Below the pieces are notes generated by a model. It was not told where the DNA came from, did not search any database, and saw only the letters and a list, made by a program, of their open reading frames with translations. The translations under genes and the position numbers were made by a program. This document shows positions 1 through 64,000 of a DNA stretch of 64,000 bases, one piece after another. The DNA is from Lachnospiraceae bacterium (GTDB lineage: Bacteria; Bacillota; Clostridia; Lachnospirales; Lachnospiraceae), in assembly GCA_017553505.1 (NCBI GenBank), contig JAFZLD010000027.1, positions 33,119-97,118 of the forward strand, written 5' to 3'. Each line of letters starts with the position of its first letter. Positions within the stretch are counted from its first letter, which is position 1.

Positions 1-35
1 ACATATTAACCTAAATTTTAATAGGAGGTACGGGC

Positions 36-575
36 ATGTCACGTATAGGTAGAATGCCAATCGCGATTCCTGCAGGCGTAACTGTAGAAGTTGCAGAAAA
101 TAACAAAGTGACCGTTAAAGGTCCCAAGGGAACTCTTGAGAGAGTATTACCCAAGGAGATGGAAATCAAGGTTGAAGGCGCAGAAGTAGTTGTTTCTCGT
201 CCCAACGACTTAAAGAAGATGAAATCTCTTCACGGTTTAACCAGAACACTAGTAAACAACATGGTTGTTGGTGTTACAAACGGTTATGAGAAGAAGCTTG
301 AAGTTAACGGTGTAGGTTACAGGGCTCAGAAGGCCGGTAAGAAGTTAACCTTATCCTTAGGCTATTCTCATCCGGTAGAAATGGAAGATCCCGCAGGTAT
401 CGAGACCGTAGTTGAAGGTAACGTTATCACCGTTAAGGGTATCGACAAAGAAAAAGTTGGCCAATTCGCAGCTGAGATCAGAGACAAGAGAAGACCTGAG
501 CCTTATAAGGGCAAGGGTATCAAGTATGCCGATGAAGTTATCAGACGTAAAGTTGGTAAGACCGGTAAGAAATAA
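36..575 (+). CDS. rplF: 50S ribosomal protein L6 (uL6)
   Basis: 179 aa; [24 protein letters not shown] motif; GGAGG upstream; sits before L18-S5-L30-L15-SecY as in the spc operon. Confidence 0.95.
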
Positions 576-595
576 TAGATAAGGAGAGTGTAAAA

Positions 596-964
596 ATGGT
601 TAGCAAAGAATCAAGACAGGAAATCCGTGTTAAAAAGCACATGAAAATCCGTAACCGTTTTGCAGGTACAGCTGAAAGACCTCGTCTTGCTGTATTCCGC
701 AGTAACAACCATATGTATGCTCAAATTATCGATGATACAGTTGGTAAGACTTTGGTTGCAGCATCCACCGTTGAGAAGGATGTTAAGGCAGAGTTAAAGA
801 AGACCAATGACGTCGAAGCAGCAGCATATTTGGGAACTGTAATTGCAAAGCGCGCAATTGAAAAAGGTATTAAGACAGTAGTCTTTGACAGAGGCGGCTT
901 TATATACCAGGGTAAAGTAGCAGCATTAGCTGACGCAGCTAGAGAAGCTGGGTTGGAATTCTAG
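596..964 (+). CDS. rplR: 50S ribosomal protein L18 (uL18)
   Basis: 122 aa; [18 protein letters not shown] motif; operon context. Confidence 0.95.
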
Positions 965-981
965 GAAGGAGATCACATCAC

Positions 982-1491
982 ATGAAACGCACTATGATAG
1001 ATACAACTAACATGGAGTTTAGTGAAAAAGTAGTTTCCATCAAGCGTGTTACCAAGGTTGTTAAGGGCGGACGTAACATGCGTTTCACAGCTTTGGTAGT
1101 TGTAGGCGATGGTAACGGCCACGTTGGTGCCGGCCTTGGAAAAGCTGCTGAAATCCCGGAAGCTATTCGTAAAGGTAAAGAAGACGCAATGAAGAATCTC
1201 GTAAGCGTAGCGCTTGATGAGAACAAATCTATTTCACATGATTTCTTCGGTAAGTTCGGATCTGCATCCGTTCTTCTTAAGAAGTCCCCTGAAGGTACCG
1301 GTGTTATCGCCGGCGGTCCTGCTCGTAGCGTGTGCGAACTTGCAGGTATCAAGAATATCCGTACCAAGTCTTTGGGCTCCAACAACAAGCAGAATGTTGT
1401 TCTTGCTACAATCAACGGTTTGAGTCAGCTTAAGACTCCCGAAGAAGTTGCAGCAAAGCGTGGTAAGTCCGTTGACGAAGTCAGAGCATAA
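982..1491 (+). CDS. rpsE: 30S ribosomal protein S5 (uS5)
   Basis: 169 aa; [30 protein letters not shown] motif; operon context. Confidence 0.95.
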
Positions 1492-1504
1492 GGAGGACTG
1501 AATC

Positions 1505-1699
1505 ATGGCAACAAAGAAAGTTAAAAAGCTTAAAGTTACTTTAGTGAAATCTACTATCGGCGCAGTTCCGAAGCATAGAGCAACTGTTGAAGCATTAGGT
1601 CTCCACAAGCTTCATCAGACAGTTGAACTTCCCGACAACGATGCTGTTAAGGGTATGGTTCAGCAGGTTAGACACTTAGTCAAAGTAGAAGAAGCTTAA
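1505..1699 (+). CDS. rpmD: 50S ribosomal protein L30 (uL30)
   Basis: 64 aa; KVTLVKSTIGAVPKHRATVEALGL; lies between S5 and L15. Confidence 0.9.
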   Translation: MATKKVKKLKVTLVKSTIGAVPKHRATVEALGLHKLHQTVELPDNDAVKGMVQQVRHLVKVEEA

Positions 1700-1714
1700 G
1701 GAGGAGGTGTCACA

Positions 1715-2155
1715 ATGGAATTATCTAACTTACAGCCTGCAGCAGGCTCTAAACACAGCGATAATTTTAGAAGAGGTCGTGGACACGGTTCAGGAAACGG
1801 CAAGACCGCAGGTAAGGGCCATAAGGGTCAGAAGGCTCGTTCAGGAGCACCCAGAATCGGTTTCGAAGGTGGTCAGATGCCTTTATACAGACGACTTCCC
1901 AAGAGAGGTTTCAAGAACAGAAATCACAAGGAAATCGTTGCAATTAACGTTAGCGCATTGGAAGTATTCGAAAACGGCGCAACCGTTGACGTAGAAGCTT
2001 TAATCGCACAGGGTATCGTTAAGAATCCCGAAGACGGCGTAAAGATTCTTGGCAACGGAGAACTTACCAAGAAGCTCAATGTTAAAGTTTCTGCTTACAG
2101 CGAATCTGCTAAAGAAATAATTGAGAAACTTGGTGGAACCGCAGAGGTGATCTAA
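1715..2155 (+). CDS. rplO: 50S ribosomal protein L15 (uL15)
   Basis: 146 aa; [24 protein letters not shown] glycine/lysine-rich N-terminus. Confidence 0.95.
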
Positions 2156-3468
2156 TGTTTAATAAACTTAGAGACGCATTAAAGATTAAAGAAATCAGAG
2201 TTAAATTACTCTTCACACTTTTAATGATTATCATCATCCGAATCGGCTGTCAGTTGCCGGTTCCGGGTGTTGATCCCAATTATTTCAGAGACTGGTTCAA
2301 CAAGCAGACCAGTGATGCGTTCAACTTCTTAGACGCATTTACAGGTGGTTCGTTCTTAAATATGTCACTTTTGGCATTGAACATTACCCCCTACATTACA
2401 TCTTCCATTATCATGCAGCTTCTTACAATTGCGATTCCCGCACTTGAAGAAATGCAGAAGGAAGGCGGCGAAGGACGTAAGAAAATTGCTTCCATTACCC
2501 GTTACGTAACAGTAGCACTTGCTCTTATCGAGTCAGCAGCAATGACCATTTCTTTCGGTCAGGGCGGATTGCTTCGTGAATACAATGCGTTAAACATCAT
2601 CACCGCAATCGTGGCTCTTACTTCAGGTAGTGCCTTCGTTATGTGGATTGGTGAGAGAATCACCGAGAAGGGTATCGGCAACGGTATTTCAATTATCCTT
2701 CTTGTTAACATCATTGCAAGAATACCTCAGGATATGCAGGGCCTTATCTCTACATTCGTAACCGGTAAGCCCATCGCTACACAGGTACTCGCTATAGTAG
2801 TAATTCTTGCTATACTCGTTGCAATGGTAATGCTTGTAGTTTTACTTAACTCAGGCTTAAGAAAAATCCCTGTTCAGTACGCTCGTCGTTCACAGGGTTC
2901 CAAGATCGGCGGTGGCACAGCTACCAACATCCCGATCCGTATCAATACCGCAGGTGTTATTCCCATCATCTTTGCAACATCCTTGATGCAGACACCCGGT
3001 ATCATTTCATCCTTTGCAGGTTACAAGGGAACAGGCGTATGGAGCGTAATTCTTACATTACTTAGCTCCAGAAGCTGGTTTGACAAGAGCAGACCTGTTT
3101 ACACACTGGGAATTTTGATTTACATTGTACTTGTTATCGTATTCGCATACTTCTACACTTCGATTACTTTCAATCCCGTAGAGCTTGCAGATAACTTAAA
3201 GAAGTCAAACGGCTTCATCCCCGGCATTCGCCCCGGTAAGCCTACCAGTGATTACATTACAAACATCTTAAACGCTATCATCTTTATCGGCGCTGTAGGT
3301 CTTACAATTGTAGGTATACTTCCTTATATCTTCTACGGAGTATTCCGCGCAGAGGTAACCTTCCTCGGCACCAGCCTTATCATCGTAGTAAGCGTTATCA
3401 TTGAGACACTTACTCAGGTTGAGAGCATGATGCTTGTAAGAAATTACAAAGGATTTTTAAACCAGTAA
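2155..3468 (+). CDS. secY: preprotein translocase subunit SecY
   Basis: 437 aa polytopic membrane protein; ITPYITSSIIMQLL and GISIILLVNIIARIP segments; start overlaps the rplO stop (TAATG). Confidence 0.95.
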   Translation: MFNKLRDALKIKEIRVKLLFTLLMIIIIRIGCQLPVPGVDPNYFRDWFNKQTSDAFNFLDAFTGGSFLNMSLLALNITPYITSSIIMQLLTIAIPALEEMQKEGGEGRKKIASITRYVTVALALIESAAMTISFGQGGLLREYNALNIITAIVALTSGSAFVMWIGERITEKGIGNGISIILLVNIIARIPQDMQGLISTFVTGKPIATQVLAIVVILAILVAMVMLVVLLNSGLRKIPVQYARRSQGSKIGGGTATNIPIRINTAGVIPIIFATSLMQTPGIISSFAGYKGTGVWSVILTLLSSRSWFDKSRPVYTLGILIYIVLVIVFAYFYTSITFNPVELADNLKKSNGFIPGIRPGKPTSDYITNILNAIIFIGAVGLTIVGILPYIFYGVFRAEVTFLGTSLIIVVSVIIETLTQVESMMLVRNYKGFLNQ

Positions 3469-3483
3469 AAAGCACATAATATT

Positions 3484-3592
3484 CGGAGTGGGATTATTCC
3501 CGCTCCGATGTTGTGCGTTATAAAGAATGGGGTTGTTCTTTTGCTTTTTGTAACATCTTTCTTAGCCAAGGAAGTTATTGCAAAAAGCAAAA
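3484..3592 (+). promoter_or_regulatory. two stem-loops in the secY-adk spacer (10-bp stem 3484-3507; 12-bp perfect stem 3539-3550/3581-3592)
   Basis: CGGAGTGGGA-TTAT-TCCCGCTCCG; TTTTGCTTTTTG...CAAAAAGCAAAA ends 3 nt before the adk AGGAGG. Confidence 0.4.
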
Positions 3593-3612
3593 ATCAGGAG
3601 GTTATAGGTGTT

Positions 3613-4254
3613 ATGAAGATTATTATGTTAGGCGCTCCCGGCGCAGGTAAAGGTACTCAGGCCAAGATGATCAGCGAGAAGTACGGTCTTCCTCACGTAT
3701 CAACAGGAGACATCTTCCGTGCCAACATCAAGAACGGTACCGAACTTGGTAAGGAAGCCAAGAAGTATATGGATGCAGGTCAGCTCGTTCCCGATGAACT
3801 TACAGTTAAGATTTTGCTTGACAGAGTAGCACAGGACGATTGCAAGAACGGTTATGTTCTTGACGGTTTCCCTCGTACCATTCCCCAGGCAGAGGTTCTT
3901 GACAAGGCTCTTACAGAGCTTGGCGACAAGGTTGACTACGCTATCAACGTTGACGTTCCCGATGAGAACATCATCAATCGTATGTCCGGTCGTCGTGCAT
4001 GTGTAACTTGCGGCGCTACATACCATGTTGTATATGCTCCCACAAAGGTTGAAGGTATTTGTGACAAGTGCGGAAGCGAACTTATTTTAAGAGATGACGA
4101 TAAGCCCGAGACTGTTAAGAACCGTCTTGAGGTATATCATAAACAGACACAGCCCCTTATCGAGTACTATGATAAGAAGGGTGTACTTAAAGAAGTAGAC
4201 GGAACGGTGGATATGAATGAAGTCTTTAATTCAATTGTTTCCATTCTTGCGTAA
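3613..4254 (+). CDS. adk: adenylate kinase
   Basis: I chose the start at [16 protein letters not shown] (P-loop at the N-terminus) rather than the ORF-track start 3508; zinc-lid cysteines CVTCG...CDKCG; AGGAGG at 3596-3601. Confidence 0.93.
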
Positions 4255-4267
4255 CAGAGGAGAAAAA

Positions 4268-5029
4268 ATGTCAGTAACAATTAAGTCGCCAAGAGAAATC
4301 GAATTAATGAGAGAATCCTGCAGAATTTTGGGTGAGGTATACGAGCAGCTCGTAACATACGTTAAGCCCGGAATGTCTACCAAGGACATCGACATTGAGG
4401 GAGAGCGCTTAATAAGAAGTTACGGATGTGTTCCCAATTTTTTAAACTATGAAGGATATCCGGCTTCCATCTGCGTATCGGTTAACGATGAAGTGGTACA
4501 CGGAATTCCCCGTAAAGACCATATTATTAAGGAAGGCGATATCGTAAGCCTTGATGCAGGTCTTATTTACAAGGGTTATCATTCCGACGCAGCCCGCACC
4601 GTTGCGGTAGGCAAGATATCACCCGAAGCGCAGAAGCTTATCGACGTAACACGTCAGGCTTTCTTTGAAGGCATTAAGTACGCTAAGGCCGGAAATCACT
4701 TATATGACATATCCAATGCCATTGATGATTATGTAACACCTTTCGGTTATGGTATTGTAAGAGACCTTGTAGGTCACGGAATCGGAACCTCTCTTCACGA
4801 GGAGCCCCAGATTCCCAACTTCCGTCAGAAGAGAAAGGGCATTCTTTTACAGCCCGGTATGACTCTTGCGATTGAGCCCATGATTAATATGGGTACATGG
4901 GAAGTTTGCTGGGACGATGATGACTGGACGGTCGTTACCGCAGACGGATCACTTTCGGCACATTACGAGAACACGATTCTTATTACCGAAGGCGAGCCCG
5001 AGATACTTACACTCGGTACTATGAAATAA
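4268..5029 (+). CDS. map: type I methionine aminopeptidase
   Basis: Start at MSVTIKSPREIELM (ATG 4268, preceded by GAGGAG); HGIPRKDHIIKEGDIVSLD and HGIGTSLHEEPQIPN metal-ligand motifs. Confidence 0.93.
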   Translation: MSVTIKSPREIELMRESCRILGEVYEQLVTYVKPGMSTKDIDIEGERLIRSYGCVPNFLNYEGYPASICVSVNDEVVHGIPRKDHIIKEGDIVSLDAGLIYKGYHSDAARTVAVGKISPEAQKLIDVTRQAFFEGIKYAKAGNHLYDISNAIDDYVTPFGYGIVRDLVGHGIGTSLHEEPQIPNFRQKRKGILLQPGMTLAIEPMINMGTWEVCWDDDDWTVVTADGSLSAHYENTILITEGEPEILTLGTMK

Positions 5030-5081
5030 GTGATATATCTTAAGTAGATTAAACTGATTACGAAATATATGGAGGAATTGA

Positions 5082-5300
5082 ATGTCTAAGCAGGATGTAA
5101 TTGAAATCGAAGGAACTGTAGTTGAGAAACTTCCCAATACCATGTTTCAGGTAGAACTTGAAAACGGTCACAAGGTTTTGGCACATATCAGCGGTAAGCT
5201 TCGCCAGAACTTCATCAGAATCCTTCCCGGTGATAAGGTAACACTTGAACTTTCACCCTACGACCTTTCCAAGGGCCGCATCATCTGGAGAGACAAATAA
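5082..5300 (+). CDS. infA: translation initiation factor IF-1
   Basis: 72 aa; [42 protein letters not shown]1-like OB fold. Confidence 0.95.
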
Positions 5301-5325
5301 GTCTTCAAAGAAATATTTTTTAGGT

Positions 5326-5354
5326 ATTGCATTCGTGAAAACGTTGTGATAAAA
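5326..5354 (+). promoter_or_regulatory. candidate sigma-A promoter inside the operon (TTGCAT-17-TGaTAAAAT)
   Basis: -35 TTGCAT 5326-5331, 17-nt spacer, extended -10 TGATAAAAT ending at 5354; upstream of rpmJ. Confidence 0.4.
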
Positions 5355-5430
5355 TGATACTCGGTCTTTTTTGGGCGAGAGGCTTTATTTTGCCCTAAAA
5401 AGCACACGGAAGAACTGAAAGGAGGACATC

Positions 5431-5544
5431 ATGAAAGTAAGATCTTCTGTTAAACCAATTTGCGAAAAATGCAAAGTTATCAAGCGTAAGGGCAAGATCA
5501 GAATTATCTGTGAAAACCCTAAGCACAAGCAGGTACAGGGTTAA
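5431..5544 (+). CDS. rpmJ: 50S ribosomal protein L36 (bL36)
   Basis: Not in the ORF track because it is under 60 aa. Hand translation gives [37 protein letters not shown]; GGAGG 5 nt upstream. Confidence 0.9.
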
Positions 5545-5753
5545 TCCTTTACAGGATTTAAAGTATAGACGTAGACAGAGCCTACGAATAATACTTTTGA
5601 AACCGAGAGAGTTCGCTTAATTACGGAGAACTCGTACCTAGTCGGAAAAATCGGGAGCCGTCCCGATCGGGTGAGAAATCACCTCATTCAATTAGTTAAG
5701 CGCAATGGTGCGCACAGAAGCGATTTAGTCGCTAGAATTTGGAGGAATTAAAA
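5545..5753 (+). promoter_or_regulatory. structured 209-nt spacer/leader upstream of rpsM (candidate r-protein autoregulatory leader)
   Basis: At least six short hairpins are visible, e.g. ATCGGGA-GCCG-TCCCGAT, GGTGA-GAAA-TCACC, GCGCA-ATGG-TGCGC, GAGTTC-N13-GAACTC; no ORF. Confidence 0.4.
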
Positions 5754-6122
5754 ATGGCTCGTATCGCAGGTATTGATTTACCCAGAGAAAAACGTGTCGA
5801 AATCGGTTTGACTTACATCTACGGTATCGGTAGAACTTCCTCAAACAAGATTTTGGCAGACGCTAAGGTTAATCCCGACACTCGTGTTCGTGACTTAACC
5901 GATGATGAAGTTAAGAGAATCAGTGAAGTAATTGAAACTCACTATGTAGTTGAAGGTGACCTTCGTCGTGAAGTTGCATTCAACATCAAGACTCTTCAGG
6001 AAATCGGATGCTACAGAGGTATCCGTCATCGTAAGGGACTTCCCGTTCGTGGTCAGAAGACTAAGACCAACGCTCGTACCCGTAAAGGTCCCAAGCGTAC
6101 AGTTGCTAACAAGAAGAAGTAA
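5754..6122 (+). CDS. rpsM: 30S ribosomal protein S13 (uS13)
   Basis: Start at [26 protein letters not shown] (ATG 5754, GGAGG at 5741). Confidence 0.95.
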
Positions 6123-6161
6123 TTAACAGTAAATGATTTGGAGAAAGTAGGTTAGTTTAAA

Positions 6162-6554
6162 ATGGCAAAAGTTGCAAAGAAAGTAACAAAGAAACGTGTC
6201 AGAAAAAACGTTGAACGCGGACAGGCACATATTCAGGCATCCTTTAACAACACTATCGTTACATTAACAGATGCCGAAGGTAATGCTTTATCATGGGCAA
6301 GTGCCGGTGGTCTTGGATTCAGAGGTTCAAAGAAATCTACTCCCTACGCTGCACAGACAGCCGCTGAAACAGCTACAAAGGCTGCTTTATTACACGGCTT
6401 AAAGTATGTTGACGTATTCGTAAAGGGTCCCGGCTCAGGCCGTGAGGCTGCAATTCGTGCACTTGCTGCTGCAGGTTTGGAAGTTGTTTCTATTAAGGAT
6501 GTAACTCCCGTACCTCACAACGGATGCAGACCCCCCAAGCGTCGTCGCGTGTAG
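6162..6554 (+). CDS. rpsK: 30S ribosomal protein S11 (uS11)
   Basis: 130 aa; [27 protein letters not shown] motif. Confidence 0.95.
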
Positions 6555-6653
6555 TTGTATATTTTACTGATACATATATACGTAGTTTTTTAATTAGTTG
6601 GAAGAAGACGGCATAAGCCGCTGTAAACAATATTTTGAAAGGAAATTAAAACA

Positions 6654-7247
6654 ATGGCAATTAACAGAACTCCTGTGTTAAAAAGATGCAGATCCTTAGA
6701 TCTCGATCCTATCTTCTTAGGATATGACAAGAAGTCCAACAGAACCAGCGCTCGCGCAGGTAAGAAGATGTCCGAATATGGACTTCAGCTTCGTGAGAAG
6801 CAGAAAGCTAAATTCATCTACGGCGTACTTGAGAAGCCTTTCCGTAACTACTATGAGAAGGCTGATCGTATGAAAGGTATGACCGGTGAAAACCTTATGA
6901 CCATGCTTGAGTCCAGACTTGACAACGTAGTTTTCCGTATGGGCTTCGCACGTACTCGTAAGGAAGCAAGACAGGTTGTTGACCACAAGCACGTTCTTGT
7001 AAACGGCAAGTGCATCAACATTCCTTCATATCTTATTAAAGCAGGCGACGTAATCACTTTAAGCGACAAGGCTAAAGAGTTACAGCGTTATAAGGATATC
7101 CTCGAAGTAACAGGTGGCAGACTCGTTCCCGAATGGCTTGATGTAGACGCAGACGCATTCAAGGGAACTGTTAAGAATCTTCCTACCAGAGAGATGATTG
7201 ACGTACCTGTTAACGAAATGCTTATTGTCGAGTTATACTCCAAATAA
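6654..7247 (+). CDS. rpsD: 30S ribosomal protein S4 (uS4)
   Basis: 197 aa; LESRLDNVVFRMGFARTRKEARQVVDHKHVLVNG (S4 RNA-binding domain). Confidence 0.95.
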   Translation: MAINRTPVLKRCRSLDLDPIFLGYDKKSNRTSARAGKKMSEYGLQLREKQKAKFIYGVLEKPFRNYYEKADRMKGMTGENLMTMLESRLDNVVFRMGFARTRKEARQVVDHKHVLVNGKCINIPSYLIKAGDVITLSDKAKELQRYKDILEVTGGRLVPEWLDVDADAFKGTVKNLPTREMIDVPVNEMLIVELYSK

Positions 7248-7283
7248 TGTAATTTCACTTAAATCAAAAGGAGGGTATTTACT

Positions 7284-8249
7284 GTGTTTGAATTTGAAAG
7301 ACCCAATGTGGAAGTTGTTGAAGTGTCCGAAGATAAGAAGTATGGCAAGTTTGTTGCCGAGCCTCTTGAGAGAGGTTACGGTATTACCCTTGGCAATTCT
7401 TTAAGAAGAATCATGCTTTCTTCATTACCCGGCGCTGCAGTAAGCCAGATTAAGATTGAAGGCGTACTTCATGAGTTTTCATCTATTCCCGGTGTTAAGG
7501 AAGATGTTACAGAGATTATCTTGAACATCAAGAAGCTCGCTATTAAGAATACCAGCGATTCTTTCGAGCCCAAGACCGCTTACATCGATTTCACAGGTGA
7601 AGGCGTAATCAAGGCTTCCGACATTCAGGCTGATTCTGACATTGAAATTTTAAATCCCGATCTTGTAATCGCTACACTTTGCGGCGGCAAGGATGCTAAG
7701 TTCTACATGGAACTCACCATCACAAAGGGCCGTGGCTACGTAGGCGCTGACAAGAATAAAAACGATGATCTTCCCATCGGTGTTATCGCAATCGATTCCA
7801 TCTATACTCCCGTTGAGAGAGTTAACATGTCCGTTGCTAACACCCGTGTTGGTCAGGTAACTGACTTTGACAAGCTTACACTTGACGTTTACACCAACGG
7901 AACCCTTGCTCCCGAAGAGGCAGTCAGCCTTGCAGCTAAGGTATTAAGTGAGCACTTAAGCCTCTTCATCGATCTTTCCGAGGCAGGTCAGAAGACTGAC
8001 GTTATTACCAGCAAGGAAGATTCTTCCAAGGGCAGAGCTGTTGATGACATGAGCATCGACGAGCTTGAGCTTTCCGTTCGTTCTTACAACTGCTTGAAGA
8101 GAGCAGGTATCAACACTGTAGGAGAGCTTGTTAACAAGACACCCGAAGACATGATGAAGGTTAGAAACCTTGGTCGTAAGTCTTTGGACGAAGTATTGCT
8201 TAAGCTTAAGGAGTTAGGTCTCCAGCTTAACAACGCTGACGATATCTAA
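7284..8249 (+). CDS. rpoA: DNA-directed RNA polymerase subunit alpha
   Basis: 321 aa, GTG start; [20 protein letters not shown] in the NTD and [22 protein letters not shown] in the CTD. Confidence 0.95.
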
Positions 8250-8251
8250 AG

Positions 8252-8329
8252 TTAATAATGCGGTAAGTCCATAAGAGCGCGCATTAGAGTTTAATTGTGC
8301 GGTAAGACCATAAGAGCACGCATGAAAGG
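8252..8329 (+). repeat. tandem duplication (~38 nt, period 39) of a hairpin element in the rpoA-rplQ spacer
   Basis: TTAATAATGCGGTAAGTCCATAAGAGCGCGCATTAGAG versus TTAATTGTGCGGTAAGACCATAAGAGCACGCATGAAAG; copy 1 folds AATGCG...CGCATT. Confidence 0.5.
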
Positions 8330-8337
8330 AATTAAAA

Positions 8338-8820
8338 ATGGCAAAGTACAGAAAGTTAAGCAGAACATCTGCACAGAGAAAGGCTTTATTAAGAGGCCAG
8401 GTTACTTCTTTAGTAGCTAACGGTAAGATCGTTACTACCGAAGCTAAGGCTAAGGAAGTTCAGAAGATTGTTGAAGGTTTAATTGCACTCGCAGTTAAGG
8501 AGAAAGACAATTTCGAAACAGTTAAAGTAAACGCTAAGGTTGCTAAGAAAGATAAAGACGGCAAGCGCGTTAAGGAAGTAGTTGACGGCAAGAAAGTTAC
8601 CGTATACGAAACCGTAGAGAAGGAAATCAAGAAAGATGCTCCTTCCAAGCTTCATGCACGTCGTCAGATGCTTAAGGTTCTCTACACAGACGAGACCAAC
8701 AAGCTCTTCGATGAAATCGCTCCCAAGTACGTTAACCGTAACGGTGGTTACACCCGTATCGTAAAGATCGGCCAGCGTAAGGGCGATGCAGCAATGGAAG
8801 TACTTCTTGAGTTAGTTTAA
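8338..8820 (+). CDS. rplQ: 50S ribosomal protein L17 (bL17), long form with a Lys/Glu-rich insertion
   Basis: 160 aa; [21 protein letters not shown] and [17 protein letters not shown]; internal K/E-rich ~45-aa insert. Confidence 0.9.
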
Positions 8821-8829
8821 TTCAACATT

Positions 8830-8859
8830 AAAGACCGGTGCACATGCACCGGTCTTTTT
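8830..8859 (+). terminator. intrinsic terminator after rplQ
   Basis: AAGACCGGTGCA-CA-TGCACCGGTCTT followed by TTTT. Confidence 0.85.
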
Positions 8860-8884
8860 GTATGCTGCAAATCATATAGTATAA

Positions 8885-9112
8885 TTAAGGCTCAGCGTCT
8901 TCCCCGCTCACACTTGTACTTGTACTGTAAGCTATATCAGGATTCTTATCCGCATATTGGCTGAGGGTCTCGTGACCGCTGATAACATGCACGATTATCA
9001 TGCAGATTATGATAATCAGTATAATCTTAAGCAGGGGCTGAATGATATTCTTTTGATAAGGCTTTAAAGCCTTTCTTATACGCTCAAATAGTTCTTTTAT
9101 CTTGAGTTTCAT
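8885..9112 (-). CDS. small hypothetical membrane protein (75 aa)
   Basis: Start at MKLKIKELF (AAGGAA 5 nt upstream on the minus strand); one hydrophobic helix LLKIILIIIICMIIVHVI; no recognisable family. Confidence 0.4.
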   Translation of the reverse strand: MKLKIKELFERIRKALKPYQKNIIQPLLKIILIIIICMIIVHVISGHETLSQYADKNPDIAYSTSTSVSGEDAEP

Positions 9113-9196
9113 CGTTATTCCTTGTATAATCAATTAGATTGAATTACAGTAATTTAAGTACACAAACAGTATATAACATCGACAGGTAATATAAAA

Positions 9197-10048
9197 GTGT
9201 CAATCATTCAAACAGACAACCTAACATTTGAATATATAAGGCGCGACGAAGAAGGCAACGTGGAAGGAATCACCACCGCTGTGGATAACGTATCGTTAGA
9301 AATCAACCGCGGTGAATTCGTAGCCATCTTAGGCCACAACGGTTCCGGCAAGTCCACTCTTGCCAAGCATCTCAACGCTATTCTTTTTCCGACAGAGGGA
9401 ACCGTATTCGTAGACGGCAAGGATACCAAGGAAGATGCGAATCTTTGGAATGTGCGTGAGACCGTCGGTATGGTATTCCAGAACCCCGACAATCAGATAA
9501 TCGGTCAGGTAGTAGAAGAAGACGTAGGCTTCGGCCCCGAGAACCAGGGCGTACCCACCGAGGAAATCTGGCAACGCATGGAAGAGAGCCTTAAGGCAGT
9601 GGGAATGTACGAGTTTCGTAAGAAATCCCCTAACCGCTTATCCGGCGGACAGAAGCAGCGTGTATCCATCGCAGGCGTCCTTGCAATGCATCCCAAGTGT
9701 ATCGTACTCGACGAGCCCACAGCGATGCTCGATCCTATCGGCCGCAAGGAAGTCATCCGTGCGGTAAGAGCGCTCAATGACGTAGAGAAGATTACGGCGA
9801 TCCTCATCACCCACTACATGGATGAGATAGTACATGCCGACAAAGTTATAGTAATGGACAAGGGTAAGATAGCGATGGCGGGCACACCGCGCGAGATATT
9901 TTCGCAGGTAGACAAGCTTAAGGCGTTAAGCCTTGACGTTCCGCAGGTCACCATGTGCGCCCACGAACTTAAGAAGGCGGGCCTTCCCATCCCCGACGGA
10001 ATTCTTACCAACGAAGAACTTATAAAGGCTTTGAAGCAATGTCAATAA
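9197..10048 (+). CDS. ecfA1: ECF transporter ATPase component EcfA1
   Basis: Walker [16 protein letters not shown], signature [17 protein letters not shown], Walker [10 protein letters not shown]; conserved rplQ-ecfA-ecfA-ecfT-truA order of Firmicutes. Confidence 0.85.
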
Positions 10049-10887
10049 TAGTTAATCACCTGACATATCGTTACAACCCCGGTACGGCCATGGAGTCTAC
10101 CGCGCTTGACGATATCAACCTGAAAATTGAAGACGGCGAATTTATAGGCCTTATAGGCCACACAGGCTCCGGTAAGTCCACATTGGTGCAACAGCTTAAC
10201 GGTATACTTAAGCCCACTTCAGGGGGCGTATACGTGGACGGAGCGGATATCTCCGACGAAGGATACAACCTTAAGAAGCTTCGCGGCGAGGTCGGCCTCG
10301 TATTCCAGTATCCCGAGCATCAGCTTTTCGAGACCGATGTATTCTCCGACGTATGTTTCGGCCCCAAGAACTTAGGCCTTTCGAAAAAAGAAACCGAGCT
10401 TCGCGCCTACGAAGCCCTCAAGCAGGTAGGTATCGAAGATGACTACTTCTACCAGTCACCCTTCGACTTATCCGGCGGCCAGAAGCGTCGCGTGGCCATA
10501 GCAGGCGTACTTGCAATGAAGCCCAAGGTTCTTATCCTTGACGAGCCCACGGCAGGCCTCGACCCCAAGGGTCGCGACGAGCTTTTAGAAAAGCTCACAG
10601 CCATCCGCAAGGACACAGGATGCACCATAATCCTTGTATCCCACAGCATGGAAGACGTAGCCCGCTACGCCGACAGAATCGTAGTAATGCACAAGGGCAA
10701 GATTGCTTTTGACGACACACCGTCCGAAGTATTCAAGCACCGCGACGAGCTCAAGGAAATGGGCTTAGGTGTTCCGAACATCACCGAGACCATGTACGAG
10801 CTTAAAGCTGCAGGCTTCCCCGTATCCACCGACATTATCACCGTGGATACAGCGGTCAAAGAAATTTTGCGTGCTATGGGCAAATAA
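10039..10887 (+). CDS. ecfA2: ECF transporter ATPase component EcfA2
   Basis: [33 protein letters not shown]; overlaps ecfA1 by 10 nt. Confidence 0.85.
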
Positions 10888-10911
10888 TTCCGCACGCTTA
10901 CAGAGGTAACA

Positions 10912-11715
10912 ATGCTTAGAGACATAACACTGGGCCAGTATTACCCCTCAGATTCGGTAATACACAGACTTGACCCAAGAGTTAAATTGATGGGAACGCT
11001 GATTTTCCTAACTTCCCTCTTTATCACCAAATCCTTCTACGGATACATACCCGCGATTTTATTTCTTTTTATGGTAATTAAACTATCGAAGGTTCCGTTT
11101 TCCTTCATGGTACGCGGTATGAAGGCAATCGCTTTTCTGCTTGCTTTTTCCGTAATACTTAACCTGTTCCTGACACAGGGCGAGGTGATATTCGAGTTTT
11201 GGAAGCTTAAGATTACCAAAGAAGGCATCTACACCGCCGGATTCATGGCGATAAGGCTGTCCTTCCTGATAATCGGCTCATCCATCATGACACTCACCAC
11301 CACACCGAACAACCTAACCGATGGCTTAGAAAAGGGCCTCGGCTTCCTCAAGATAATACACGTACCCGTTCACGAAATCTCGATGATGATGTCCATCGCC
11401 CTTCGTTTCATCCCCATCCTCATGGAGGAGACGGACAAGATCATGAAGGCTCAGATGGCCCGCGGCGCAGATTTTGAGAGCGGCAACATGTTTAAGCGTG
11501 TCAAGAGCCTCGTGCCCTTACTGGTACCGCTCTTCGTATCGGCTTTCAGACGCGCCAATGACCTTGCAATGGCCATGGAGGCCCGCTGCTACAGAGGCGG
11601 CGAAGGTCGTACCAAGATGAAACCCCTTAAATACAAGAAACGCGACGCAATCGGCTACCTGGTACTGGTTCTTTACCTCGGTATCATCATAGCCCTTCGC
11701 ATCCTTTTGAAATAA
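10912..11715 (+). CDS. ecfT: ECF transporter transmembrane component EcfT
   Basis: 267-aa polytopic protein; ARGADFESG...RRANDLAMAMEARCY (the two Ala-Arg-Gly type coupling motifs). Confidence 0.85.
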   Translation: MLRDITLGQYYPSDSVIHRLDPRVKLMGTLIFLTSLFITKSFYGYIPAILFLFMVIKLSKVPFSFMVRGMKAIAFLLAFSVILNLFLTQGEVIFEFWKLKITKEGIYTAGFMAIRLSFLIIGSSIMTLTTTPNNLTDGLEKGLGFLKIIHVPVHEISMMMSIALRFIPILMEETDKIMKAQMARGADFESGNMFKRVKSLVPLLVPLFVSAFRRANDLAMAMEARCYRGGEGRTKMKPLKYKKRDAIGYLVLVLYLGIIIALRILLK

Positions 11716-11731
11716 TTATCGGTAAAAGAAA

Positions 11732-12478
11732 ATGAAACGAGTTCTTATGTGCGTATCCTACGACGGCACAGCCTACAGCGGCTGGCAGGTTCAGGATAAC
11801 GCCCGCACCATCGAAGGAGAACTTAATAAAGCACTTACGGATCTTACGGGCACCCCTACGGAAGTTATAGGAGCGAGCCGCACCGACGCAGGCGTTCACA
11901 GCCTTGCCAGCATGTGCGTGTTCGACACCGATATGCGGATGCCTGCCGACAAGTATTCTTTTGCCCTCAATACAAGACTTCCCGAGGACATCAGAGTCGT
12001 ATGGTCCAAAGAGGTGGCTGAGGACTTCCACCCGCGCCACGTTAATACTGTCAAGACCTACGAGTATCATATATACAATGCAGAGTTCTGCCCGCCTACA
12101 GAGCGCCTCTACGCGTTCCACGAGAGACGTCCCCTCGACATCAATCTCATGCAGGAAGGCGCAGCTTATCTTATCGGCGAGCACGACTTTAAGAGCTTTT
12201 GCAGCGTTAATACCACAGCTGAGACCACAATTCGTACCATCCTTGATATTAAGGTGAACCGAAACGGCGAGAAAGTCATTATCAGCGTCACCGGCACCGG
12301 CTTCCTGTACAATCAGGTCAGAATCATCGCCGGAACCCTCATGTGGGTCGGCCTCGGCATCAGAAAGCCTGAGGATGTTAAGGATATGCTGGAAGCTTTG
12401 GACCGCGAGGCAGCAGGCCCCACAGCACCTGCGCACGGGTTGCTTCTTAAGGTTTTTTCTTTTGCGGATGAGCCCTGA
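11732..12478 (+). CDS. truA: tRNA pseudouridine(38-40) synthase TruA
   Basis: VSYDGTAYSGWQVQ, GASRTDAGVHS (catalytic Asp), GTGFLYNQVRIIAG. Confidence 0.9.
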   Translation: MKRVLMCVSYDGTAYSGWQVQDNARTIEGELNKALTDLTGTPTEVIGASRTDAGVHSLASMCVFDTDMRMPADKYSFALNTRLPEDIRVVWSKEVAEDFHPRHVNTVKTYEYHIYNAEFCPPTERLYAFHERRPLDINLMQEGAAYLIGEHDFKSFCSVNTTAETTIRTILDIKVNRNGEKVIISVTGTGFLYNQVRIIAGTLMWVGLGIRKPEDVKDMLEALDREAAGPTAPAHGLLLKVFSFADEP

Positions 12479-12507
12479 TTTTTTCTCTCTGCAAAAGCAA
12501 ATTTTGC

Positions 12508-12536
12508 TTGACAGCACAGAGTCTCAAGGCTATAAT
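12508..12536 (+). promoter_or_regulatory. consensus sigma-A promoter for rplM-rpsI (TTGACA-17-TATAAT)
   Basis: TTGACA 12508-12513, exactly 17-nt spacer, TATAAT 12531-12536. Confidence 0.7.
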
Positions 12537-12542
12537 GTCTTA

Positions 12543-12635
12543 GTGTGCGACGAGTTTACTATGCCCAGCCATAGCCCCGGTAAGGCATATGAACATAGAT
12601 TTACACAGTAGTTGAATTTTTATGGAGGAAATATC
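12543..12635 (+). promoter_or_regulatory. ~90-nt 5' leader of rplM (candidate L13-type r-protein leader)
   Basis: Untranslated leader between the consensus promoter and the rplM RBS; contains the TATGCC-N18-GGCATA hairpin; I cannot verify a match to the Rfam L13 leader by eye. Confidence 0.3.
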
Positions 12636-13064
12636 ATGAAAACATTTATGGCAAATCCCGATACCATCGAGAGAAAATGGTATGTGGTTGACGCTACAGA
12701 TAAGACTCTCGGACGCCTTGCATCTGAAGTTGCTAAGGTTTTAAGAGGCAAGAATAAAGCAATTTTTACTCCTCATGTTGATACCGGCGATTATGTAATC
12801 GTTGTTAACGCTGAGAAGATTTCCGTTACAGGTAAGAAGATGGAGCAGAAGACATACTTCCGTCACTCCGATTATGTAGGCGGCGTACGTACCATGCCTT
12901 TATCAGAGAAGCTCGCTACCAAGCCTGAAGAAGTTATCGAAATCGCAGTTAAGGGTATGCTTCCCAAGGGACCTCTTGGACGTCAGATGGGCAAGAAGCT
13001 TTTTGTTTACGCAGGACCCGATCACAAGCACGAAGCTCAGAAACCTGAAGTATTAACATTCTAA
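12636..13064 (+). CDS. rplM: 50S ribosomal protein L13 (uL13)
   Basis: Start at [30 protein letters not shown] (ATG 12636, GGAGG at 12624). Confidence 0.95.
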
Positions 13065-13088
13065 GAGGACTGAAAGGAGATTACCATA

Positions 13089-13496
13089 ATGGCTAAGAAA
13101 GCTACTAAAGCAGCTAAATTCTACGGAACCGGCAGAAGAAAGTCTTCCGTTGCAAGAGTATATTTAGTACCCGGTAAGGGCACAATCACTATCAACAAGA
13201 GAGACATCGATGAGTACTTCGGTCTTGAGACCCTCAAGGTTATCGTTCGTCAGCCCCTTGTTGCTACAGAGAACGTTGACAAGTACGATGTAATCGTTAC
13301 CGTTAAGGGTGGCGGATTCACCGGCCAGGCAGGCGCTATCAGACATGGTATCGCTCGTGCATTACTTACTGTTGATGCAGACTTCAGACCTGTACTTAAG
13401 AAAGCAGGCTTCTTAACAAGAGACCCTCGTATGAAGGAAAGAAAGAAATACGGCTTAAAGGCAGCAAGACGCGCACCTCAGTTCTCAAAGAGATAA
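13089..13496 (+). CDS. rpsI: 30S ribosomal protein S9 (uS9)
   Basis: [19 protein letters not shown] and C-terminal [26 protein letters not shown]. Confidence 0.95.
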
Positions 13497-13510
13497 CGAA
13501 AGCCAAAACC

Positions 13511-13545
13511 AACCCTCGCTTGGAATACAGCGAGGGTTTTTCTTT
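13511..13545 (+). terminator. intrinsic terminator after rpsI
   Basis: AACCCTCGCT-N8-AGCGAGGGTT followed by TTTCTTTT. Confidence 0.85.
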
Positions 13546-13627
13546 TGCCCGAATATATGTGTTATAATTATGCACAAACGATATTAAATTCGGGTTTTAT
13601 TATAATAGACCGTAGGAGGGCGCAGGC

Positions 13628-14173
13628 ATGATTCTTTATCACGCAGGATTTGAAATCATAAAAGAACCTGACATTCACCATGGGCGTAAGAATGCTGATT
13701 TCGGGCAGGGCTTCTATACCACCTCCGATGAGGAATTTGCCAAGCGCTGGGCGAGAAGCGCCAAGGGCTCAGAATCTATAGTTAATAAATACGAACTGGA
13801 CACCGAAGCCCTGACTATAAAGCGCTTTGAACGAGACGCCGAGTGGTTTGAATACATTTATGGTAATCGTAACCTTAAGCCGGATAAGCTTGCGGCAGAC
13901 GTAATCATCGGCCCCATAGCCAACGATACGATATTTAACACGCTCGGCATCACCACAGGCGGATTCTTAGAGCCTGAGGAGGCCATGCAGCTTCTTTGGG
14001 TGGGACCCGAGTATACGCAAGTAACGCTTAAGACTGAGGCGGCGGTGAGTCACCTTAAGTGGCTGGGCTCGTATACGTTGTCTTTCGAAGAGTTGGATAG
14101 ATACAAAGAGCAGCTTATAGACGAAGAAAAAGAATATCAGAGTGCGCTTGCACGGCAACTTACCCACTTATAA
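13628..14173 (+). CDS. DUF3990-like protein (function unknown)
   Basis: 181 aa; the N-terminus ILYHAGFEIIKEPDIHHGRKNADFGQGFYTT...AKRWA resembles my recollection of the DUF3990 family; not verified by search. Confidence 0.6.
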   Translation: MILYHAGFEIIKEPDIHHGRKNADFGQGFYTTSDEEFAKRWARSAKGSESIVNKYELDTEALTIKRFERDAEWFEYIYGNRNLKPDKLAADVIIGPIANDTIFNTLGITTGGFLEPEEAMQLLWVGPEYTQVTLKTEAAVSHLKWLGSYTLSFEELDRYKEQLIDEEKEYQSALARQLTHL

Positions 14174-14187
14174 CAAGTGGGTTTTTG
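14163..14187 (+). terminator. intrinsic terminator overlapping the stop codon of the DUF3990-like gene
   Basis: CCCACTT-ATAAC-AAGTGGG followed by TTTTT. Confidence 0.7.
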
Positions 14188-14259
14188 CACTTTAGCAGAT
14201 TGATGTGATATAATCACAGAAAGGTACTTACATGAGTTGGGGCTTGCGGGAGGTTTAAC

Positions 14260-14475
14260 ATGGGCGCAAACAGTCGTCTTAAGAAGAGGAAAAGATACTA
14301 TCCGGGATATCTGATTGCTACGGGTGAGGGATTTTTATTTGGCATTATCGTTCCTGCAATTACGGTTATCGGCTATTTAATTGTACGGTATACCGGTATC
14401 TGGTGGCTTCCGATATTTACCACACTTTTGGTCGGGCTTGGCGTGCCGGCGACATACGCACGGCCGAGAAGGTGA
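14260..14475 (+). CDS. small hypothetical membrane protein (71 aa, two predicted helices)
   Basis: GGAGG upstream; hydrophobic segments GFLFGIIVPAITVIGYLIV and WWLPIFTTLLVGLGVPA; no family recognised. Confidence 0.35.
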   Translation: MGANSRLKKRKRYYPGYLIATGEGFLFGIIVPAITVIGYLIVRYTGIWWLPIFTTLLVGLGVPATYARPRR

Positions 14476-14596
14476 GCCGTGATAAGAAGGAGCTCAAAAT
14501 CAGCTTGTATGAACTCGGATACATTAAGGAAGAAGAGCTGCGAGAGATTTATTGATTAAAGATTAAGGACTTGCATAACTGCAAGACGGGAAATAT

Positions 14597-15535
14597 ATGA
14601 ACTTTACAGATGCATTGGAGAAGGGTAACCTTGAGGCGATTCGTGAGTGCCCCAAGGCTGATTTGCACAATCACTTTGTGCTCGGCGGAAGCCGGAAATA
14701 TTTGAAAGAACAGACGGGCAGAGACATTCACCCGATTACAGAGCCACTGCATTCCATGAATGATATGCATGCGTGGAATGGGCAGAATATAGGTAATTAC
14801 TTTGACACACCCGAAGGTCGCAGGCTGCTTATAAAGGCTACCTTTACCCAAGCCAAAGAAGACGGCGTTACCATCCTTGAAATCGGTGAAGATGTGTGGG
14901 GGCTGGGCGCTTTCTTTGGTGGAAATATTGATGAACTGGCAGAGGCGTTTGAATCCGCTCATAAGGAGATTGCGCCGGAGATTGAGCTCAGGCTTCAGAT
15001 AGGTATGTCGCGACATTGCGATATAGCGTATTTGGAAGACTGCCTGTCGCACTTCTGGGGATGTAAGGCGTTTTATTCTATAGACTTGTACGGCGACGAG
15101 CTTGCGCAACCCATAGAGAACTTCATACCCATTTACAGGCGTGCTAAGACCGAAGGACTCAGGCTTAAGGCTCATGTGGGAGAATGGGGCACGGCAGAGG
15201 ATGTACGCAGGGCTGTGGAGTGCCTGGAGCTCGACGAAGTGCAGCACGGAATCGCAGCGGCGACAGACCCTTCGGTAGTCCGCTTCCTGGCAGATAATAA
15301 GATACGTCTGAATATCACGCCGACCAGCAATTATCTACTCGGACGGGTGCAGGATTTGAAGGACCATCCCATCGCCGAGCTCTACCGAAACGGTGTAGAT
15401 GTGACCATTAATTCCGACGACGTACTAATCTTTGACTCGGATGTTTCCAAGGAGTACCTGCGCCTGTATCAATCGGGCTGCCTGACGGCTTCGGAACTTG
15501 ACGATATCAGAAAAAACGGCTTAAAAAAGATTTGA
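14597..15535 (+). CDS. adenosine/adenine deaminase family metallohydrolase
   Basis: 312 aa; KADLHNHFVLGGS (HxH metal motif), LKAHVGEWG, TINSDDVLIFD (terminal Asp-Asp motif). Confidence 0.75.
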   Translation: MNFTDALEKGNLEAIRECPKADLHNHFVLGGSRKYLKEQTGRDIHPITEPLHSMNDMHAWNGQNIGNYFDTPEGRRLLIKATFTQAKEDGVTILEIGEDVWGLGAFFGGNIDELAEAFESAHKEIAPEIELRLQIGMSRHCDIAYLEDCLSHFWGCKAFYSIDLYGDELAQPIENFIPIYRRAKTEGLRLKAHVGEWGTAEDVRRAVECLELDEVQHGIAAATDPSVVRFLADNKIRLNITPTSNYLLGRVQDLKDHPIAELYRNGVDVTINSDDVLIFDSDVSKEYLRLYQSGCLTASELDDIRKNGLKKI

Positions 15536-15561
15536 GGTGTCGACATGACACCTCTTTTTTG
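15534..15561 (+). terminator. intrinsic terminator after the deaminase gene
   Basis: GAGGTGTC-GACAT-GACACCTC followed by TTTTTT. Confidence 0.85.
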
Positions 15562-15657
15562 TGCCCCAAAAAGACCTGCGCAATTGCCTATTGATATAAT
15601 AGGTAAAAGAATATATAATAAGAAAAATTAATCACCGGCGAACAGAGGGCACTATCC

Positions 15658-16563
15658 ATGAATATCAATCAGCTTAAATATGTTCTTGAAGTTGCGGCAT
15701 CGTCGTCCATGCGTGAGGCCGCTACCAGGCTTTTTGTAACGCAGCCTGCATTATCTGCAAGCATCAGAGAACTGGAAGAGGAACTTGGTATCCACATATT
15801 TAACAGGACAAATAAAGGTATTTCGCTTACTCCCGAAGGACGCGAGTTTATTGTCTATGCCAAAAAGTCGGTGGGACAGTACGCAATACTTGAGGACAGA
15901 TATTTATCGGCCAACAGAAACAGAGAGAGATTCTCGGTATCGACGCAACATTATAATTTCGCGATACGTTCTTTTACCGAGGTAATCAGGAAGTTCAGCC
16001 CGGAGAAGTTTCTTTTTTCGATACATGAGACGAAGACCAGAGATGTGCTGGAGCATGTTAGAGATATGAAGAGCGAGGTCGGAATAGTGTCGTATTCGAG
16101 CGCCAATGAAGCTGTGCTTAAAAAACTTTTGAAGGAGTATCAGCTCGACTTTGTACCGCTTATGACTCGTGCGGCATACGCGTATGTGTGGAAGGATCAC
16201 CCGTATGCGGGCAGGGACGTGGTTTCGCTTGAAGAATTAAAGAAGTTTCCCTGCGTAGCCTTCGACCAGAGCGATGACAGCAATTTCTATTTAACGGAAG
16301 AAGCGATGGCGGATTATGACTTTGAGAAAATGATTCGCTCGGACGACAGAGCCACCACCATGGAGATTCTGGCAGAGCTAAACGGCTACTCCATAGGCTC
16401 AGGCATGCTTTCGGGGGATGACGTAATACTGCAAGGTCTTACGGCCATCAAGCTCAAAGAAGAAGATCCGCTTATCATCGGCTACATCACGAGAAGCGGC
16501 GCCGAACTGTCCAAGTACGGTCAGGAATACGTAAATGACCTGCAGAGATTTCGCGAGATATAG
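15658..16563 (+). CDS. LysR-family transcriptional regulator
   Basis: 301 aa; N-terminal wHTH MNINQLKYVLEVAASSSMREAATRLFVTQPALSASIRELEEELG plus a LysR substrate-binding-type C-terminus. Confidence 0.9.
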   Translation: MNINQLKYVLEVAASSSMREAATRLFVTQPALSASIRELEEELGIHIFNRTNKGISLTPEGREFIVYAKKSVGQYAILEDRYLSANRNRERFSVSTQHYNFAIRSFTEVIRKFSPEKFLFSIHETKTRDVLEHVRDMKSEVGIVSYSSANEAVLKKLLKEYQLDFVPLMTRAAYAYVWKDHPYAGRDVVSLEELKKFPCVAFDQSDDSNFYLTEEAMADYDFEKMIRSDDRATTMEILAELNGYSIGSGMLSGDDVILQGLTAIKLKEEDPLIIGYITRSGAELSKYGQEYVNDLQRFREI

Positions 16564-16588
16564 AAAGAAAAGTACGTGACAAACTGAC

Positions 16589-16630
16589 ATCCTCGGTGAT
16601 AACCGCAACTTATCGCCGAGGATTAATTTT
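16589..16630 (+). terminator. intrinsic terminator after the LysR gene
   Basis: ATCCTCGGTGATAA-CCGCAAC-TTATCGCCGAGGAT (14-bp stem with one G-U) followed by TAATTTT. Confidence 0.75.
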
Positions 16631-16743
16631 ACAGAATTTTCAAACTCGGAGTACAAGTGTATTATAAATCCAACGGGTGAGGCAATCACCCACACAGCGG
16701 TTGATACAGCCGCCACCGAATCTACAGAAAGGAAGAAGAAAAG

Positions 16744-16854
16744 ATGAAGACTATGACTATGAGACGAATGTACGGTATGTGCTGTGGCATGTGTTGTTGT
16801 ATAGACCAATCGAATAAACCCGGAGATAAACGTCTCAAATCAGTTACCTTGTAA
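16744..16854 (+). CDS. candidate Met/Cys-rich leader peptide (36 codons)
   Basis: Hand translation gives MKTMTMRRMYGMCCGMCCCIDQSNKPGDKRLKSVTL. AGGAAG-type RBS at 16730-16737. 6 Met and 5 Cys fall in the first 19 codons and none afterwards. Below the ORF-track length cutoff. Confidence 0.5.
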   Translation: MKTMTMRRMYGMCCGMCCCIDQSNKPGDKRLKSVTL

Positions 16855-16893
16855 TCCGAAAGAAGGATTATTGTTAATATGCAATTTTAAGGT

Positions 16894-16920
16894 GTCTGCG
16901 AGAGCGCAGACTATTTTTTT
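16894..16920 (+). terminator. intrinsic terminator in the operon leader (candidate attenuator)
   Basis: GTCTGCG-AGAG-CGCAGAC followed by TATTTTTTT; lies 40 nt after the uORF stop and 46 nt before the ATG of the binding-protein gene. Confidence 0.8.
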
Positions 16921-16966
16921 GCACTTTTTTAGGAAAAATAACACAGAACAGAGAGGATTAAGAATC

Positions 16967-17917
16967 ATGAAAAAATCAATTATCAAAAAGTTTTTGGCAG
17001 CAACAGTACTTGCAAGCGTGGTATTAACAGGATGCGGAAAGGCTTCCGATACCAAGGAGACAGCAAGTAACTCAGGATCCACCGAAGTAATCGGAGCATC
17101 CACAGAAGCATCCGTTGAAGCTTCCGCAGAAGGAACAGACGGCGTAAGAAAAATCGTAGTATCTCACTCCGCAGCATCATGGCCTTACAATGTACTTACC
17201 GCTGAAGGCGAGAGCGACGGTTACGAAGTAGCCGTACTTAAGGCGGTTGACGAGCTCCTTCCCCAGTACGAGTTCGTATTTGAAGCAACAGGCGACGACA
17301 GTGACCTTTTAATCGGTGTTCAGACCGGTAAGTACCAGATCGGTACCAAGGGCGCATGGTGGACAGAGGATCGTTCCACTAAGTACCTCTTCCCCGAGCA
17401 CTACATCGCAGCATCCGTAACAGGTATCGCATTCAGAACAGAGAACGCAGATAAGATTAAGGATATGCAGTCATTTGCCGATTTCTCAGGCTTGCTTGTA
17501 CCCCTTGCACCTCAGAACGCACAGTACACCATCATTGAGAACTACAACAAGAACAACCCCGATCATCAGATTATCTTAGAGCCCGCAGACAACTTCTCCA
17601 ACTCCGAGCAGTATCAGTGGGTACTTGAAGGAAGATATGATGCAGCATTCGTAATCCAGACTGCTTTCGGCGCTATCGTAGAAGCTGAAGACGGTGAATA
17701 TCATCAGTATGCAGACCAGCTTTCCTATGTTCCTTACGAAGCAATTCCTACCTATCCTTTATTCACCCTCGGCGAAGACGAGCTTGCTAAGGCTTATGAC
17801 GAAGCATGGGAGAAGCTCCTTGAGAACGGCACTCTTGCAGAACTTCAGGATAAGTACTTCGGCTTCAACGTATATGACCTCGTTCCCGAAGGATATCAGA
17901 TTGGCGACGAACTGTAA
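16967..17917 (+). CDS. amino-acid ABC transporter substrate-binding lipoprotein (family 3 SBP type)
   Basis: Start at MKKSIIKKFLAATVLASVVLTGCGKAS (lipobox LTGC), not the ORF-track TTG at 16871; first gene of the transporter set. Confidence 0.85.
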   Translation: MKKSIIKKFLAATVLASVVLTGCGKASDTKETASNSGSTEVIGASTEASVEASAEGTDGVRKIVVSHSAASWPYNVLTAEGESDGYEVAVLKAVDELLPQYEFVFEATGDDSDLLIGVQTGKYQIGTKGAWWTEDRSTKYLFPEHYIAASVTGIAFRTENADKIKDMQSFADFSGLLVPLAPQNAQYTIIENYNKNNPDHQIILEPADNFSNSEQYQWVLEGRYDAAFVIQTAFGAIVEAEDGEYHQYADQLSYVPYEAIPTYPLFTLGEDELAKAYDEAWEKLLENGTLAELQDKYFGFNVYDLVPEGYQIGDEL

Positions 17918-17961
17918 TCCGGATAATCAGGAAAATACATTGACTTGAAGGAGTAACTGCT

Positions 17962-18669
17962 ATGCATCCATTTCATCCGTCATACGTTTTTACAGTTTTG
18001 GTTCAACTGTTTCCATACATCGGCGTTACGCTCCTTATGATGCTTGGAACCGTAATTTTCGGCGGGGCAATCGGTATTCTTTTGGCCAAGGCGAAAATAA
18101 AAAGAAGAATAGTGCCGAGAGCGATTGCAGAGGTATATACATATCTTACAAGATGCGTCCCCTCAATCATAATGCTGTTTATCGTGTATTACGGTGTTCC
18201 GGCGCTGCTTCTTCAATTTGGAATCAACATTAACAACTTTAACAAAGGAGTATTCGTAATCACAGCTTTTTCAATACTCTTTGCTTCTAATCTTGGCGAA
18301 GTGTTCAGGGCTGCATACCTTGCAGTCGACCCCGGACAGAGAGAAGCCGCTGTATGTAGCGGCCTCTCCGAGTTCCAGGCCTTTTACAGAATCATCCTTC
18401 CGCAGGCGGCGGTTCACGCATTACCGAACTTTTCGAACATGCTTGTCAACCTCATGAAAGAAGGCGCGCTGGCATATTCCATCGGTCTTATCGATGTCAT
18501 GGGCGAAGGAAACCTGCTTATAGGAAGAAACCAGGGTTCTTACACCCTTGAAACATATCTTGGAATGGCCATCATCTACTGGGCACTCACATATGTAATT
18601 GAATTAATCTTCGGTAAGCTTGAAAAGAATCTTTCCAAAGGAAAGAAACACGCCACATCCGTTGCATAA
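17962..18669 (+). CDS. amino-acid ABC transporter permease (HisM/GlnP type)
   Basis: 235-aa polytopic protein; EAA-loop EAAVCSGLSEFQAFYRIILPQA. Confidence 0.88.
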   Translation: MHPFHPSYVFTVLVQLFPYIGVTLLMMLGTVIFGGAIGILLAKAKIKRRIVPRAIAEVYTYLTRCVPSIIMLFIVYYGVPALLLQFGININNFNKGVFVITAFSILFASNLGEVFRAAYLAVDPGQREAAVCSGLSEFQAFYRIILPQAAVHALPNFSNMLVNLMKEGALAYSIGLIDVMGEGNLLIGRNQGSYTLETYLGMAIIYWALTYVIELIFGKLEKNLSKGKKHATSVA

Positions 18670-18684
18670 AGAAAGGAATAACCC

Positions 18685-19398
18685 ATGAAATTAAACACAG
18701 AATTTATGAGGGAAACCTTCATTGCATCGCTTGGGGGTATACCGAAGACAATGCTGATAACGATTCTTACACTTCTTGTTTCCATACCGATTGCTTTTGC
18801 CATGGCATTATCAAAACTAGAGAACAAGAAAGTATCAAGCAAATTTGTTACCGCATACGTATCATTCATACGAGGGACGCCGATAGTGCTTCAGATACTG
18901 TTCATATACAGCCTGCTTCCCTCGACACTCAATCACTTAATCAAAGATGTTCTCGGACTTTCCGTAAACGTCTTTAAAATGAACAAGATTGTTTATGCAA
19001 TTATTGTTTTTTCGCTTAATAACATAGCTGTTCTTACAGAACTTTTCAGGTCGGCTCTCGGTACGGTCGGACATGGACAGATGGAAGCAGCCATGACGGT
19101 AGGCCTTACCAAGAGACAGGCTTACAGAAGAATAATCATCCCGCAGGCGCTTGTTGCGGCACTTCCGAACCTATGTAACACGGTAATCGGACTTATAAAG
19201 AACACATCTCTTGCCTTCTTAATGGCAGTGCAGGAGATTACCGCAATATCCAAGATGAAGGCAGCCGCCGGATACTATTACATCGAGGCTTACCTCATGA
19301 TTGCATTGATTTACATTATTGTATGTACCGTGGTGCAACTTCTTTTTGCACTGATTGAGCATCAATTATCGGCATACAAGAAGAGACTGGCTGTATAA
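18685..19398 (+). CDS. amino-acid ABC transporter permease (second subunit)
   Basis: 237 aa; EAA-loop [22 protein letters not shown]. Confidence 0.88.
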
Positions 19399-19412
19399 CG
19401 GAGGAACTTAAT

Positions 19413-20168
19413 ATGTTATTTAGCGTAAAAAACGTAAGCAAAGCGTTTAAAGATAATCAGGTACTTAAGAAAGTTGATTTGGAAGTAAATAAAGGCGACG
19501 TGGTCGTAATCCTCGGTCCTTCGGGTTCCGGCAAAACAACGCTTCTTCGCTGTATCGACTTTTTGGAAAAAGCAGACGGCGGCGAGCTTGATTTTGACGA
19601 CATCCACACGGATTTATCACACGCTTCTGCCAAGACAATTGAAAAAGTCCGCAAGAAATCGGCTTTCGTATTTCAGAACTACAACTTATTTGCCAACAAG
19701 ACCGCACTTCAGAACGTTACCGAAGGCCTTACAATCGGAAGAAAGGTTCCAAAAGACGAGGCAATAGAGATTGCCAAGAAAGCTCTTGATAAGGTAGGTC
19801 TTTCGGACAAATACGATTCTTACCCTGTGCAGTTATCCGGCGGACAGCAGCAAAGAGTAGGTATTGCAAGAGCAATCGCAGTTAACCCGGACATCATTCT
19901 TTTTGATGAACCTACTTCAGCACTCGATCCCGAACTTGTAGGCGAAGTCTTAAAGATTATGAGAGAACTTGCGGGAGAAGGAATCACGATGATTGTGGTA
20001 ACCCATGAGATGAAGTTTGCTCAGGATGTGGCCACCAAAGTCGTATTTATGGACGGCGGCGTGGTCGTTGAGGAAGGCACACCCAAAGAAATATTCACTA
20101 ACCCTAAAGAAGAGCGTACCAGAGAATTCCTGATGCGAATCTTACCTGATTTTAACTATTCAATTTAA
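19413..20168 (+). CDS. polar amino-acid ABC transporter ATP-binding protein (GlnQ type)
   Basis: [42 protein letters not shown]. Confidence 0.92.
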
Positions 20169-20196
20169 ATATCTGTGAGAAAGGAACATAAGAGTT

Positions 20197-21231
20197 ATGG
20201 CTAAAGAATATACACCCTACGAGAGAATTAGGGCTATGGTGGAAGGACGCGAAGTAGACCGTCCCGGTGTCAGTGTATGGAGACACTTCCATGCAGACGA
20301 CAGAGTAGTAAGCGATTCGGTTAAGGCTCACATCGCATTTCAGGAAAGAAACCAGTGGGATTTCATTAAGATAATGGCTAACGGTATCCACATTCAGGAG
20401 CAGTACGGAGCCAAGATTCGCTGGTCAAGAGACGGTATCGAATTCCCCACCACACTTGCAAGATACATTAACAGCCCCAAGGAGTTCAGGAATCTTAAAA
20501 AGGTTGATATTCATACCGGCGCTGTGGCAAGAGAGGTAGAAGTTGCCAAGCGTCTCAAAGAATACTACGACGGCAAAGTTCCGGTTGTGGCAACTGTTTT
20601 TTCGCCACTCACTTATGCTCAGGAACTTTATAACGGATTTCAGGATCCCGCCCGTTTCATTCCCCTTGTAAGAGAATACGGGGATGACCTCAAAGAAGGT
20701 CTTAAAGTTCTTACGGAAGTAACCCGCGATATTGTTGAAGCATATGCAAATGCAGGTGTCGACGGTATCTTCTATTCAACTCAGTTTGCCAACGATTCAC
20801 AGATTACACCCGAAGAATATGATGAGTTTGCCATTAAGAGCGACCTTGAAGGCTTTGAGCCCGCTATCGGCAAGACATGGTTTAATATCCTCCATATTCA
20901 CGGCGATTCAAATCTGTATTTTGATAAATTCCTTGATTTTCCTTTTGAAGCTTTAAACTGGCAGTCAACGGTTACAAACGTATCACTTTCCGATGCTGCA
21001 AGAAAGACCAACAAGATATTAATCGGCGGTATCGACCGAGAGAAGGGCTTTTCTTTCCCTACAAGAGAAGAACTGACCGAGAAAATCAGAAAGAACGTTA
21101 CGGATGCCATTGCTTCGGTACCTGCCAACAGATTGGTTATCGCACCCGGATGCTCACTTCCTACCGAACTTTCCGACTATAGGTTTAATGTACTCAAAGA
21201 CGTTATTGATGAATTATATCCCAACACCTAA
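20197..21231 (+). CDS. uroporphyrinogen decarboxylase (URO-D)/MtaA-family protein, function unknown
   Basis: 344 aa; N-terminal VDRPGVSVWRHF and C-terminal IAPGCSLPTE resemble the URO-D/methylcobamide methyltransferase fold family; called by eye. Confidence 0.7.
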   Translation: MAKEYTPYERIRAMVEGREVDRPGVSVWRHFHADDRVVSDSVKAHIAFQERNQWDFIKIMANGIHIQEQYGAKIRWSRDGIEFPTTLARYINSPKEFRNLKKVDIHTGAVAREVEVAKRLKEYYDGKVPVVATVFSPLTYAQELYNGFQDPARFIPLVREYGDDLKEGLKVLTEVTRDIVEAYANAGVDGIFYSTQFANDSQITPEEYDEFAIKSDLEGFEPAIGKTWFNILHIHGDSNLYFDKFLDFPFEALNWQSTVTNVSLSDAARKTNKILIGGIDREKGFSFPTREELTEKIRKNVTDAIASVPANRLVIAPGCSLPTELSDYRFNVLKDVIDELYPNT

Positions 21232-21248
21232 AGAGTACGGAGGCAGTT

Positions 21249-22259
21249 ATGAGTAAAGTAAACATAGTCATAATCGGTGCCGGCGAGATAGCCGCAAGAA
21301 GACACATACCCGCTCTTTTACAGGGGGAACACACCAATTTCTATGGAGTACTGAACCTTCATCCAGAGTCCACCAAGGCTGTTGCTCAAAAGTATGGCGT
21401 AAAAGCATATGAGAGCTTTGATGAGGTTTTGTTTGATGAAAATGTGGATGCTGTTTTGATAAGTACCCCGCCGGACAGACATGCGGAACCCGCCATTGCA
21501 GCCTTAAAGCATGGCAAGCATGTTCTTTTGGAGAAGCCCATGACCTTATCCGTTAAGGAGGCTGAAGCGATTAACGAAGCAGCCAAAGAATCAGGCCTTA
21601 AGTTTGAACTCTTACACGTACAGCGTTTCTATCCACAGCACGCAAAGGCCAAAGAACTTCTTGAAAGCGGAGCCATAGGCAAACTTATTACGGCGCGCAC
21701 GGTTCTTGGCAACAATGAACCCGACGTTTTAGCCGGAAGGAAATATCCCGGCTGGATGGATGCACTTTTTAACATCAGCGTTCACAGAGCCGACCTCATA
21801 CGCTGGCTTGTGGGTTCGGAAGTTAAGGGTGTTTACGCGCAGGTAGACAGACTTCTTTCCGAGACGATAGAGGGCGATATCAGAGAGACCAATGACCATG
21901 TGACAGGCATCCTTCAGTTTGAAAACGGTGTTGTGGGAACTTTAATAGCATCCAAATTAAGTTTCCACGGAGAGGACCGTTCCACAACCCTTATTGGTAC
22001 AAAGGGAGCCATTATTACATTTGCGGAAGGTCATGACGTGGTGCTTAAATTAAGCGACGGAACCACACAGTACTTTGATTTTGAATCGTCTCACGAGCAG
22101 GGCGTTTTGGAATTTACCGACCTTCACGAGCGTTTTGCTTTAAGCATTCTTAATAACACACCTGTAGATGTTACCGGCGAAGACGGCATCGAGGCAGTCA
22201 GAATTGTGGAAGGCTTCCAAAAGGCCGCCAAAGAGAAAAAATATACGGAAATTCGATAA
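21249..22259 (+). CDS. Gfo/Idh/MocA-family NAD(P)-dependent oxidoreductase
   Basis: VIIGAGEIAARRHIPAL Rossmann N-terminus, VLLEKPM motif. Confidence 0.85.
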   Translation: MSKVNIVIIGAGEIAARRHIPALLQGEHTNFYGVLNLHPESTKAVAQKYGVKAYESFDEVLFDENVDAVLISTPPDRHAEPAIAALKHGKHVLLEKPMTLSVKEAEAINEAAKESGLKFELLHVQRFYPQHAKAKELLESGAIGKLITARTVLGNNEPDVLAGRKYPGWMDALFNISVHRADLIRWLVGSEVKGVYAQVDRLLSETIEGDIRETNDHVTGILQFENGVVGTLIASKLSFHGEDRSTTLIGTKGAIITFAEGHDVVLKLSDGTTQYFDFESSHEQGVLEFTDLHERFALSILNNTPVDVTGEDGIEAVRIVEGFQKAAKEKKYTEIR

Positions 22260-22270
22260 GGAGAAAAAAT

Positions 22271-23260
22271 ATGTCATCCAAGAGAGACCTTGTTTTAAAA
22301 GCATTTAACAACGAAAAAACCGACCGTGTGCCGGTAGGCTTCTGGTTCCATTATGCCAAGGACGAATCCGTACCTCAGAGCGATGAAGTTATAAAAATAA
22401 ACTATAAGGGTCACGTGAAGTTTATCGAGGACTGGGACCCCGACTATGTAAAGATTATGAGCGACGGCTTCTTTAACTATCCCGGACTTCCCGACGAGCC
22501 CATAAAGACTGCAGCCGATTTAAAGAAGATTAAGGCAGGAAAGCCCGAGACTCTTAAGTGGATTGACGATCAGGTGGCGCATGTTAAGAATATTACCTCC
22601 AAGTACGGCAACGATATTGTCACTATCTACAACGTTTTCTCACCCGCAACATACCTTAATATTGGAATTTCTGCATTTACCTTCGACAGTATCGTGAAGC
22701 TTTACAACGAAGATGCTGAAGCGTTAAAAGAAGCATTACTTACTATCGCCGAGGACATCAAGATTCTTGCCGAGAGAGTAATCAAAGAAGGAGGCACAGA
22801 CGGCATCTACTTCAGCGTCGGTAACTTTAACGGAATAAGTAAGAGCGAATACTTAAAGTTCATTGCACCCGCTGAAATCGCAGTTCTCGAAGCCGCCAAG
22901 TCAGTAAGCGACAACAGCATGCTTCACATTTGCGGCTTTGACGGCAGAAGAAACGACCTAACAACATATGCTGATTACCCTGTAAAGGTTATCAACTGGG
23001 CAGCAGGCGTAGAGCGCGTATCACTTGAAGAAGGCAAGAAAATATTCGGCGGTCGCGCAGTGGTAGGCGGATTTGCCAACACTGCAGACGGTGTACTTTA
23101 TAAAGGCACCAAAGAACAGATTCAAGCAGAAGCCAAGAAGATTTTAAGCACGGCAGGCACAAGAGGAGTTATCCTCGGCGCAGACTGCACTATCCCCCGC
23201 GACACACCCATTGAGCATCTTAAGTGGGTACGTGAGGCGGCCGAAGAATTCGGAGCATAA
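22271..23260 (+). CDS. second URO-D/MtaA-family protein, function unknown
   Basis: 329 aa; TDRVPVGFWFHY and ILGADCTIPRDTP; distant paralog of 20197-21231. Confidence 0.7.
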   Translation: MSSKRDLVLKAFNNEKTDRVPVGFWFHYAKDESVPQSDEVIKINYKGHVKFIEDWDPDYVKIMSDGFFNYPGLPDEPIKTAADLKKIKAGKPETLKWIDDQVAHVKNITSKYGNDIVTIYNVFSPATYLNIGISAFTFDSIVKLYNEDAEALKEALLTIAEDIKILAERVIKEGGTDGIYFSVGNFNGISKSEYLKFIAPAEIAVLEAAKSVSDNSMLHICGFDGRRNDLTTYADYPVKVINWAAGVERVSLEEGKKIFGGRAVVGGFANTADGVLYKGTKEQIQAEAKKILSTAGTRGVILGADCTIPRDTPIEHLKWVREAAEEFGA

Positions 23261-23262
23261 TT

Positions 23263-24051
23263 ATGGATTTAGGATTACAGGGAAAAGTTGCCGTCGTAAC
23301 AGGCGGCAGCAAAGGAATAGGCTACGCAACAGCTAAACTTTTCCTCGAAGAAGGTGCCAAAGTTGCTATCTGTGCAAGAGATAAGGCCAACCTGGACAAG
23401 GCAGTCAAAGAACTGTCTGCGTACGGTGAGGTTTATGCCGAGGCAATTGATGTTACTGAAGAGGAAGCGGTATATGGCTTTGCGGACCGTGTGGTTGAGC
23501 GCTTCGGAGCAATCGATGCATGGGTTAACAATGTAGGTTCTTCTTTTGCCAGAAAGAAAGCTCAGTATTCCGGCGAGGAAATAGACAAACACTACACAGT
23601 GAATTTCAGGTCTGCGGTATTCGGATGCCAGGCGGCATTCAGATACATGAAGGACAGAGGCGGCAGCATTGTGAATGTAAGCTCACTTGCCGCAAGATGC
23701 GCAACCTCCGGAAGAGCATCCATCTACGGTCCCATGAAGGCGGCGGTCAGAAGCCTTTCACAGACCTTCGCAGGCGAGTATGCGGCCTACGGCGTGCGTG
23801 TGAACTGTGTCATGCCGGGATTTACGGACACTCCGCTTGTGCGGGAACATTTAGACCCGGCAGAGCTTGCATATACGACGAGCGAAACACTTTTAAACAG
23901 AGCGGCACGACCGGAAGAAATCGCAGCGCCGATAGTATTTTTATCAAGCGACAGGGCTTCTTTTATGACAGGAACGACCGTGGAAGCCTCGGGCGGGCGC
24001 AGCGTTACGCTTAATCCCACGTACTCATGGGATAAGAAAGCATCTGAATAA
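23263..24051 (+). CDS. short-chain dehydrogenase/reductase (SDR)
   Basis: VVTGGSKGIGYA cofactor motif, catalytic YGPMK (YxxxK). Confidence 0.88.
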   Translation: MDLGLQGKVAVVTGGSKGIGYATAKLFLEEGAKVAICARDKANLDKAVKELSAYGEVYAEAIDVTEEEAVYGFADRVVERFGAIDAWVNNVGSSFARKKAQYSGEEIDKHYTVNFRSAVFGCQAAFRYMKDRGGSIVNVSSLAARCATSGRASIYGPMKAAVRSLSQTFAGEYAAYGVRVNCVMPGFTDTPLVREHLDPAELAYTTSETLLNRAARPEEIAAPIVFLSSDRASFMTGTTVEASGGRSVTLNPTYSWDKKASE

Positions 24052-24085
24052 AAGAATTACATTGGGGTACCAAAGGAGAAAGAAA

Positions 24086-25210
24086 ATGGCGGATACGAGT
24101 TACGATATAGAAACCCGATGTTGTCACTACGTGACAGACATTGTAAACGGACATCCTCACGGAGCGGTCAGCGTTCCGATTTATCAGACGGCTACATTTG
24201 CACACAGGGAGATAGGAGAGCATCCTACGAAGGATACGTTCACGTACAGTCGCGGAAGTAATCCGACAAGAAGGGAGCTTGAGGATACTCTTGCATCTTT
24301 GGAAGACGCGGGCGACTGCGTGGCTACGGCTACCGGAATGGCGGCCATAGCGCTTGTGCTGGAGCTTTTTACTGCAGGAGATCACGTGATATGCACTTAC
24401 GATCTTTATGGCGGAGCGGTAAGAATCTTCGGAGAAATAGCGCCGAAGCGCCAAGTGTCATTTAGCTATGTGGATACCGGAGATATCGCTGCGGTTCGTG
24501 AGGCAATTCGTCCGAATACAAAGGCGCTTTATATCGAGACTCCCAGCAATCCGACCATGAAGGTTACAGACCTTCGCGAGATTAAAAAACTTGCCGATGA
24601 ATACAATTTGCTGCTGATTGTAGACAATACATTCTTAACTCCTTACTTTCAAAGGCCGCTTGAGCTTGGTGCCGATATCGTGGTACACAGCGGCACCAAG
24701 TATCTTGCAGGTCACAACGATACCTGTGCAGGCTTTATCTGCACCTCTAAGGAGCGTAAGGACCTTGCCGAAAGAATCCGTTACCTTTGTATGAGCTTCG
24801 GTCCTACGCTTGCACCAATTGATTCATTCCTTGTTCTTCGCGGTATTAAGACGCTTGCTCTTCGCATGGAGAGACAGTCGGAAAATGCCAAGGTGATAGC
24901 GGAATGGCTTAAGAAACACAAGAAGGTTAAAAAGGTCTATTACGCCGGTTATGGCGCGATGATTTCTTTTGAAACCGATACGGAGAAGACTGCGTTAGAT
25001 ACGCTTCACAAGGTTAAGCTGGTGATTTTCGCTGAAAGCCTCGGCGGTGTGGAAAGTTTGATTACCTATCCGATGATTCAGACACACCGTGAACTGCCCA
25101 AGGAGCAAAGGGAGCTTTTGGGCATCAATGAGAAGTTTTTGAGATTGTCTGTGGGCATCGAGAATGTGAACGACATTATTGGGGACCTTGAGCAGGCACT
25201 GGTTGATTAA
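24086..25210 (+). CDS. Cys/Met-metabolism PLP enzyme (cystathionine beta-lyase/gamma-synthase family)
   Basis: Start at MADTSYDIE (ATG 24086, AAGGAG upstream); PLP-lysine motif HSGTKYLAGHND; ESLGGVESL. Confidence 0.85.
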   Translation: MADTSYDIETRCCHYVTDIVNGHPHGAVSVPIYQTATFAHREIGEHPTKDTFTYSRGSNPTRRELEDTLASLEDAGDCVATATGMAAIALVLELFTAGDHVICTYDLYGGAVRIFGEIAPKRQVSFSYVDTGDIAAVREAIRPNTKALYIETPSNPTMKVTDLREIKKLADEYNLLLIVDNTFLTPYFQRPLELGADIVVHSGTKYLAGHNDTCAGFICTSKERKDLAERIRYLCMSFGPTLAPIDSFLVLRGIKTLALRMERQSENAKVIAEWLKKHKKVKKVYYAGYGAMISFETDTEKTALDTLHKVKLVIFAESLGGVESLITYPMIQTHRELPKEQRELLGINEKFLRLSVGIENVNDIIGDLEQALVD

Positions 25211-25230
25211 GCGGATAGGGAGACAGATTA

Positions 25231-26415
25231 ATGGGATATGATTTTGATAAGATTACGGACAGAAAGGGCACTAAGTGCTTGAAATATGACTTCGCGACGG
25301 CAAGGGGCAAGAAAGAAGGCCTGATTTCCATGTGGGTGGCGGATATGGATTTTCCTACCGCACCGGAGATTCTTGAGAGCCTTCGCGGCGTGGTGGACCA
25401 TGGAATATTCGGCTATACCGAATCGGACGACGCGTATTACGAAAGCGTTGCCGACTGGTATCGTACACACTTTGAATGGGAGCCGCGAAAAGAATGGCTG
25501 ATTAAAACTCCCGGAGTGGTATTCGCGCTTTCGGCGGCCATCAGAGCCTTTACCAAAGAAGGCGAGGCGGTACTGATTCAGCAGCCCGTTTACTACCCTT
25601 TCAGCGAGGTAATAGTCGATAACGGAAGAAAACCGGTAGACAGCCCATTGGTTCTTAAGGGCGACCACTACGAAATAGACTTTGATGATTTCGAAAGAAA
25701 GGTTATAGAAGAGCGCGTAAAGCTTTTCATCCTCTGCAGCCCTCACAACCCTGTGGGACGCGTATGGAAGGAGTGGGAACTTCGCCGAATCGGTGAAATT
25801 TGCGTGGCGCATGACGTGATAGTGTGCTCGGATGAGATTCACAGCGACTTTGTGTGGGAAGGGAATAAGCATACAGTATTTGCATCCCTGGATCCTGCTT
25901 TTGCCGAAAGAAGCATTACCTGTACGGCGCCGAGTAAGACCTTTAACCTTGCGGGATTGCAGGCTTCCAACATATTTGTCCCCAATCGCAGGTTAAGACT
26001 TGCACTCAAAAAAAGTATTGCCGCGACGGGCTACAGCCAGCTTAATACCATGGCACTTTTTGCCTGCGAGGCCGCGTATACCCACGGAGATAAGTGGCTT
26101 GGTGAGCTTAAAGAGTATCTGCAGGGAAATATAAAGTATTTTAACGATTTTTTGGAGCGCGAGTTACCGATGCTTCACCTGATTAAGACCGAAGGAACCT
26201 ACCTTCTCTGGGTTGATTTCAGGGAACTTGGGCTTACGGAACTTGAGCTTGAGGATTTGATAGTTAACCGTGCCGGCCTGTGGCTTGACAGCGGCGCAAT
26301 GTTTGGTAAAGTCGGAGAGGGCTTTGAAAGATTTAACATCGCCTGCCCGAGGTCTGTGCTGGCAGCAGCGCTTGAGCAGCTTAAGAGAGCCGTTCTTTCG
26401 CTGAAGGCATCATAA
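25231..26415 (+). CDS. PatB/MalY-type aminotransferase class I/II C-S lyase
   Basis: DKITDRKGTKCLKYDF N-terminus typical of MalY/PatB; PLP-lysine motif APSKTFNLAGL. Confidence 0.85.
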   Translation: MGYDFDKITDRKGTKCLKYDFATARGKKEGLISMWVADMDFPTAPEILESLRGVVDHGIFGYTESDDAYYESVADWYRTHFEWEPRKEWLIKTPGVVFALSAAIRAFTKEGEAVLIQQPVYYPFSEVIVDNGRKPVDSPLVLKGDHYEIDFDDFERKVIEERVKLFILCSPHNPVGRVWKEWELRRIGEICVAHDVIVCSDEIHSDFVWEGNKHTVFASLDPAFAERSITCTAPSKTFNLAGLQASNIFVPNRRLRLALKKSIAATGYSQLNTMALFACEAAYTHGDKWLGELKEYLQGNIKYFNDFLERELPMLHLIKTEGTYLLWVDFRELGLTELELEDLIVNRAGLWLDSGAMFGKVGEGFERFNIACPRSVLAAALEQLKRAVLSLKAS

Positions 26416-26476
26416 CTTCCGTGCATTCACTTGACAACGGTCTTGCCTGATAATAATATTGTAAATGACAAAGGGG

Positions 26477-26506
26477 TCCATATCTTTGGGATATGGATTC
26501 TTTTTC
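26477..26506 (+). terminator. intrinsic terminator closing the 10-gene operon
   Basis: TCCATATC-TTTGG-GATATGGA followed by TTCTTTTTC, 62 nt after the stop. Confidence 0.6.
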
Positions 26507-26565
26507 TTTGAAGAGAGAGAAGTTAGAGAAGGAGATATGGTGAGAAGGCTCACCGTATAAGAAGG

Positions 26566-27246
26566 ATGAATCTATTTGACATTATCGGGCCGGTAATGGT
26601 GGGACCGTCGAGTTCGCACACTGCCGGTGCGGTTAAGATCGGCTATGTGGCAAGGCGCCTTTTGGGCGAGAAAGTTGTGTCCGCGGACATAGGACTGTAC
26701 GGGTCCTTTCTGGCTACGGGTAAGGGTCATGGCACCGACGCGGCGCTGGTGGCGGGAATACTCGGCATGAAAATGGACGACGACAATATTCCAAACAGCC
26801 TTAAAATAGCCAAAGAAAAAGGTATTAAAGTGCGCTTCGGCAAGGCTGACATTAAGGATGCGCACCCCAACTCGGTTGAGATTAAGCTTGTGGGCGAAAA
26901 CGGAAGGCAGCTTTCTATCGTAGGAGAGTCTGTGGGAGGTTCACTCATTAATATTGCAAAGATTGACGGTCTTGATGCCAACTTTTCGGGGGATTTCCCT
27001 ACGCTTATCGTGCACAATCAGGACCAGCCGGGTCACGTGGCCGAGGTCACGGGTATGCTGGCTGAGAAATCGGTTAATATAGCCACCATGCAGCTTTATC
27101 GTGCTAACAGAGGCGGTAATGCGGTTATGGTAATCGAGTGCGACCAGGAAGTGCCGGAGAAATATCTTGAGTGGCTTAAGAACCTGGACGGAGTCAACAA
27201 AGTTACGTATTACAGTCTGATCGAGGAGGGAAAAAATGAGTTTTAA
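26566..27246 (+). CDS. sdaAB: L-serine dehydratase, iron-sulfur-dependent, beta subunit
   Basis: GPVMVGPSSSHTAGA motif plus an ACT-like C-terminus. Confidence 0.9.
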   Translation: MNLFDIIGPVMVGPSSSHTAGAVKIGYVARRLLGEKVVSADIGLYGSFLATGKGHGTDAALVAGILGMKMDDDNIPNSLKIAKEKGIKVRFGKADIKDAHPNSVEIKLVGENGRQLSIVGESVGGSLINIAKIDGLDANFSGDFPTLIVHNQDQPGHVAEVTGMLAEKSVNIATMQLYRANRGGNAVMVIECDQEVPEKYLEWLKNLDGVNKVTYYSLIEEGKNEF

Positions 27247-28114
27247 GAAGCTGTCTGAAATAACCGCAATTTCGGAAGATAAGAAGATTCCCTTCTGGCA
27301 GGTAATTTTGGAAGACGATATGAAAGAGCGCGGTGTCACAAGGGAAGAGTCCATGAAGACGATGGGTTCTATGCTTGATACCATAACCGAAGCCGATGCC
27401 AAGTACGATGAGTCGATTCGCTCCGCAAGCGGTATGGCGGGCGGAGACGGCGGCAAGATAGAGACCTTCAGAATGAAGGGTAATTCACTTATTGACGGAT
27501 TCATTCTTGAAGTTATCGAAAAGGCCGTTAAGATGGGCGAATCCAACGCCTGCATGAAGAGGATTGTCGCTATGCCTACAGCGGGTTCCTGCGGCGTCAT
27601 TCCTGCAGTTCTTTTGACATATATTAAGCACAAAAATGTTGAGCGTGAAAGAATAATAGAAGCCTTGTATGTTGCGGGCGGTATCGGTGAGGTAATAGCT
27701 ACAAGCGCAAGCATTTCCGGCGCCGAAGGCGGATGCCAGGCTGAGATAGGAAGCGCCGGCGCCATGGCAGCGGGTGCTCTTGCGTACCTTGAAGGCGGCG
27801 GCAACGAAGAGATTGTGCATGCCGCAGCGCTTACCCTTAAGAACATGCTCGGACTTACCTGCGACCCCGTAGCTGGCCTTGTAGAAGTCCCCTGCATCAA
27901 GAGAAATGCCGCAGGTGCGGTTAATGCCGTAGTATACTCTCAGATGGCTATGGCGGGCGTACGAAGCGCCATAGAGCCCGATGAGGTCATTGATTCCATG
28001 AACCGTATCGGAAGATTGCTTCCTTCATGCCTCAAAGAAACCGGGCAGGAAGGCCTTGCAATCACCAAGAGCGCCGAGAAGATTACGGAGCGCCTGAGCA
28101 TGAGCTGGCAGTGA
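27236..28114 (+). CDS. sdaAA: L-serine dehydratase, iron-sulfur-dependent, alpha subunit
   Basis: AGSCGVIPA and GGCQAEIGSAGAMAA cysteine motifs; overlaps sdaAB by 11 nt. Confidence 0.9.
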   Translation: MSFKKLSEITAISEDKKIPFWQVILEDDMKERGVTREESMKTMGSMLDTITEADAKYDESIRSASGMAGGDGGKIETFRMKGNSLIDGFILEVIEKAVKMGESNACMKRIVAMPTAGSCGVIPAVLLTYIKHKNVERERIIEALYVAGGIGEVIATSASISGAEGGCQAEIGSAGAMAAGALAYLEGGGNEEIVHAAALTLKNMLGLTCDPVAGLVEVPCIKRNAAGAVNAVVYSQMAMAGVRSAIEPDEVIDSMNRIGRLLPSCLKETGQEGLAITKSAEKITERLSMSWQ

Positions 28115-28247
28115 TGTGAGGGCTTGAATTCTGCGTGAGTTTTATGTGTGTTCTGCTTTTGCCAATTAAAGCGTGACAACAGTCCGGATGTATGTAATAA
28201 TAAAAAAGATAAAATAACGGGGGAAATCTAAGGACAGCATTAGGACG

Positions 28248-30071
28248 ATGCAGGACAAGAACAAAAAGATATCTGTTAATCTAATTATGGTTGTGTTGGG
28301 GCTTTTGGCCGTTTGTGCGGTATTAAGCCCTGTTCTTTATCTGACGGTTCGTGACGGGCTCGGCAATGCTGTGTTCCCGTTTCACGATCAGCTTGATGAA
28401 ACTATATTGAATTATGTTTTTCCGGCCAGATATTTCGGGGCGTCTGTTTACGAACAGATGATGTGCGGAATTCCGCAGGAAGGACTTAAGCCCTTCTGCC
28501 CGATATTTGTGCCGCTTTATTCGATTTTCAGCGTATATACGGCTTTCCTTATTCAGCACTGCATTACCGTTGTGACGGCATATGTGGGAATGTACTTGTG
28601 CGTAAGGAAGCTGACCGACAACTATTTAATTTCTTTCGGAACGGCGTTTTTATTCGCACTGTTGCCTGTTCACAGCATATATGGCAACGTTGTGATGGGA
28701 ACACCGCTTTTGATTTACTGTATCCTAAGATTCAGGGAGAAGGCCTTGTCGGGTAAGATTATTGCCGGTATAGGGCTGGTATTCTATGCGCTCTCCACGA
28801 GCTTTGTGCTGTCGGGGTGGGTGGCGCTTTCGTTAGTGTTTCTTGTATTCATCATTATTTCTTTAAAAAATAAAAAAGCGGATTGGATGCTTTTGTGTTC
28901 TTTCGGCATATTGCTGGCAGTGTATGTGGCGTGTAACATAGATTTATTTATCGAAGTATTTTCCGGTGATACATGGGTAAGCCACAGGACAGAGTTTGGA
29001 TTCGGAGTGAGCGGTAAGCCGTTTCTTGAGACCTTCGTAGGACTCTTGACCAAAGGAAGCTATACTTACGAGGCTGAGTCCAAGCATGAATTTGCGCTTA
29101 TACCTATCGGTGTGGCGGCGCTGCTTCTTTTGATAAAAAAGCAGAGAGAGAAGTTCGGAAAGATTTTCGCCTGCGTGGCAGGGACTATTGCGGTGCTCGC
29201 TTTCTTCTCAGCACTCATGGATACGGAGTTTGTCGGTAAGCTTCAGGATAAGTTGCCGGGAATGTTGAGTTCGTTCCAACTTTCGAGATTCTATTATTTC
29301 TTGCCGGGATGCTGGTTTGTGTTGCTGGGTGTTTCGGGCGCGATAATTGTAGAGGCTTTTCCTGCGAAGAAGCTATGGGTATTGGTATCATACGCTTTGG
29401 TGGCAGTGCTTTTTTTGCCGACCTTAAACAGGATTGCAAGAGATAAAGACGGAATATTCTATCAGAATATCAATCAAATCAACAATGGGAAGGCGGTAAC
29501 GGGTTATATTACCATGAAGAGCCTGTATTCAGATGATTTGATGAAAATTATAGAGGAGGCGATTGGTAAAGATATGTCGTCGTACAGGGTTGTGCACATC
29601 GGTATAAGCCCGGTTGCGGCTTTGATGCACGGCTTTAATACGATTGACGGGTATTCGAATAACTATCCATTGGAGTATAAGCATACTTTCAGGAAAGTTA
29701 TTGCGGATGAGCTGGAGCTTAATGATTACAATAAGACATACTATGATTGTTGGGGCTCCCGCTGCTACGCGTTCTACCATGAGTGGGGCAACGCATTTAT
29801 GTTGGGAAAGTCGTTTGGGGAAACGATTGCCGATTTGCGGTTAAATTTTGACGAGTTAAGGAAGCTTAACTGTCAGTACATTTTTTCGGCAGGGGAAATA
29901 GTCGATTGCGGTAAGTACGGATTGCGTTTTATCGGAGATTATGAAACGGATTCGTCTTATTGGCATATATTTGTGTATGAGGTGGAGAATAATGAGGAAG
30001 ACAGCGTTTCGGATAGGGATATCGGAAATCACTATTGTGCTGCTTATGATTATCTGGGGGATAAACGGTAA
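28248..30071 (+). CDS. large polytopic membrane protein with C-terminal soluble domain (DUF6044/YfhO-like; function unknown)
   Basis: 607 aa with about 12 hydrophobic segments followed by a ~200-aa hydrophilic tail; family assignment is tentative. Confidence 0.65.
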   Translation: MQDKNKKISVNLIMVVLGLLAVCAVLSPVLYLTVRDGLGNAVFPFHDQLDETILNYVFPARYFGASVYEQMMCGIPQEGLKPFCPIFVPLYSIFSVYTAFLIQHCITVVTAYVGMYLCVRKLTDNYLISFGTAFLFALLPVHSIYGNVVMGTPLLIYCILRFREKALSGKIIAGIGLVFYALSTSFVLSGWVALSLVFLVFIIISLKNKKADWMLLCSFGILLAVYVACNIDLFIEVFSGDTWVSHRTEFGFGVSGKPFLETFVGLLTKGSYTYEAESKHEFALIPIGVAALLLLIKKQREKFGKIFACVAGTIAVLAFFSALMDTEFVGKLQDKLPGMLSSFQLSRFYYFLPGCWFVLLGVSGAIIVEAFPAKKLWVLVSYALVAVLFLPTLNRIARDKDGIFYQNINQINNGKAVTGYITMKSLYSDDLMKIIEEAIGKDMSSYRVVHIGISPVAALMHGFNTIDGYSNNYPLEYKHTFRKVIADELELNDYNKTYYDCWGSRCYAFYHEWGNAFMLGKSFGETIADLRLNFDELRKLNCQYIFSAGEIVDCGKYGLRFIGDYETDSSYWHIFVYEVENNEEDSVSDRDIGNHYCAAYDYLGDKR

Positions 30072-31374
30072 TCTCTCGGTAAGCAGAACTGTGGCCGCGA
30101 TTGCGGTGATGGCTATTGTAGCAGGCCTTATTCTTTTTTTTGATAAGGCAGGGGAGAAAACGGTATGTGCCATTACGGATACCCGGATTGGCAGGTTTAC
30201 CATACTGGATTTAATATTTATTCTTGCAATAATCGCACTGTCGGTAATTGCCAGAATCAAGCTGATCTACATAGAAACGATAGACTATATTGTCTTCTAT
30301 GGACGTTGGGTGGAGCAAATACGGTCCATCGGCTGGCATGCTTTGGGATGTAACATCGGAGACTATTCTCCGCTGTATACGAGCATTATGGTGGTTCTTT
30401 CCGTGGCTACCGCTTTGCCTAAGATGTTGATTGTCAAATTGATACCTATGATATTTGACTATGTCATGGGTAATGTATGCGTGGCAATCTACAAGCATTG
30501 CAATCCGCAAGCCGACATGTGGAAGAAGATACTTGTATTTGCGCTGGTGGTGTTAAACCCGCTTGTTATGCTGAATTCTGCGGCATGGGGCCAGTGTGAC
30601 GGTATTTATACGACATTCTTATTGCTTACGCTGCTTGCACTTATGAAGACTTTCAAAGATGAGAAGTATTCATCGACGGTCGCTTTTGTTTTCTTTGCTA
30701 TTGCATTTGCATTTAAGCTTCAGGCAATTTTCTTTTTACCTGTGATGATTTTGTGCGTATTTGCCGGCAAAAGAAAGACATTTTCTTTTTCACAGTTTGT
30801 ATATATTCCGGTAGTTTATTTGCTTACGAGCATTCCCATGCTGGCTGCGGGGCGCTCGCTTAAGGATACGGTTATGGTGTATTTTGCACAGACCGGAGAG
30901 TATACACACAAGTTAAGCATGCGCTACGGCAACTTTTACAGCATTATCGGAAACGGCGAGAACAATCTCACGGAGGAATTTTTCTTTATGGGAGTGGCCA
31001 TCACGGTGGCTTTTTTGGGAGTATTGTATTATGCCGTTCTGAGGCAAAAGGCTGAAATTGCCGGTAAGCGTTTAATATTGGTTGCAGCTCTGACGATTTT
31101 CATTGTGGCCTTCTTTATGCCTTCCATGCATGAAAGATATGCATTTGCGGGCGAAATGATGCTGATAATGTATGCCATGTCGGACCGTAAATTTGTCGTG
31201 CCGGCGGCTGCGGCGTTGATATGCACGTTGTTAAGCTATGCGGAATATCTGAGCAACGGATATTTCATTATATCTCAGGCAGGCTTTGTTGTTACGGCTG
31301 TGGTACGTCTGGCTGTTATTGCGGCACTTATGTACAGGTGCTTTAATAAAGAAGCCGCGGATACGGCAAAATAG
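29992..31374 (+). CDS. GT-C-fold membrane glycosyltransferase-like protein (Gpi18/PIG-V-like)
   Basis: Polytopic; GDYSPLYTSIM motif after the first helices resembles the DYPPLY motif of COG5542-type mannosyltransferases. The start is uncertain (29941, 29992 or 30046); 29992 has GGTGGAG upstream and overlaps the previous gene by 80 nt. Confidence 0.55.
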   Translation: MRKTAFRIGISEITIVLLMIIWGINGNLSVSRTVAAIAVMAIVAGLILFFDKAGEKTVCAITDTRIGRFTILDLIFILAIIALSVIARIKLIYIETIDYIVFYGRWVEQIRSIGWHALGCNIGDYSPLYTSIMVVLSVATALPKMLIVKLIPMIFDYVMGNVCVAIYKHCNPQADMWKKILVFALVVLNPLVMLNSAAWGQCDGIYTTFLLLTLLALMKTFKDEKYSSTVAFVFFAIAFAFKLQAIFFLPVMILCVFAGKRKTFSFSQFVYIPVVYLLTSIPMLAAGRSLKDTVMVYFAQTGEYTHKLSMRYGNFYSIIGNGENNLTEEFFFMGVAITVAFLGVLYYAVLRQKAEIAGKRLILVAALTIFIVAFFMPSMHERYAFAGEMMLIMYAMSDRKFVVPAAAALICTLLSYAEYLSNGYFIISQAGFVVTAVVRLAVIAALMYRCFNKEAADTAK

Positions 31375-31397
31375 TATTCGTAATATATTGAAGCATT

Positions 31398-31431
31398 CCC
31401 CCCGAGAACGTATTGTTCTTGGGGGTTTTTC
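31398..31431 (+). terminator. intrinsic terminator
   Basis: CCCCCCGAGAAC-GTATT-GTTCTTGGGGG followed by TTTTT. Confidence 0.8.
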
Positions 31432-31540
31432 GTTATTTTGTGTGTTTGGGGAATATTTGTGTACATAGAATTACCTGCGTATGCTATAATCGTCGCATAA
31501 AGTTACATCAATTTGGGGAAATTGATTTTATGGAGGTAAT

Positions 31541-32146
31541 ATGAGGTACAAAAAGAGGATTGGTACGAGTACGTGGGTGGCAGCAGGCGTACTTGCGCTG
31601 GCTATTGTCGGTCTGGCTGTTTTTATGATGCTTAGGGCCGGGAAGCCTGCGCAGAACAGAAGTGTTGAGGTTATCGGCAGTGAGACGGGCGTTCTTTTGC
31701 AGGAAGAGAAGCTGACGAGAGAATGTACTTACGGCTGTATAACATTTAAGGTGGGAGACGATTGGGAGAAAGTCGAAGACGAAGAAGCTACGTTCATCTA
31801 TTCGGACGGAGTTACGCGCTATGCACTGCTGGCGCTGTGGGACCCCACAATGGGTGATGATTTGGACGGATATTTCACTGATTTGATAGCGTCCCTCATG
31901 GATCAGGGCTATAAAATCGACCCGAAGGGATTGAAGCCGCTTAAGCCTTATACGACGGCGGACGGGAGAGATGCGTATGTCGGACGAATTCTTATGAGTA
32001 TGGACGACATGGCTTATGCGGAGTCGGATATATTGATTTTTTCGGATATAAAATATGTGGTGACGATTACCGGAGTGCAGAAAACCGGCAGCAAATTGCC
32101 ACTTGATGTTCGCAAGATTACGGACACAGTAAGAATAATCTATTAG
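31541..32146 (+). CDS. hypothetical membrane-anchored protein
   Basis: 201 aa; N-terminal anchor WVAAGVLALAIVGLAVFMML; no family recognised. Confidence 0.6.
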   Translation: MRYKKRIGTSTWVAAGVLALAIVGLAVFMMLRAGKPAQNRSVEVIGSETGVLLQEEKLTRECTYGCITFKVGDDWEKVEDEEATFIYSDGVTRYALLALWDPTMGDDLDGYFTDLIASLMDQGYKIDPKGLKPLKPYTTADGRDAYVGRILMSMDDMAYAESDILIFSDIKYVVTITGVQKTGSKLPLDVRKITDTVRIIY

Positions 32147-32155
32147 GAGTTATAC

Positions 32156-33157
32156 GTGAGCAAGAAGATACTGATTATCAATACCGGCGGTACGTTATCG
32201 GCCGTTAAAAAGGGCGAGGGACTTAAGCCGGGGCTTTCTGTGCGCGATATGCAGGAAGAGTTGCAAATGGTGTCGGGTGACATCGAGATAGAGATAGAGG
32301 ATTTTTGTTCGCTGGACAGCGCGAACATTTTCCCCGAGGACTGGAGTGTGATGGCTCAGCATATAAGTGAGCTTAGGAATAATTACGACGGTATTGTGGT
32401 GATTCACGGTACTGATACGTTAGCTTATACGTCGTCCATGCTTTCTTACATGCTTAGGAATATAAATATTCCTGTGGTTATTACGGGCTCGCAGCTGTCT
32501 ATTATCAACCCTGTGGCTGATGCTATGGAAAACTGCCGCTGCGCGATTCATATGGCGGCAAGCGGGATTCCCGGAGTGTTTGTGGCGTTCAACAGAAAGG
32601 TAATGCTTGGTTGCAGAGCGTCTAAGGTCAGGTCGCTTAGCTTCGATGCTTTTGAGAGCATCAACTATCCGAATATCGCCACCATCAGCTCGCTCGGCAT
32701 GAAGATTGATACGCGGGCGGTTCCTGAAAGGAGCGGTATTTTCAAGCTTTCCGACAAGTATTCGGAGAAGGTTACCATGATTAAGATGTTCCCGGGTATT
32801 CACCGCGACATCCTCGAGTCTATCGCCGCAAGCGGATACAGAGGCCTTTACATCGAGGCATACGGAATCGGCGGCATGCCTTTTATCAAGCATGATTTTA
32901 TCGAAGCCCTCGACAAGCTTATTCAGGGCGGCATGACGGTCGCTGTCGGCACTCAGTGCAGATACGAAGGCACGAAGATGGACGTCTATGAAACCGGGCG
33001 TCGTGCTCTCGAAATCGGTGCATTGGAAGCTCACGACATGACCAGCGAAGCCGCGCTTACGAAGCTTATGTGGATTCTCGGTATGACCACGGATCCGTCG
33101 GAGATTCGCGATTACTATTCCATGAATATTGCGGGGGAGATGATTCCCAGAAGATAG
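32156..33157 (+). CDS. ansA: L-asparaginase, type I
   Basis: GTG start; ILIINTGGTLS (catalytic Thr motif) and HGTDTLAYTSS. Confidence 0.85.
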   Translation: MSKKILIINTGGTLSAVKKGEGLKPGLSVRDMQEELQMVSGDIEIEIEDFCSLDSANIFPEDWSVMAQHISELRNNYDGIVVIHGTDTLAYTSSMLSYMLRNINIPVVITGSQLSIINPVADAMENCRCAIHMAASGIPGVFVAFNRKVMLGCRASKVRSLSFDAFESINYPNIATISSLGMKIDTRAVPERSGIFKLSDKYSEKVTMIKMFPGIHRDILESIAASGYRGLYIEAYGIGGMPFIKHDFIEALDKLIQGGMTVAVGTQCRYEGTKMDVYETGRRALEIGALEAHDMTSEAALTKLMWILGMTTDPSEIRDYYSMNIAGEMIPRR

Positions 33158-33301
33158 TCTCTCAACCAACGGTTGGGCGATACTGTAAATATAAGTTATT
33201 GTTTATGCCGGCGCAGTTTGTTATTTTGTAATCAAGAGATGCGCACCTCTGTATAAGCCACGCGGGTGGGGCCCGCGAGCATGACAAATGGAGGATTAAG
33301 A

Positions 33302-34093
33302 ATGACAATTGGGAACAAGATTAAAATCTTACGCACTAACAAGGGTATCACGCAGGAACAGCTCGCGGAGCAGCTTCACATTTCCGGCCAGGCGGTCAGC
33401 AAGTGGGAGAACGAAACCAGCCAGCCGGACATCAACATGCTTCCGACTCTTGCGGAGTATTTCGGCATTACAATCGACGAACTCTTAGACTACAAGCTAA
33501 ACGCCTTCACGGACAAAGAAAAATTCATCAGGTTCATGGCCGGCAACGGCATCCTTACACTTGGCAATTTTAAGCTTCGCTCCGGCAAAGAAGCCTCGTA
33601 CTTCATCGATACCGAGCGCTTCACCACCAACGCTCAGATAGCCAAGATCGGTGAGTACTTCGCCGACTGTATCAGAGAGAACGACATACAGTTTGATGCG
33701 ATAGTGGGTATGGCTTACCACGGGATTGCTTTTTCCGCAGCCACCGCTTGCGCGCTCTTTCAGAAATACGGCGTAACCGTGAACTACGCTCACGACAGAC
33801 GCCTTCCCGACAACAAAGGCCGCAACATCTGCGGCTACACCCCCAAGGACGGCGACAGAATAGTGATTATCGACGACCTTATCTCCTCGGGCGTAAGCAT
33901 CGACGAGCGCATCGCGGACATTAAGAAAACTGCCGACGTTAAAATCGTCGCCATCGTCACTGTGGCTAACCTTTATGAGGCGGAGACCGCCAGTCTCGGT
34001 GCCGGGGTGCTCGAAGAAAAGTACGACACGAAAGTTTACTCAATCATCTCCCACGATGATATCAAGAGGGCTATTGATAAGCGCCTCATATAA
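33302..34093 (+). CDS. XRE-family HTH fused to an orotate-phosphoribosyltransferase-like (type I PRTase) domain
   Basis: Start at MTIGNKIKILR (ATG 33302, GGAGGA upstream). HTH LRTNKGITQEQLAEQLHISGQAVSKWENETSQPDINML; PRTase part FKLRSGKEASYFID and PRPP loop RIVIIDDLISSGVS. Confidence 0.8.
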   Translation: MTIGNKIKILRTNKGITQEQLAEQLHISGQAVSKWENETSQPDINMLPTLAEYFGITIDELLDYKLNAFTDKEKFIRFMAGNGILTLGNFKLRSGKEASYFIDTERFTTNAQIAKIGEYFADCIRENDIQFDAIVGMAYHGIAFSAATACALFQKYGVTVNYAHDRRLPDNKGRNICGYTPKDGDRIVIIDDLISSGVSIDERIADIKKTADVKIVAIVTVANLYEAETASLGAGVLEEKYDTKVYSIISHDDIKRAIDKRLI

Positions 34094-34109
34094 AGTTATG
34101 ATGTTTATA

Positions 34110-34138
34110 GGCTCTGCTCGTTTGGGCAGAGCCTTTTT
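34110..34138 (+). terminator. intrinsic terminator
   Basis: GGCTCTGC-TCGTTTGG-GCAGAGCC followed by TTTTT. Confidence 0.8.
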
Positions 34139-34185
34139 GGTAAGATGGTACATTTATGAGAGTGAGTATATAGGAGGGTAGAGGT

Positions 34186-34920
34186 ATGTATATGAATAAG
34201 CCGAAGATGATTCTTTTTGATTACGGGCAGACGCTGGTGGCGGAGAGAAACTTTAAGGGAGTTGACGGCACTAGGGCGGTTATGGCGCACGCGGTGGAGA
34301 ATCGGTACAATCTGACGCCGGAAGAGGTGCAGGCGAAAGCAGATGAGATTAACAAGGAGCTTGGCAGGTTCGATCCGAAGACGAGATGGAAGACGACGGT
34401 GGAGATTCCGAATCATACGTTTACGGGGTATCTGTATGAGTCGCTGGGAATTAAGTTAGATCTGACGTCACAGGAAATCGATAGGATATTCTGGGATGCT
34501 GCATCGCCGGGAGAGCCTACGAAGGGAATGCCGGAGCTTTTGGAGTTTTTGTGGGAGCAGGGCATCAGGACGGCGGTGCTTAGCAATATTACGTATGCGG
34601 GAAGCGTTGTGGAGGAGAGAATTAACAGGCTTTTCCAGGGAAATCATTTCGAGTTTATCATTGCTACGAGCGAGTTTCTTTTTAGAAAGCCCAATCCCGG
34701 GATTTTCGCGCTGGCGCTTGAGAAGGCGCAGCTTAAGCCGGAGGATGTGTGGTACATAGGCGATAATGTGATCTGCGATATCTGGGGAGCCAGGAATGCG
34801 GGACTTTATCCTATCTGGTACAGGGGCGCCAATGACTTCGAGCAGCCCGAGTGCGACGACGTGATTAAGATTTATGACTGGGAGCGGTTAAAAGAAATTA
34901 TCAGAGACACTGAAGATTAA
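34186..34920 (+). CDS. HAD-superfamily hydrolase (subfamily IA-like)
   Basis: Motif I ILFDYGQTL (the second Asp is replaced by Gly), motif II VLSNITY, motif IV YIGDNVICDIWGA. Confidence 0.8.
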   Translation: MYMNKPKMILFDYGQTLVAERNFKGVDGTRAVMAHAVENRYNLTPEEVQAKADEINKELGRFDPKTRWKTTVEIPNHTFTGYLYESLGIKLDLTSQEIDRIFWDAASPGEPTKGMPELLEFLWEQGIRTAVLSNITYAGSVVEERINRLFQGNHFEFIIATSEFLFRKPNPGIFALALEKAQLKPEDVWYIGDNVICDIWGARNAGLYPIWYRGANDFEQPECDDVIKIYDWERLKEIIRDTED

Positions 34921-35028
34921 ACTATAAAGATAGTTGACAGTGATTTAATCGACACATATACTCATATAAAAACAAAGACCTTATCAAGCGCGTATTGATA
35001 AGGTCTTGTGGGTTAGAGAGGGAAATTT

Positions 35029-35817
35029 ATGAGTACAAGACAGGAAATCGTAGGAGGCTTTTACGCACGGGTAAGTGAAGATAAGAGACTTACGGGGCGA
35101 AGAGCGGGACAGCTTGAGTATCGTACGACGATGGAGTACATTCATCGATACGCGGGCCGGGATTCCAAAGTGCTGGAAATCGGCGCGGGTACAGGTCGAT
35201 ATTCGATTGCGCTGGCTCGGGAAGGCATGGACGTAACGGCGGTTGAACTTTTCGACTGCAACTTATCGGTGCTCAAAGAAAACGGCAAGGGAATAGAGAA
35301 CTTGCACGCATTTCAGGGCGACGGCACGAATCTGGAGATGCTTAAGGATGCTTCTTTTGATGTGACCTTGTGCTTCGGCCCTATGTATCACCTTTATGAG
35401 GCAGCAGACGTGCATAAGGCCATCGACGAGGCGATTCGTGTGACTAAGCCGGGCGGAGTGATACTCTTTGCATTCTTGTCGGTGTACGGAATAATGTTTG
35501 CAAACTATCTATACGGCAACTGGAATGATGGTATTACTGAGAACTTCACGGAAGATTACAAGGTTAAGCACTTCAAGGAACAGCTCTTCACGGGTTACGA
35601 TATCGTTGAGTTCGAGGAACTTTTCTGCGAGAAGGCTGTAGAGAAGATTACGGTTACCGGCGTGGACGGACCGTTAGAGGCACTTGAAGAGCACGGCGAG
35701 CTTGCCATGTCGGATGAGGATTTTGATTCTTTTGCCAAGTGGTATCTGTCGGTGTGCGAAAAGAGAGAGTTGCTTGGTGATACGAACCATCTGCTGTATA
35801 TTTGCAGGAAAAAATAG
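35029..35817 (+). CDS. class I SAM-dependent methyltransferase
   Basis: VLEIGAGTGRYSIALA SAM motif I. Confidence 0.85.
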   Translation: MSTRQEIVGGFYARVSEDKRLTGRRAGQLEYRTTMEYIHRYAGRDSKVLEIGAGTGRYSIALAREGMDVTAVELFDCNLSVLKENGKGIENLHAFQGDGTNLEMLKDASFDVTLCFGPMYHLYEAADVHKAIDEAIRVTKPGGVILFAFLSVYGIMFANYLYGNWNDGITENFTEDYKVKHFKEQLFTGYDIVEFEELFCEKAVEKITVTGVDGPLEALEEHGELAMSDEDFDSFAKWYLSVCEKRELLGDTNHLLYICRKK

Positions 35818-35829
35818 ATTGGGAGGGTT

Positions 35830-36621
35830 ATGATTATGGGAGATATCGAAACGTATGTTAAGGAGATTAAGCCGGGGATTTATCTACTTGATGAAGGACA
35901 TTCGGCTACCGGATATTTGGTAGTTGGGGATAAAAAAGCAGCTGTTATTGATACGATGTGCGGGGAGAATAATCTCTATGATATCGTGAGAGGGCTTACG
36001 GACAAGCCTTTGGTGGTAATCAATACGCATGGGCACGGGGACCATATTTGCGGCAATGTGTTCTTTGACGAGGCGTATATGAACCTTAAAGATATACCGG
36101 TTTCAGAACTGTTTACGAAGTCGCCGGAGTTTATAGAGGGAACGAAGGCTGACGGTGTGTCGATGCCTCCGTTTAAGGATATTCATGGCGGAGATGTGGT
36201 GGAGCTGGGAGGCAGAACGCTTGAGATATATGATCTTCCGGGGCATACGCCGGGAGGAATATTGTTGCTTCTTAAGGAGGACCGCGTTCTTTTTGCGGGA
36301 GATTCGATTAATCATCATCTGTGGATGCAGTTGGATGGGTGTCTGCCGATTTCAGAGTATGTGAAGGAGCTCGATAAGGTGATGTTCCTTGAGGAGAGGG
36401 CTGACATTATCCTGCATGGGCATGCGCAGGATTATGATGATATTTCTTTGATGCGTTGCCTGAGAGAAGGTTGCGCGGAGATAGCGGCCGGCGAGACGGC
36501 GGATGATAAGCCTTATGAGTGGTTCGGCGGAGTCGGCAAGATGCATCTTTTTAAGAAGGTGCCAGGTAAGCATTATCAGCATGAATTCAGCGTGATTTGT
36601 TATAATCCTGAGAATGTGTGA
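35830..36621 (+). CDS. MBL-fold metallo-hydrolase
   Basis: VINTHGHGDHICGN (HxHxDH motif). Confidence 0.85.
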   Translation: MIMGDIETYVKEIKPGIYLLDEGHSATGYLVVGDKKAAVIDTMCGENNLYDIVRGLTDKPLVVINTHGHGDHICGNVFFDEAYMNLKDIPVSELFTKSPEFIEGTKADGVSMPPFKDIHGGDVVELGGRTLEIYDLPGHTPGGILLLLKEDRVLFAGDSINHHLWMQLDGCLPISEYVKELDKVMFLEERADIILHGHAQDYDDISLMRCLREGCAEIAAGETADDKPYEWFGGVGKMHLFKKVPGKHYQHEFSVICYNPENV

Positions 36622-36629
36622 CGGAGGGT

Positions 36630-37379
36630 ATGATGTACAGGGCGGTTATTGTGGATCTTGACAGGACGTTGCTTCGGACGGATAAGACGATTTCAGAGTA
36701 CTCGGTGCAGGTGCTACGCGGGCTTCGGGAGCGCGGAGTGTTGCTGTTCGTGGCGACGGCGAGGCCTGAGAGGGCGATTACGGACTATCTTAAATTGGTT
36801 GATTTTCAGGCGTGGACGACGCTTAACGGGGCGAGGACGATTACGCCTTCGGAGGTGTTTGAGGACGCTATTGAAGGTGCAAGCGCGGCGTGCATTCTTG
36901 AGCAGCTGGCGCGGGTTGACGGCGCGGTGATATCGCTCGAGACAGATGACGGAATTTATTCAAATGTGGATATTCCGTTGTGGGAGCCGAAGGTTGAGAA
37001 GGATTTAGGCGCGGTTTCTTTGGCGCATCGGGTGTACAAGATTATTGTGAGCCATCCCACGATTCCGCTTGATAAGCTGCCGGTGGAGATGCCTTCGGAT
37101 GTGTATTGCTCCGTGGCGGACGGCAAGCTTATGCAGGTTATGAGTGCCGAGGCGACTAAGTGGAACGGTATCAATGAAATGCTCGGGGCATTCGGAATAT
37201 CGCCTTCCGAGGCTGTTTATTTCGGGGACGATAATGATGATGTCGAGCCGATTCGTCGGTGCGGGCGCGGAGTTGCGGTAAGCAACGCACTTGACTGCGT
37301 TAAGGCTGTTGCGGATGCGGTCGCAGGCTCCAACGATGAGGACGGAGTAGCGCGGTATCTGGAAGAAATATGGGGTTAG
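36630..37379 (+). CDS. Cof-type HAD-IIB phosphatase
   Basis: VIVDLDRTLL motif I, YFGDDNDDVEP motif IV; start set at ATG 36630 after GGAGGG (ORF-track GTG 36618 is also possible). Confidence 0.85.
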   Translation: MMYRAVIVDLDRTLLRTDKTISEYSVQVLRGLRERGVLLFVATARPERAITDYLKLVDFQAWTTLNGARTITPSEVFEDAIEGASAACILEQLARVDGAVISLETDDGIYSNVDIPLWEPKVEKDLGAVSLAHRVYKIIVSHPTIPLDKLPVEMPSDVYCSVADGKLMQVMSAEATKWNGINEMLGAFGISPSEAVYFGDDNDDVEPIRRCGRGVAVSNALDCVKAVADAVAGSNDEDGVARYLEEIWG

Positions 37380-37404
37380 GTACAATTTTATAGGTGTTTA
37401 TGTG

Positions 37405-37442
37405 GCCTTGGCGTCTCTTTGGTAGGCGCCGGGGCTTTTTTG
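37405..37442 (+). terminator. intrinsic terminator
   Basis: GCCTTGGCG-N13-CGCCGGGGC (two G-U pairs) followed by TTTTTT. Confidence 0.65.
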
Positions 37443-37517
37443 TTGGGCATGTGCATGCGAGTTTGGTGTTTCGGCATGGAGAAGCAGGTGTTTTAGTGGC
37501 GGAAAAAGAAAAAGTAC

Positions 37518-37566
37518 TTGACGGCTAATTGCAATTAGCCTATAATGTGGCTAATCTGAATTAGCC
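37518..37566 (+). promoter_or_regulatory. sigma-A promoter (TTGACG-17-TATAAT) with two palindromic operators for the TetR gene
   Basis: O1 GGCTAATTGCAATTAGCC (37523-37540, perfect 18-bp palindrome) fills the -35/-10 spacer. O2 GGCTAATCTGAATTAGCC (37549-37566) starts 3 nt after the -10. Confidence 0.7.
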
Positions 37567-37622
37567 AACTGCGTCGGCGACGTGACATATCGCGCGACGC
37601 ATAGCCAAAGAAAGGAACTGCC

Positions 37623-38243
37623 ATGGACACCAAGCACAGAATTCTTGATGAAGCTTTGACTCTGTTCTCTGAGAAGGGTTACGCCAACGTTTTTGTAGGA
37701 GATATCGCAGAGAGAGTGGGGATTAAAGCCCCGTCGCTGTATAAGCATTACAAGAGCAAGCAGGCGATATTTGAAGCCATTATCGAGGAGATGAACGAGC
37801 GGTTTGTTAAGGAAGCCGGGGCGCTTAATATTTCCGGTACAGACCCAACGACGGATGCGGGGATATACAAGGGGATTAGCGAAGAGCAGATGATTGAGCT
37901 TGGGAAGAATCTTTTTTTGTACTATCTGCATGATGATTATACTAAGCGGTTTCGTAAGATGCTTACGATTGAGCAATTCCATGACAAGGAGCTGGCGGCG
38001 GTTTATATGAAGAATTATTACGACGATCCGCTGTCATATCAGGGGATGCTGTTCGGACTGATGGTGGCAAGCGGAGTGCTGAGTACGGACAATGTGCAGG
38101 TGATGACGCTTCATTTTTATGCGCCGATATATCTGCTCCTCACGGTGTGTGACAGGGATCCGTCGAGGGAAGAGGAGTGTTTGAAGCTGTTGGATGCGCA
38201 TTTAAGGCAGTTTGACAAGATTTATGGAAGGAGTATCGGATGA
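37623..38243 (+). CDS. TetR/AcrR-family transcriptional regulator
   Basis: ILDEALTLFSEKGYANVFVGDIAERVGIKAPSLYKHYKSKQAIF HTH. Confidence 0.88.
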   Translation: MDTKHRILDEALTLFSEKGYANVFVGDIAERVGIKAPSLYKHYKSKQAIFEAIIEEMNERFVKEAGALNISGTDPTTDAGIYKGISEEQMIELGKNLFLYYLHDDYTKRFRKMLTIEQFHDKELAAVYMKNYYDDPLSYQGMLFGLMVASGVLSTDNVQVMTLHFYAPIYLLLTVCDRDPSREEECLKLLDAHLRQFDKIYGRSIG

Positions 38244-38956
38244 AAATCGTAAGTTTTTGCGCCACGGAGAAAAAAGGCGTTACATACAGACTTCAGGAAG
38301 CGTTTCTTGAGGAGTTCAGGGACAGAGCAGAGATAACAGAGTTTTATTTTCCCAAGGACTGCCCGGCGTTTTGCAGAGGATGCGCTATATGCGTACGGAA
38401 GGACCCGAATCTGTGCAGGGAAGCGGAGTATATACAGAAGATTGACAAGGCTATGCGTGAGGCGGATCTGCTGGTGTTTAGCTCGCCTGCGTATGTATTT
38501 CACACTACCGGTGCAATGAAGGCGTTTCTTGACCATTTTGCATACAGGTGGATGCCTCACAGACCGGCAGCAGAAATGTTTGGAAAGCGCGCGGTTATCA
38601 TTACGCAGTGCCTCGGAGGCGGTGGCAAATCGGCGGCCAAGGATATCAAGGACAGCCTTTCCTGGTGGGGAGTAAGCGATATCAGGGTTCGCAGCTTCAA
38701 ACTCATGAGCGAAATCGAGTGGGACAGGCTTCCCGACAAGAAGCGCAGCGAAATGACAGGCTCGGTTAAGGCACTTGCACGAAAACTTGCAAGTGTAGAT
38801 TACAGTAAGCGGGCACACGCGAATATAGTCACCAAGTCGAAGTTCTACGTGGTACGCATGCTCCAGACCGCTCTCGGAAAGAGCAATCCTGAGTACATAG
38901 ATTTTAGATACTGGAAAGCCAACGGCTGGATTGGAAAGGTAAGACCCTGGAAATAG
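38240..38956 (+). CDS. flavodoxin-like-fold NAD(P)H-dependent oxidoreductase family protein
   Basis: ADLLVFSSPAYVFHTTGAMKAFLDHF motif; ATGA overlap with the TetR stop codon. Confidence 0.7.
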   Translation: MKIVSFCATEKKGVTYRLQEAFLEEFRDRAEITEFYFPKDCPAFCRGCAICVRKDPNLCREAEYIQKIDKAMREADLLVFSSPAYVFHTTGAMKAFLDHFAYRWMPHRPAAEMFGKRAVIITQCLGGGGKSAAKDIKDSLSWWGVSDIRVRSFKLMSEIEWDRLPDKKRSEMTGSVKALARKLASVDYSKRAHANIVTKSKFYVVRMLQTALGKSNPEYIDFRYWKANGWIGKVRPWK

Positions 38957-38976
38957 AGATTTAGGAGGAATTTATC

Positions 38977-39618
38977 GTGAATAAGAAATTGATTAATTAC
39001 ATCGGACTTTTGGGAATTGTATCCCTTATTTCATACACGGTGGCGGTGATATTCTCGCCCATTGCTTATCCCGGCTACAATTGGATGGCTCAGGCGGTAA
39101 GTGACCTTTCGGCGGAGACGGCGCCTTCCAAGCAGCTGTGGGGACAACTCTCCGCTCTTTACGGCAAGTGCGGTATCGTAAGTTCCACTTGCGCGTGCAT
39201 ATGGCTTGCTGACAATAAGTTCGGCGAGAAGCTTTTCCGCGTGGGCGTCTATCTTTTTACCCTCATGAACTGGGTATCGGGCGTGGGCTATGCTATGTTC
39301 CCGCTTGACGACGCAGGCAAAGAAATCGCTTCGTTTCAGGAAGTTATGCACATCGTAGTCACCGCACTGGTGGTATTTCTCTCGATTGTTTCTTTGGCTG
39401 TGATAATCGTGGCCGGATGCAAAAGAAAGGCGCCTAAAGGCATCGGCATCTGGGCTGCTGTCGCACTTGCAATGATGTTTATCGGCGCTATCGGTGTGAA
39501 TGCCGCGCCGGCAGAGTACATGGGCGTTGCGGAGCGTTTCAGCGTGTTCTCGGCAACGGGGTTCAATGCGGTGCTCGGCTGGTATTTGTTTGTAAGCTTC
39601 AAGGCAAAAGAAGTGTAA
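38977..39618 (+). CDS. DUF998-like polytopic membrane protein
   Basis: 213 aa, GTG start, six hydrophobic segments, YNWMAQAVSDLSA motif; family call is tentative. Confidence 0.6.
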   Translation: MNKKLINYIGLLGIVSLISYTVAVIFSPIAYPGYNWMAQAVSDLSAETAPSKQLWGQLSALYGKCGIVSSTCACIWLADNKFGEKLFRVGVYLFTLMNWVSGVGYAMFPLDDAGKEIASFQEVMHIVVTALVVFLSIVSLAVIIVAGCKRKAPKGIGIWAAVALAMMFIGAIGVNAAPAEYMGVAERFSVFSATGFNAVLGWYLFVSFKAKEV

Positions 39619-39704
39619 AGCGTGTGTATATCCGTGTAAGACGCGAATCCGCGTGAAACTGTCTTAGAATGATATGTGTGAAAACATATTTGAGGAGGAA
39701 GATT

Positions 39705-40040
39705 ATGAACGATTACATTGCATACTGCGGTCTTGATTGTGAAGCCTGCGAGGCGAGAATCGCTACAGTTAACGACGACGACAACTTGCGCGAAAAGGTG
39801 GCCAAAGAATGGTCTACGCTCAACGGGGTTACGATTACACCCGAGATGATTAACTGCGTCGGCTGTCGGATTCCGGGACCCAAGACGCCTTACTGTGAGA
39901 GCATGTGCAACATCAGACAGTGCGCCATGGCCAAGGATTACGAAACTTGCGGAAAATGCGCGGAAATGATGACTTGCAAGAAGGTCGGCGCTATAATTAG
40001 GGGTAATGAAGAGGCTCTTCGGAATCTCAAAAAGGAATAA
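39705..40040 (+). CDS. DUF3795-like cysteine-rich protein
   Basis: Start at MNDYIAYCGLDCEACE (ATG 39705, GGAGGA upstream); further CVGCR, CNIRQC, CGKCAEMMTC clusters. Confidence 0.65.
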   Translation: MNDYIAYCGLDCEACEARIATVNDDDNLREKVAKEWSTLNGVTITPEMINCVGCRIPGPKTPYCESMCNIRQCAMAKDYETCGKCAEMMTCKKVGAIIRGNEEALRNLKKE

Positions 40041-40101
40041 AAGCACAGGGGGCATTAGTGCTCCATTGGGCTTACTTTCAGAAATTTGAAGGGGAAATAT
40101 C

Positions 40102-40863
40102 ATGGTATATGAATTAACTGATACGAAACTTGCAGAACCGATTTTCGAGGGCTGGAAAGAGACCTTGATATATTCGTGTTTGCAGAAAGTTATGGGTAAA
40201 GTCTTTGTGACGGATACTGTTGCGCCTAAGGCTGCGATGGCGTATGTCGGATGTTTTGCATTTGTGGCGGGTGAGCCTGAGCGTGAACTGGTACTGGGAG
40301 TGCCCGAAGGCTTTACTATTATGACACCGCAGAATGATGACTGGGCGAGACTTATAGAAGATTGTTATCCGGATGCCAAAAAGGTTACGCGCTTCGCGAT
40401 TAAGAAGGATACGAAGTTTGACAAGGCTCGATTGCAGGAAATTGTGAATGGCCTGGCGGATGGCTACGAACTTCGCAAGATTGATTCAGAAATCTATGAT
40501 ATGTGCATCGTCGACCCTGTTACGGCTGACTTTGTGTCTTCTTTTGACACCAAAGAAAGATATCTGGAGCTCGGTCGCGGTATGGTAATTCTGAAAGACG
40601 GTCGAATCGTTTCGGGTGCGTCGTCCTATACGAGCTATCGTGAGGGTATTGAGATAGAGGTTGATACCGTTGAGGAGGAGCGTCGCAAGGGACTTGCAAG
40701 TGTGGCTTGCGCGGCATTGATTCTTGATTGCCTTAAGGATGGTCTGTACCCCAGTTGGGATGCTCAAAATATGGGCTCGGTGCGTTTATCTGAGAAGTTC
40801 GGATATGAGTTTGACCATGAGTATGCGGCCTATGAACTTAACAGAACTTGCAGAACGCACTGA
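40102..40863 (+). CDS. GNAT-family N-acetyltransferase (long form, PF12746-like)
   Basis: 253 aa; C-terminal EERRKGLASVACAALILDCL acetyl-CoA-binding-like segment. Confidence 0.7.
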   Translation: MVYELTDTKLAEPIFEGWKETLIYSCLQKVMGKVFVTDTVAPKAAMAYVGCFAFVAGEPERELVLGVPEGFTIMTPQNDDWARLIEDCYPDAKKVTRFAIKKDTKFDKARLQEIVNGLADGYELRKIDSEIYDMCIVDPVTADFVSSFDTKERYLELGRGMVILKDGRIVSGASSYTSYREGIEIEVDTVEEERRKGLASVACAALILDCLKDGLYPSWDAQNMGSVRLSEKFGYEFDHEYAAYELNRTCRTH

Positions 40864-40884
40864 TGCGGAGTGAAAGGACCGGCC

Positions 40885-41352
40885 ATGATAAGAGAGATTA
40901 CTTCCGCAGACAACGCGGCGATAGCTGCCATCATTCGTAAGAACCTTGAAGACGCCGGCCTGGCAATCCCGGGAACAGCGTACTTTGACGAGGCATTAGA
41001 TCGTTTTAGTGATATTTACGGGAAAGATGACGCACGTTATTATGTGTACACAAAAGAAGGAAAAGTTGTAGGCGGAATCGGTTTTGCAAGATTCCTCTCA
41101 TCCTCGGACACTGCGGAGCTTCAAAAACTGTATTTGGACGATTCGGTGAAAGGAATGGGCCTTGGATATAAGCTTATAGTGCATGTGGAAGAAGCCATGA
41201 GGCAGGCTGGATTTAGTAAATCTTATCTGGAGACTCATGACAATCTGCAGGCTGCCATTCACATTTATAAGAAGTGCGGCTACCGTGAGATTGAGCGTCC
41301 TGCAGAAGTCGGACACAGCACAATGAACCGCTTTTTTATCAAAGATTTGTAA
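40885..41352 (+). CDS. GNAT-family N-acetyltransferase
   Basis: Start at MIREITSADNAA; LQKLYLDDSVKGMGLGYKLI (Q/RxxGxG/A motif A). Confidence 0.85.
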   Translation: MIREITSADNAAIAAIIRKNLEDAGLAIPGTAYFDEALDRFSDIYGKDDARYYVYTKEGKVVGGIGFARFLSSSDTAELQKLYLDDSVKGMGLGYKLIVHVEEAMRQAGFSKSYLETHDNLQAAIHIYKKCGYREIERPAEVGHSTMNRFFIKDL

Positions 41353-41368
41353 TATGATTAAGTGTAAA

Positions 41369-41407
41369 AAGAACCTAAATCTGTGTGATGCAGGTTCTTT
41401 TCTTTTG
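41369..41407 (+). terminator. intrinsic terminator
   Basis: AAGAACCT-N14-AGGTTCTT followed by TTCTTTTG. Confidence 0.6.
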
Positions 41408-41452
41408 CTGCGATATGATGTATTCGGAGGAAAAGAACAGGGGAATTGATAT

Positions 41453-41968
41453 ATGTTAAAACTTACAAAGGACTTTGATACGGTCAAGAAAAAGTATCTC
41501 GACGTAATTAAGAATACGCCGAAAATGAAGCGGTTTGCCATGTGGGATTATGGCAAGCATCCGACTGATGAAATGATCAAAGATTATATCGACCACGATG
41601 AGATGTATGTGATGCAGGACGGTGATACAATCGTTGGAATGGTGGCGATAGTTATGAGCCAGGACCATGGATATGCGAATGTGCACTGGGCGAGAGTTTT
41701 AAAGGATGATGAAGTATCGACACTTCATATATTTGCTGTGGTGCCCGAGTACACGGGAAAGTATTTTGGACTGCAGATGCTTCGCGATGCAATAGAATTA
41801 TCCAAGAAAGCCGGCAAAAAAGGAATGCGTTTAGACGTACTGAAATCCAACATACCGGCACAGCTTATGTATGAAAAAGCAGGCTTTTCCTATAGGGGTA
41901 TGCAGCGGTTATATGCCGAAAATACGGGCTGGGCAGACTTTTGTTATTATGAGAAATTATTCATATAA
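41453..41968 (+). CDS. GNAT-family N-acetyltransferase
   Basis: HIFAVVPEYTGKYFGLQML motif A region. Confidence 0.8.
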   Translation: MLKLTKDFDTVKKKYLDVIKNTPKMKRFAMWDYGKHPTDEMIKDYIDHDEMYVMQDGDTIVGMVAIVMSQDHGYANVHWARVLKDDEVSTLHIFAVVPEYTGKYFGLQMLRDAIELSKKAGKKGMRLDVLKSNIPAQLMYEKAGFSYRGMQRLYAENTGWADFCYYEKLFI

Positions 41969-42146
41969 TTAAATTAGGATTAAACAAATAATGCCATCGG
42001 CGAAATCTCGTGAATACATTTTGGGGCTTAAAAGAGCCGCCGAAGAACGGTCGAATCGATGGTATAAAATAACGCGCGATATCGCAAAACCTAAGGTATC
42101 TGCGAGTCGCCAATTGTAGTATATTGTTATAAGAGAGGTACATATT

Positions 42147-43010
42147 ATGAAAATACTTGTAGTAGGCGGAACGAAGTTCTTCGGTATCCCGATGGTAAAT
42201 GCATTGCTTAAAGCAGGCCACGATGTGACGATAGCATCTCGCGGAAACGTGATTCCTGAGTTTGACGGCGAGGTAAAATACGTGGTCATGAACCGAATGG
42301 ATTCCGCAAGTGTCAAGGAGGCTGTCGGCGGCAGACACTACGATGTGATAATTGATAAGGTTGCATACGGTTCGCTTGACGTGAAAGCGCTTCTTGAGAA
42401 CGTAACCTGCGACCGCTATATTCAGATGTCCACTTGCTCTGTGTACGATTCCGAGCATGAGGACATTAAGGAAGAGGAGTTTACGACAGAAGATTTTGAA
42501 CTTAAATGGGAAAATAGACTCCCGGATTACCAGATGACCAAGCGTAATGCCGAGCGCGCAGCCATAGAGTTTATGGCGCCGGAGAAGGTTTCTTTTGTGA
42601 GATACCCTATCGTAATGGGTGATAATGACTACACCGGCCGCCTTGACTTCTACATTACCCACATCAAGGAGCAGAAGCCGATGCACGTGGATGACTATGA
42701 CAAGTCGATGGCGTTTATATGGCAAAAGAACGCGGGCGAATTCATAGCTTACCTTGCGGATCATTTCGTAAGCGGACCCGTGAACGGCTGCTCGCGGGGC
42801 GCGGTTAGAATAGGCGATATTATCGAGTATATAGAGAAGAAGACCGGCTTGAAGGCTGTTATGGCGGGTGACGGTGATGAGGCTCCTTACAACGGGCTTA
42901 CGGATACCGACAGCTACAACACCGACAAGGCGGAGGCGACAGGGTACAGATTCACTCCTTACGAAGAGTGGCTGTATCAATTGATAGACAGAAGATTGGA
43001 GGCTTTATGA
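42147..43010 (+). CDS. NAD-dependent epimerase/dehydratase-family (atypical SDR) protein
   Basis: MKILVVGGTKFFGIPMV Rossmann N-terminus. Confidence 0.8.
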   Translation: MKILVVGGTKFFGIPMVNALLKAGHDVTIASRGNVIPEFDGEVKYVVMNRMDSASVKEAVGGRHYDVIIDKVAYGSLDVKALLENVTCDRYIQMSTCSVYDSEHEDIKEEEFTTEDFELKWENRLPDYQMTKRNAERAAIEFMAPEKVSFVRYPIVMGDNDYTGRLDFYITHIKEQKPMHVDDYDKSMAFIWQKNAGEFIAYLADHFVSGPVNGCSRGAVRIGDIIEYIEKKTGLKAVMAGDGDEAPYNGLTDTDSYNTDKAEATGYRFTPYEEWLYQLIDRRLEAL

Positions 43011-43459
43011 GCGAATTAAAATATGTGGTTTTGCGTGAGCGCCCTGAACTTAAGGACGAGGCGGCAGAATGGTTTCATAAGAACTGGGGAGTGCCCAAGG
43101 AGGCTTATCTTGAGTGCATGGACGACTACCTCTCGGGTGGGACCGAGTATGGCTGGTATGTGTGCCTTGCCGGCGACAAGATTGTGGGCGGTCTCGGAGT
43201 GATTGAGAACGATTTCCACGACAGAAAGGATCTTGCGCCCAATGTCTGTGCGGTTTACACAGACGAAGAGTACCGCTCTAAGGGTATTGCGGGTAAGCTT
43301 TTGAATCTGGTGGTTGAAGATATGAAGGCTCACGGTATTTCACCGTTGTACCTGGTTACCGACCATACTTCTTTTTACGAGAGATACGGTTGGGAGTATT
43401 TCTGTCAGGCGCAGGGCGACGGCGAGCCTGAGCCTACCAGGGTGTATATTCACAGATAA
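43007..43459 (+). CDS. GNAT-family N-acetyltransferase
   Basis: Start at MSELKYVVL (ATGA overlap with the previous stop); VYTDEEYRSKGIAGKLL motif A. Confidence 0.8.
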   Translation: MSELKYVVLRERPELKDEAAEWFHKNWGVPKEAYLECMDDYLSGGTEYGWYVCLAGDKIVGGLGVIENDFHDRKDLAPNVCAVYTDEEYRSKGIAGKLLNLVVEDMKAHGISPLYLVTDHTSFYERYGWEYFCQAQGDGEPEPTRVYIHR

Positions 43460-43494
43460 TGTCCCGGAGAATAATCGACAAAGGGAACAAAAAA

Positions 43495-43599
43495 ATGACT
43501 AAGATACTTGCAATTATAGGAATTGTAGAAGGACTGCTGTGCTGCAAGTTTAGGACTTGCCATGTACGGGGGACTTGCGTTGATTGCTTTATAAGCTAA
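43495..43599 (+). CDS. possible small Cys-rich hydrophobic peptide (34 aa)
   Basis: Hand translation gives MTKILAIIGIVEGLLCCKFRTCHVRGTCVDCFIS. AAGGGA 8 nt upstream; its stop codon overlaps the AAGGAG RBS of the next gene. No family recognised. Confidence 0.25.
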   Translation: MTKILAIIGIVEGLLCCKFRTCHVRGTCVDCFIS

Positions 43600-43608
43600 G
43601 GAGACTAT

Positions 43609-44646
43609 ATGGATATCACTATCAGACCGATTACTCCCGATGATGCGGAGAATTTCTTTGGCATGATGTGCCTTCTGGACGAAGAAACCGAATACATGAT
43701 GTATGAGCCCGGCGAGCGTACGGAGAAAGGTGGCAGTGGAAGTACGATGCGTGCGCGTATCGAAGGAGCTGTGGCCGGAGGTGATTTGGTACTGGTGGCG
43801 GTTGATAAGGATGAGATAGTGGGCTTTATATGGGCGCAAAGAGGAAATTGCAACCGTATGAAGCATACCGCATATATTGTGGTTGGAATTCGCAAGGCTT
43901 ACAGGGGGCTGGGAATCGGAACCGATTTCTTTAAGCATCTTGATAATTGGGCGGAGGTCAATGGCATTGTGAGGCTGAGTCTTACTGTCGAGTGCGAGAA
44001 CGTAGGTGCCAAGAACCTGTATTTAAAGAGCGGCTTTCAGGTCGAGGGTATTTGTCCCAAGTCGATGCTTGTAAACGGACGATACGTGGATGAGTATTAT
44101 ATGGGTAAGATAATCAATGATTATTCGAACCTTCGTCTTGAGACCGAGCATCTGATTCTTAAGAAATCGGTCATGACTGACTGGAAGGCGTTGTACGATA
44201 ATGTGTGGCGCCATGCTGAGACCGCGGAGTATATGCTGTGGGAAGCGACTGACTCGGAAGAGGAAGCGCAGAATCGCATGCGCAATGCCTTAGAGTGGCA
44301 GCGTAAGACCAAGTATGCTCTTACCGTGTACCTTAAGGCGACGGATGAGGCTATCGGCTGGGCGAATATGGTGCCTTGCGAGGCGGATTCTTTTGAAATC
44401 AGTGGTGTGGCTCTGGGACCGGATTATGTGCAAAAGGGCTACGGACGTGAAATCATGGAAGCGCTTGAAGAGGCGGCGAGAAGCGAAGGTGCCGTGAAGA
44501 TTATTTCTAGTAACAGGCAGGGTAACGTGGCTTCACGTGAGTTGCAGAGAGCCTGCGGTTACGTATTAGAGGGCCTGTCCGAGGAAAAAGAAGATCCTTA
44601 TACAGGTGAAAAGTACTTCCTCGAGAATAATGTGAAATACTTATAG
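43609..44646 (+). CDS. tandem double-GNAT acetyltransferase (RimJ/RimL-like second half)
   Basis: 345 aa; motif A twice: VVGIRKAYRGLGIGTDFF and VALGPDYVQKGYGREIM. Confidence 0.8.
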   Translation: MDITIRPITPDDAENFFGMMCLLDEETEYMMYEPGERTEKGGSGSTMRARIEGAVAGGDLVLVAVDKDEIVGFIWAQRGNCNRMKHTAYIVVGIRKAYRGLGIGTDFFKHLDNWAEVNGIVRLSLTVECENVGAKNLYLKSGFQVEGICPKSMLVNGRYVDEYYMGKIINDYSNLRLETEHLILKKSVMTDWKALYDNVWRHAETAEYMLWEATDSEEEAQNRMRNALEWQRKTKYALTVYLKATDEAIGWANMVPCEADSFEISGVALGPDYVQKGYGREIMEALEEAARSEGAVKIISSNRQGNVASRELQRACGYVLEGLSEEKEDPYTGEKYFLENNVKYL

Positions 44647-44682
44647 GATTCGGTTAGAGAAAATATGCTTAGTGTACAGTGG

Positions 44683-44703
44683 TGTGACACGAAAAGTGTC
44701 ACA
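44683..44703. promoter_or_regulatory. perfect inverted repeat TGTGACAC-GAAAA-GTGTCACA
   Basis: 8-bp arms; ends 8 nt upstream of the -35 element at 44712; either an operator or a weak terminator of the upstream gene. Confidence 0.5.
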
Positions 44704-44711
44704 TAAAATTG

Positions 44712-44740
44712 TTGACAAGGTGTGAGTGTCTTGATAGTAT
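44712..44740 (+). promoter_or_regulatory. candidate sigma-A promoter TTGACA-17-TGaTAGTAT
   Basis: TTGACA 44712-44717, 17-nt spacer ending in TGA, -10 TAGTAT 44735-44740. Confidence 0.5.
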
Positions 44741-44772
44741 TTAGATATCAATTAAGAAAGCGAGGTATTTTT

Positions 44773-44835
44773 ATGACTGCGATGACAATTGAAAAAGTTT
44801 TTAACAGTGCGAAGACCTCGGCTTTCGGATTCTAA
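44773..44835 (+). CDS. possible 20-aa small ORF within a self-contained promoter-terminator unit (may instead be a small RNA)
   Basis: Hand translation gives MTAMTIEKVFNSAKTSAFGF; weak GAGG 8 nt upstream; flanked by the promoter at 44712 and the terminator at 44855. Confidence 0.25.
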   Translation: MTAMTIEKVFNSAKTSAFGF

Positions 44836-44854
44836 TTCGAGTTTGCGTTTTTAC

Positions 44855-44884
44855 GGCCGTGGTGTAATATCCACGGCCTTTTTA
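44855..44884 (+). terminator. intrinsic terminator
   Basis: GGCCGTGG-TGTAATAT-CCACGGCC followed by TTTTT. Confidence 0.8.
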
Positions 44885-44975
44885 CGTCTTTTTTTATCTT
44901 TTTCGCGTTAAGCGCGTCATTGCGGCTGCAGGTCTTCGGTAAGAAATTATTTTATCAGAAACGGAGATTAAGACA

Positions 44976-46559
44976 GTGAGCATTATTATCAGACAGGAAA
45001 CAAAAGAAGATTATTACAAGACAGAACTAATGACTATGCGAGCCTTTTGGAACGTGTACAGGTCAGGATGCTTTGAGCATTATCTGGTGCATATGATTAG
45101 GGATGCGCACGAGTACGTGCCGGAGATAAGTCGCGTGGCGGAGGTCGACGGAGAGATAGTCGGAGCCATCTATTATACGCGCGCCAAAGTTGTGGACGGA
45201 GATGTTGAGCATGAAGTGCTGACCTTCGGACCGCTTTGCGTGGATCCTTTGTGGTATGACAGGGGAGTTGGTAAGAGACTGCTTGAGGAGACACTGGAGC
45301 TTGCGCGTGAGGCGGGGTATCCGGGAGTGGTTATTTTTGGTGAGCCGGGGTATTATCCTAAGTTCGGATTTAAAAATTGCGCATGTTGTGGTATTTTTGA
45401 CTCCAACGGTCAAAACTATGATCCGTTCATGGCATTGCCTTTAAATTCGGGATTTTCAGAGGTTCACGGAAGGTTTGAAGAGGCTTCTTTTTTCGCAAAT
45501 TGCGAGGATGAAGAGGCGGTTTCGGAATTTAATAAAAAGTTCCCTTACATGAAGCCTTTGGAACTTAAGTGTCAGCCGCTTCATGAGTTTAGACTCGGAA
45601 GAATTGCGTCGGTTAAGAAGAATATTTATACGATTAAGTTCTGGGAATCGGAGATTCCGGCCAAGCTTAAGGGCTTCTTTTACGAGAAGGCAGCGGAAGA
45701 GCTCCCGATTGTAGGAGACTATGTGACCTTTGAACTGAATCCTTGGGGGGAGTCGGTGATTACGTCGGTGTGCAAGCGTACGAGCGTGCTGAAGCGCCCG
45801 GATCAGGCCAAGACCGCGACCGACCAGTATATGGTGAGCAACGCAGACCTCGTGTTCATCGTGACTTCGCTTAATGAGGATTACAGCTATAACAGAATTG
45901 CCAGGTATGTGAGCGTGGCTCTTGAGGGCGGCGTGACGCCTGTGGTGATTCTTACGAAGATGGACCTCGTGGAGGATGCGTATTCGTATGTGGCTGAGGC
46001 TGAGACGATTTCGCCCGGGCTCAAGGTGCATGCGGTGTCCGCCACCATGGGGTGGGGGCTTAACGAGCTCAGAGAGTATCTTGTGCCCGGTGTTTCGATA
46101 TGCCTGCTTGGCTCGTCGGGTGCCGGCAAGTCAACGCTCATTAATGCGCTGGCGGGCCGTGAGGTCATGAAGACCGCTGCGATTCGTGAGGACGATGGCG
46201 AAGGTCGCCATACGACCACTCACAGGCAGCTTATCGACCTTAGCGAGGGCGTGACGATAATCGACACGCCCGGCATGCGCGAAATCGGCCTTGCCGGCGT
46301 AGACGCCGGGCTCGAGGAGACCTTTGCCGACATACTTGAGCTGGAAGCTCAGTGCAAGTTTAGCAACTGTCGTCACGACACCGAGCCCGGCTGCGCCATC
46401 AAGGCGGCTCTCCATGATGGCCGCCTTGACCCGAAGCGCCTCGAGCTCTACCGCAACTTCAACGCCGAAAACACCAAGAACTACGCCAAGAAAAAAGAAA
46501 TCTCCAAGTATGTCTACCAGCGCCGCAGAGCGAAGGGTAAGACTCTCGAAGATTTCTAA
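44976..46559 (+). CDS. fusion protein: N-terminal GNAT acetyltransferase (COG3153-like) plus C-terminal RsgA/YjeQ-type circularly permuted GTPase
   Basis: 527 aa, GTG start. GNAT part GPLCVDPLWYDRGVGKRLL. RsgA part in permuted order: G4 LTKMDL, G1 GSSGAGKSTLINAL, G3 DTPGMRE, then zinc knuckle CKFSNCRHDTEPGC. Confidence 0.85.
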   Translation: MSIIIRQETKEDYYKTELMTMRAFWNVYRSGCFEHYLVHMIRDAHEYVPEISRVAEVDGEIVGAIYYTRAKVVDGDVEHEVLTFGPLCVDPLWYDRGVGKRLLEETLELAREAGYPGVVIFGEPGYYPKFGFKNCACCGIFDSNGQNYDPFMALPLNSGFSEVHGRFEEASFFANCEDEEAVSEFNKKFPYMKPLELKCQPLHEFRLGRIASVKKNIYTIKFWESEIPAKLKGFFYEKAAEELPIVGDYVTFELNPWGESVITSVCKRTSVLKRPDQAKTATDQYMVSNADLVFIVTSLNEDYSYNRIARYVSVALEGGVTPVVILTKMDLVEDAYSYVAEAETISPGLKVHAVSATMGWGLNELREYLVPGVSICLLGSSGAGKSTLINALAGREVMKTAAIREDDGEGRHTTTHRQLIDLSEGVTIIDTPGMREIGLAGVDAGLEETFADILELEAQCKFSNCRHDTEPGCAIKAALHDGRLDPKRLELYRNFNAENTKNYAKKKEISKYVYQRRRAKGKTLEDF

Positions 46560-46740
46560 ACTCTGAGCGTTACAGATTCTTTTTACAACAATCAAAAGGC
46601 CACAGCGCCTGAACAATAAGGAGGATTTTTTGAAATTTAACAGTAAGACATCGGAGACCGTAGCATAACCGGGAGGTTTGCTTAACGTCTCGCAGGCCTC
46701 CCAAAGGATTGAACACATAATCTTTTTGGAGGACAGAAAA

Positions 46741-47169
46741 TTGAACAGAGAAAATAAAAGAAAACAATACGAAAAGAATTACTATAAGACACACCCTTGC
46801 AACGAATCCTTTACCTGCAAAGTCTGTGGCAGGCTCGTAGTGCCTGCCGGCGCCGGCAGCGACCATCGCAATCATTGTCCCTACTGCCTTTCAAGTCAGC
46901 ACTTAGACAATGAACCCGGCGACCGCGCCGCAGACTGCGGCGGCGTAATGGAGCCCATCTCCGTATGGGTACGCAAGAACGGCGAATGGGCCATCGTCCA
47001 TCGCTGCAAGATTTGCGGAGCTTTAAGTTCCAACCGCATCGCGGCAGACGACAATCCGATGAAGCTAATGTCTCTTGCCATGAAGCCGGTATCCTGCCCG
47101 CCTTTCCCCCTCGAGCGCATCGAAGAAATGACCCGCCTCATGGGCGGCGACGGCGAGCTTAAGTGGTAA
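46741..47169 (+). CDS. RNHCP-domain zinc-ribbon protein
   Basis: GSDHRNHCPYCLSSQH and HRCKICG motifs. I prefer the start at TTG 46741 (GGAGGA 7 nt upstream) over the ORF-track TTG at 46678. Confidence 0.75.
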   Translation: MNRENKRKQYEKNYYKTHPCNESFTCKVCGRLVVPAGAGSDHRNHCPYCLSSQHLDNEPGDRAADCGGVMEPISVWVRKNGEWAIVHRCKICGALSSNRIAADDNPMKLMSLAMKPVSCPPFPLERIEEMTRLMGGDGELKW

Positions 47170-47621
47170 AACCATACCATGTAAGCCTTTTTGTGGTCAT
47201 GGTAGGGTGCGAAGTTAATAGGTAATTGCATTCAACCATACCATATCAGCTATTAAGGCATAAAGGTAGGGTGTGTAATGACAGAAATATTACTGCTTCA
47301 CCCATCCACAGAGATAAAAACATAGATATGGTATGGTCTTATCTAAAAAACAGACCCTTCCTTCGAACACAAAAGTGCTCGATGGAGGGGTTTATTTTTA
47401 CAAAAAAGCTTATATACCCCCATCCATATGGCGAAAACGGTAGCGAAGGAGGGTTAAAAGGCAAAAAATGTATTCAGCAATGCCCATCCATTATGCAAAT
47501 ACAAGCAAGATGGAGGGGAAAATGGCAAGCTTATAGGAAAAAGCGCTCCATCCTTGTGAACCCTAAAGCTCTAACAGATGAAAAAAGCCCAGCCGAAGGC
47601 ACGAGCTTAATTGGATGGGCG
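47170..47621 (+). repeat. array of seven imperfect hairpin units (period 55-66 nt) filling a convergent intergenic region
   Basis: C-rich 5' arms at 47170, 47234, 47299, 47354, 47416, 47482, 47545. G-rich 3' arms at 47199, 47263, 47328, 47381, 47445, 47509, 47611. Examples: CCATACCAT/ATGGTAGGG, CCCTTCCTTCGA/TCGATGGAGGGG, CCCATCCAT/ATGGAGGG. Confidence 0.7.
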
Positions 47622-47664
47622 GCACAGGTAACATGTTGGTGAAAAAAACAATACGTACCGACAA

Positions 47665-48483
47665 TTATTTAGAGAACAGTTCATAGAACGTTACTGCGGA
47701 GGCTGCGGCTACATTGAGGGAGTCTACGCCGAGAAACATCGGAATTATGGCCGTGTAGTCGGAGGCAGCGAGAGTTTCGGGTTTGATACCGTTAGCTTCG
47801 TTGCCGAAGATTACGGCGAGCTTGTCGTGAGCCTTAATTGCAGGGTCATAGACAGGCACCGCATCATCACGTAAGGCGAGAGATACCGTAGTGAAGCCCG
47901 CAGACTTAAGAAGGGACATATAGTCAGCTCCCTTCTCGAAGTATGTAAAGGGCAAAGAAAACACTGTGCCGACAGACACTCTGGCGGCGCGACGATAGAG
48001 TGGGTCCGCGGAAACGTTCGTGATAAGCACGGCCTCGGCGCCAAGCGCCGCGGCGGACCTGTATATCGCACCCACATTCGTAGGATTCAAAACCTCCTCG
48101 AGCACCACAACTTTCTTAACCTGCGCAAGCAATTCCGCAGCGGGAACAGGAACCTTACGTTTAAATGCCGCAAGCGCACCGCGGGTCAGATTATATCCTA
48201 TAATCTCGCGCATCTCCTTCCAAGGCGCCACAAATACAGGCACATCGGGCACACCGCAGGACTCAACCAATTCCCGCATTTCACCTATTTCCCACACCTT
48301 ATCCTCGACAAAAAAAGAAATCGGCTCATACCCCTTATCAAGCGCACGCCTGATTACCATAGGAGTCTCGGCCACAAACACCCCTCCGTGGGGCTCATAA
48401 TAGTGGAAAAGCTGTGTTTCGTTGCATTCCGTATACATACTTAGTCGCTCGTCTCGACAATCGCAAATATTTATGACATTCAT
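47665..48483 (-). CDS. TrmH/SpoU-family RNA 2'-O-methyltransferase
   Basis: VLEEVLNPTNVGAIYRSAAALGA, VIFGNEANGI, IPMFLGVDSLNVAAASAV (the three SpoU motifs). Confidence 0.85.
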   Translation of the reverse strand: MNVINICDCRDERLSMYTECNETQLFHYYEPHGGVFVAETPMVIRRALDKGYEPISFFVEDKVWEIGEMRELVESCGVPDVPVFVAPWKEMREIIGYNLTRGALAAFKRKVPVPAAELLAQVKKVVVLEEVLNPTNVGAIYRSAAALGAEAVLITNVSADPLYRRAARVSVGTVFSLPFTYFEKGADYMSLLKSAGFTTVSLALRDDAVPVYDPAIKAHDKLAVIFGNEANGIKPETLAASDYTAIIPMFLGVDSLNVAAASAVTFYELFSK

Positions 48484-48721
48484 GATTTAACCTCAAAAAC
48501 ATATGTTATTAAGAATGATAACACAAATCTCAGGAAAAGCAGCGTGAAAATTCTCAAAAATTGCATGAAAAAAGCATAAAATCGCAACAAATCAAATTGA
48601 CACGGCACTGCGTTAATGATAGCCTATATATAGCGTAAAAACGCAGGTCGGGGCACGACACCCATAACAGAAAACGTTGACCGACAACTTCATACTACTA
48701 TCTGTACAGGGGAGGACACCC

Positions 48722-49969
48722 ATGACAAAAAACATTTTAGTTACAGATGCCAATGGAGACATTATCGGGACCACTTTTCCCAAACGGGCGAAGGGCCTCA
48801 TTAAGAGTGGGCGAGCAAGCTTCGTAGACGAAGGAACCATTCGAATGTCTGCAGGCAAGGCTCCGCCCGAACATAAATCGATTATTTCGGAGGAGACAAG
48901 ATCTATGATCTATATTACATTCAAAGGCGACGAATGGGTTCGTCGCAACACTGACATTTCTTTTATGACCGGCCTCGACGGTAAACTTTCCGAGACACTT
49001 ATGCTTGGCAGCTGGGACAGCGCCGAATCGGTAGCAGTTTCAAGACCCTACATGCTTACCCCCAACACCTCATACAGCTACGTATTCTGGCTTAACGGCG
49101 GTGAGAACGAGTCAGCCAATGAAGTCTGCAATTTTAAAATCACATTCTTTAACGATTGGGAGAATTGCAACGTTTACAGACTCAACAGAGGCTACATCAA
49201 GCCCCTCCTTCATCAGCAGGGATGGGAACTTTACGAGATTCCTTTCACGACTCCCGATGTCGCAGGCGACGTAAGCGTAACATTTTCCTTTACCGCAGCC
49301 AAGGCTCCCATGGCAGTTATGCCTGCCAAAGAACCTGCAGCTTACAGCGATTTAAAAGACGAGCCTGACGAGTACGCAGCTTACAGACCGCAGCGTCACA
49401 ACATCGTATTCCAGGACGGCTGGCCTTCAATCAACCAGTATGGCGGAGAGAAGTACTCGACAGAAGCCATCAGGGAGAAACTCGAGAGCAAGAAATCTGT
49501 CAAGTTCGGAGGCAAGCGTTTCAACTTCACCTTCAATAACAGTAAGGATGACGACGAAGATGTCTGGGACGAGCTTGAAGACCTTCATGACGAGATTGAC
49601 GATATGCTTGATGACATCGCGGGCACTCTTGACGATGTGGCAGGCGACCTCGAGGACGCAGGCGAAGACCTTGAAGATATAACTTCAGATAGCGATTTCG
49701 ATGCTTCCAAGTTCCAGACGGAGATTGATAAGTTTGCCAATGAATTAAAGTCGATAGACATCGACATCAGTGGCTTCACAGATGCGATTGACGGCTTCAA
49801 GAAAGACCTTAGGGCTATTGACAAGCAGATGTTTAACGGCAAGCCCGAAGCGGTAAGAGAAGCACTTAACGAGCTTCACTCCAAGGTTTCATCTATCGGT
49901 GATACCGTTGATGAACTCGACGGCCGCGTAAGCGACCTCGCCGACGACATCTCAGATCTCGACGACTAA
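48722..49969 (+). CDS. hypothetical protein with extremely acidic repeat-like C-terminal tail
   Basis: Start at MTKNILVTDANG (ATG 48722, GGGGAGGA upstream). The central part looks beta-rich. The last ~135 aa are D/E-rich with recurring LDD/LED heptad-like spacing (DELEDLHDEIDDMLDDIAGTLDDVAGDLEDAGEDLEDI...). No signal peptide. Confidence 0.7.
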   Translation: MTKNILVTDANGDIIGTTFPKRAKGLIKSGRASFVDEGTIRMSAGKAPPEHKSIISEETRSMIYITFKGDEWVRRNTDISFMTGLDGKLSETLMLGSWDSAESVAVSRPYMLTPNTSYSYVFWLNGGENESANEVCNFKITFFNDWENCNVYRLNRGYIKPLLHQQGWELYEIPFTTPDVAGDVSVTFSFTAAKAPMAVMPAKEPAAYSDLKDEPDEYAAYRPQRHNIVFQDGWPSINQYGGEKYSTEAIREKLESKKSVKFGGKRFNFTFNNSKDDDEDVWDELEDLHDEIDDMLDDIAGTLDDVAGDLEDAGEDLEDITSDSDFDASKFQTEIDKFANELKSIDIDISGFTDAIDGFKKDLRAIDKQMFNGKPEAVREALNELHSKVSSIGDTVDELDGRVSDLADDISDLDD

Positions 49970-49987
49970 AAGAAATAAGTAACATTA

Positions 49988-50019
49988 AAGGGTTTTGGAG
50001 TCTTCTTCAAAACCCTTTT
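49988..50019 (+). terminator. intrinsic terminator
   Basis: AAGGGTTTTG-N10-CAAAACCCTT followed by TTC. Confidence 0.75.
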
Positions 50020-50050
50020 CTCAAAAGAAAACACATCGGAGGATTACACT

Positions 50051-51892
50051 ATGCCACCCGGAGGAAGAATGGGCGGCCCCATCATGAGGGGCTTTATGGA
50101 CGAAGAAGAGAAGAAAAACGCGCCGAAGATTACCGGAGCACTGATAAAGCGCGTCATTTCCTACCTTACGCCCTATTGGAAACAGCTGTTATTGGTACTC
50201 GTTGCAATTTCTCTGTCATCGGTTCTTAACCTGATGCCATCGATTTTGACGGGTAAGATTATCGACGAAGGTCTTGGCAAAAGAAACCTTAAGATGCTCG
50301 TATTCTTTATCGTGGCATCCCTTCTTACCAACCTCGGCGCCAATCTCATAGGCGTACTCGAAAGCTACATCAACACCTGGATTGCCCAGCACATCACTTT
50401 TGACATGCGCAATCAGATGTACAGCCACCTCCAGAAGATGTCCCAGAGATTCTTTACAACCAACAATCAGGGCGACATCATCACCCGCATGACCAGCGAC
50501 ATCGACGGCGTTGAAAACGTCATTACCAATACATTCCGAAGCATATTATCGAATTCAATAACACTTGTTTTTGCTATCATCGCTATGTTCAGCAAGAACT
50601 GGATCATGGCGCTTATCGGCATAGCCGTCATCCCGCTTTTCGTAATTCCCACCCGCAGGGCCGGCAAGACTCGCTGGGCACTTACCAACGAAGCTCAGGC
50701 CTGCAACGACGAGATTAACGGCATCCTCAATGAGACCCTTTCCGTAAGCGGCCAGCTCCTCGTTAAGCTCTTCGGCAAAGAAAAACACGAATACGACCGC
50801 TACAAAGAAGCCAACTCCCGCATGGTCAAGCTCAACATCAAAGAGCGCATGGCCGGCCGCTGGTTCTTTGTGGTACTTACGACAGTTACCAACATCGGAC
50901 CTATGCTCCTGTACCTCGCAGGTGGCATCCTGATGATCAAATACAACAGTTCGCTCACCATCGGTGACGTTACTGTACTTGTGGCGCTCCTCGGCAGAAC
51001 TTACATGCCTGTCAATTCGCTTCTTAACATTCAGGTTGACTGGATGCGCTCTATGGCGTTATTCACAAGAATCTTTGATTACTTCGATATGCCCGTTGAA
51101 ATCAAAAATTCAGAAATACCTGTTATTCCTGCAAAGACCACGGGCCAAGTCGAGTTCGACCACGTATTCTTCAGCTACGACCCCGAGCGAGAAATCTTGC
51201 ATGACATAAGCTTCACCTTGGACAGCGGCAAAAGCATAGCCATCGTCGGCCCCTCCGGCTCCGGCAAAAGCACAATCATCAACCTTATCCCGCGCCTCTA
51301 CGATGTATGCGACGGACGAGTCCTCTTCGACGGCGAAGACGTCAGAGCTATCGACCTCGACTACCTCCGCAGAAATGTCGGCGTGGTATCTCAGGAGACA
51401 TACCTCTTTAACGGCACTATCAGAGACAACTTACTCTACGCCAAGCCCGACGCCACTGAGGAAGAACTCATTGATGCCTGCAAGAAAGCCAACATCTACG
51501 ACTTTATCAAGGGTCAGGAAACAGGCTTCGACACTATGGTTGGCAACCGCGGCCTGAAATTATCCGGCGGTGAAAAACAAAGAATATCCATTGCCAGAGT
51601 CCTTCTCAAAGACCCTGCATTACTTATATTTGACGAGGCCACCTCAGCTCTCGACTCCATTTCCGAAAGCAAGATTCAGGAGGCCATCGACCCCATTATC
51701 GAGTCTCGCACCAGCATACTTATAGCCCACAGATTATCGACTATTCTTGCGGCTGATGAGATACTTGTAATTAAAGATGGAAAAATTGCAGAACGCGGAC
51801 AGCACAAAGATCTGGTAAAAGCAGGCGGCGTATACACCGAGCTTTACAACACCCAGTTTAAGCGCATCCCCGACAGCGAAGACGGCGACTAG
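50051..51892 (+). CDS. ABC exporter, fused permease/ATPase (MsbA/multidrug type)
   Basis: 613 aa; six N-terminal helices; GPSGSGKSTIINLI, LSGGEKQRISIARVLL, IFDEATSALD. Confidence 0.9.
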   Translation: MPPGGRMGGPIMRGFMDEEEKKNAPKITGALIKRVISYLTPYWKQLLLVLVAISLSSVLNLMPSILTGKIIDEGLGKRNLKMLVFFIVASLLTNLGANLIGVLESYINTWIAQHITFDMRNQMYSHLQKMSQRFFTTNNQGDIITRMTSDIDGVENVITNTFRSILSNSITLVFAIIAMFSKNWIMALIGIAVIPLFVIPTRRAGKTRWALTNEAQACNDEINGILNETLSVSGQLLVKLFGKEKHEYDRYKEANSRMVKLNIKERMAGRWFFVVLTTVTNIGPMLLYLAGGILMIKYNSSLTIGDVTVLVALLGRTYMPVNSLLNIQVDWMRSMALFTRIFDYFDMPVEIKNSEIPVIPAKTTGQVEFDHVFFSYDPEREILHDISFTLDSGKSIAIVGPSGSGKSTIINLIPRLYDVCDGRVLFDGEDVRAIDLDYLRRNVGVVSQETYLFNGTIRDNLLYAKPDATEEELIDACKKANIYDFIKGQETGFDTMVGNRGLKLSGGEKQRISIARVLLKDPALLIFDEATSALDSISESKIQEAIDPIIESRTSILIAHRLSTILAADEILVIKDGKIAERGQHKDLVKAGGVYTELYNTQFKRIPDSEDGD

Positions 51893-51899
51893 AAGAATT

Positions 51900-52496
51900 A
51901 TGATTAAGATTAACGATTACATTTCCAAAATTGAATGCAGTGACCACCCGCTATCGGCGGACGTCTACATCATCAAAGGCGACAAGCATACCTACATAGT
52001 GGACGTAGGCAGCAACGAAGAGGCTCTTGAAACCCTCAAATCGATACCGAATAAGAAGATAATCATCACCCATTTTCACGCGGATCACATGGGTAACCTC
52101 AAGGCTCTCGCTCCCGAAAATAACGACCTTTATGTAGGAGATTATACCGCCAAGTACTATGGTGGCGGTACTGTCATTAAGGAACCCATACACCTCGAAG
52201 ATGGCGTAATTATTGACATTTTCCCGCTTCCCAGCAGCCACGCAAAAGGATGCTTGACCATCGCAGTCAACAAAAACTGCATTTTATTAGGTGACGGGTG
52301 TTATTCCAATATCAAGGGTTATAACGTTTCTGTCACTTTCGATATGATTAAGGTCTTGAAGAATATTGATTTTACAACCGCCATCAAGAGCCACGACGAC
52401 ACTTTATACACCAAAGACGAACTCATAACCGAGCTTGAAACCATTTATTCCAAAAAAGAAAAGGACAAACCCTACATAGATTTGTCCTTGTTGTAA
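51900..52496 (+). CDS. MBL-fold metallo-hydrolase (short)
   Basis: IIITHFHADHMGN motif. Confidence 0.75.
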   Translation: MIKINDYISKIECSDHPLSADVYIIKGDKHTYIVDVGSNEEALETLKSIPNKKIIITHFHADHMGNLKALAPENNDLYVGDYTAKYYGGGTVIKEPIHLEDGVIIDIFPLPSSHAKGCLTIAVNKNCILLGDGCYSNIKGYNVSVTFDMIKVLKNIDFTTAIKSHDDTLYTKDELITELETIYSKKEKDKPYIDLSLL

Positions 52497-52500
52497 AATT

Positions 52501-53526
52501 CTAAGGCCATATTGCCTCGCAAGTTTTTCTTTCGGCATATGATCTGCCGGAAGGCACATAGTACGTATACGAGGGCGCTTCCTTATCCACGAGGGAGCGC
52601 TTTGTTTCACCGTTTTTAAGATTTTCGGTTACAACGATATATTCACAGCCACCGGCAACTTTAAGCGTTGCAGGAATGCTTGCGGGATTGTAATTTTGAC
52701 TGTCGATAGCGGCTCCGGAAGCATCATATTGCGTGAAAGTGTAACTTGCAGGTTCGGAAATTACGCTTAACTTGACATTGACGGATACTTTTTCCGTAAC
52801 GGTCTTGCCTGTAGTATCGGTTTCGGTATATGAATTGTCAATGGATGTTGAAATGGTGAGCCCGACAGAGTAACCATCGTTGCTACAGGATATGCCTTGA
52901 CCGCTTACCATATATACATTTCCGAAAGCGTCTTGATACACAGGATTACAATAAATGCCTATTACTTCTTTGCCGGGATTGGGAAAAGCATATATAGTGC
53001 AGTTAAGCTCTGACTCGGTGACTTCGGAATGGGGGTTACCCTCGTCGCTCCTTATATTTGAGGAGGAAGCACATTCCATATCGGATGCCAGTATCCGAAC
53101 CACACGCCCGGCAATATTATTGACGTTACCATATTCATCTTCTTCTGCGGCATTTTCTGTTACCATGAAGCATCTGAGCCCATCAATCCCCTCAAAATTG
53201 TAATCCGAAGATATGTGCTCAGTTCCGTCTTCCGAAACACATGGTTCTTCAGTTCTTACAGCATAGATTCTGCCGCTATATTTCTGTGAATCCCCGGGCG
53301 ATACTATGACATCTCCGCTTAAAAGCGCATCGGCATTATCATTTAGGTACGCATCAATATCAAACGTATCTACATAATCCTCAGTCACAAACACTCCAAT
53401 CAACTTATCGCCCGTAGCATCCGCTTCCACCGGCTTTGCAAGTGAAACCTTGAATACAAGTCCCGCACATAAAGCCACTATTACTGTCACTGCCGCTAAG
53501 GCACCCACAAATCTATTGTTCTTCAT
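52501..53526 (-). CDS. hypothetical secreted/membrane-anchored protein
   Basis: Start at MKNNRFVGALAAVTVIVALCAGLVF (ATG 53526), overlapping the stop of the XRE gene by 14 nt; no family recognised. Confidence 0.65.
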   Translation of the reverse strand: MKNNRFVGALAAVTVIVALCAGLVFKVSLAKPVEADATGDKLIGVFVTEDYVDTFDIDAYLNDNADALLSGDVIVSPGDSQKYSGRIYAVRTEEPCVSEDGTEHISSDYNFEGIDGLRCFMVTENAAEEDEYGNVNNIAGRVVRILASDMECASSSNIRSDEGNPHSEVTESELNCTIYAFPNPGKEVIGIYCNPVYQDAFGNVYMVSGQGISCSNDGYSVGLTISTSIDNSYTETDTTGKTVTEKVSVNVKLSVISEPASYTFTQYDASGAAIDSQNYNPASIPATLKVAGGCEYIVVTENLKNGETKRSLVDKEAPSYTYYVPSGRSYAERKTCEAIWP

Positions 53527-53746
53527 CGCTATCCTCCTCCGGATTACCGTCAAATTTAAGAATATCCCCCACATCGCATTGCAGATGGTAGCAGATTTTG
53601 TTAATGGTTGAGAATCTGATACCTTTAGCCTTTCCGCTTCTGAGAATCGAGAGGTTAGCCTCCGTGATTCCTATCAAAGCGCACAGTTGCTTGGATGTCA
53701 TGGAGCGTTTTTTCAGTACATCTTCAAGATAAATTCTAATGGCCAT
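53513..53746 (-). CDS. small XRE-family HTH regulator (YozG-like)
   Basis: 77 aa; LKKRSMTSKQLCALIGITEANLSILRSGKAKGIRFSTINKICYHLQCDVGDIL. Confidence 0.85.
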   Translation of the reverse strand: MAIRIYLEDVLKKRSMTSKQLCALIGITEANLSILRSGKAKGIRFSTINKICYHLQCDVGDILKFDGNPEEDSDEEQ

Positions 53747-53766
53747 CTGTTATACTCTCCGAATGT

Positions 53767-54696
53767 CTAGATAAATAATTCATTGTCTTCGCGAAGATTT
53801 TTGTTCTCAATCAAGAGTCTTGTCAAAAGAAGAATTATCAAAGCAAATCCGATTTCCGTAATCGGTATGTAAAGATGCGCTTCAATATTGTTGAGCCTGT
53901 CAATGAACAGTACATTGAAAATATTTAACATCACCGAAGAAACAGCGCACAAAATAAGAGATACCCGGCTGAACGAGCATAGTGTCTCGGTGACTACGCG
54001 CAAGTCTTCGCTATCATTTGAAAGCGTATCGATAAGCTTAACAGTCCATAGCACAATGAGCAGTGTCAAAAGAAGATTTGCCCCATCAAATACCGCTTTG
54101 AGCGTAAGCCCCCAAAATGCATAGCCACCTTCACTCTTAGGCAAGGCATATACATTTTTACCGATAACATTTATGGAAAAGGCTGCCACAATTATCACAG
54201 CCACAAAGATCATCAGCACTTTTAAACACTTGTAAAGCGTGCTCTTGTCGGAATTCCTGACCGTTCTGACTATTCTCAGCACCAAATACAGAAGTATCAA
54301 CGAATCAATCGTAATTGCCGCAACAGAACGCACCACACTCTCTGCGGAAGAAAGTCCGAACATCGAAATCTGCGGGTTGATAGCTACATACATACAGAAA
54401 AACATTATGGGAGACAGTAGCAAAAGAACCACGTTCTCGGGCCTGGCCACCGATTTTTCTTTGGCCGATATGAGCACGATAATCGGGCATATGCATACAA
54501 GCGCATAGACCACTATCGCAAGAATATTGAAGACTCCGCCACGAAGCGAGAGGCGCCTTAACATATCACCGATAAAACCGAAAGGGAAGGATATGAGAGA
54601 AGCACCGGTGTATGATGCATTACTCGCGATAATGTAAAGAACCGCCACAATCACGGCTTCGATTGCAAGTATTAAGTATAATTTGCTTTTTTTCAC
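53767..54696 (-). CDS. polytopic membrane protein (DUF2975-like, long form)
   Basis: 309 aa with about 8 hydrophobic segments; sits immediately upstream of a YozG-like regulator, the usual DUF2975 context. Confidence 0.6.
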   Translation of the reverse strand: MKKSKLYLILAIEAVIVAVLYIIASNASYTGASLISFPFGFIGDMLRRLSLRGGVFNILAIVVYALVCICPIIVLISAKEKSVARPENVVLLLLSPIMFFCMYVAINPQISMFGLSSAESVVRSVAAITIDSLILLYLVLRIVRTVRNSDKSTLYKCLKVLMIFVAVIIVAAFSINVIGKNVYALPKSEGGYAFWGLTLKAVFDGANLLLTLLIVLWTVKLIDTLSNDSEDLRVVTETLCSFSRVSLILCAVSSVMLNIFNVLFIDRLNNIEAHLYIPITEIGFALIILLLTRLLIENKNLREDNELFI

Positions 54697-54726
54697 GATT
54701 TATACCCCTATGAAAATTATTGTTTT

Positions 54727-54766
54727 ACGATAATTTGACAATATCAAGTAAATTATCGTTTGTCAA
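54727..54766 (-). promoter_or_regulatory. minus-strand promoter (TTGACA-17-TGaTATTGT) bracketed by a 10-bp inverted repeat ACGATAATTT-N13-AAATTATCGT
   Basis: -35 at 54766-54761 and -10 at 54743-54738 on the minus strand. IR arms at 54727-54736 and 54750-54759. Candidate operator of the downstream XRE regulator. Confidence 0.5.
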
Positions 54767-54878
54767 TAATTATTCGCAAAAGAAAAATTAATTTATTTTT
54801 TCTTTTACTAAAAACGTATCTTAATGTAAAATCATAGTTGTAGTGATTAAGTATAATAGTTTGATGGGAGAGTAGACT

Positions 54879-55271
54879 ATGAATTTTGATGAAGCGGCTA
54901 AGAGAGCTGTAGAGCTTAAGACAACAGGACAGTGCAATTGCTGTCAGGCAGTGGCTGTGGCGCTTGCGGAGGAGACCGGGTTAAGCGAAGATACGATGAA
55001 GAAGATTGCTTCCGGCTTCTGCGTGGGCATGGGCACCATGAAGGCTACCTGCGGCGCGTTAATCGGCGCGGTTATGGTGGCAGGTATGAAACTTGACGGA
55101 AACGGCACGGTTAAGTATTCTAAGACTATGAGCGAGGAGTTTGAAGCAATGTCGGGAGCGCTTACCTGTAAGGATTTAAAGGGTATCGATACCGGCGTGG
55201 TAATCTGTCCTTGCGATCAGTGCGTAAGAAACGCAGTTATGTCATATGCAAAGGTTATGGGAGAACAGTAA
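54879..55271 (+). CDS. C_GCAxxG_C_C-family putative redox protein
   Basis: GQCNCCQAV, TCGALIGAVMV, LTCKDL, CPCDQC motif series. Confidence 0.8.
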   Translation: MNFDEAAKRAVELKTTGQCNCCQAVAVALAEETGLSEDTMKKIASGFCVGMGTMKATCGALIGAVMVAGMKLDGNGTVKYSKTMSEEFEAMSGALTCKDLKGIDTGVVICPCDQCVRNAVMSYAKVMGEQ

Positions 55272-56113
55272 TGGCTATTAAGATACTGGCTGACAGTACC
55301 TGCGATTTGTCGGAGGAACTGGTTAAGAGATATGGTATTACGATTGTTCCATTGAGTATCATTATGGGAGACGAGTCTTACTACGACGGTGAAGACGTGA
55401 CTCCCGATAAGATTTTTGAGTGGGCGGATGCCAATAAAACTACGCCCAAGACCGCGGCAGTATCTCAGGATCGCGCGGAAGCAGTGTTACGCCCTTTGAT
55501 TGATGCGGGCGATGACATCATTTTCTTTTGCATTTCCAGTAAGATGAGTTCTACCTGCAACGTGATTGCCATGGTAGGAGAGGGGTACGAGAAGCTTCAT
55601 GTGATTGACTCGTACAATCTGTCTACCGGCATCGGTCTTCAGGTAATTCGTGCAGCGGAACTTGCAGCCGGCGGAATGGATGCAGAATCTATTGCAGAGA
55701 GAATCAATGAGGACAGAGCCAAGGTTCGCGCCAGCTTTGTAATCGATACACTTACATACCTCGCACGCGGCGGACGTTGCAGTGCGGTTGCGGCACTTCT
55801 TGCCAATACGCTCAGGATTCATCCGATTATCGAGGTTCACGACGGCGCCATGGGAGTGGCCAGGAAACTTCGCGGCCATGTGGAGCACGCTATCATGTCT
55901 TACGTTACGGGACTTGAGGAAGACCTTAAGAACGCTCATCCCGCGCGTGTGTTTATCACTCATTCGGGTTGCAGTCGCGAACTGGTGGAAGAGGTGCGCG
56001 ACTACCTTGAAGGCTTAGGAATATTCGAAGAAGTTCTTGAGACCAGAGCGGGCGGCGTAATTTCCAGCCACTGCGGACCCAACACCCTCGGCGTACTGTT
56101 CTATGAAAAATAA
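55271..56113 (+). CDS. DegV-family fatty-acid-binding protein
   Basis: Start at MAIKILADSTCDL (TAATG overlap with the previous gene). Confidence 0.88.
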   Translation: MAIKILADSTCDLSEELVKRYGITIVPLSIIMGDESYYDGEDVTPDKIFEWADANKTTPKTAAVSQDRAEAVLRPLIDAGDDIIFFCISSKMSSTCNVIAMVGEGYEKLHVIDSYNLSTGIGLQVIRAAELAAGGMDAESIAERINEDRAKVRASFVIDTLTYLARGGRCSAVAALLANTLRIHPIIEVHDGAMGVARKLRGHVEHAIMSYVTGLEEDLKNAHPARVFITHSGCSRELVEEVRDYLEGLGIFEEVLETRAGGVISSHCGPNTLGVLFYEK

Positions 56114-56116
56114 AGC

Positions 56117-56145
56117 TTGCGTTTGAAAAAGCGCTATGCTAATAT
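56117..56145 (+). promoter_or_regulatory. candidate sigma-A promoter TTGCGT-17-TGcTAATAT
   Basis: -35 at 56117-56122, 17-nt spacer, extended -10 ending at 56145. Confidence 0.45.
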
Positions 56146-56344
56146 CAAGACAACGCAGAAAACTGCGAATAATTAAAAGGAACGCGAAAGCGTACGGTGA
56201 TTCAACAGAATGTGTGGCAGATAGTTTGATTTAAGCAATTACAGGATTTTAAAGCGGCCTTGACGGACCGGTTCTTTGTGTATGCTTAAATTGGATTGTC
56301 CTTACCTTACGTTCCTTTGGTTACCAATAGGGATTAGTTTGCGT

Positions 56345-56382
56345 GAGCCGATTCAGCGTACACTGAATTGGCTCTTTCTTTT
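56345..56382 (+). terminator. intrinsic terminator inside the ~270-nt leader of the ABC-F gene (candidate attenuator)
   Basis: GAGCCGATTCAG-CGTACA-CTGAATTGGCTC (12 bp, one G-U) followed by TTTCTTTT; 38 nt upstream of the ATG at 56420. Confidence 0.7.
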
Positions 56383-56419
56383 GCCCGGGCAGAGGCCGCC
56401 ACGCAAAGGGGTGATATAT

Positions 56420-57979
56420 ATGTTACAGATTAAGAATTTAACAATTACGCATAAAAAGGACCTGCGGGTCATCCTTGACAATTTCAAACTGACCCTCAAC
56501 GCCGGCGACAAGGCGGTTATCATCGGCGAGGAAGGAAACGGCAAGTCGACTCTTATGAAGTGGATTGTGGATCCCGAGCTTGCCGACGAGTATGCCGAGT
56601 GTGAGGGCGAGCGCATCATCACGGGCGAAACGATAGGCTACCTCCCTCAGGAGCTTCCGGCAGCGGACGGCGAGCTGACATTATATGAGTATTTCGCAGC
56701 AAAAGAAGCCTTCCTGGAGCAGTCGCCACGTGACTTAAGCGCCATGGCAAGTGACTTTGGCGTGCCGGCTGATTTCTTTTACGGCGACCAGCTGATGAAA
56801 AGCCTGTCCGGCGGCGAGAAGATTAAGGCGGAGCTCATGAGAATTCTGATGGAGCGCCCGAGCGCGCTGCTACTCGACGAGCCCTCGAACGACATCGATA
56901 TCGATACGCTGAAATTGCTTGAGAAGCTGATAAACGGTTTCAAGGGAATCGTGCTTTTCATTTCCCACGACGAGACCCTCATCGAGAACACCGCCAATAT
57001 GGTGGTGCACTTAGAACTCGTGGAGCGTAAGCGCAAGTCGCGGTTTACGGTGATGCATCTTGCGTACCGCGAATATGTGGAGACGCGCCTTAAGAACCTT
57101 GAAAAGCAGGAGCAGGAAGCCGAGAACGACAGACGGCAAAAGAAAATCCGCGAAGACAAGTACAACAAACTCTACCAGAGCGTAACGAGCGCACTCGGCA
57201 ACGTATCCCGCCAGGCGCCGAGCGTAGGCAAGAACTTAAAAGATAAGATGCACACGGTCAAGGCCATGGGCAAGCGTTTTGAGAAAATGGACGAAGAAAT
57301 GACGGAGCGTCCCGACACCGAGGAAGCTATTTTCTTTAAACTCGGTGGCAAGGATGCGGCGATGCCGCAAGGCAAGACTGTTGTGGAATATTCGCTTGAT
57401 AAGCTTACGACGCCGGATGAGTCGCGCGTTCTTTCGCAGGATATCTTTATGAGGCTTCGCGGCCCCATGAAGGTGTGTATTGTGGGTGACAACGGCTGCG
57501 GCAAGACTACTCTTATTAAGAAGATGGCCGAGGAACTCATGGCGCGACCCGACATCCGCGTGCAGTACATGCCGCAGAATTACGAGGAAATGCTTAATAT
57601 GGATGAGACTCCGGTGGACTTTCTCGATAAGTCCGGCGACAAAGAGGAGCGTACCCGCATTCGCACATACCTAGGCGCCCTTAAGTACACTGCCGAGGAA
57701 ATGGACCATCCTATCCGAGCACTTTCCGGCGGACAGAAGGCTAAGGTGTTCCTTCTTAAGATGAGTCTGTCCGATGCCAACGTCCTGATACTCGATGAGC
57801 CCACGCGTAACTTTTCACCGCTGTCGGGTCCCGTAATCCGCGGAATTTTAAAGGACTTCCCGGGTGCAATCATCAGCATATCTCACGACAGAAAGTACAT
57901 AAGTGAAGTGTGCGACACAGTCTACGAGTTAACGGAATCGGGCCTCAAAGAGGTAGAGAAGTTTATTGCGAAAGATTAA
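56420..57979 (+). CDS. ABC-F family ATPase (two NBDs, no TMD); possible ARE-type ribosome-protection factor
   Basis: Start at MLQIKNLTITHKKD (ATG 56420, AAAGGGGTGA upstream), not the ORF-track 56276. NBD1 GEEGNGKSTLMKWI/LSGGEKIKAELMRIL; K/E-rich ~90-aa linker; NBD2 GDNGCGKTTLIKKM/LSGGQKAKVFLLKM. Confidence 0.88.
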   Translation: MLQIKNLTITHKKDLRVILDNFKLTLNAGDKAVIIGEEGNGKSTLMKWIVDPELADEYAECEGERIITGETIGYLPQELPAADGELTLYEYFAAKEAFLEQSPRDLSAMASDFGVPADFFYGDQLMKSLSGGEKIKAELMRILMERPSALLLDEPSNDIDIDTLKLLEKLINGFKGIVLFISHDETLIENTANMVVHLELVERKRKSRFTVMHLAYREYVETRLKNLEKQEQEAENDRRQKKIREDKYNKLYQSVTSALGNVSRQAPSVGKNLKDKMHTVKAMGKRFEKMDEEMTERPDTEEAIFFKLGGKDAAMPQGKTVVEYSLDKLTTPDESRVLSQDIFMRLRGPMKVCIVGDNGCGKTTLIKKMAEELMARPDIRVQYMPQNYEEMLNMDETPVDFLDKSGDKEERTRIRTYLGALKYTAEEMDHPIRALSGGQKAKVFLLKMSLSDANVLILDEPTRNFSPLSGPVIRGILKDFPGAIISISHDRKYISEVCDTVYELTESGLKEVEKFIAKD

Positions 57980-58068
57980 TAATATCTTCAGATTATCCTT
58001 TTGGTGACCTTAAATTCTTAAGGTCATACTATTCCTTGTACATTAAATGAGAGAGGAGACAAAAGGTT

Positions 58069-58851
58069 ATGGAGAAAGATTCTTTTGCACAAAATGTTAA
58101 GGAGCAGTACAAGAAGTCGAACAACTTAGAGACACGTATCTCGCTTCACGAGAAGTACTCCGTTGACAACGGGGGCTTTGACAGAATGATACTGTCCAGC
58201 TATGACTGGGCGCCCGGCGCTAAGGTTCTTGAAATCGGCTGCGGTACCGGCGATTTCTGGATAGGCCGTCAGGACTTAATCGACAAATGCTCCGAGCTTA
58301 TTCTTGCCGACTTTTCCGAGGGTATGGTGGAGACATCCCGCAGGAACTTAAGGGATATGCAGGGCATAGAATTTATGGTCTGCGACATTCAGGACCTTCC
58401 TTTCGAGGATGCTTCTTTTGACGTAGTAATTGCCAACATGATGTTATACCATGTGCCCGATTTGGAGCTTGCGCTTTCCGAGGTAAGACGCGTACTTAAG
58501 CCGGAAGGCACCTTCTATGCGGCTACATACGGCGAGAAGAACATCATGCCTTTTGTGCATGAACTTTTAAGAGAATATATAAAGGCGCCCAAGTTCAACC
58601 GTAACTTCATGCTTGAAAACGGTTGGGAGCCCCTTCGCAGGCACTTTAACGACGTACGCCTCAACAAATACAGCGACAAGCTCTTGATTACGGACATGAA
58701 CGACCTTGCCGACTACGTGCAGTCGCTTACGGGAACTTCCCAAATCAGCGGTGTCTCCCGCGAGACGATGATTAAAGTTTTCACCGACAACTGTGTGGAC
58801 GGCGTTCTTATTATTCCCAAGGAATATGGAATGTTCATAGGGAGGGCATAG
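58069..58851 (+). CDS. class I SAM-dependent methyltransferase
   Basis: VLEIGCGTGDFW motif I; VVIANMMLYHV. Confidence 0.85.
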   Translation: MEKDSFAQNVKEQYKKSNNLETRISLHEKYSVDNGGFDRMILSSYDWAPGAKVLEIGCGTGDFWIGRQDLIDKCSELILADFSEGMVETSRRNLRDMQGIEFMVCDIQDLPFEDASFDVVIANMMLYHVPDLELALSEVRRVLKPEGTFYAATYGEKNIMPFVHELLREYIKAPKFNRNFMLENGWEPLRRHFNDVRLNKYSDKLLITDMNDLADYVQSLTGTSQISGVSRETMIKVFTDNCVDGVLIIPKEYGMFIGRA

Positions 58852-58852
58852 C

Positions 58853-59449
58853 ATGTATCCTACCAAAGAAGCGGCGCTCACCCTGCTCAAAGAAGCCGTA
58901 ACTCACAACCCGGGTCCCTGGGAAGCCCACAGTTTATGCGTGGCTCACTGCGCCGAGGCCATTGCCGCGCGCTCGGGTCTTAATGCCGACAAAGCCTACG
59001 TTTTAGGTCTTCTTCACGACATAGGAAGGCGTTTCGGAGTATTCCACTTAAGACATGTGTATGAAGGGTACAAATATATGACGTTATTAGGATACGACGA
59101 AGTGGCTAAGATTTGTCTTACGCATTCTTTTGCCGAGGGACACGGTATCGATGATTATGTAGGAAACCGCGACCTTGACGAAGACGAAACGGCGGACCTT
59201 CTTAACAAGCTTTCCGAAGTCAAGTTCGACGATTATGACAAGCTCATCCACCTCTGCGACGCCTGTGGTACAGCTATCGGGGTTGCGCACCTCGAGGATC
59301 GAATGGGCGATGTGAAGGCTCGCTACGGCGATTATCCGGTTGCCAAGTGGAACTACAACTTTGAGCTCAAAGGCTACTTCGAAATGAAGATGGGCATGGA
59401 TTTATATGAAGCGGTAGACATGGACACCTACCGGCCGGCATACAGCTAA
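58853..59449 (+). CDS. HD-domain phosphohydrolase
   Basis: LGLLHDIGR (HD motif), upstream His in HSLCVAHCAE. Confidence 0.8.
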   Translation: MYPTKEAALTLLKEAVTHNPGPWEAHSLCVAHCAEAIAARSGLNADKAYVLGLLHDIGRRFGVFHLRHVYEGYKYMTLLGYDEVAKICLTHSFAEGHGIDDYVGNRDLDEDETADLLNKLSEVKFDDYDKLIHLCDACGTAIGVAHLEDRMGDVKARYGDYPVAKWNYNFELKGYFEMKMGMDLYEAVDMDTYRPAYS

Positions 59450-59453
59450 AAAC

Positions 59454-59484
59454 AAGGCGGAAGCTTAAGTGCTTCCGCCTTTAT
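59454..59484. terminator. bidirectional intrinsic terminator between convergent genes
   Basis: AAGGCGGAAGC-TTAAGT-GCTTCCGCCTT flanked by an A-run on the left and TTATT on the right. Confidence 0.8.
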
Positions 59485-59491
59485 TGTGCCG

Positions 59492-60556
59492 CTATTTAAG
59501 CAGACTTATAAGTCTTTTCTTTTCCTCCTCGAGTGCATCCACATCGGCGCCTTCGGTTAAGTTCCACTCATTCTTTAAAAATTCAATCTGGCGATTAACG
59601 TATTCGATAGCATCCTCGTACTTGTTAAGAATCTCGTATATCTGGGCTTGTGCCTCAAGATGGTCTGCACAACCATGATTCAGGTGGCCTGTGTTGTATA
59701 TTTCTTCGGCTTTTTTGTATCTTTTAAGCGCTTCTTCATACATTGCGTTCATGGCATATATACTTGCAATTTCGAACACGGCATAGTAATCATTGTCGTT
59801 TGATTTCTCATATTCGGACACGATTTTCCAAGCATCATCGGCACGATATTCGGCAAAAGCAATATGCGCCTCATATACCGGAACCAAAATGGCTTTGTGC
59901 TCAGCCAATGTCTTGTACTTTGATAGATACTCAGACGCTTCTTTGGTGCGGTGGTCCGCGATTAGATTGTCCATAAGGAACAGGTAGTTAATACCTATCT
60001 CCGGATTCTTTTCAACGAGCCCCCTGTAAAACTCGATGGTACTGCCGTGCTGCCTTGCATTCCAGTCCCAGACTGTGGCACCTTCACTCTTTACAAGGAG
60101 CCACTGATCTTCTTTGGCCTCGGGATGACGAGTCATGGCCTTTCTCGCATAGAGGCTAACGTACCTGCTGTCGCTCACCATTCTGTGGTGGTAAAGATGC
60201 GCAAGAAACGACTCAATGCGCCCGTCCGGCCTCGCAGGATTGCTTTCGTCATATGAATCCTTTATCTGCAAAAGAAACTCTTTCGTAGTCTTAAACTGCT
60301 CATCCGTAAGTTCTTTTTCGTAATCGAGCATGTTCTCGATTCTGTTAAGCTTCCGGTCGGTGGAAAGATCGAAAAGCTCATCAACCGTTACGCCGAAAAA
60401 CTCCGATATCGCCGGAAGCAGCGAAATGTCCGGGGCGCACACGTTATTTTCCCACTTGGACACAGACTGACTGCTTACTCCCAGCGCATCCGCCAGAATC
60501 TCCTGCGTGGTGCTTGACTGTAATCTGAGTGCTTTAATTTTATTACCTATATTCAT
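59492..60556 (-). CDS. XRE-family HTH regulator with large helical-repeat (TPR-like) C-terminal domain
   Basis: 354 aa; HTH LRLQSSTTQEILADALGVSSQSVSKWENNVCAPDISLL; the C-terminus has recurring Y/A/E-rich helical pairs (AEHKAILVPVYEAHIAFAEY, IASIYAMNAMYEEALKRYKKAEEIY). Confidence 0.8.
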   Translation of the reverse strand: MNIGNKIKALRLQSSTTQEILADALGVSSQSVSKWENNVCAPDISLLPAISEFFGVTVDELFDLSTDRKLNRIENMLDYEKELTDEQFKTTKEFLLQIKDSYDESNPARPDGRIESFLAHLYHHRMVSDSRYVSLYARKAMTRHPEAKEDQWLLVKSEGATVWDWNARQHGSTIEFYRGLVEKNPEIGINYLFLMDNLIADHRTKEASEYLSKYKTLAEHKAILVPVYEAHIAFAEYRADDAWKIVSEYEKSNDNDYYAVFEIASIYAMNAMYEEALKRYKKAEEIYNTGHLNHGCADHLEAQAQIYEILNKYEDAIEYVNRQIEFLKNEWNLTEGADVDALEEEKKRLISLLK

Positions 60557-60689
60557 TGCGATTCTCCTTTGAATTTGAAGAAACGAAGCTTCATTTCGTT
60601 ACTGACAAACTCATTGTATAGGATAAACTTCATCCCCGCAATGACGCAGGTTTACAGGGTGTACAACCGGAGGTTGAAGGCTTGGGTAT

Positions 60690-61415
60690 CTATTGCTTTT
60701 TGAAAAGCAGGTGATGGAAGAATGCTACTTGCTTAAATGCATCAATGGTGCTTGCCTTCAGCTCAAGTTCCAACATGGATTTGTACCATTCATCTGTAAA
60801 TTTAACTTCGTTGTTGGAAGAAAGCCCATAGAATGCCCGCATGCCGTAAGTGTCTATGTGTGCCATTTTAGGTACGAGGGTGGTAACGAGGTAGGTATCG
60901 TCGTAAACATTTCTTTGGCCAAACATGCTGTCCTCGGTGTTGTCGGGCTCCAGCACATCCAGCGCAGCTTTTGGATTATCGTTCAATATTGCATAAGCGA
61001 AAACTTTACCGTAATCATTGTGCTTCACAATCGACAAAAGCCCGCCGTGTCTGAGTACTCTTGCGAGCTCCTTCAAATAGGCGTCTGTGTCATCAACGTA
61101 TTCAAGCACATTGTGGCAGATTACCACGTCATAACTGTTATCCGCAACGCTTCTTAAGTATTCGATTCCCTGAGTTACCAAAGTATACTCGTTATTCTTA
61201 ACGCGCAACTCATACATTTCACTATTAGGCTCCACCGCAGTAACATCATGCCACTTAGCATAATGATCCGCCGTCAGACAGAAGCCCGCCCCAAAATCCA
61301 GAATTCGCAAACTCTTATCGTTATCTATAGGAAGCTGCTCCCACACCAAATCATAAAACATCCTTCCCCACGGCTGCTCCACAACATTCCTGTAATTCCT
61401 GATTGCATCAGACAT
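60690..61415 (-). CDS. class I SAM-dependent methyltransferase
   Basis: ILDFGAGFCLTADHYA motif I; VVICHNVLEYV. Confidence 0.85.
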   Translation of the reverse strand: MSDAIRNYRNVVEQPWGRMFYDLVWEQLPIDNDKSLRILDFGAGFCLTADHYAKWHDVTAVEPNSEMYELRVKNNEYTLVTQGIEYLRSVADNSYDVVICHNVLEYVDDTDAYLKELARVLRHGGLLSIVKHNDYGKVFAYAILNDNPKAALDVLEPDNTEDSMFGQRNVYDDTYLVTTLVPKMAHIDTYGMRAFYGLSSNNEVKFTDEWYKSMLELELKASTIDAFKQVAFFHHLLFKKQ

Positions 61416-61552
61416 TTTTGCTGCTCCTTTCTTTTTCTAAATTGTCTTTGTTATCGTAGCATGCCTTGCCGGCGACAAATGTTGCGTAATAGTTAAGATT
61501 TCTTTACATTTGGGCCCGATTTTTGGCGCACCTTAAGCACCGGGGGTGAAAT

Positions 61553-61781
61553 TTATCTCAATATGAAAAAAGATGTAAATTGGGATAAAAAACCCACCCA
61601 CGGCGCTGAGTTATGCAAACCTATTATCCCAATACGAAAAAATTATCAAATTGGGATAAAAAAACCGCGAAAACTTATCCCAGTTTTGCATTTTTTTCAT
61701 ATTGGGATAACCCTCGCAATTACTTGCGAAAGGAGTGCCCGATATTTATCCCAATTCGGGGAAAATTTCATATTGGGATAA
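61553..61781. repeat. four 36-bp palindromic sites TTATC(C/T)CA(A/G)T-N16-ATTGGGATAA
   Basis: Sites at 61553-61588, 61624-61659, 61675-61710 and 61746-61781. Start-to-start spacing is 71/51/71 bp. The right arm is identical in all four; the left arm is perfect in two and has 1 mismatch in two. Confidence 0.85.
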
Positions 61782-62117
61782 ATCGTGCGTAAACAGGGGC
61801 TACGGAGCGTCTGTCCGGCCGCTACGTGAGACGGAAGCGGGAGAGGGTTTTTATGAAAGCCTTTTGCCCGAGCCACCCCGCGCTCGGGAAGCCAAAGAAA
61901 TAATACTTGACATAATACTCATTTAGGTATACTATTCTATAAAACTACATAGTAGCACATTAAACCGGCTTAAGTTTCACGGAGGGTGCATTTAGGGGCA
62001 GTTTATTTGCGACTTTAACGGGTACGAAAAGCCGGAGCGTGCGCTATAATTAGTTCATAAGTCAGGACGACACAAACACACCTAAAATAAAAAGTTACCT
62101 ATAAAGGAGGATTTAAC

Positions 62118-62609
62118 ATGGGATTATTAGATGATTTAACCAAGACAATTACCAAGGGCGGCGCTGCAGTTGCCGAGAAAGCCAGAGAGGTTTCGGAAAT
62201 CGCTTCCGCTACCGCTACAATGGAGAAAGAAAAACTTGCACTTGAGAAGCTTTACAACGAGCTTGGCAAGAAGATGTACGAGAACTACAAGGAAGAGCTT
62301 ATCGCCAAGGTTCCCGAGCTTGTAGAGAAGATTGATGCAAGCGTTAACAAGATTGAAGAAGCTAAGATTAATATCAATGAAAGAAAAGGAAACCGCACTT
62401 GCCCCTCTTGCGGTAAGGAACTTGTAAAGAACAGTTCCTTTTGTCCCTCGTGCGGAAGAAAAGTCACCAGAGCGAACGCAGCATTCTGCCCCGCATGCGG
62501 CAAAGAGGTTTCTAAGAGCAGCGCATTTTGCCCTGCTTGCGGCGCCAGCCTTCCTAAAGCCGAACAGCCGAAAGAAGAAGCAGGCGAAAACCCCTACGGC
62601 GAAGCATAA
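62118..62609 (+). CDS. zinc-ribbon domain protein with N-terminal coiled coil
   Basis: Four CPxCG knuckles (CPSCGKEL, CPSCGRKV, CPACGKEV, CPACGASL); AAGGAGG upstream. Confidence 0.75.
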   Translation: MGLLDDLTKTITKGGAAVAEKAREVSEIASATATMEKEKLALEKLYNELGKKMYENYKEELIAKVPELVEKIDASVNKIEEAKININERKGNRTCPSCGKELVKNSSFCPSCGRKVTRANAAFCPACGKEVSKSSAFCPACGASLPKAEQPKEEAGENPYGEA

Positions 62610-62676
62610 AGAAGAGCAAAAAAATGTTGATTAGCACCGGCTAATCAATAGATTTATCCACATAAGAATGTTACAA

Positions 62677-62714
62677 TAAAGTTGTCGTATTACGTACGGC
62701 AACTTTATTTTTTT
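62677..62714 (+). terminator. intrinsic terminator after the zinc-ribbon gene
   Basis: ATAAAGTTGTCG-N9-CGGCAACTTTAT followed by TTTTTT. Confidence 0.8.
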
Positions 62715-62724
62715 GAGTGGGAAC

Positions 62725-62859
62725 GAGCCAATTAGTGACGAGCCAATCAACGATAGGGCATGTGGCAAAGAGCCAATCAACGATAGGGCACGCACCAACG
62801 AGCCAATTAACGACACATCATGCACCGGCGCACCAATCACCACCGCGCCCGCGCAGGCA
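62725..62859 (+). repeat. tandem 30-bp repeat (about 4.5 copies, decaying 5' to 3') upstream of folA
   Basis: GAGCCAATCAACGATAGGGCA is identical at 62740 and 62770. Related copies occur at 62725 (half), 62800 and 62830. The period is exactly 30. Confidence 0.8.
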
Positions 62860-62962
62860 GACATGTGGCACCGGCCTACAAACAATCTTGGATTGCATTA
62901 CTAAGCAATCCGACGATCACGCCGCCACGTACGACAACACAAGGAGTTATGGAGACTGACAC

Positions 62963-63481
62963 ATGATAGGACTGATAGTAGCGTACACGAAGAACCGTGT
63001 AATAGGTAATAAAGGTCAAATTCCCTGGAGGATCAAGGGCGAGCAGCGACGCTTTAAAGAGCTCACTACGGGCAACGTCGTGATAATGGGAAGGCGTTCT
63101 TATGACGAGATCGGACGCCCGCTTCCCAACAGATTTACCATCGTGGTATCCAAGACGGCTCATTACGAGGCGGAGAATTGCGTGACGATGCCGAGCCTCA
63201 GCGAGGCGATAGCGTATGCGGAGGAGAATCGTCCGGGAGAGAATATTTATCTCTCAGGCGGTGCCGGCATATACAAAGAAGGCCTGCCGCTTGCCGACAA
63301 ACTTTTTATAACCGAGATTGACCTTGAAATCGAGGGCGACACGCTCTTCCCCGAATTCGACAAGTCCCTTTATACGAGGACTGTGGACGAAGAGGTGGAC
63401 GGCGAGATCCCTTATAAATACGTAACTTACACTAAGAAGCCCGCCAAGGCGGCGCGTAAAAACTGCAGTACTAAGAAATAG
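62963..63481 (+). CDS. folA: dihydrofolate reductase with short Lys-rich C-terminal tail
   Basis: MIGLIVAYTKNRVIGNKGQIPWRIKGEQRRFKELT, VIMGRRSYDEIGRPLPNR. Confidence 0.9.
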   Translation: MIGLIVAYTKNRVIGNKGQIPWRIKGEQRRFKELTTGNVVIMGRRSYDEIGRPLPNRFTIVVSKTAHYEAENCVTMPSLSEAIAYAEENRPGENIYLSGGAGIYKEGLPLADKLFITEIDLEIEGDTLFPEFDKSLYTRTVDEEVDGEIPYKYVTYTKKPAKAARKNCSTKK

Positions 63482-63491
63482 GAGCAACATC

Positions 63492-63995
63492 ATGAACAAT
63501 GAACTGACCCGCAAAGACATAGAAGATATGGAAGCCGAGATTGAATACAGAAAGTGTGTGGTACGTCCCGAGCTTTTGGAGCATGTCAAAGAGGCACGTT
63601 CTTTGGGCGATTTAAGCGAGAACTTTGAATACTATGCGGCCAAGAAAGAAAAAAACAAGAACGAAAGCCGCATCAGATACCTTGAAAGAATGATCAGAAC
63701 CGCTCAGGTCGTAGACGATGAGTCTGGCGACGACGAAGTGGGTATTAACAAGACTATTACCGTCTATGTCGAAGAAGACGACGTAGAAGAAGTATATAAG
63801 ATTGTCACTACCGTGAGAGAGGACTCCCTCCACGGCCTGGTAAGTAACGAATCCCCTATGGGGAAGGCGCTTATGGGCCACAAGGTAGGCGACAGGGTTG
63901 AAATCAGCGTAAGTAAGGACTATTCCTACTTCGTAACCATCAGAAAGATTGACAATTCCACTATAGATGAAGCAGGGGAGCTTAGGAATTTTTAA
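63492..63995 (+). CDS. greA: transcription elongation factor GreA
   Basis: LGDLSENFEYYAAKKE acidic tip motif; C-terminal FKBP-like domain SPMGKALMGHKVGDRVEI. Confidence 0.9.
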   Translation: MNNELTRKDIEDMEAEIEYRKCVVRPELLEHVKEARSLGDLSENFEYYAAKKEKNKNESRIRYLERMIRTAQVVDDESGDDEVGINKTITVYVEEDDVEEVYKIVTTVREDSLHGLVSNESPMGKALMGHKVGDRVEISVSKDYSYFVTIRKIDNSTIDEAGELRNF

Positions 63996-64000
63996 TGGAA

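Follow-up and report, generated by a model that had tools for sequence, protein, structure and literature searches.

The window analyzed here, a 64 kb stretch of DNA, contains at positions 15658-26510 a LysR gene, a Met- and Cys-rich leader open reading frame with a terminator, and then ten tightly packed genes on the same strand, all features described below being on the plus strand. Across 16967-26415 the genes are separated by gaps of, in order, 44, 15, 14, 28, 17, 11, 2, 34, and 20 nt. The first-pass annotation had described a ten-gene cluster downstream of a LysR regulator, and its genes were found where it placed them; a single LysR-flanked, leader-controlled sulfur amino-acid operon is supported. 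At the 3′ end a hairpin (approximately 26476-26498) is followed by TTCTTTTTCTTT, giving a hairpin and T-rich run (26476-26510); its G+C content is low, and a simple terminator scan rejected it on its G+C rule. A promoter-like site at 26431-26459 lies directly upstream, so this hairpin may belong to the leader of sdaAB; the hairpin annotated earlier at 26477 is present, and its role as the terminator of the operon is probable, not certain.

The LysR-family transcriptional regulator (15658-16563; Pfam HTH_1 and LysR_substrate) had NCBIfam matches that were all far under their cutoffs. Its gene is kept beside the operon in the related loci L006, L007, and L091, and was looked for and not found next to the operon in L092. 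Behind it are a terminator-like hairpin (16589-16623) with a 14-bp stem, conserved in L006 and L007, and a promoter-like site that would serve the leader and operon (16637-16665; TTTTCA-17-TATTAT), which is a consensus match only and whose −10 element is conserved in L007. The leader (16744-16854), read directly from the sequence, has 6 Met and 5 Cys codons and encodes MKTMTMRRMYGMCCGMCCCIDQSNKPGDKRLKSVTL; its core MCCGMxCC is retained in all four of these relatives, with variable flanking residues, and no Rfam family matched it even at E≤1. Between leader and first gene there is an intrinsic terminator-like hairpin with T-run (16894-16920), a presumed attenuator, of which the hairpin proper occupies 16894-16911 (dG about −16 kcal/mol with flanks) and which is invariant in L006 and L007. 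The Met/Cys leader noted at first pass is thus real. Constrained folding gave no alternative antiterminator, so it is the arrangement and its conservation that point to attenuation. Cys/Met-rich leaders of five unrelated peptide types were found upstream of the conserved gene cassette described below at nine loci, i.e. the window and eight others, in each case with a hairpin and T-run 27-69 nt past the leader stop, and a sixth type, FEKLVRENFRNGxMCLCCxC, precedes the cassette without a terminator. In a lactobacillus locus (L076), a T-box with a Met specifier, its register set by reference to the T-box of cysS in L008, lies upstream of ATPase, binding-protein, two permease, and URO-D#1-like genes. 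The arrangement is similar to that of Cys-codon leader attenuators, in which a short upstream reading frame with consecutive Cys codons and then a terminator precede cysteine-related genes, as reported for Rhodobacterales cysS uORFC-8-2 (PMC8632094) and for actinobacterial and mycobacterial polycysteine leaders (PMC1262725, 10.1101/834739); unlike those, the leaders here are from Clostridia, lie upstream of an importer-enzyme operon, interleave Met with Cys codons, and comprise several unrelated peptide types.

The first four genes of the operon encode an ABC importer of the polar amino-acid type, as annotated. The first is a lipoprotein substrate-binding protein (TcyE-like; 16967-17917; Pfam SBP_bac_3) with its true ATG at 16967 and the lipobox LTGC. 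Its best solved relatives are 4c0r, 4eq9, 4gvo, 2o1m (YtmK of B. subtilis), and 6a80, the top two of which we take to be the streptococcal glutathione-binding GshT, and it is 50–64% identical to the corresponding protein in four loci with the cassette (L086, L088, L090, L050). Two permeases follow (17962-18669 and 18685-19398; both BPD_transp_1), each with a cystine ABC permease as best NCBIfam match, under cutoff, and then an ATPase (19413-20168; ABC_tran) whose best match is TcyN (323 bits; cutoff 406). All functional NCBIfam matches of the operon's proteins fall short of cutoffs.

Two of the following genes encode MtaA-like barrels, URO-D#1 (20197-21231; PF01208 at 1.4e-23) and URO-D#2, which is TcyD-like (22271-23260; PF01208 at 8.8e-24). 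Profile and structure comparison bore out the suggested URO-D fold and kinship with MtaA, which is the closest match in both fold and sequence. The structural models (pLDDT 92.8 for URO-D#1, with MtaA 4ay7 as best PDB match at TM 0.81, and pLDDT 93 for URO-D#2) were both closest to MtaA, then to HemE and MetE, and the proteins are approximately 20% identical to MtaA. Both families keep the zinc-ligand positions of MtaA without exception, as His-His-Cys in URO-D#1 (H233-x-H235...C319, alignment A1) and His-Cys-Cys in URO-D#2 (H219-x-C221...C306, alignments A3/A4), the latter being a mark of S/Se-methyltransferases in this superfamily (PMC10418091). Two NAD(P)-type oxidoreductase genes lie among these, a Gfo/Idh/MocA gene (GFO, by Pfam; 21249-22259) and a short-chain dehydrogenase (SDR; Pfam adh_short; 23263-24051).

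The last two genes are PLP enzymes. The first (CMPLP; 24086-25210), a MetB/MetI/MccB-like member of the Cys/Met-metabolism family (PF01053 at 7e-128), has its real start at ATG 24086 behind AAAGGAGA, for which a TTG at 24062 was rejected; its best NCBIfam matches are PRK08247 and PRK07671, both under cutoff, and its PDB matches are cystathionine gamma-lyase/synthase. The second is a MetC-like C-S beta-lyase of PatB/MalY type (25231-26415; Pfam Aminotran_1_2), with PDB matches to PatB (6qp3 at 1e-104), cystalysin, and cysteine-S-conjugate beta-lyases. The pair recurs in three other loci (L035, L077, L090) and downstream of many cassettes. The two had been read as successive lyases for one exotic conjugate; more simply, they would be a cystathionine gamma-synthase/lyase and a beta-lyase, i.e. 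a transsulfuration pair of MetB/MetC type.

Analysis of gene neighborhoods identified a core cassette of URO-D#2 and the importer (binding protein, two permeases, ATPase), whose genes are adjacent in 29 of 30 informative lineages and are followed by CMPLP, with or without PatB, in 7. Most cassettes lack a dehydrogenase. Oral streptococci commonly carry the cassette, and streptococci have URO-D#2 paralogues in tandem; in Youngiibacter it is accompanied by an Rrf2 regulator, a PALP enzyme, and a MetQ-type (NlpA) lipoprotein. The first-pass statement that no characterized pathway has this gene set does not hold for the core, which is widespread and has a probable precedent in S. mutans. There, the C-terminus of SMU.932 (IAWVKEAVTL) matches that of streptococcal URO-D#2 (IEWVREAAIL), and that of SMU.933 (GEDVFNYVTK) matches the streptococcal cassette binding protein (YFGEDVFSYVDK). 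We take tcyDEFGH to be SMU.932-936. The latter are named as amino-acid ABC transporters (10.1101/2023.08.21.554151), and HomR is reported to activate tcyDEFGH and metBC (PMC5131005). The two decapeptides, these secondary citations, and the assumed locus identity suggest that the cassette corresponds to tcyDEFGH, and the CMPLP-PatB pair would correspond to metBC, which according to the same source shares the HomR regulon. As far as we could find, no role has been assigned to TcyD in the literature.

The link of the operon to sulfur amino acids is well supported, and we think it probable that this operon, from a rumen member of the Lachnospiraceae, is an enlarged form of a widespread cassette for cysteine and methionine supply that is switched on by starvation and whose MtaA-like zinc enzymes have, as far as we know, never been assigned a function. 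Low charged tRNA-Cys or tRNA-Met would turn on the operon through regulatory signals that are directly visible. Its core, the content and conservation of which are likewise observed, would be a cystine/glutathione-clade ABC importer, a TcyD-like zinc protein of MtaA fold, and a MetB/MetC-type PLP pair. We infer that the importer takes up cystine or a sulfur amino acid that is S-substituted or S-methylated. URO-D#2, whose fold and conserved metal-ligand positions are shown here, may form or cleave a C-S bond by means of a zinc-bound thiolate, acting on the imported compound or on homocysteine, the direction, like the reaction, being our inference: either homocysteine would be methylated from an imported methyl donor, in the logic of mmuP/mmuM, or cysteine would be freed from an S-alkyl conjugate. 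All characterized MtaA-type enzymes that we know of require a corrinoid partner, which counts against this explanation; one encoded elsewhere, or free cobalamin, might conceivably serve here. The PLP pair would interconvert cysteine, cystathionine, and homocysteine, moving sulfur between the Cys and Met branches, and URO-D#1, GFO, and SDR would be an optional add-on, probably for broader substrate range or disposal of the carbon residue.

Several known systems resemble parts of this arrangement. The YtlI-controlled ytmI operon of B. subtilis (TcyJKLMN plus S-methylcysteine conversion) is also a LysR-controlled sulfur-limitation operon with a cystine-type importer, to whose YtmK (2o1m) the present binding protein is related, and with sulfur-compound conversion enzymes. 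Those enzymes comprise O2-dependent monooxygenases, an acetyltransferase, and a deacetylase, none of which occurs here; the present operon instead encodes NAD(P) dehydrogenases and zinc proteins resembling MtaA, as would suit an anaerobe. In E. coli, mmuP-mmuM encodes an S-methylmethionine permease and a zinc-dependent homocysteine S-methyltransferase induced by methionine shortage. The logic is alike, i.e. an importer of a sulfur amino-acid derivative with a zinc-thiolate methyltransferase, but the families differ (APC permease and Pfam S-methyl_trans) and the parallel is offered as hypothesis, not homology; the regulon is mentioned in PMC3616900. Type 1 mlp clusters of anaerobic Firmicutes (Kountz and Balskus, PMC10418091) likewise encode several MtaA-like members of the URO-D superfamily that have His-Cys-Cys sites, in contexts linked to methyl-sulfur, methyl-selenium, and methionine metabolism, although the proteins here are below the 25% identity to MtaA used as threshold in that study and are associated with an ABC importer. 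S. mutans has the same five gene types in tcyDEFGH, there with the URO-D#2-family gene first, and a HomR regulon comprising a LysR-type activator, a co-regulated cystathionine gamma-synthase/beta-lyase pair, and sulfur amino-acid supply (Sperandio et al. 2010, as cited in PMC5131005). Here, by contrast, a single operon unites these units, the importer coming first and URO-D#2 after two inserted genes, and URO-D#1, GFO, SDR, and the Cys/Met leader-terminator are added.

An alternative explanation, which we consider unlikely, is dedicated salvage of one S-substituted cysteine or homocysteine with a sugar or polyol substituent, in which GFO and SDR would oxidize the substituent, the URO-D proteins would act corrinoid-free, and the PLP enzymes would cleave C-S bonds successively. 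GFO does match inositol dehydrogenases, glucose-fructose oxidoreductase, and DgpA-type glycoside 3-dehydrogenases in the PDB (175 bits against NCBIfam iolG, cutoff 355), SDR almost reaches the cutoff for glucose 1-dehydrogenase PRK07231 (203 of 215 bits), and the conjugate beta-lyases among the relatives of PatB are also consistent with this explanation. So is the recurrence of both URO-D families beside oxidoreductases: SDR relatives of 50–60% identity adjoin URO-D genes at eight loci (L061, L064, L074, L078, L112, L116, L128, L137), and next to the closest non-clade relative of URO-D#2 (66% identical; L094-L098) an NhaC-type transporter, an aldo-keto reductase, and an Fe-ADH replace the ABC importer, a context that also counts against the favored explanation. 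The sugar or polyol idea nevertheless rests on GFO and SDR, and close relatives do without them: GFO is missing from L091, a 97–99% identical relative, and L092 lacks URO-D#1, GFO, and SDR and yet retains the leader, importer, URO-D#2, and both PLP enzymes; the three genes are add-ons to the core. The general scarcity of dehydrogenases in cassettes and the commonness of the metBC-like pair also argue against it.

Quite unlikely, too, is a mosaic in which the importer, URO-D#2, and PLP pair serve cyst(e)ine and URO-D#1, GFO, and SDR, an unrelated module inserted by chance, break down a derivative of a sugar or of a non-sulfur amino acid. The module's absence from L092 would fit, as would the contexts of URO-D#1: homologues of at least 50% identity lie near GFO in L008-L011 and L013-L018 (L014, like L019, being too short to tell; L012 has no GFO nearby), the pair stands alone beside LacI and galactose genes in L008-L011, and distant relatives adjoin TRAP, Liv-type, and Opp transporters, dihydroxyacetone kinase, creatininase-like and varied hydrolase genes, and others with no obvious sulfur link, which also counts against the favored explanation. 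Against this, the module interrupts the operon between the ATPase and URO-D#2, where the genes lie 11-28 nt apart, and is thus under the same Cys/Met leader, the URO-D#1-GFO pair of L008 is 15 nt downstream of a cysS operon with a Cys T-box, and URO-D#1-like genes recur with Cys_Met_Meta_PP, PatB, ATC hydrolase, MetNIQ, the Met T-box, and SDH_alpha-domain proteins, the last possibly cysteine desulfidase-like.

Finally, corrinoid-dependent demethylation by MT1/MT2-type URO-D proteins, passing the methyl group of S-methylcysteine or methionine via a cobamide in trans to, for example, homocysteine or tetrahydrofolate, is improbable even though MtaA is the nearest match, paired paralogues recall MT1/MT2 sets and mlp clusters, streptococci have tandem copies, TcyJKLMN of B. 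subtilis imports S-methylcysteine, and the rumen is rich in cobamides, because the operon and the approximately 55 genes of the window checked against Pfam include no corrinoid protein, as first annotated, and no reductive activase, neither of these is among the frequent neighbors across approximately 160 loci, scores against MtaA/CmuA models are 45-70 bits with cutoffs of 235-244, and the cassette is frequent in oral streptococci, most of which, to our knowledge, lack cobalamin metabolism.

The best-supported interpretation of the ten-gene operon is that it supplies cysteine and methionine and is induced when these amino acids run short, and the link to sulfur proposed in the first-pass annotation holds as a real finding. 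ORF listing with Pfam/NCBIfam scans confirmed ten tightly packed same-strand genes behind a LysR gene, with intergenic gaps of 2–44 nt. The LysR gene and the operon are on the forward strand. The LysR gene (window 15658–16563) is separated from the operon by a terminator-like hairpin (16589–16623) and a promoter-like site (16637–16665), followed by a leader ORF of 36 codons with 6 Met and 5 Cys (16744–16854) and, between leader and first gene, a strong hairpin with a T-run (16894–16920). The genes then encode an SBP_bac_3 binding lipoprotein (16967–17917), two permeases (17962–18669 and 18685–19398), an ATPase (19413–20168), the MtaA-like protein URO-D#1 (PF01208, 20197–21231), a Gfo/Idh/MocA oxidoreductase (21249–22259), a second MtaA-like protein, URO-D#2 (PF01208, 22271–23260), an SDR (23263–24051), a Cys_Met_Meta_PP enzyme (PF01053, 24086–25210 with its start corrected) and a PatB/MalY-type lyase (25231–26415). 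Downstream of the promoter-like site and ahead of the leader ORF come two short hairpins, GGGTGAGGCAATCACCC and GCGGTTGATACAGCCGC (16676–16713); the close relatives L006 and L007 both keep the first, and L007 has a deletion of the second.

The operon probably closes with a hairpin that has a T-rich tail (about 26476–26510). This hairpin is preceded by a promoter-like TTGACA-17-TAATAT (region 26431–26565), and L-serine dehydratase genes begin 55 nt past it (26566–28114). With the promoter-like site so close upstream, the hairpin might also act for sdaAB, either as a terminator shared with the operon or as a piece of the sdaAB leader. Elsewhere in the window, rplM-rpsI and an adenosine-deaminase-family gene are separated by an inserted DUF3990 gene and 71-codon ORF (13628–14475), and the deaminase-family gene ends in a bidirectional terminator-like hairpin (15534–15554). 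Past the dehydratase genes are a DUF6044 protein of 607 aa and a 477-aa ORF without Pfam match, their frames overlapping by about 130 nt (28248–31374), and further on a run of GNAT acetyltransferase genes (40102–46559) in which one ORF is a fusion of a GNAT domain and an RsgA GTPase (44976–46559).

Assignment of both URO-D proteins to the URO-D fold stands, given the PF01208 matches and predicted (beta/alpha)8 models closest to MtaA. The two are only 24% identical; even so, their family profiles can be aligned over the full length, and the conserved columns coincide. The models have pLDDT of about 93, and for both the best structural match is MtaA (4ay7, methylcobalamin:CoM methyltransferase; TM 0.78–0.81), with HemE and MetE ranked after it. 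A HemE identity was rejected: no HemE model was among the NCBIfam matches of either protein, HemE structures rank below MtaA with 12–19% identity to the URO-D proteins, and no haem genes are nearby. At the MtaA zinc-ligand positions, URO-D#2 and its relatives invariantly have H219, C221 and C306, a putative His-x-Cys...Cys site, and URO-D#1 and its relatives have H233, H235 and C319, which would give His-x-His...Cys with His in place of one Cys. His-Cys-Cys marks S- or Se-methyltransferases in the URO-D superfamily (PMC10418091). The proteins are about 20–21% identical to MtaA, under the 25% criterion of the same paper, and the cutoffs of the curated NCBIfam MtaA/CmuA models were not reached (best 70 and 56 bits versus 235–244). 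Fold and zinc-ligand positions are common to these proteins and MtaA/MtbA/MtsA, but no cognate corrinoid protein was found encoded with them. The first-pass annotation had already remarked on the missing partner, and neither a corrinoid protein nor an activase turned up in the operon, among the roughly 55 genes of the window, or in the recurrent neighbour families that we annotated at about 160 related loci. Likewise, a type 1 mlp cluster consists of Mlp2, Mlp3, a corrinoid protein and Ram/RACE, whereas here there is neither corrinoid protein nor RACE. The window belongs to a Lachnospiraceae MAG whose S9 protein is identical to the one of Lachnospiraceae bacterium YSD2013, a rumen isolate. URO-D#2 is annotated as a hypothetical protein in YSD2013, and our literature search found no paper giving these URO-D proteins a function.

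One search gave 787 clusters of the URO-D#2 family at 90% identity, and another gave 113 representatives at 50% identity (E<=1e-30). Neighbourhoods came from three look-ups together with a metagenome scan of 80 loci and reduce to 33 lineages at 80% identity, 30 of them informative. In all but one of these (29/30) URO-D#2 adjoins orthologues of the importer genes of the window, which comprise one binding protein, two permeases and one ATPase. All five genes of this cassette are present in the window operon, 42–73% identical to those of four compared loci (L050, L086, L088, L090), but the gene order departs in that URO-D#2 is downstream of the ATPase. The Cys_Met_Meta_PP gene, usually with the PatB gene, comes after the cassette in 7 lineages, and an SDR 50–57% identical to that of the window stands ahead of it in 5. 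The Youngiibacter cassette is flanked by an Rrf2 regulator, the Cys_Met_Meta_PP–PatB pair, a PALP enzyme and a MetQ-type (NlpA) lipoprotein. This adjacent PF01053 enzyme and PatB/MalY-type beta-lyase, present in the window and recurring in L035, L077 and L090 as well as behind cassettes, would constitute a MetB/MetC-type pair; neither protein reached NCBIfam equivalog cutoffs. In oral streptococci there are two tandem URO-D#2 paralogues with a 67-residue membrane protein between them. The small protein has one predicted membrane helix and a HCKNGERCRGVQDF motif, and occurs in L119, L127, L145 (7795–7998) and about 20 other streptococcal loci. The closest URO-D#2 relative outside the clade of the window (66% identical; L094–L098, e.g. 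L095 2290–7837) is not beside the ABC importer and neighbours an NhaC-type transporter, a 112-residue protein, an aldo-keto reductase and an Fe-ADH, with a LysR gene near.

The streptococcal cassettes lead to Streptococcus mutans, where the LysR-type regulator HomR activates tcyDEFGH and metBC (PMC5131005, citing Sperandio et al. 2010). SMU.932–936 have been called amino-acid ABC transporters (10.1101/2023.08.21.554151), and the C-termini printed in PMC10782952 are ...IAWVKEAVTL for SMU.932 ("hypothetical protein") and ...GEDVFNYVTK for SMU.933 ("putative amino acid ABC transporter"). Compared over that decapeptide only, SMU.932 agrees with streptococcal URO-D#2 (...IEWVREAAIL) at 7/10 positions and SMU.933 with the streptococcal binding protein (...YFGEDVFSYVDK) at 8/10. 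We take tcyDEFGH to be SMU.932–936, and infer on this basis that TcyD is a URO-D-family protein; no statement of TcyD function was found in the literature search. The S. mutans cassette and the window operon would then have in common a URO-D gene, an SBP_bac_3 protein, two permeases and an ATPase, in different order. The Cys/Met leader and LysR gene of the window would fit an operon that takes up cystine and is induced when sulfur amino acids are limiting. The earlier remark that no characterised pathway with this gene set is known needs revising: the operon is a variant of a widespread, partly genetically studied cassette. The comparison with the B. subtilis ytmI-type operon extends to the importer alone, since the FMN monooxygenases, N-acetyltransferase and deacetylase of that operon are not found among the domains of the ten genes.

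The URO-D#1 family is rarer (97 clusters). The full ten-gene set was found only in L006 and L007, with the enzyme half also in a truncated contig (L093). L006 (DBWM01000055.1) is titled "Myxococcales bacterium UBA1238" and has operon proteins 96–99% identical to those of the Lachnospiraceae window, and is probably a mislabelled or mis-binned MAG. Of two further close relatives, L091 (proteins 95–100% identical to those of the window) is without the Gfo/Idh/MocA gene, and L092 (77–94% identical) is without URO-D#1, Gfo/Idh/MocA and SDR while retaining leader, importer, URO-D#2 and both PLP enzymes. These two variants mark importer, URO-D#2 and PLP genes as core and URO-D#1, Gfo/Idh/MocA and SDR as accessory. 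Elsewhere, URO-D#1 homologues lie behind the cysS operon in Fusibacillus and relatives; with a Liv-type importer, a xylose-isomerase-like barrel and an SDH_alpha-domain protein that we take to be possibly a cysteine desulfidase homologue; or with an M20 peptidase, SDR and ATC hydrolase. More distant relatives occur with Cys_Met_Meta_PP, MetNIQ, PatB and polar amino-acid importers, and also beside TRAP, Opp, dihydroxyacetone kinase and other genes. In Secundilactobacillus folii (L076) a T-box precedes an ATPase–binding protein–permease–permease–URO-D#1-like operon, and its specifier is AUG (methionine), the register having been calibrated on the cysS T-box of L008 (GAA-G-UGC-A). L076 has a second T-box (5141–5401) upstream of a D-2-hydroxyacid dehydrogenase gene, with genes for PALP and Cys_Met_Meta_PP enzymes alongside; the specifier loop of this T-box is shorter by one base and the codon, GAA or AAA, is ambiguous.

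The leader region of the window has the hallmarks of an attenuator, namely an intrinsic terminator behind a small ORF in which regulatory codons cluster, an arrangement conserved in relatives. The core MCCGMxCC is kept in L006, L007, L091 and L092 while the flanks vary. Unrelated Cys/Met-rich leaders precede the cassette in other lineages (e.g. MRQT...MCMGKGMCMCMCCYC, ...NCICCHSKASSMCCCIC, ...RMCCCSRMPMCRMMCC and ...NMNCCCLCY), each with a hairpin and T-run 27–69 nt past the stop codon. No antiterminator was found in the window leader: the terminator was at least 95% probable with the Cys/Met codons or stop region masked, and free folding of the leader region likewise kept it, so that attenuation is a proposed mechanism, drawn from arrangement and conservation. 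A riboswitch or T-box ahead of the operon was rejected, with no Rfam match in the window at gathering thresholds or in the leader region at E<=1, and no Rfam family matched the cassette leader regions of other lineages. The small Cys-rich ORFs of L115, L118, L122 and comparable loci, which lie a long way upstream with a gap of 421–434 nt and no terminator, were attributed to chance. Another conserved leader type, a 25-residue xFEKLVRENFRNGxMCLCCxC, stands ahead of URO-D#2 cassettes in several lineages with no terminator hairpin downstream. It lies at L117 340–417, L149 4639–4716, L138 7764–7841, L155 7763–7840, L120 3885–4010 and, in L114, upstream of 8001, and its Cys run ends at the stop codon. 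Since residues other than Cys are conserved too, it may act through the nascent peptide or at the level of translation, unlike the terminator-type leaders. Leaders with Cys codons are known from Rhodobacterales (PMC8632094) and Actinobacteria (PMC1262725, 10.1101/834739), and none was found described for Clostridia in the literature search.

In the proposed supply role, an importer of the cystine/glutathione clade would be coupled with a zinc-thiolate enzyme, and the MetB/MetC-type pair would move sulfur between cysteine and homocysteine. Homology of the URO-D proteins speaks for thiol methylation or alkyl transfer. Two options would fit the regulatory signals: homocysteine could be methylated from an imported donor, by analogy with mmuP/mmuM, or cysteine could be freed from an imported S-alkyl conjugate. 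Oxidoreductases recur beside both URO-D families (Gfo/Idh/MocA, SDR, aldo-keto reductase, Fe-ADH), which suggests a hydroxyl or carbonyl group in some substrates. The S-conjugate salvage originally proposed consequently stays alive for the accessory module, where the recurring oxidoreductases speak for it, but not as an explanation of the whole operon. Substrates considered, speculatively, are S-glycerylcysteine, thiazolidine adducts, S-ribosylhomocysteine and glucosinolate-like thioglycosides. More tentatively, and with considerable doubt on our part, URO-D#2-like and URO-D#1-like proteins may represent an unrecognised corrinoid-independent class of zinc enzymes that make or break C–S bonds in sulfur amino acids; examples would be cysteine release from S-alkylcysteines and homocysteine methylation with a methyl donor that has been imported. 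Such a class would supply the enzyme still missing beside cystine-type ABC importers in many Firmicutes, anaerobic or facultative, among them rumen Lachnospiraceae and oral streptococci, and the ten-gene operon would be an extended version also handling a hydroxylated substituent.

The interest of the operon lies in its orphan MtaA-like enzymes and its proposed leader attenuators. Sulfur control in Clostridia is known to use S-box, T-box and CymR, and the leaders with Cys/Met codons would extend this list by attenuation through the ribosome. Judged by its C-terminus, the first gene of a genetically studied S. mutans cysteine-uptake operon falls in a family of MtaA-like zinc proteins to which no function has been assigned, one that is widespread and almost always tied to the importer. 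The URO-D#2 family would be a test case for whether MtaA-type barrels can work without corrinoids, and knowledge of its reaction would help to explain cysteine and methionine acquisition by Firmicutes of gut, rumen and mouth through chemistry that does not depend on oxygen.

Follow-up and report, generated by a model that had tools for sequence, protein, structure and literature searches.

A candidate leader-peptide attenuator with methionine and cysteine codons ahead of a Lachnospiraceae binding-protein and C-S lyase operon, with counterparts in other Firmicutes

Genes and features of the locus

The window analysed here is the whole stretch of 64,000 nucleotides taken from a Lachnospiraceae contig, in which a short upstream open reading frame (uORF) lies between a LysR gene and an operon that encodes a transport system and two C-S lyases. 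The genes and features around the uORF are as follows.

15658-16563, LysR gene, with its own terminator at 16589-16623
16637-16665, plus strand, candidate sigma-70-type promoter (TTTTCA, 17-nt spacer, TATTAT) for the leader and operon transcript
16675-16691 (GGGTGAGGCAATCACCC) and 16697-16713 (GCGGTTGATACAGCCGC), plus strand, two short G+C-rich hairpins of the 5' UTR
16730-16735, plus strand, Shine-Dalgarno (SD) site AGGAAG of the uORF, with the ATG 8 nt further downstream
16744-16854, plus strand, leader-peptide ORF of 36 codons plus TAA, product MKTMTMRRMYGMCCGMCCCIDQSNKPGDKRLKSVTL
16777-16800, plus strand, regulatory codon cluster M12-C-C-G-M-C-C-C19 (ATGTGCTGTGGCATGTGTTGTTGT)
16894-16920, plus strand, intrinsic terminator found by consensus scan (7-bp stem GUCUGCG/CGCAGAC, loop AGAG, UA, U7)
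16950-17917, plus strand, first structural gene, a solute-binding family 3 lipoprotein (Pfam SBP_bac_3; start 16967), with its SD AGAGAGGA
from 17962, plus strand, two permeases, ABC ATPase, URO-D/MtaA-like protein and GFO/IDH/MocA oxidoreductase
to 26415, plus strand, second URO-D/MtaA-like protein, SDR, Cys/Met-metabolism PLP enzyme and PatB-family C-S lyase
24062-25210, plus strand, C-S lyase, Cys_Met_Meta_PP
25231-26415, plus strand, C-S lyase, PatB family

The candidate promoter, about 80 nt upstream of the uORF start, was the sole promoter-like site within 16300-17200, a scan in which the interval between the terminator and the binding-protein gene had none; its hexamers and spacing are identical in the related locus L002. 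Both 5' UTR hairpins were predicted in the MFE as well as the centroid folds, and L002 has a counterpart for the one at 16675-16691 only.

The nearest solved structures to the binding protein are amino-acid-binding proteins, including B. subtilis YtmK, and the ABC system as a whole is a binding-protein-dependent importer (SBP_bac_3 plus BPD_transp_1), not an exporter. The two C-S lyases announced by the original prediction are real and form genes 9 and 10 of the operon. Judged from these annotations, a cystine-type binding protein together with two C-S lyases would fit control by Met and Cys. The operon core that recurs behind the leaders of L003, L004, L007, L008, L009, L058 and L076 consists of a URO-D-like protein, the binding protein, permeases, the ATPase and Cys_Met_Meta_PP, with or without a PatB-like protein. 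Leaders, riboswitches and ABC transporters were unmentioned in a word search of a paper on corrinoid-dependent clusters.

Codon content of the leader ORF

The 36-codon frame with its AGGAAG-type ribosome-binding site was present in the letters as originally predicted, and so were the codon counts: 11 of the first 19 codons specify Met (n = 6) or Cys (n = 5), and none of the last 17 (codons 20-36) does. The Met codons outside the cluster at 16777-16800 stand at positions 4, 6 and 9. The uORF is an extreme Met/Cys outlier in the window, with a codon bias far beyond chance: of the 1111 ORFs of 15 aa or more that the six frames of the 64-kb window contain, this one holds 11 Met plus Cys in its densest 19-residue stretch and the runner-up 7, and the maximum in shuffled windows (n = 20) was 5-7. 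The uORF had no match in NCBIfam, and the exact peptide was absent from a collection of 15 billion proteins.

The terminator claimed for the interval between the uORF and the first operon gene is likewise there, and clean. Its hairpin (GTCTGCG-AGAG-CGCAGAC, 16894-16911; stem energy -11.5 kcal/mol) begins 39 nt past the uORF stop codon and is followed by TA and then T7 at 16914-16920.

Conservation in related operons

The check proposed for the prediction was whether orthologous leaders also carry a Met/Cys-rich uORF and a terminator, with lack of conservation as its refutation, and it was clearly passed: Met/Cys-rich uORFs of at least 13 distinct peptide lineages head orthologous operons. A purine-rich SD (AGGAGG, AAGGAG, GGAGG or similar) precedes the start codon in 13/13 lineages, and an intrinsic terminator follows the uORF in 12/13; SD, Met/Cys-rich uORF and terminator occur together in L001-L009, L011, L014-L018, L032-L034, L058 and L076. 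The hosts belong to Lachnospiraceae, Acetatifactor, Phascolarctobacterium and an Enterococcaceae genome, and the identity of the binding protein among uORF-bearing operons goes down to about 50%. Across the non-redundant leaders (n = 13), Met makes up 13.2% and Cys 16.1% of residues, vs. 2.8% and 1.4% in the proteins of the window, and an 'MCC' core recurs in distant leaders. The uORF always lies on the operon strand at the head of the operon, even after gene rearrangement, when it stands ahead of URO-D or the ATPase instead of the binding protein. When small ORFs with at least 7 Met plus Cys in 12 residues were counted at 91 loci, 17 were on the operon strand and 0 on the other. One further Met/Cys-rich leader precedes an O-acetylhomoserine sulfhydrylase/CysK operon.

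Within the clade, the length, frame and stop position of the uORF are kept in L001, L002 and L014-L016, and the stop at this position is written as TAA, TGA (L001) or TAG (L013). Codons M9, M12, M16 and C19 are invariant and those for Cys13, Cys14 and Cys18 vary only synonymously (TGC/TGT), whereas 17 other codon columns of the 36 change amino acid; the L003 clade has in-frame indels of 3 and 6 nt in the Met/Cys cluster. As read from the alignments, this pattern of substitution is what regulatory codons would produce, and it differs from that expected if a functional peptide or an RNA motif alone were under selection. Constraint on the RNA is visible in the 3' half of the uORF and in the spacer behind it, with invariant stems and variable loops.

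About 30 more distant orthologous operons had no such uORF, and L031 and the Cys-poor short ORFs of L029 and L051 were without an obvious terminator. An Rfam search of orthologous operons lacking the uORF revealed no riboswitch, and thus no sign that the leader had replaced a known sulfur riboswitch. The whole window gave no match to Rfam 15 at the gathering threshold, the region 16560-17000 searched at E ≤ 10 gave chance-level matches only (E above 4), and in 34 related loci nothing overlapped the leaders, which rules out S-box, T-box and the known leader families. The uORFs are almost never annotated by gene callers, with a handful of nameless entries among the 15 billion proteins: a profile of eight leaders matched eight short nameless proteins, all from the same clades, and a second profile that included newer leaders matched no protein.

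Predicted RNA structures in the window

Folding of the leader placed the following elements between the Met/Cys cluster and the terminator.

16822-16836, plus strand, hairpin H1 inside the uORF (GGAGAU-AAAC-GUCUC), predicted in all folds
16841-16850, plus strand, candidate antiterminator 5' strand CAGUUACCUU, the last uORF codons, ending 1 nt before the stop
16852-16870, plus strand, hairpin H3 (UAAUCC-GAAAGAA-GGAUUA), which holds the uORF stop codon
16889-16898, plus strand, candidate antiterminator 3' strand AAGGUGUCUG

The stem of H1 is invariant in clade A, synonymous sites included, while its loop codon is AAA, TTA or GTA. H3, nested inside the candidate antiterminator, keeps its stem in the same clade and varies in its loop, and the stop changes from TAA to TGA or TAG convert A-U pairs of H3 to G-U pairs. 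The terminator is also invariant in clade A except for L013, whose 3' arm has G in place of A and hence a U-G pair.

The pairing of GUUACCUU (16843-16850) with AAGGUGUC (16889-16896) in the original prediction, 7 of 8 positions including one G-U, was reproduced and extends to 9 of 10 positions between 16841-16850 and 16889-16898, again including one G-U and with one U-U mismatch. The terminator 5' arm begins with the final 5 nt of 16889-16898, and the candidate antiterminator forms no more than 3-4 pairs with this arm. Its 5' strand is invariant in clade A; L012, a metagenomic relative, has AAGTTG in the 3' strand, which breaks one pair. The clade of the window offers no variation informative for covariation of the antiterminator and terminator helices.

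On the proposal that this weak antiterminator is freed by stalling, the folds pointed both ways. The nascent-transcript MFE has the right geometry, in that the candidate antiterminator forms with the ribosome at Cys19 and is masked once the ribosome is at codon 30 or the stop, but equilibrium folding run with the ribosome footprint masked favoured the terminator, with a probability of 0.99 at every ribosome position from Cys13 on, and the strength of the antiterminator was indistinguishable from that of same-composition shuffles in two tests (p = 0.48 and 0.42). One fold rivals the terminator at equilibrium, in which UGUGUUGUUGUAUAGACC (16790-16807) pairs with it. This pairing of the Cys-codon run was considered as the main mechanism and rejected, because it could form only while the ribosome has yet to reach the Cys codons, the energy difference is no more than 2.5 kcal/mol, and L002 lacks it. 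The folds gave no stable pairing between the Cys tract and the downstream SD (16950-16957).

Antiterminators in related leaders

A clear antiterminator overlapping the end of the uORF is found in the relatives only. In the L003 clade the antiterminator hairpin spans the uORF end and the stop codon and pairs CAG(A)GUCUG with the entire terminator arm; the nascent-transcript MFE of the window has the same topology. Compensatory differences separate L003 and L092 (UUUCC...GGAAA) from L093 (UUUCA...UGAAA). In L011 a perfect 10-nt complement joins CUCCCGGGCA in the uORF to UGCCCGGGAG in the terminator arm (p = 0.003), and the antiterminator of L008 was also stronger than in shuffles (p = 0.017). 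For L008, L009 and L011, the terminator arm was computed to be sequestered only with the ribosomal A site inside the Met/Cys cluster; for L004, L007 and L058, the computed pre-pairing was independent of ribosome position. The two shuffle tests were significant or near-significant only for L003, L008 and L011 and marginal for L004 and L009, and a combined test over 11 leaders gave p = 0.012. In three related clades the folding models clearly predict that the position of the ribosome decides between terminator and antiterminator, and one of these clades shows compensatory changes.

Proposed mechanism and alternative explanations

Because a Met/Cys-rich uORF followed by a terminator recurs in many gut and rumen relatives, the ribosome most likely senses a shortage of Met/Cys, and we regard the element as probably a ribosome-mediated leader-peptide transcription attenuator that reads the supply of Met and Cys together. 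The original prediction of a trp/his-type layout is supported by the conservation, by the codon-level pattern and by the switch in relatives. What the DNA shows directly is the uORF with its codon bias, the terminator, and the retention of these features at the head of orthologous operons; we infer ribosome stalling, the kinetic competition between the folds of this window and the response to Cys and Met.

Transcription would start near 16637-16665, and a ribosome would load at the SD and translate the 36-codon leader. With Met-tRNA and Cys-tRNA plentiful, it would reach the stop codon (16852-16854), cover CAGUUACCUU (16841-16850) and melt the stop-codon hairpin, leaving the terminator 5' arm free, so that the hairpin 16894-16911 would form and transcription would end at the U-tract. 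With either charged tRNA scarce, the ribosome would stall in the cluster 16777-16800 or at one of the Met codons before it, leaving 30 nt or more between its front edge and 16841. The unmasked 3' end of the leader could then pair with AAGGUGUCUG (16889-16898) once that emerges, a pairing that would occupy the greater part of the terminator 5' arm ahead of 3' arm synthesis. RNA polymerase would then continue into the operon, whose products would import a sulfur compound and cleave it at a C-S bond.

An unlikely alternative, and the one that survives best, is that the uORF does sense Met/Cys by stalling but that the signal bypasses the proposed antiterminator helix. The hairpin 16894-16920 would then be a constitutive, partly leaky terminator, and the signal would act on the translation or the stability of the downstream message, by way of Rho or NusG, or by long-range pairing of the Cys-codon run with the terminator. 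The folding of the window agrees with this, since its antiterminator does not outperform shuffled sequence, the terminator prevails at equilibrium throughout and the sole fold that competes there pairs 16790-16807 with the terminator; in addition, mycobacterial polycysteine sORFs affect translation, not termination (10.1101/834739), and terminators are missing behind the short ORFs of L031 and the Cys-poor L029 and L051. Yet 12 of the 13 lineages have a terminator behind the uORF, explicit ribosome-position-dependent antiterminators are predicted in L003, L008, L009 and L011, the nascent-transcript fold of the window shares the topology of the L003 clade, and the long-range pairing of the Cys codons is not conserved in L002.

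We consider it improbable that the uORF encodes a functional Cys-rich peptide, either metal- or redox-active or a precursor modified by operon enzymes (the methyltransferase-like, oxidoreductase and PLP enzymes being candidates), with the terminator merely setting a high peptide-to-enzyme ratio as in many precursor-peptide clusters. The order of peptide gene, hairpin terminator, and enzyme and ABC genes does resemble such clusters, and the Cys clusters are conserved. However, conservation is limited to Met/Cys in peptides of 16-54 residues that are without leader/core organisation, amino acids change at 17 of 36 positions within one clade, Met enrichment has no obvious role in such a peptide, and a similar uORF heads a plain cysteine/homocysteine biosynthesis operon. 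The ABC system imports and does not export, no peptide-maturase family is found among the operon neighbours, the rest of which are general metabolic enzymes, and the uORF is without an NCBIfam match, its relatives being nameless in the protein collection. Compared with RiPP precursors, e.g., of the SCIFF type, the locus lacks the conserved peptide with dedicated maturase and exporter.

Least probable of all is a conserved RNA motif in an incidental frame, i.e., a riboswitch or UGY/AUG triplets bound by a protein or ligand in the way TRAP binds (G/U)AG repeats, since the recurrent AUGUGYUGY triplet repeats, the synonymous choice ATGTGCTGT...ATGTGTTG common to four lineages and the RNA-level constraint on the uORF 3' half are outweighed by an SD, a properly spaced ATG and an in-frame stop in every lineage, a stop position kept using all three stop codons, synonymous variation of Cys codons within clades, the lack of any Rfam family match even at E up to 10, and leaders that are mostly Met (L009) or contain only Cys (L031) and so share no common RNA word.

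Novelty and significance

Leader peptides that sense amino acids are, to our knowledge, uncommon in Firmicutes, whose sulfur amino-acid genes are controlled mostly by T-boxes, S-boxes and protein regulators. A Met+Cys leader in this phylum was undescribed in the open-access full-text literature searched, an absence that is not proof, and no description of a Met-codon leader was found there either; together with the Rfam results, this agrees with the earlier remark that a Met/Cys leader peptide would be unusual in Firmicutes. We lean towards the view, with somewhat less confidence than for attenuation at the locus itself, that these leaders constitute a class of attenuators sensing both Met and Cys, hitherto undescribed and widespread among Firmicutes (Lachnospiraceae, Negativicutes, Enterococcaceae), at the head of a ribosome-read sulfur regulon. 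If so, they would be, within the literature searched, the first leader peptides with Met as regulatory codons and the first terminator-based Cys attenuators beyond the predicted alpha-proteobacterial cysS motif. Members of this small regulon would be the conserved, uncharacterised operon of binding protein, MtaA-like URO-D and C-S lyases and, at least in one genome, an operon for O-acetylhomoserine sulfhydrylase and CysK.

For Firmicutes, a Met+Cys leader kept across lineages would amount to a third RNA-level route; it would show that Met codons are able to act as regulatory codons, and how two end products can be integrated by one leader, as an OR gate for sulfur amino-acid shortage. It predicts induction of the operon by Met/Cys starvation and thereby offers a handle on an uncharacterised operon of gut and rumen Lachnospiraceae; such induction would imply that the operon salvages a sulfur compound yielding both amino acids. 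Their small size, modularity and diversity, along with clean switches in at least three clades, make the leaders directly testable, and they could serve as Cys/Met-responsive parts for anaerobes. Since such uORFs are rarely annotated, a scan for codon bias plus terminator could find more elements of this kind.

Comparison with known systems

The classical multivalent attenuators of enterobacteria are those of trp, his, thr (Thr and Ile codons) and ilvGMEDA (Ile, Val and Leu codons) (Yanofsky; Turnbough 2019, as cited in 10.1101/834739). As in these, an intrinsic terminator precedes the first structural gene and a predicted alternative helix overlaps the end of the ORF, so that ribosome position would decide termination, and one leader would sense several amino acids as in thr and ilvGMEDA. 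Unlike them, the amino acids sensed here would be Met and Cys, the operon would serve uptake and catabolic salvage, not biosynthesis, the design would comprise two alternative structures with no separate 1:2 pause hairpin evident, and the antiterminator of the window is weak. The host also differs, being a Firmicute (Lachnospiraceae), in which amino-acid operons are normally under T-box, S-box or protein regulators.

Closer in codon content are the mycobacterial polycysteine leaderless sORFs ('Cys ribulon') of Canestrari et al. (10.1101/834739) and the Cys-codon leaders predicted in Actinobacteria by Seliverstov et al. 2005 (PMC1262725). They share with the present leaders the Cys-codon runs in a short ORF upstream of cysteine-related operons, stalling on Cys codons as the proposed signal, and several loci that may respond together. 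The mycobacterial mRNAs are leaderless and have no terminators, translation being controlled via an unmasked downstream SD (10.1101/834739), whereas here the promoter-like site about 80 nt upstream and the SD define a 5' UTR, a canonical intrinsic terminator separates the uORF from the gene, the Cys codons are interspersed with Met codons and the sequences are unrelated.

The uORFC-8-2 motif upstream of cysS in Rhodobacterales (Brewer et al. 2021, PMC8632094) resembles the present leaders in that it is predicted to act by ribosome-mediated attenuation, with in-frame Cys codons ahead of an intrinsic terminator. It is a conserved RNA motif with two tandem Cys codons only and no Met enrichment, and it controls a tRNA synthetase gene in alpha-proteobacteria (PMC8632094). 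The leaders described here differ in having 3-8 Cys plus 2-8 Met codons (L031 is without internal Met), in heading different operons and in conserving no RNA sequence across clades.

With the S-box (SAM-I) and Met/Cys T-box leaders of Firmicutes (Grundy and Henkin 1998, as cited in PMC1262725) the present element has in common a 5' leader with a terminator and sulfur amino-acid supply as the presumed signal, and T-boxes likewise read tRNA charging. Unlike both, it is without an aptamer or tRNA-binding structure, the sensor would be the translating ribosome, and a single leader would integrate two amino acids.

Organization of the leader region

Every statement of the original prediction about the leader sequence was reproduced on re-examination of the window, which contains the following elements:

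15658-16563, LysR-family gene, with its own terminator at 16589-16623
16637-16665, promoter-like site (TTTTCA, 17-nt spacer, TATTAT), the single such site within 16300-17200
16730-16735, SD site AGGAAG upstream of the uORF
16744-16854, uORF of 36 codons, product MKTMTMRRMYGMCCGMCCCIDQSNKPGDKRLKSVTL
16894-16911, hairpin GTCTGCG-AGAG-CGCAGAC of the leader intrinsic terminator, followed by TA and T7 (16914-16920)
16967, start of the first structural gene

The terminator hairpin starts 39 nt after the uORF stop codon. Codons 1-19 of the uORF include six Met and five Cys, while the final 17 have neither. Among 1111 six-frame ORFs (≥ 15 aa) of the 64-kb window, the richest 19-residue segment is that of the uORF (11 Met + Cys vs. 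7 for the runner-up), and the maximum in shuffled versions of the window (n = 20) was ≤ 7, so chance is ruled out as the source of this bias. The runner-up, a 123-aa ORF at 39669-40040 (+), carries CxxC-type motifs and resembles an ordinary small metal-binding protein more than a leader.

Downstream operon

Ten genes, all co-directional, follow the leader, in this order:

from 16967, family-3 solute-binding lipoprotein
next, two permeases and an ABC ATPase
20197-21231, URO-D/MtaA-like protein
next, GFO/IDH/MocA oxidoreductase
22271-23260, second URO-D/MtaA-like protein
next, SDR oxidoreductase
24062-25210, Cys/Met-metabolism PLP enzyme
25231-26415, PatB-family C-S lyase

The closest solved structures to the binding protein are amino-acid-binding proteins, B. 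subtilis YtmK among them, and several solved relatives presumably bind cystine or glutathione, which we take as a lead. The URO-D-like proteins show distant kinship to methylcobalamin:CoM methyltransferase. Judging from gene content and these relatives, the operon looks like an importer combined with a C-S cleavage/salvage system for some sulfur compound. Counterparts of the URO-D/MtaA-like genes were located in four related loci (L003 2878-3882, L008 2881-3885, L009 2759-3835, and L010 2900-3901), and tight linkage with a family-3 binding protein was seen in Lachnospiraceae, Negativicutes, Enterococcaceae, and Streptococcus. No corrinoid protein was found near them in these loci; they may be thiol methyltransferases of sulfur salvage. 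In L010, a bifunctional glutamate-cysteine ligase/ATP-grasp (GshF-type) gene comes after the operon.

Related leaders in other genomes

Orthologous loci were collected from species-representative genomes with the binding protein as query (L001-L011) and from metagenomes with an alignment of nine binding proteins (L012-L091, n = 80). The test put forward with the original prediction, conservation of a Met/Cys-rich uORF plus terminator in orthologous leaders, came out in favor of a leader-peptide attenuator: strong-SD uORFs of this type occur in many clades, and in every tabulated leader an intrinsic terminator lies 35-105 nt past the uORF stop.

Leader peptides of the window clade and related loci
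Window clade, or clade A (L001, L002, L014-L017): the window peptide and variants of it, at the position seen in the window
L003: MRQTKAATMMNLMCMEGMCMCMCCMSCFATPK...
L004/L005: MEKRNVMIVEIREMCVKAMCCQEMCCSTHCCCR
L006/L032-L034: MEKQNRTNKMTMGCCKGMCCYMCCCCAPEK
L007 (Acetatifactor): MKRSIDFEEKKMCMDRMCCKNMCCRSMYCCYK
L008 (Phascolarctobacterium, Negativicutes): ...MMLRVMCMCMPCCTM...
L009 (Enterococcaceae): ...KMMPKNMMCMGPSC...
L011: ...EYCMCCRM... (MFNIKANKSEYCMCCRMF...); leader 1421-1540, downstream genes to 6400
L018: ...RMCCCSRMPMCRMMCC...
L058: MNRMIPMMCCCMESGG
L076: ...CQMCRCYLCAEMYMC

Where gene order is rearranged, the uORF stays at the head of the operon, preceding the URO-D gene in L003, L009, L058, and L076 and the ATPase gene in L008. 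Of small ORFs with ≥ 7 Met + Cys in 12 residues, the 91 loci have 17 on the operon strand vs. 0 on the opposite strand, and Met (start excluded) and Cys make up 13.2% and 16.1% of the non-redundant leaders (n = 13), vs. 2.8% and 1.4% of the window's proteins. The L011 leader heads genes for an O-acetylhomoserine/serine sulfhydrylase-type PLP enzyme, a CysK-type enzyme, and another family-3 ABC importer, which hints that such leaders may form a small regulon beyond one operon. Relatives of the uORF in a collection of 15 billion proteins were few, all without a name.

The uORF is missing in L010 (Streptococcus) and in ~30 loci that are more distant or AT-rich and have sufficient upstream sequence, and no riboswitch was found in its place there. 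Three of the more distant orthologous operons have short SD-led ORFs: that of L031 (3683-3766) contains six Cys but no Met after the start, and those of L029 (3839-3919) and L051 (3839-3901) contain a few Cys and a common pattern (..HVNYCY..SRH.IC.). All three lack an obvious terminator and could represent leaders in decay or variants that act on translation.

Several other features were noted near the leaders. In most clades other than the window clade, an AT-rich palindrome (~aATTCATA, ~19 nt, TATGAAt) closely follows the -10 box and precedes the SD of the uORF (L003 ~2541-2570, L004 ~3575-3607; also L006, L007, L029, L031, L051, L058, and L076, within 120 nt upstream of each uORF). It could be a repressor/activator operator, which would place the operon under dual control together with the leader, or form a 5' RNA hairpin. 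The window clade lacks it and has instead a LysR gene next to the leader and a pair of G+C-rich 5' hairpins (16675-16713). In one clade only, the leader terminator is separated from the binding-protein gene by a Clostridiales-1 RNA (Rfam RF01699, 52.5 bits; L006 3869-3950, L032 4861-4942, L033 499-580, L034 4861-4942). A lysine riboswitch (RF00168, 109.6 bits) at L051 3414-3597 (- strand) serves a divergent neighbor gene and is unrelated to the leader. The contig closest to the window, L001 (DBWM01000055.1; binding-protein identity 97%, leader near-identical), is labeled 'Myxococcales bacterium UBA1238'; as every other relative is from Lachnospiraceae or other Firmicutes, it is probably mis-binned or its MAG mislabeled.

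Proposed terminator/antiterminator switch

A translating ribosome was modeled by masking the mRNA as far as 12 nt past the first A-site nucleotide, and the remainder was folded. In L008, L009, and L011, equilibrium folding paired the terminator 5' arm upstream only with the A site in the Met/Cys cluster, and the terminator formed once the ribosome was past it. The uORF of L011 contains a perfect 10-nt complement of the terminator arm (CUCCCGGGCA, shuffle p = 0.003); for L008 the corresponding p was 0.017. The nascent transcript of the L003 clade folds into a long hairpin, with the stop codon inside its inner stem, in which the entire terminator arm is paired to CAG(A)GUCUG of uORF codons 38-41; in L093, from this clade, the inner stem differs in sequence (UUUCA...UGAAA vs. 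UUUCC...GGAAA) with complementarity kept. On reaching the stop codon, a ribosome would melt the hairpin; one stalled at the cluster would leave it intact. Across 11 independent leaders, the exposed-segment shuffle test gave a combined p = 0.012 and the simple duplex test a combined p = 0.057. Our reading of these models is that the class would operate by classical attenuation.

With the ribosome at Cys19, the window's nascent-transcript MFE has the L003-clade topology: hairpin H1 (16822-16836), then a helix of CAGUUACCUU (16841-16850) and AAGGUGUCUG (16889-16898) that encloses the stop-codon hairpin H3 (16852-16870). In the terminator arm this helix occupies G94, C96, U97, and G98 (16894, 16896-16898); it loses its outer pairs with the ribosome at codon 30 and is gone with the ribosome at the stop codon. 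The originally predicted 7-of-8 pairing between the uORF end and the terminator arm is found within this longer helix, to which CAG:CUG adds further pairing. The helix is weak: at equilibrium the terminator prevails in every state from Cys13 onward, and arm pre-pairing is about equal to that of shuffled sequences (p = 0.48 and 0.42). In the metagenomic locus L012, one antiterminator pair is broken by a sequence change. Classical attenuators depend on kinetic, not equilibrium, competition, so the equilibrium result does not refute attenuation here, and we infer a candidate antiterminator of the right geometry with a weak helix. A stalling sensor coupled in another way (translational, Rho-dependent, or through pairing of the Cys-codon run with the terminator) is a possible alternative in the window. 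A probable dual Met/Cys leader-peptide attenuator is the description that suits the element best, with the coupling step in the window as the main uncertainty.

Conservation of the leader peptide

Within the window clade the uORF is constantly 36 codons long, M1, M9, M12, M16, and C19 do not vary, and Cys13, Cys14, and Cys18 show only TGC/TGT exchanges; 17 other codon columns have amino-acid changes. The stop codon keeps its position as TAA (window), TGA (L001), or TAG (L013). Nucleotide-level conservation extends over the spacer and the 3' third of the uORF, where changes are restricted to predicted loops (AAA/TTA/GTA in H1; the H3 loop also varies), and the stop-codon differences turn A-U pairs of H3 into G-U pairs. 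The Met/Cys cluster of the L003 clade shows in-frame 3- and 6-nt indels, among sequences found via called ORFs and hence biased to intact frames. This codon, frame, stop, and loop-confined variation fits a leader peptide, with selection apparently keeping regulatory codons, frame, and stop together with RNA structure over the ORF end, and is at odds with a functional peptide or an untranslated RNA motif. That the uORF encodes a Cys-rich functional peptide or precursor is unlikely for further reasons: conservation is limited to Met/Cys, leaders range from 16 to 54 residues, the operon's ABC system is an importer, a maturase is absent, and the L011 leader precedes a plain biosynthetic operon. 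A triplet-repeat RNA bound by a protein or ligand is likewise unlikely, as SD, ATG, and in-frame stop are maintained throughout, one site shows all three stop codons, and no RNA word is common to the leaders.

Comparison with known systems

Leader-peptide attenuation is textbook regulation, and multivalent leaders exist (thr, ilv). The Cys-codon leaders of mycobacteria are leaderless, translational, and without a terminator (10.1101/834739), whereas the window has an SD and an intrinsic terminator; that 2020 paper states that cysteine uORF-mediated attenuation was previously undescribed. Cys-codon leaders, also without terminators, were predicted in other Actinobacteria (PMC1262725), and a Rhodobacterales motif ahead of cysS combines two Cys codons with a terminator (PMC8632094). 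The leader matches no Rfam family, and the open-access literature searched held no report of Met as regulatory codons or of a Met/Cys leader in Firmicutes, in line with the expectation that one would be unusual there, though it may be described elsewhere. The window element represents a conserved class across several Firmicute families, of a known kind and in a variant that appears new.
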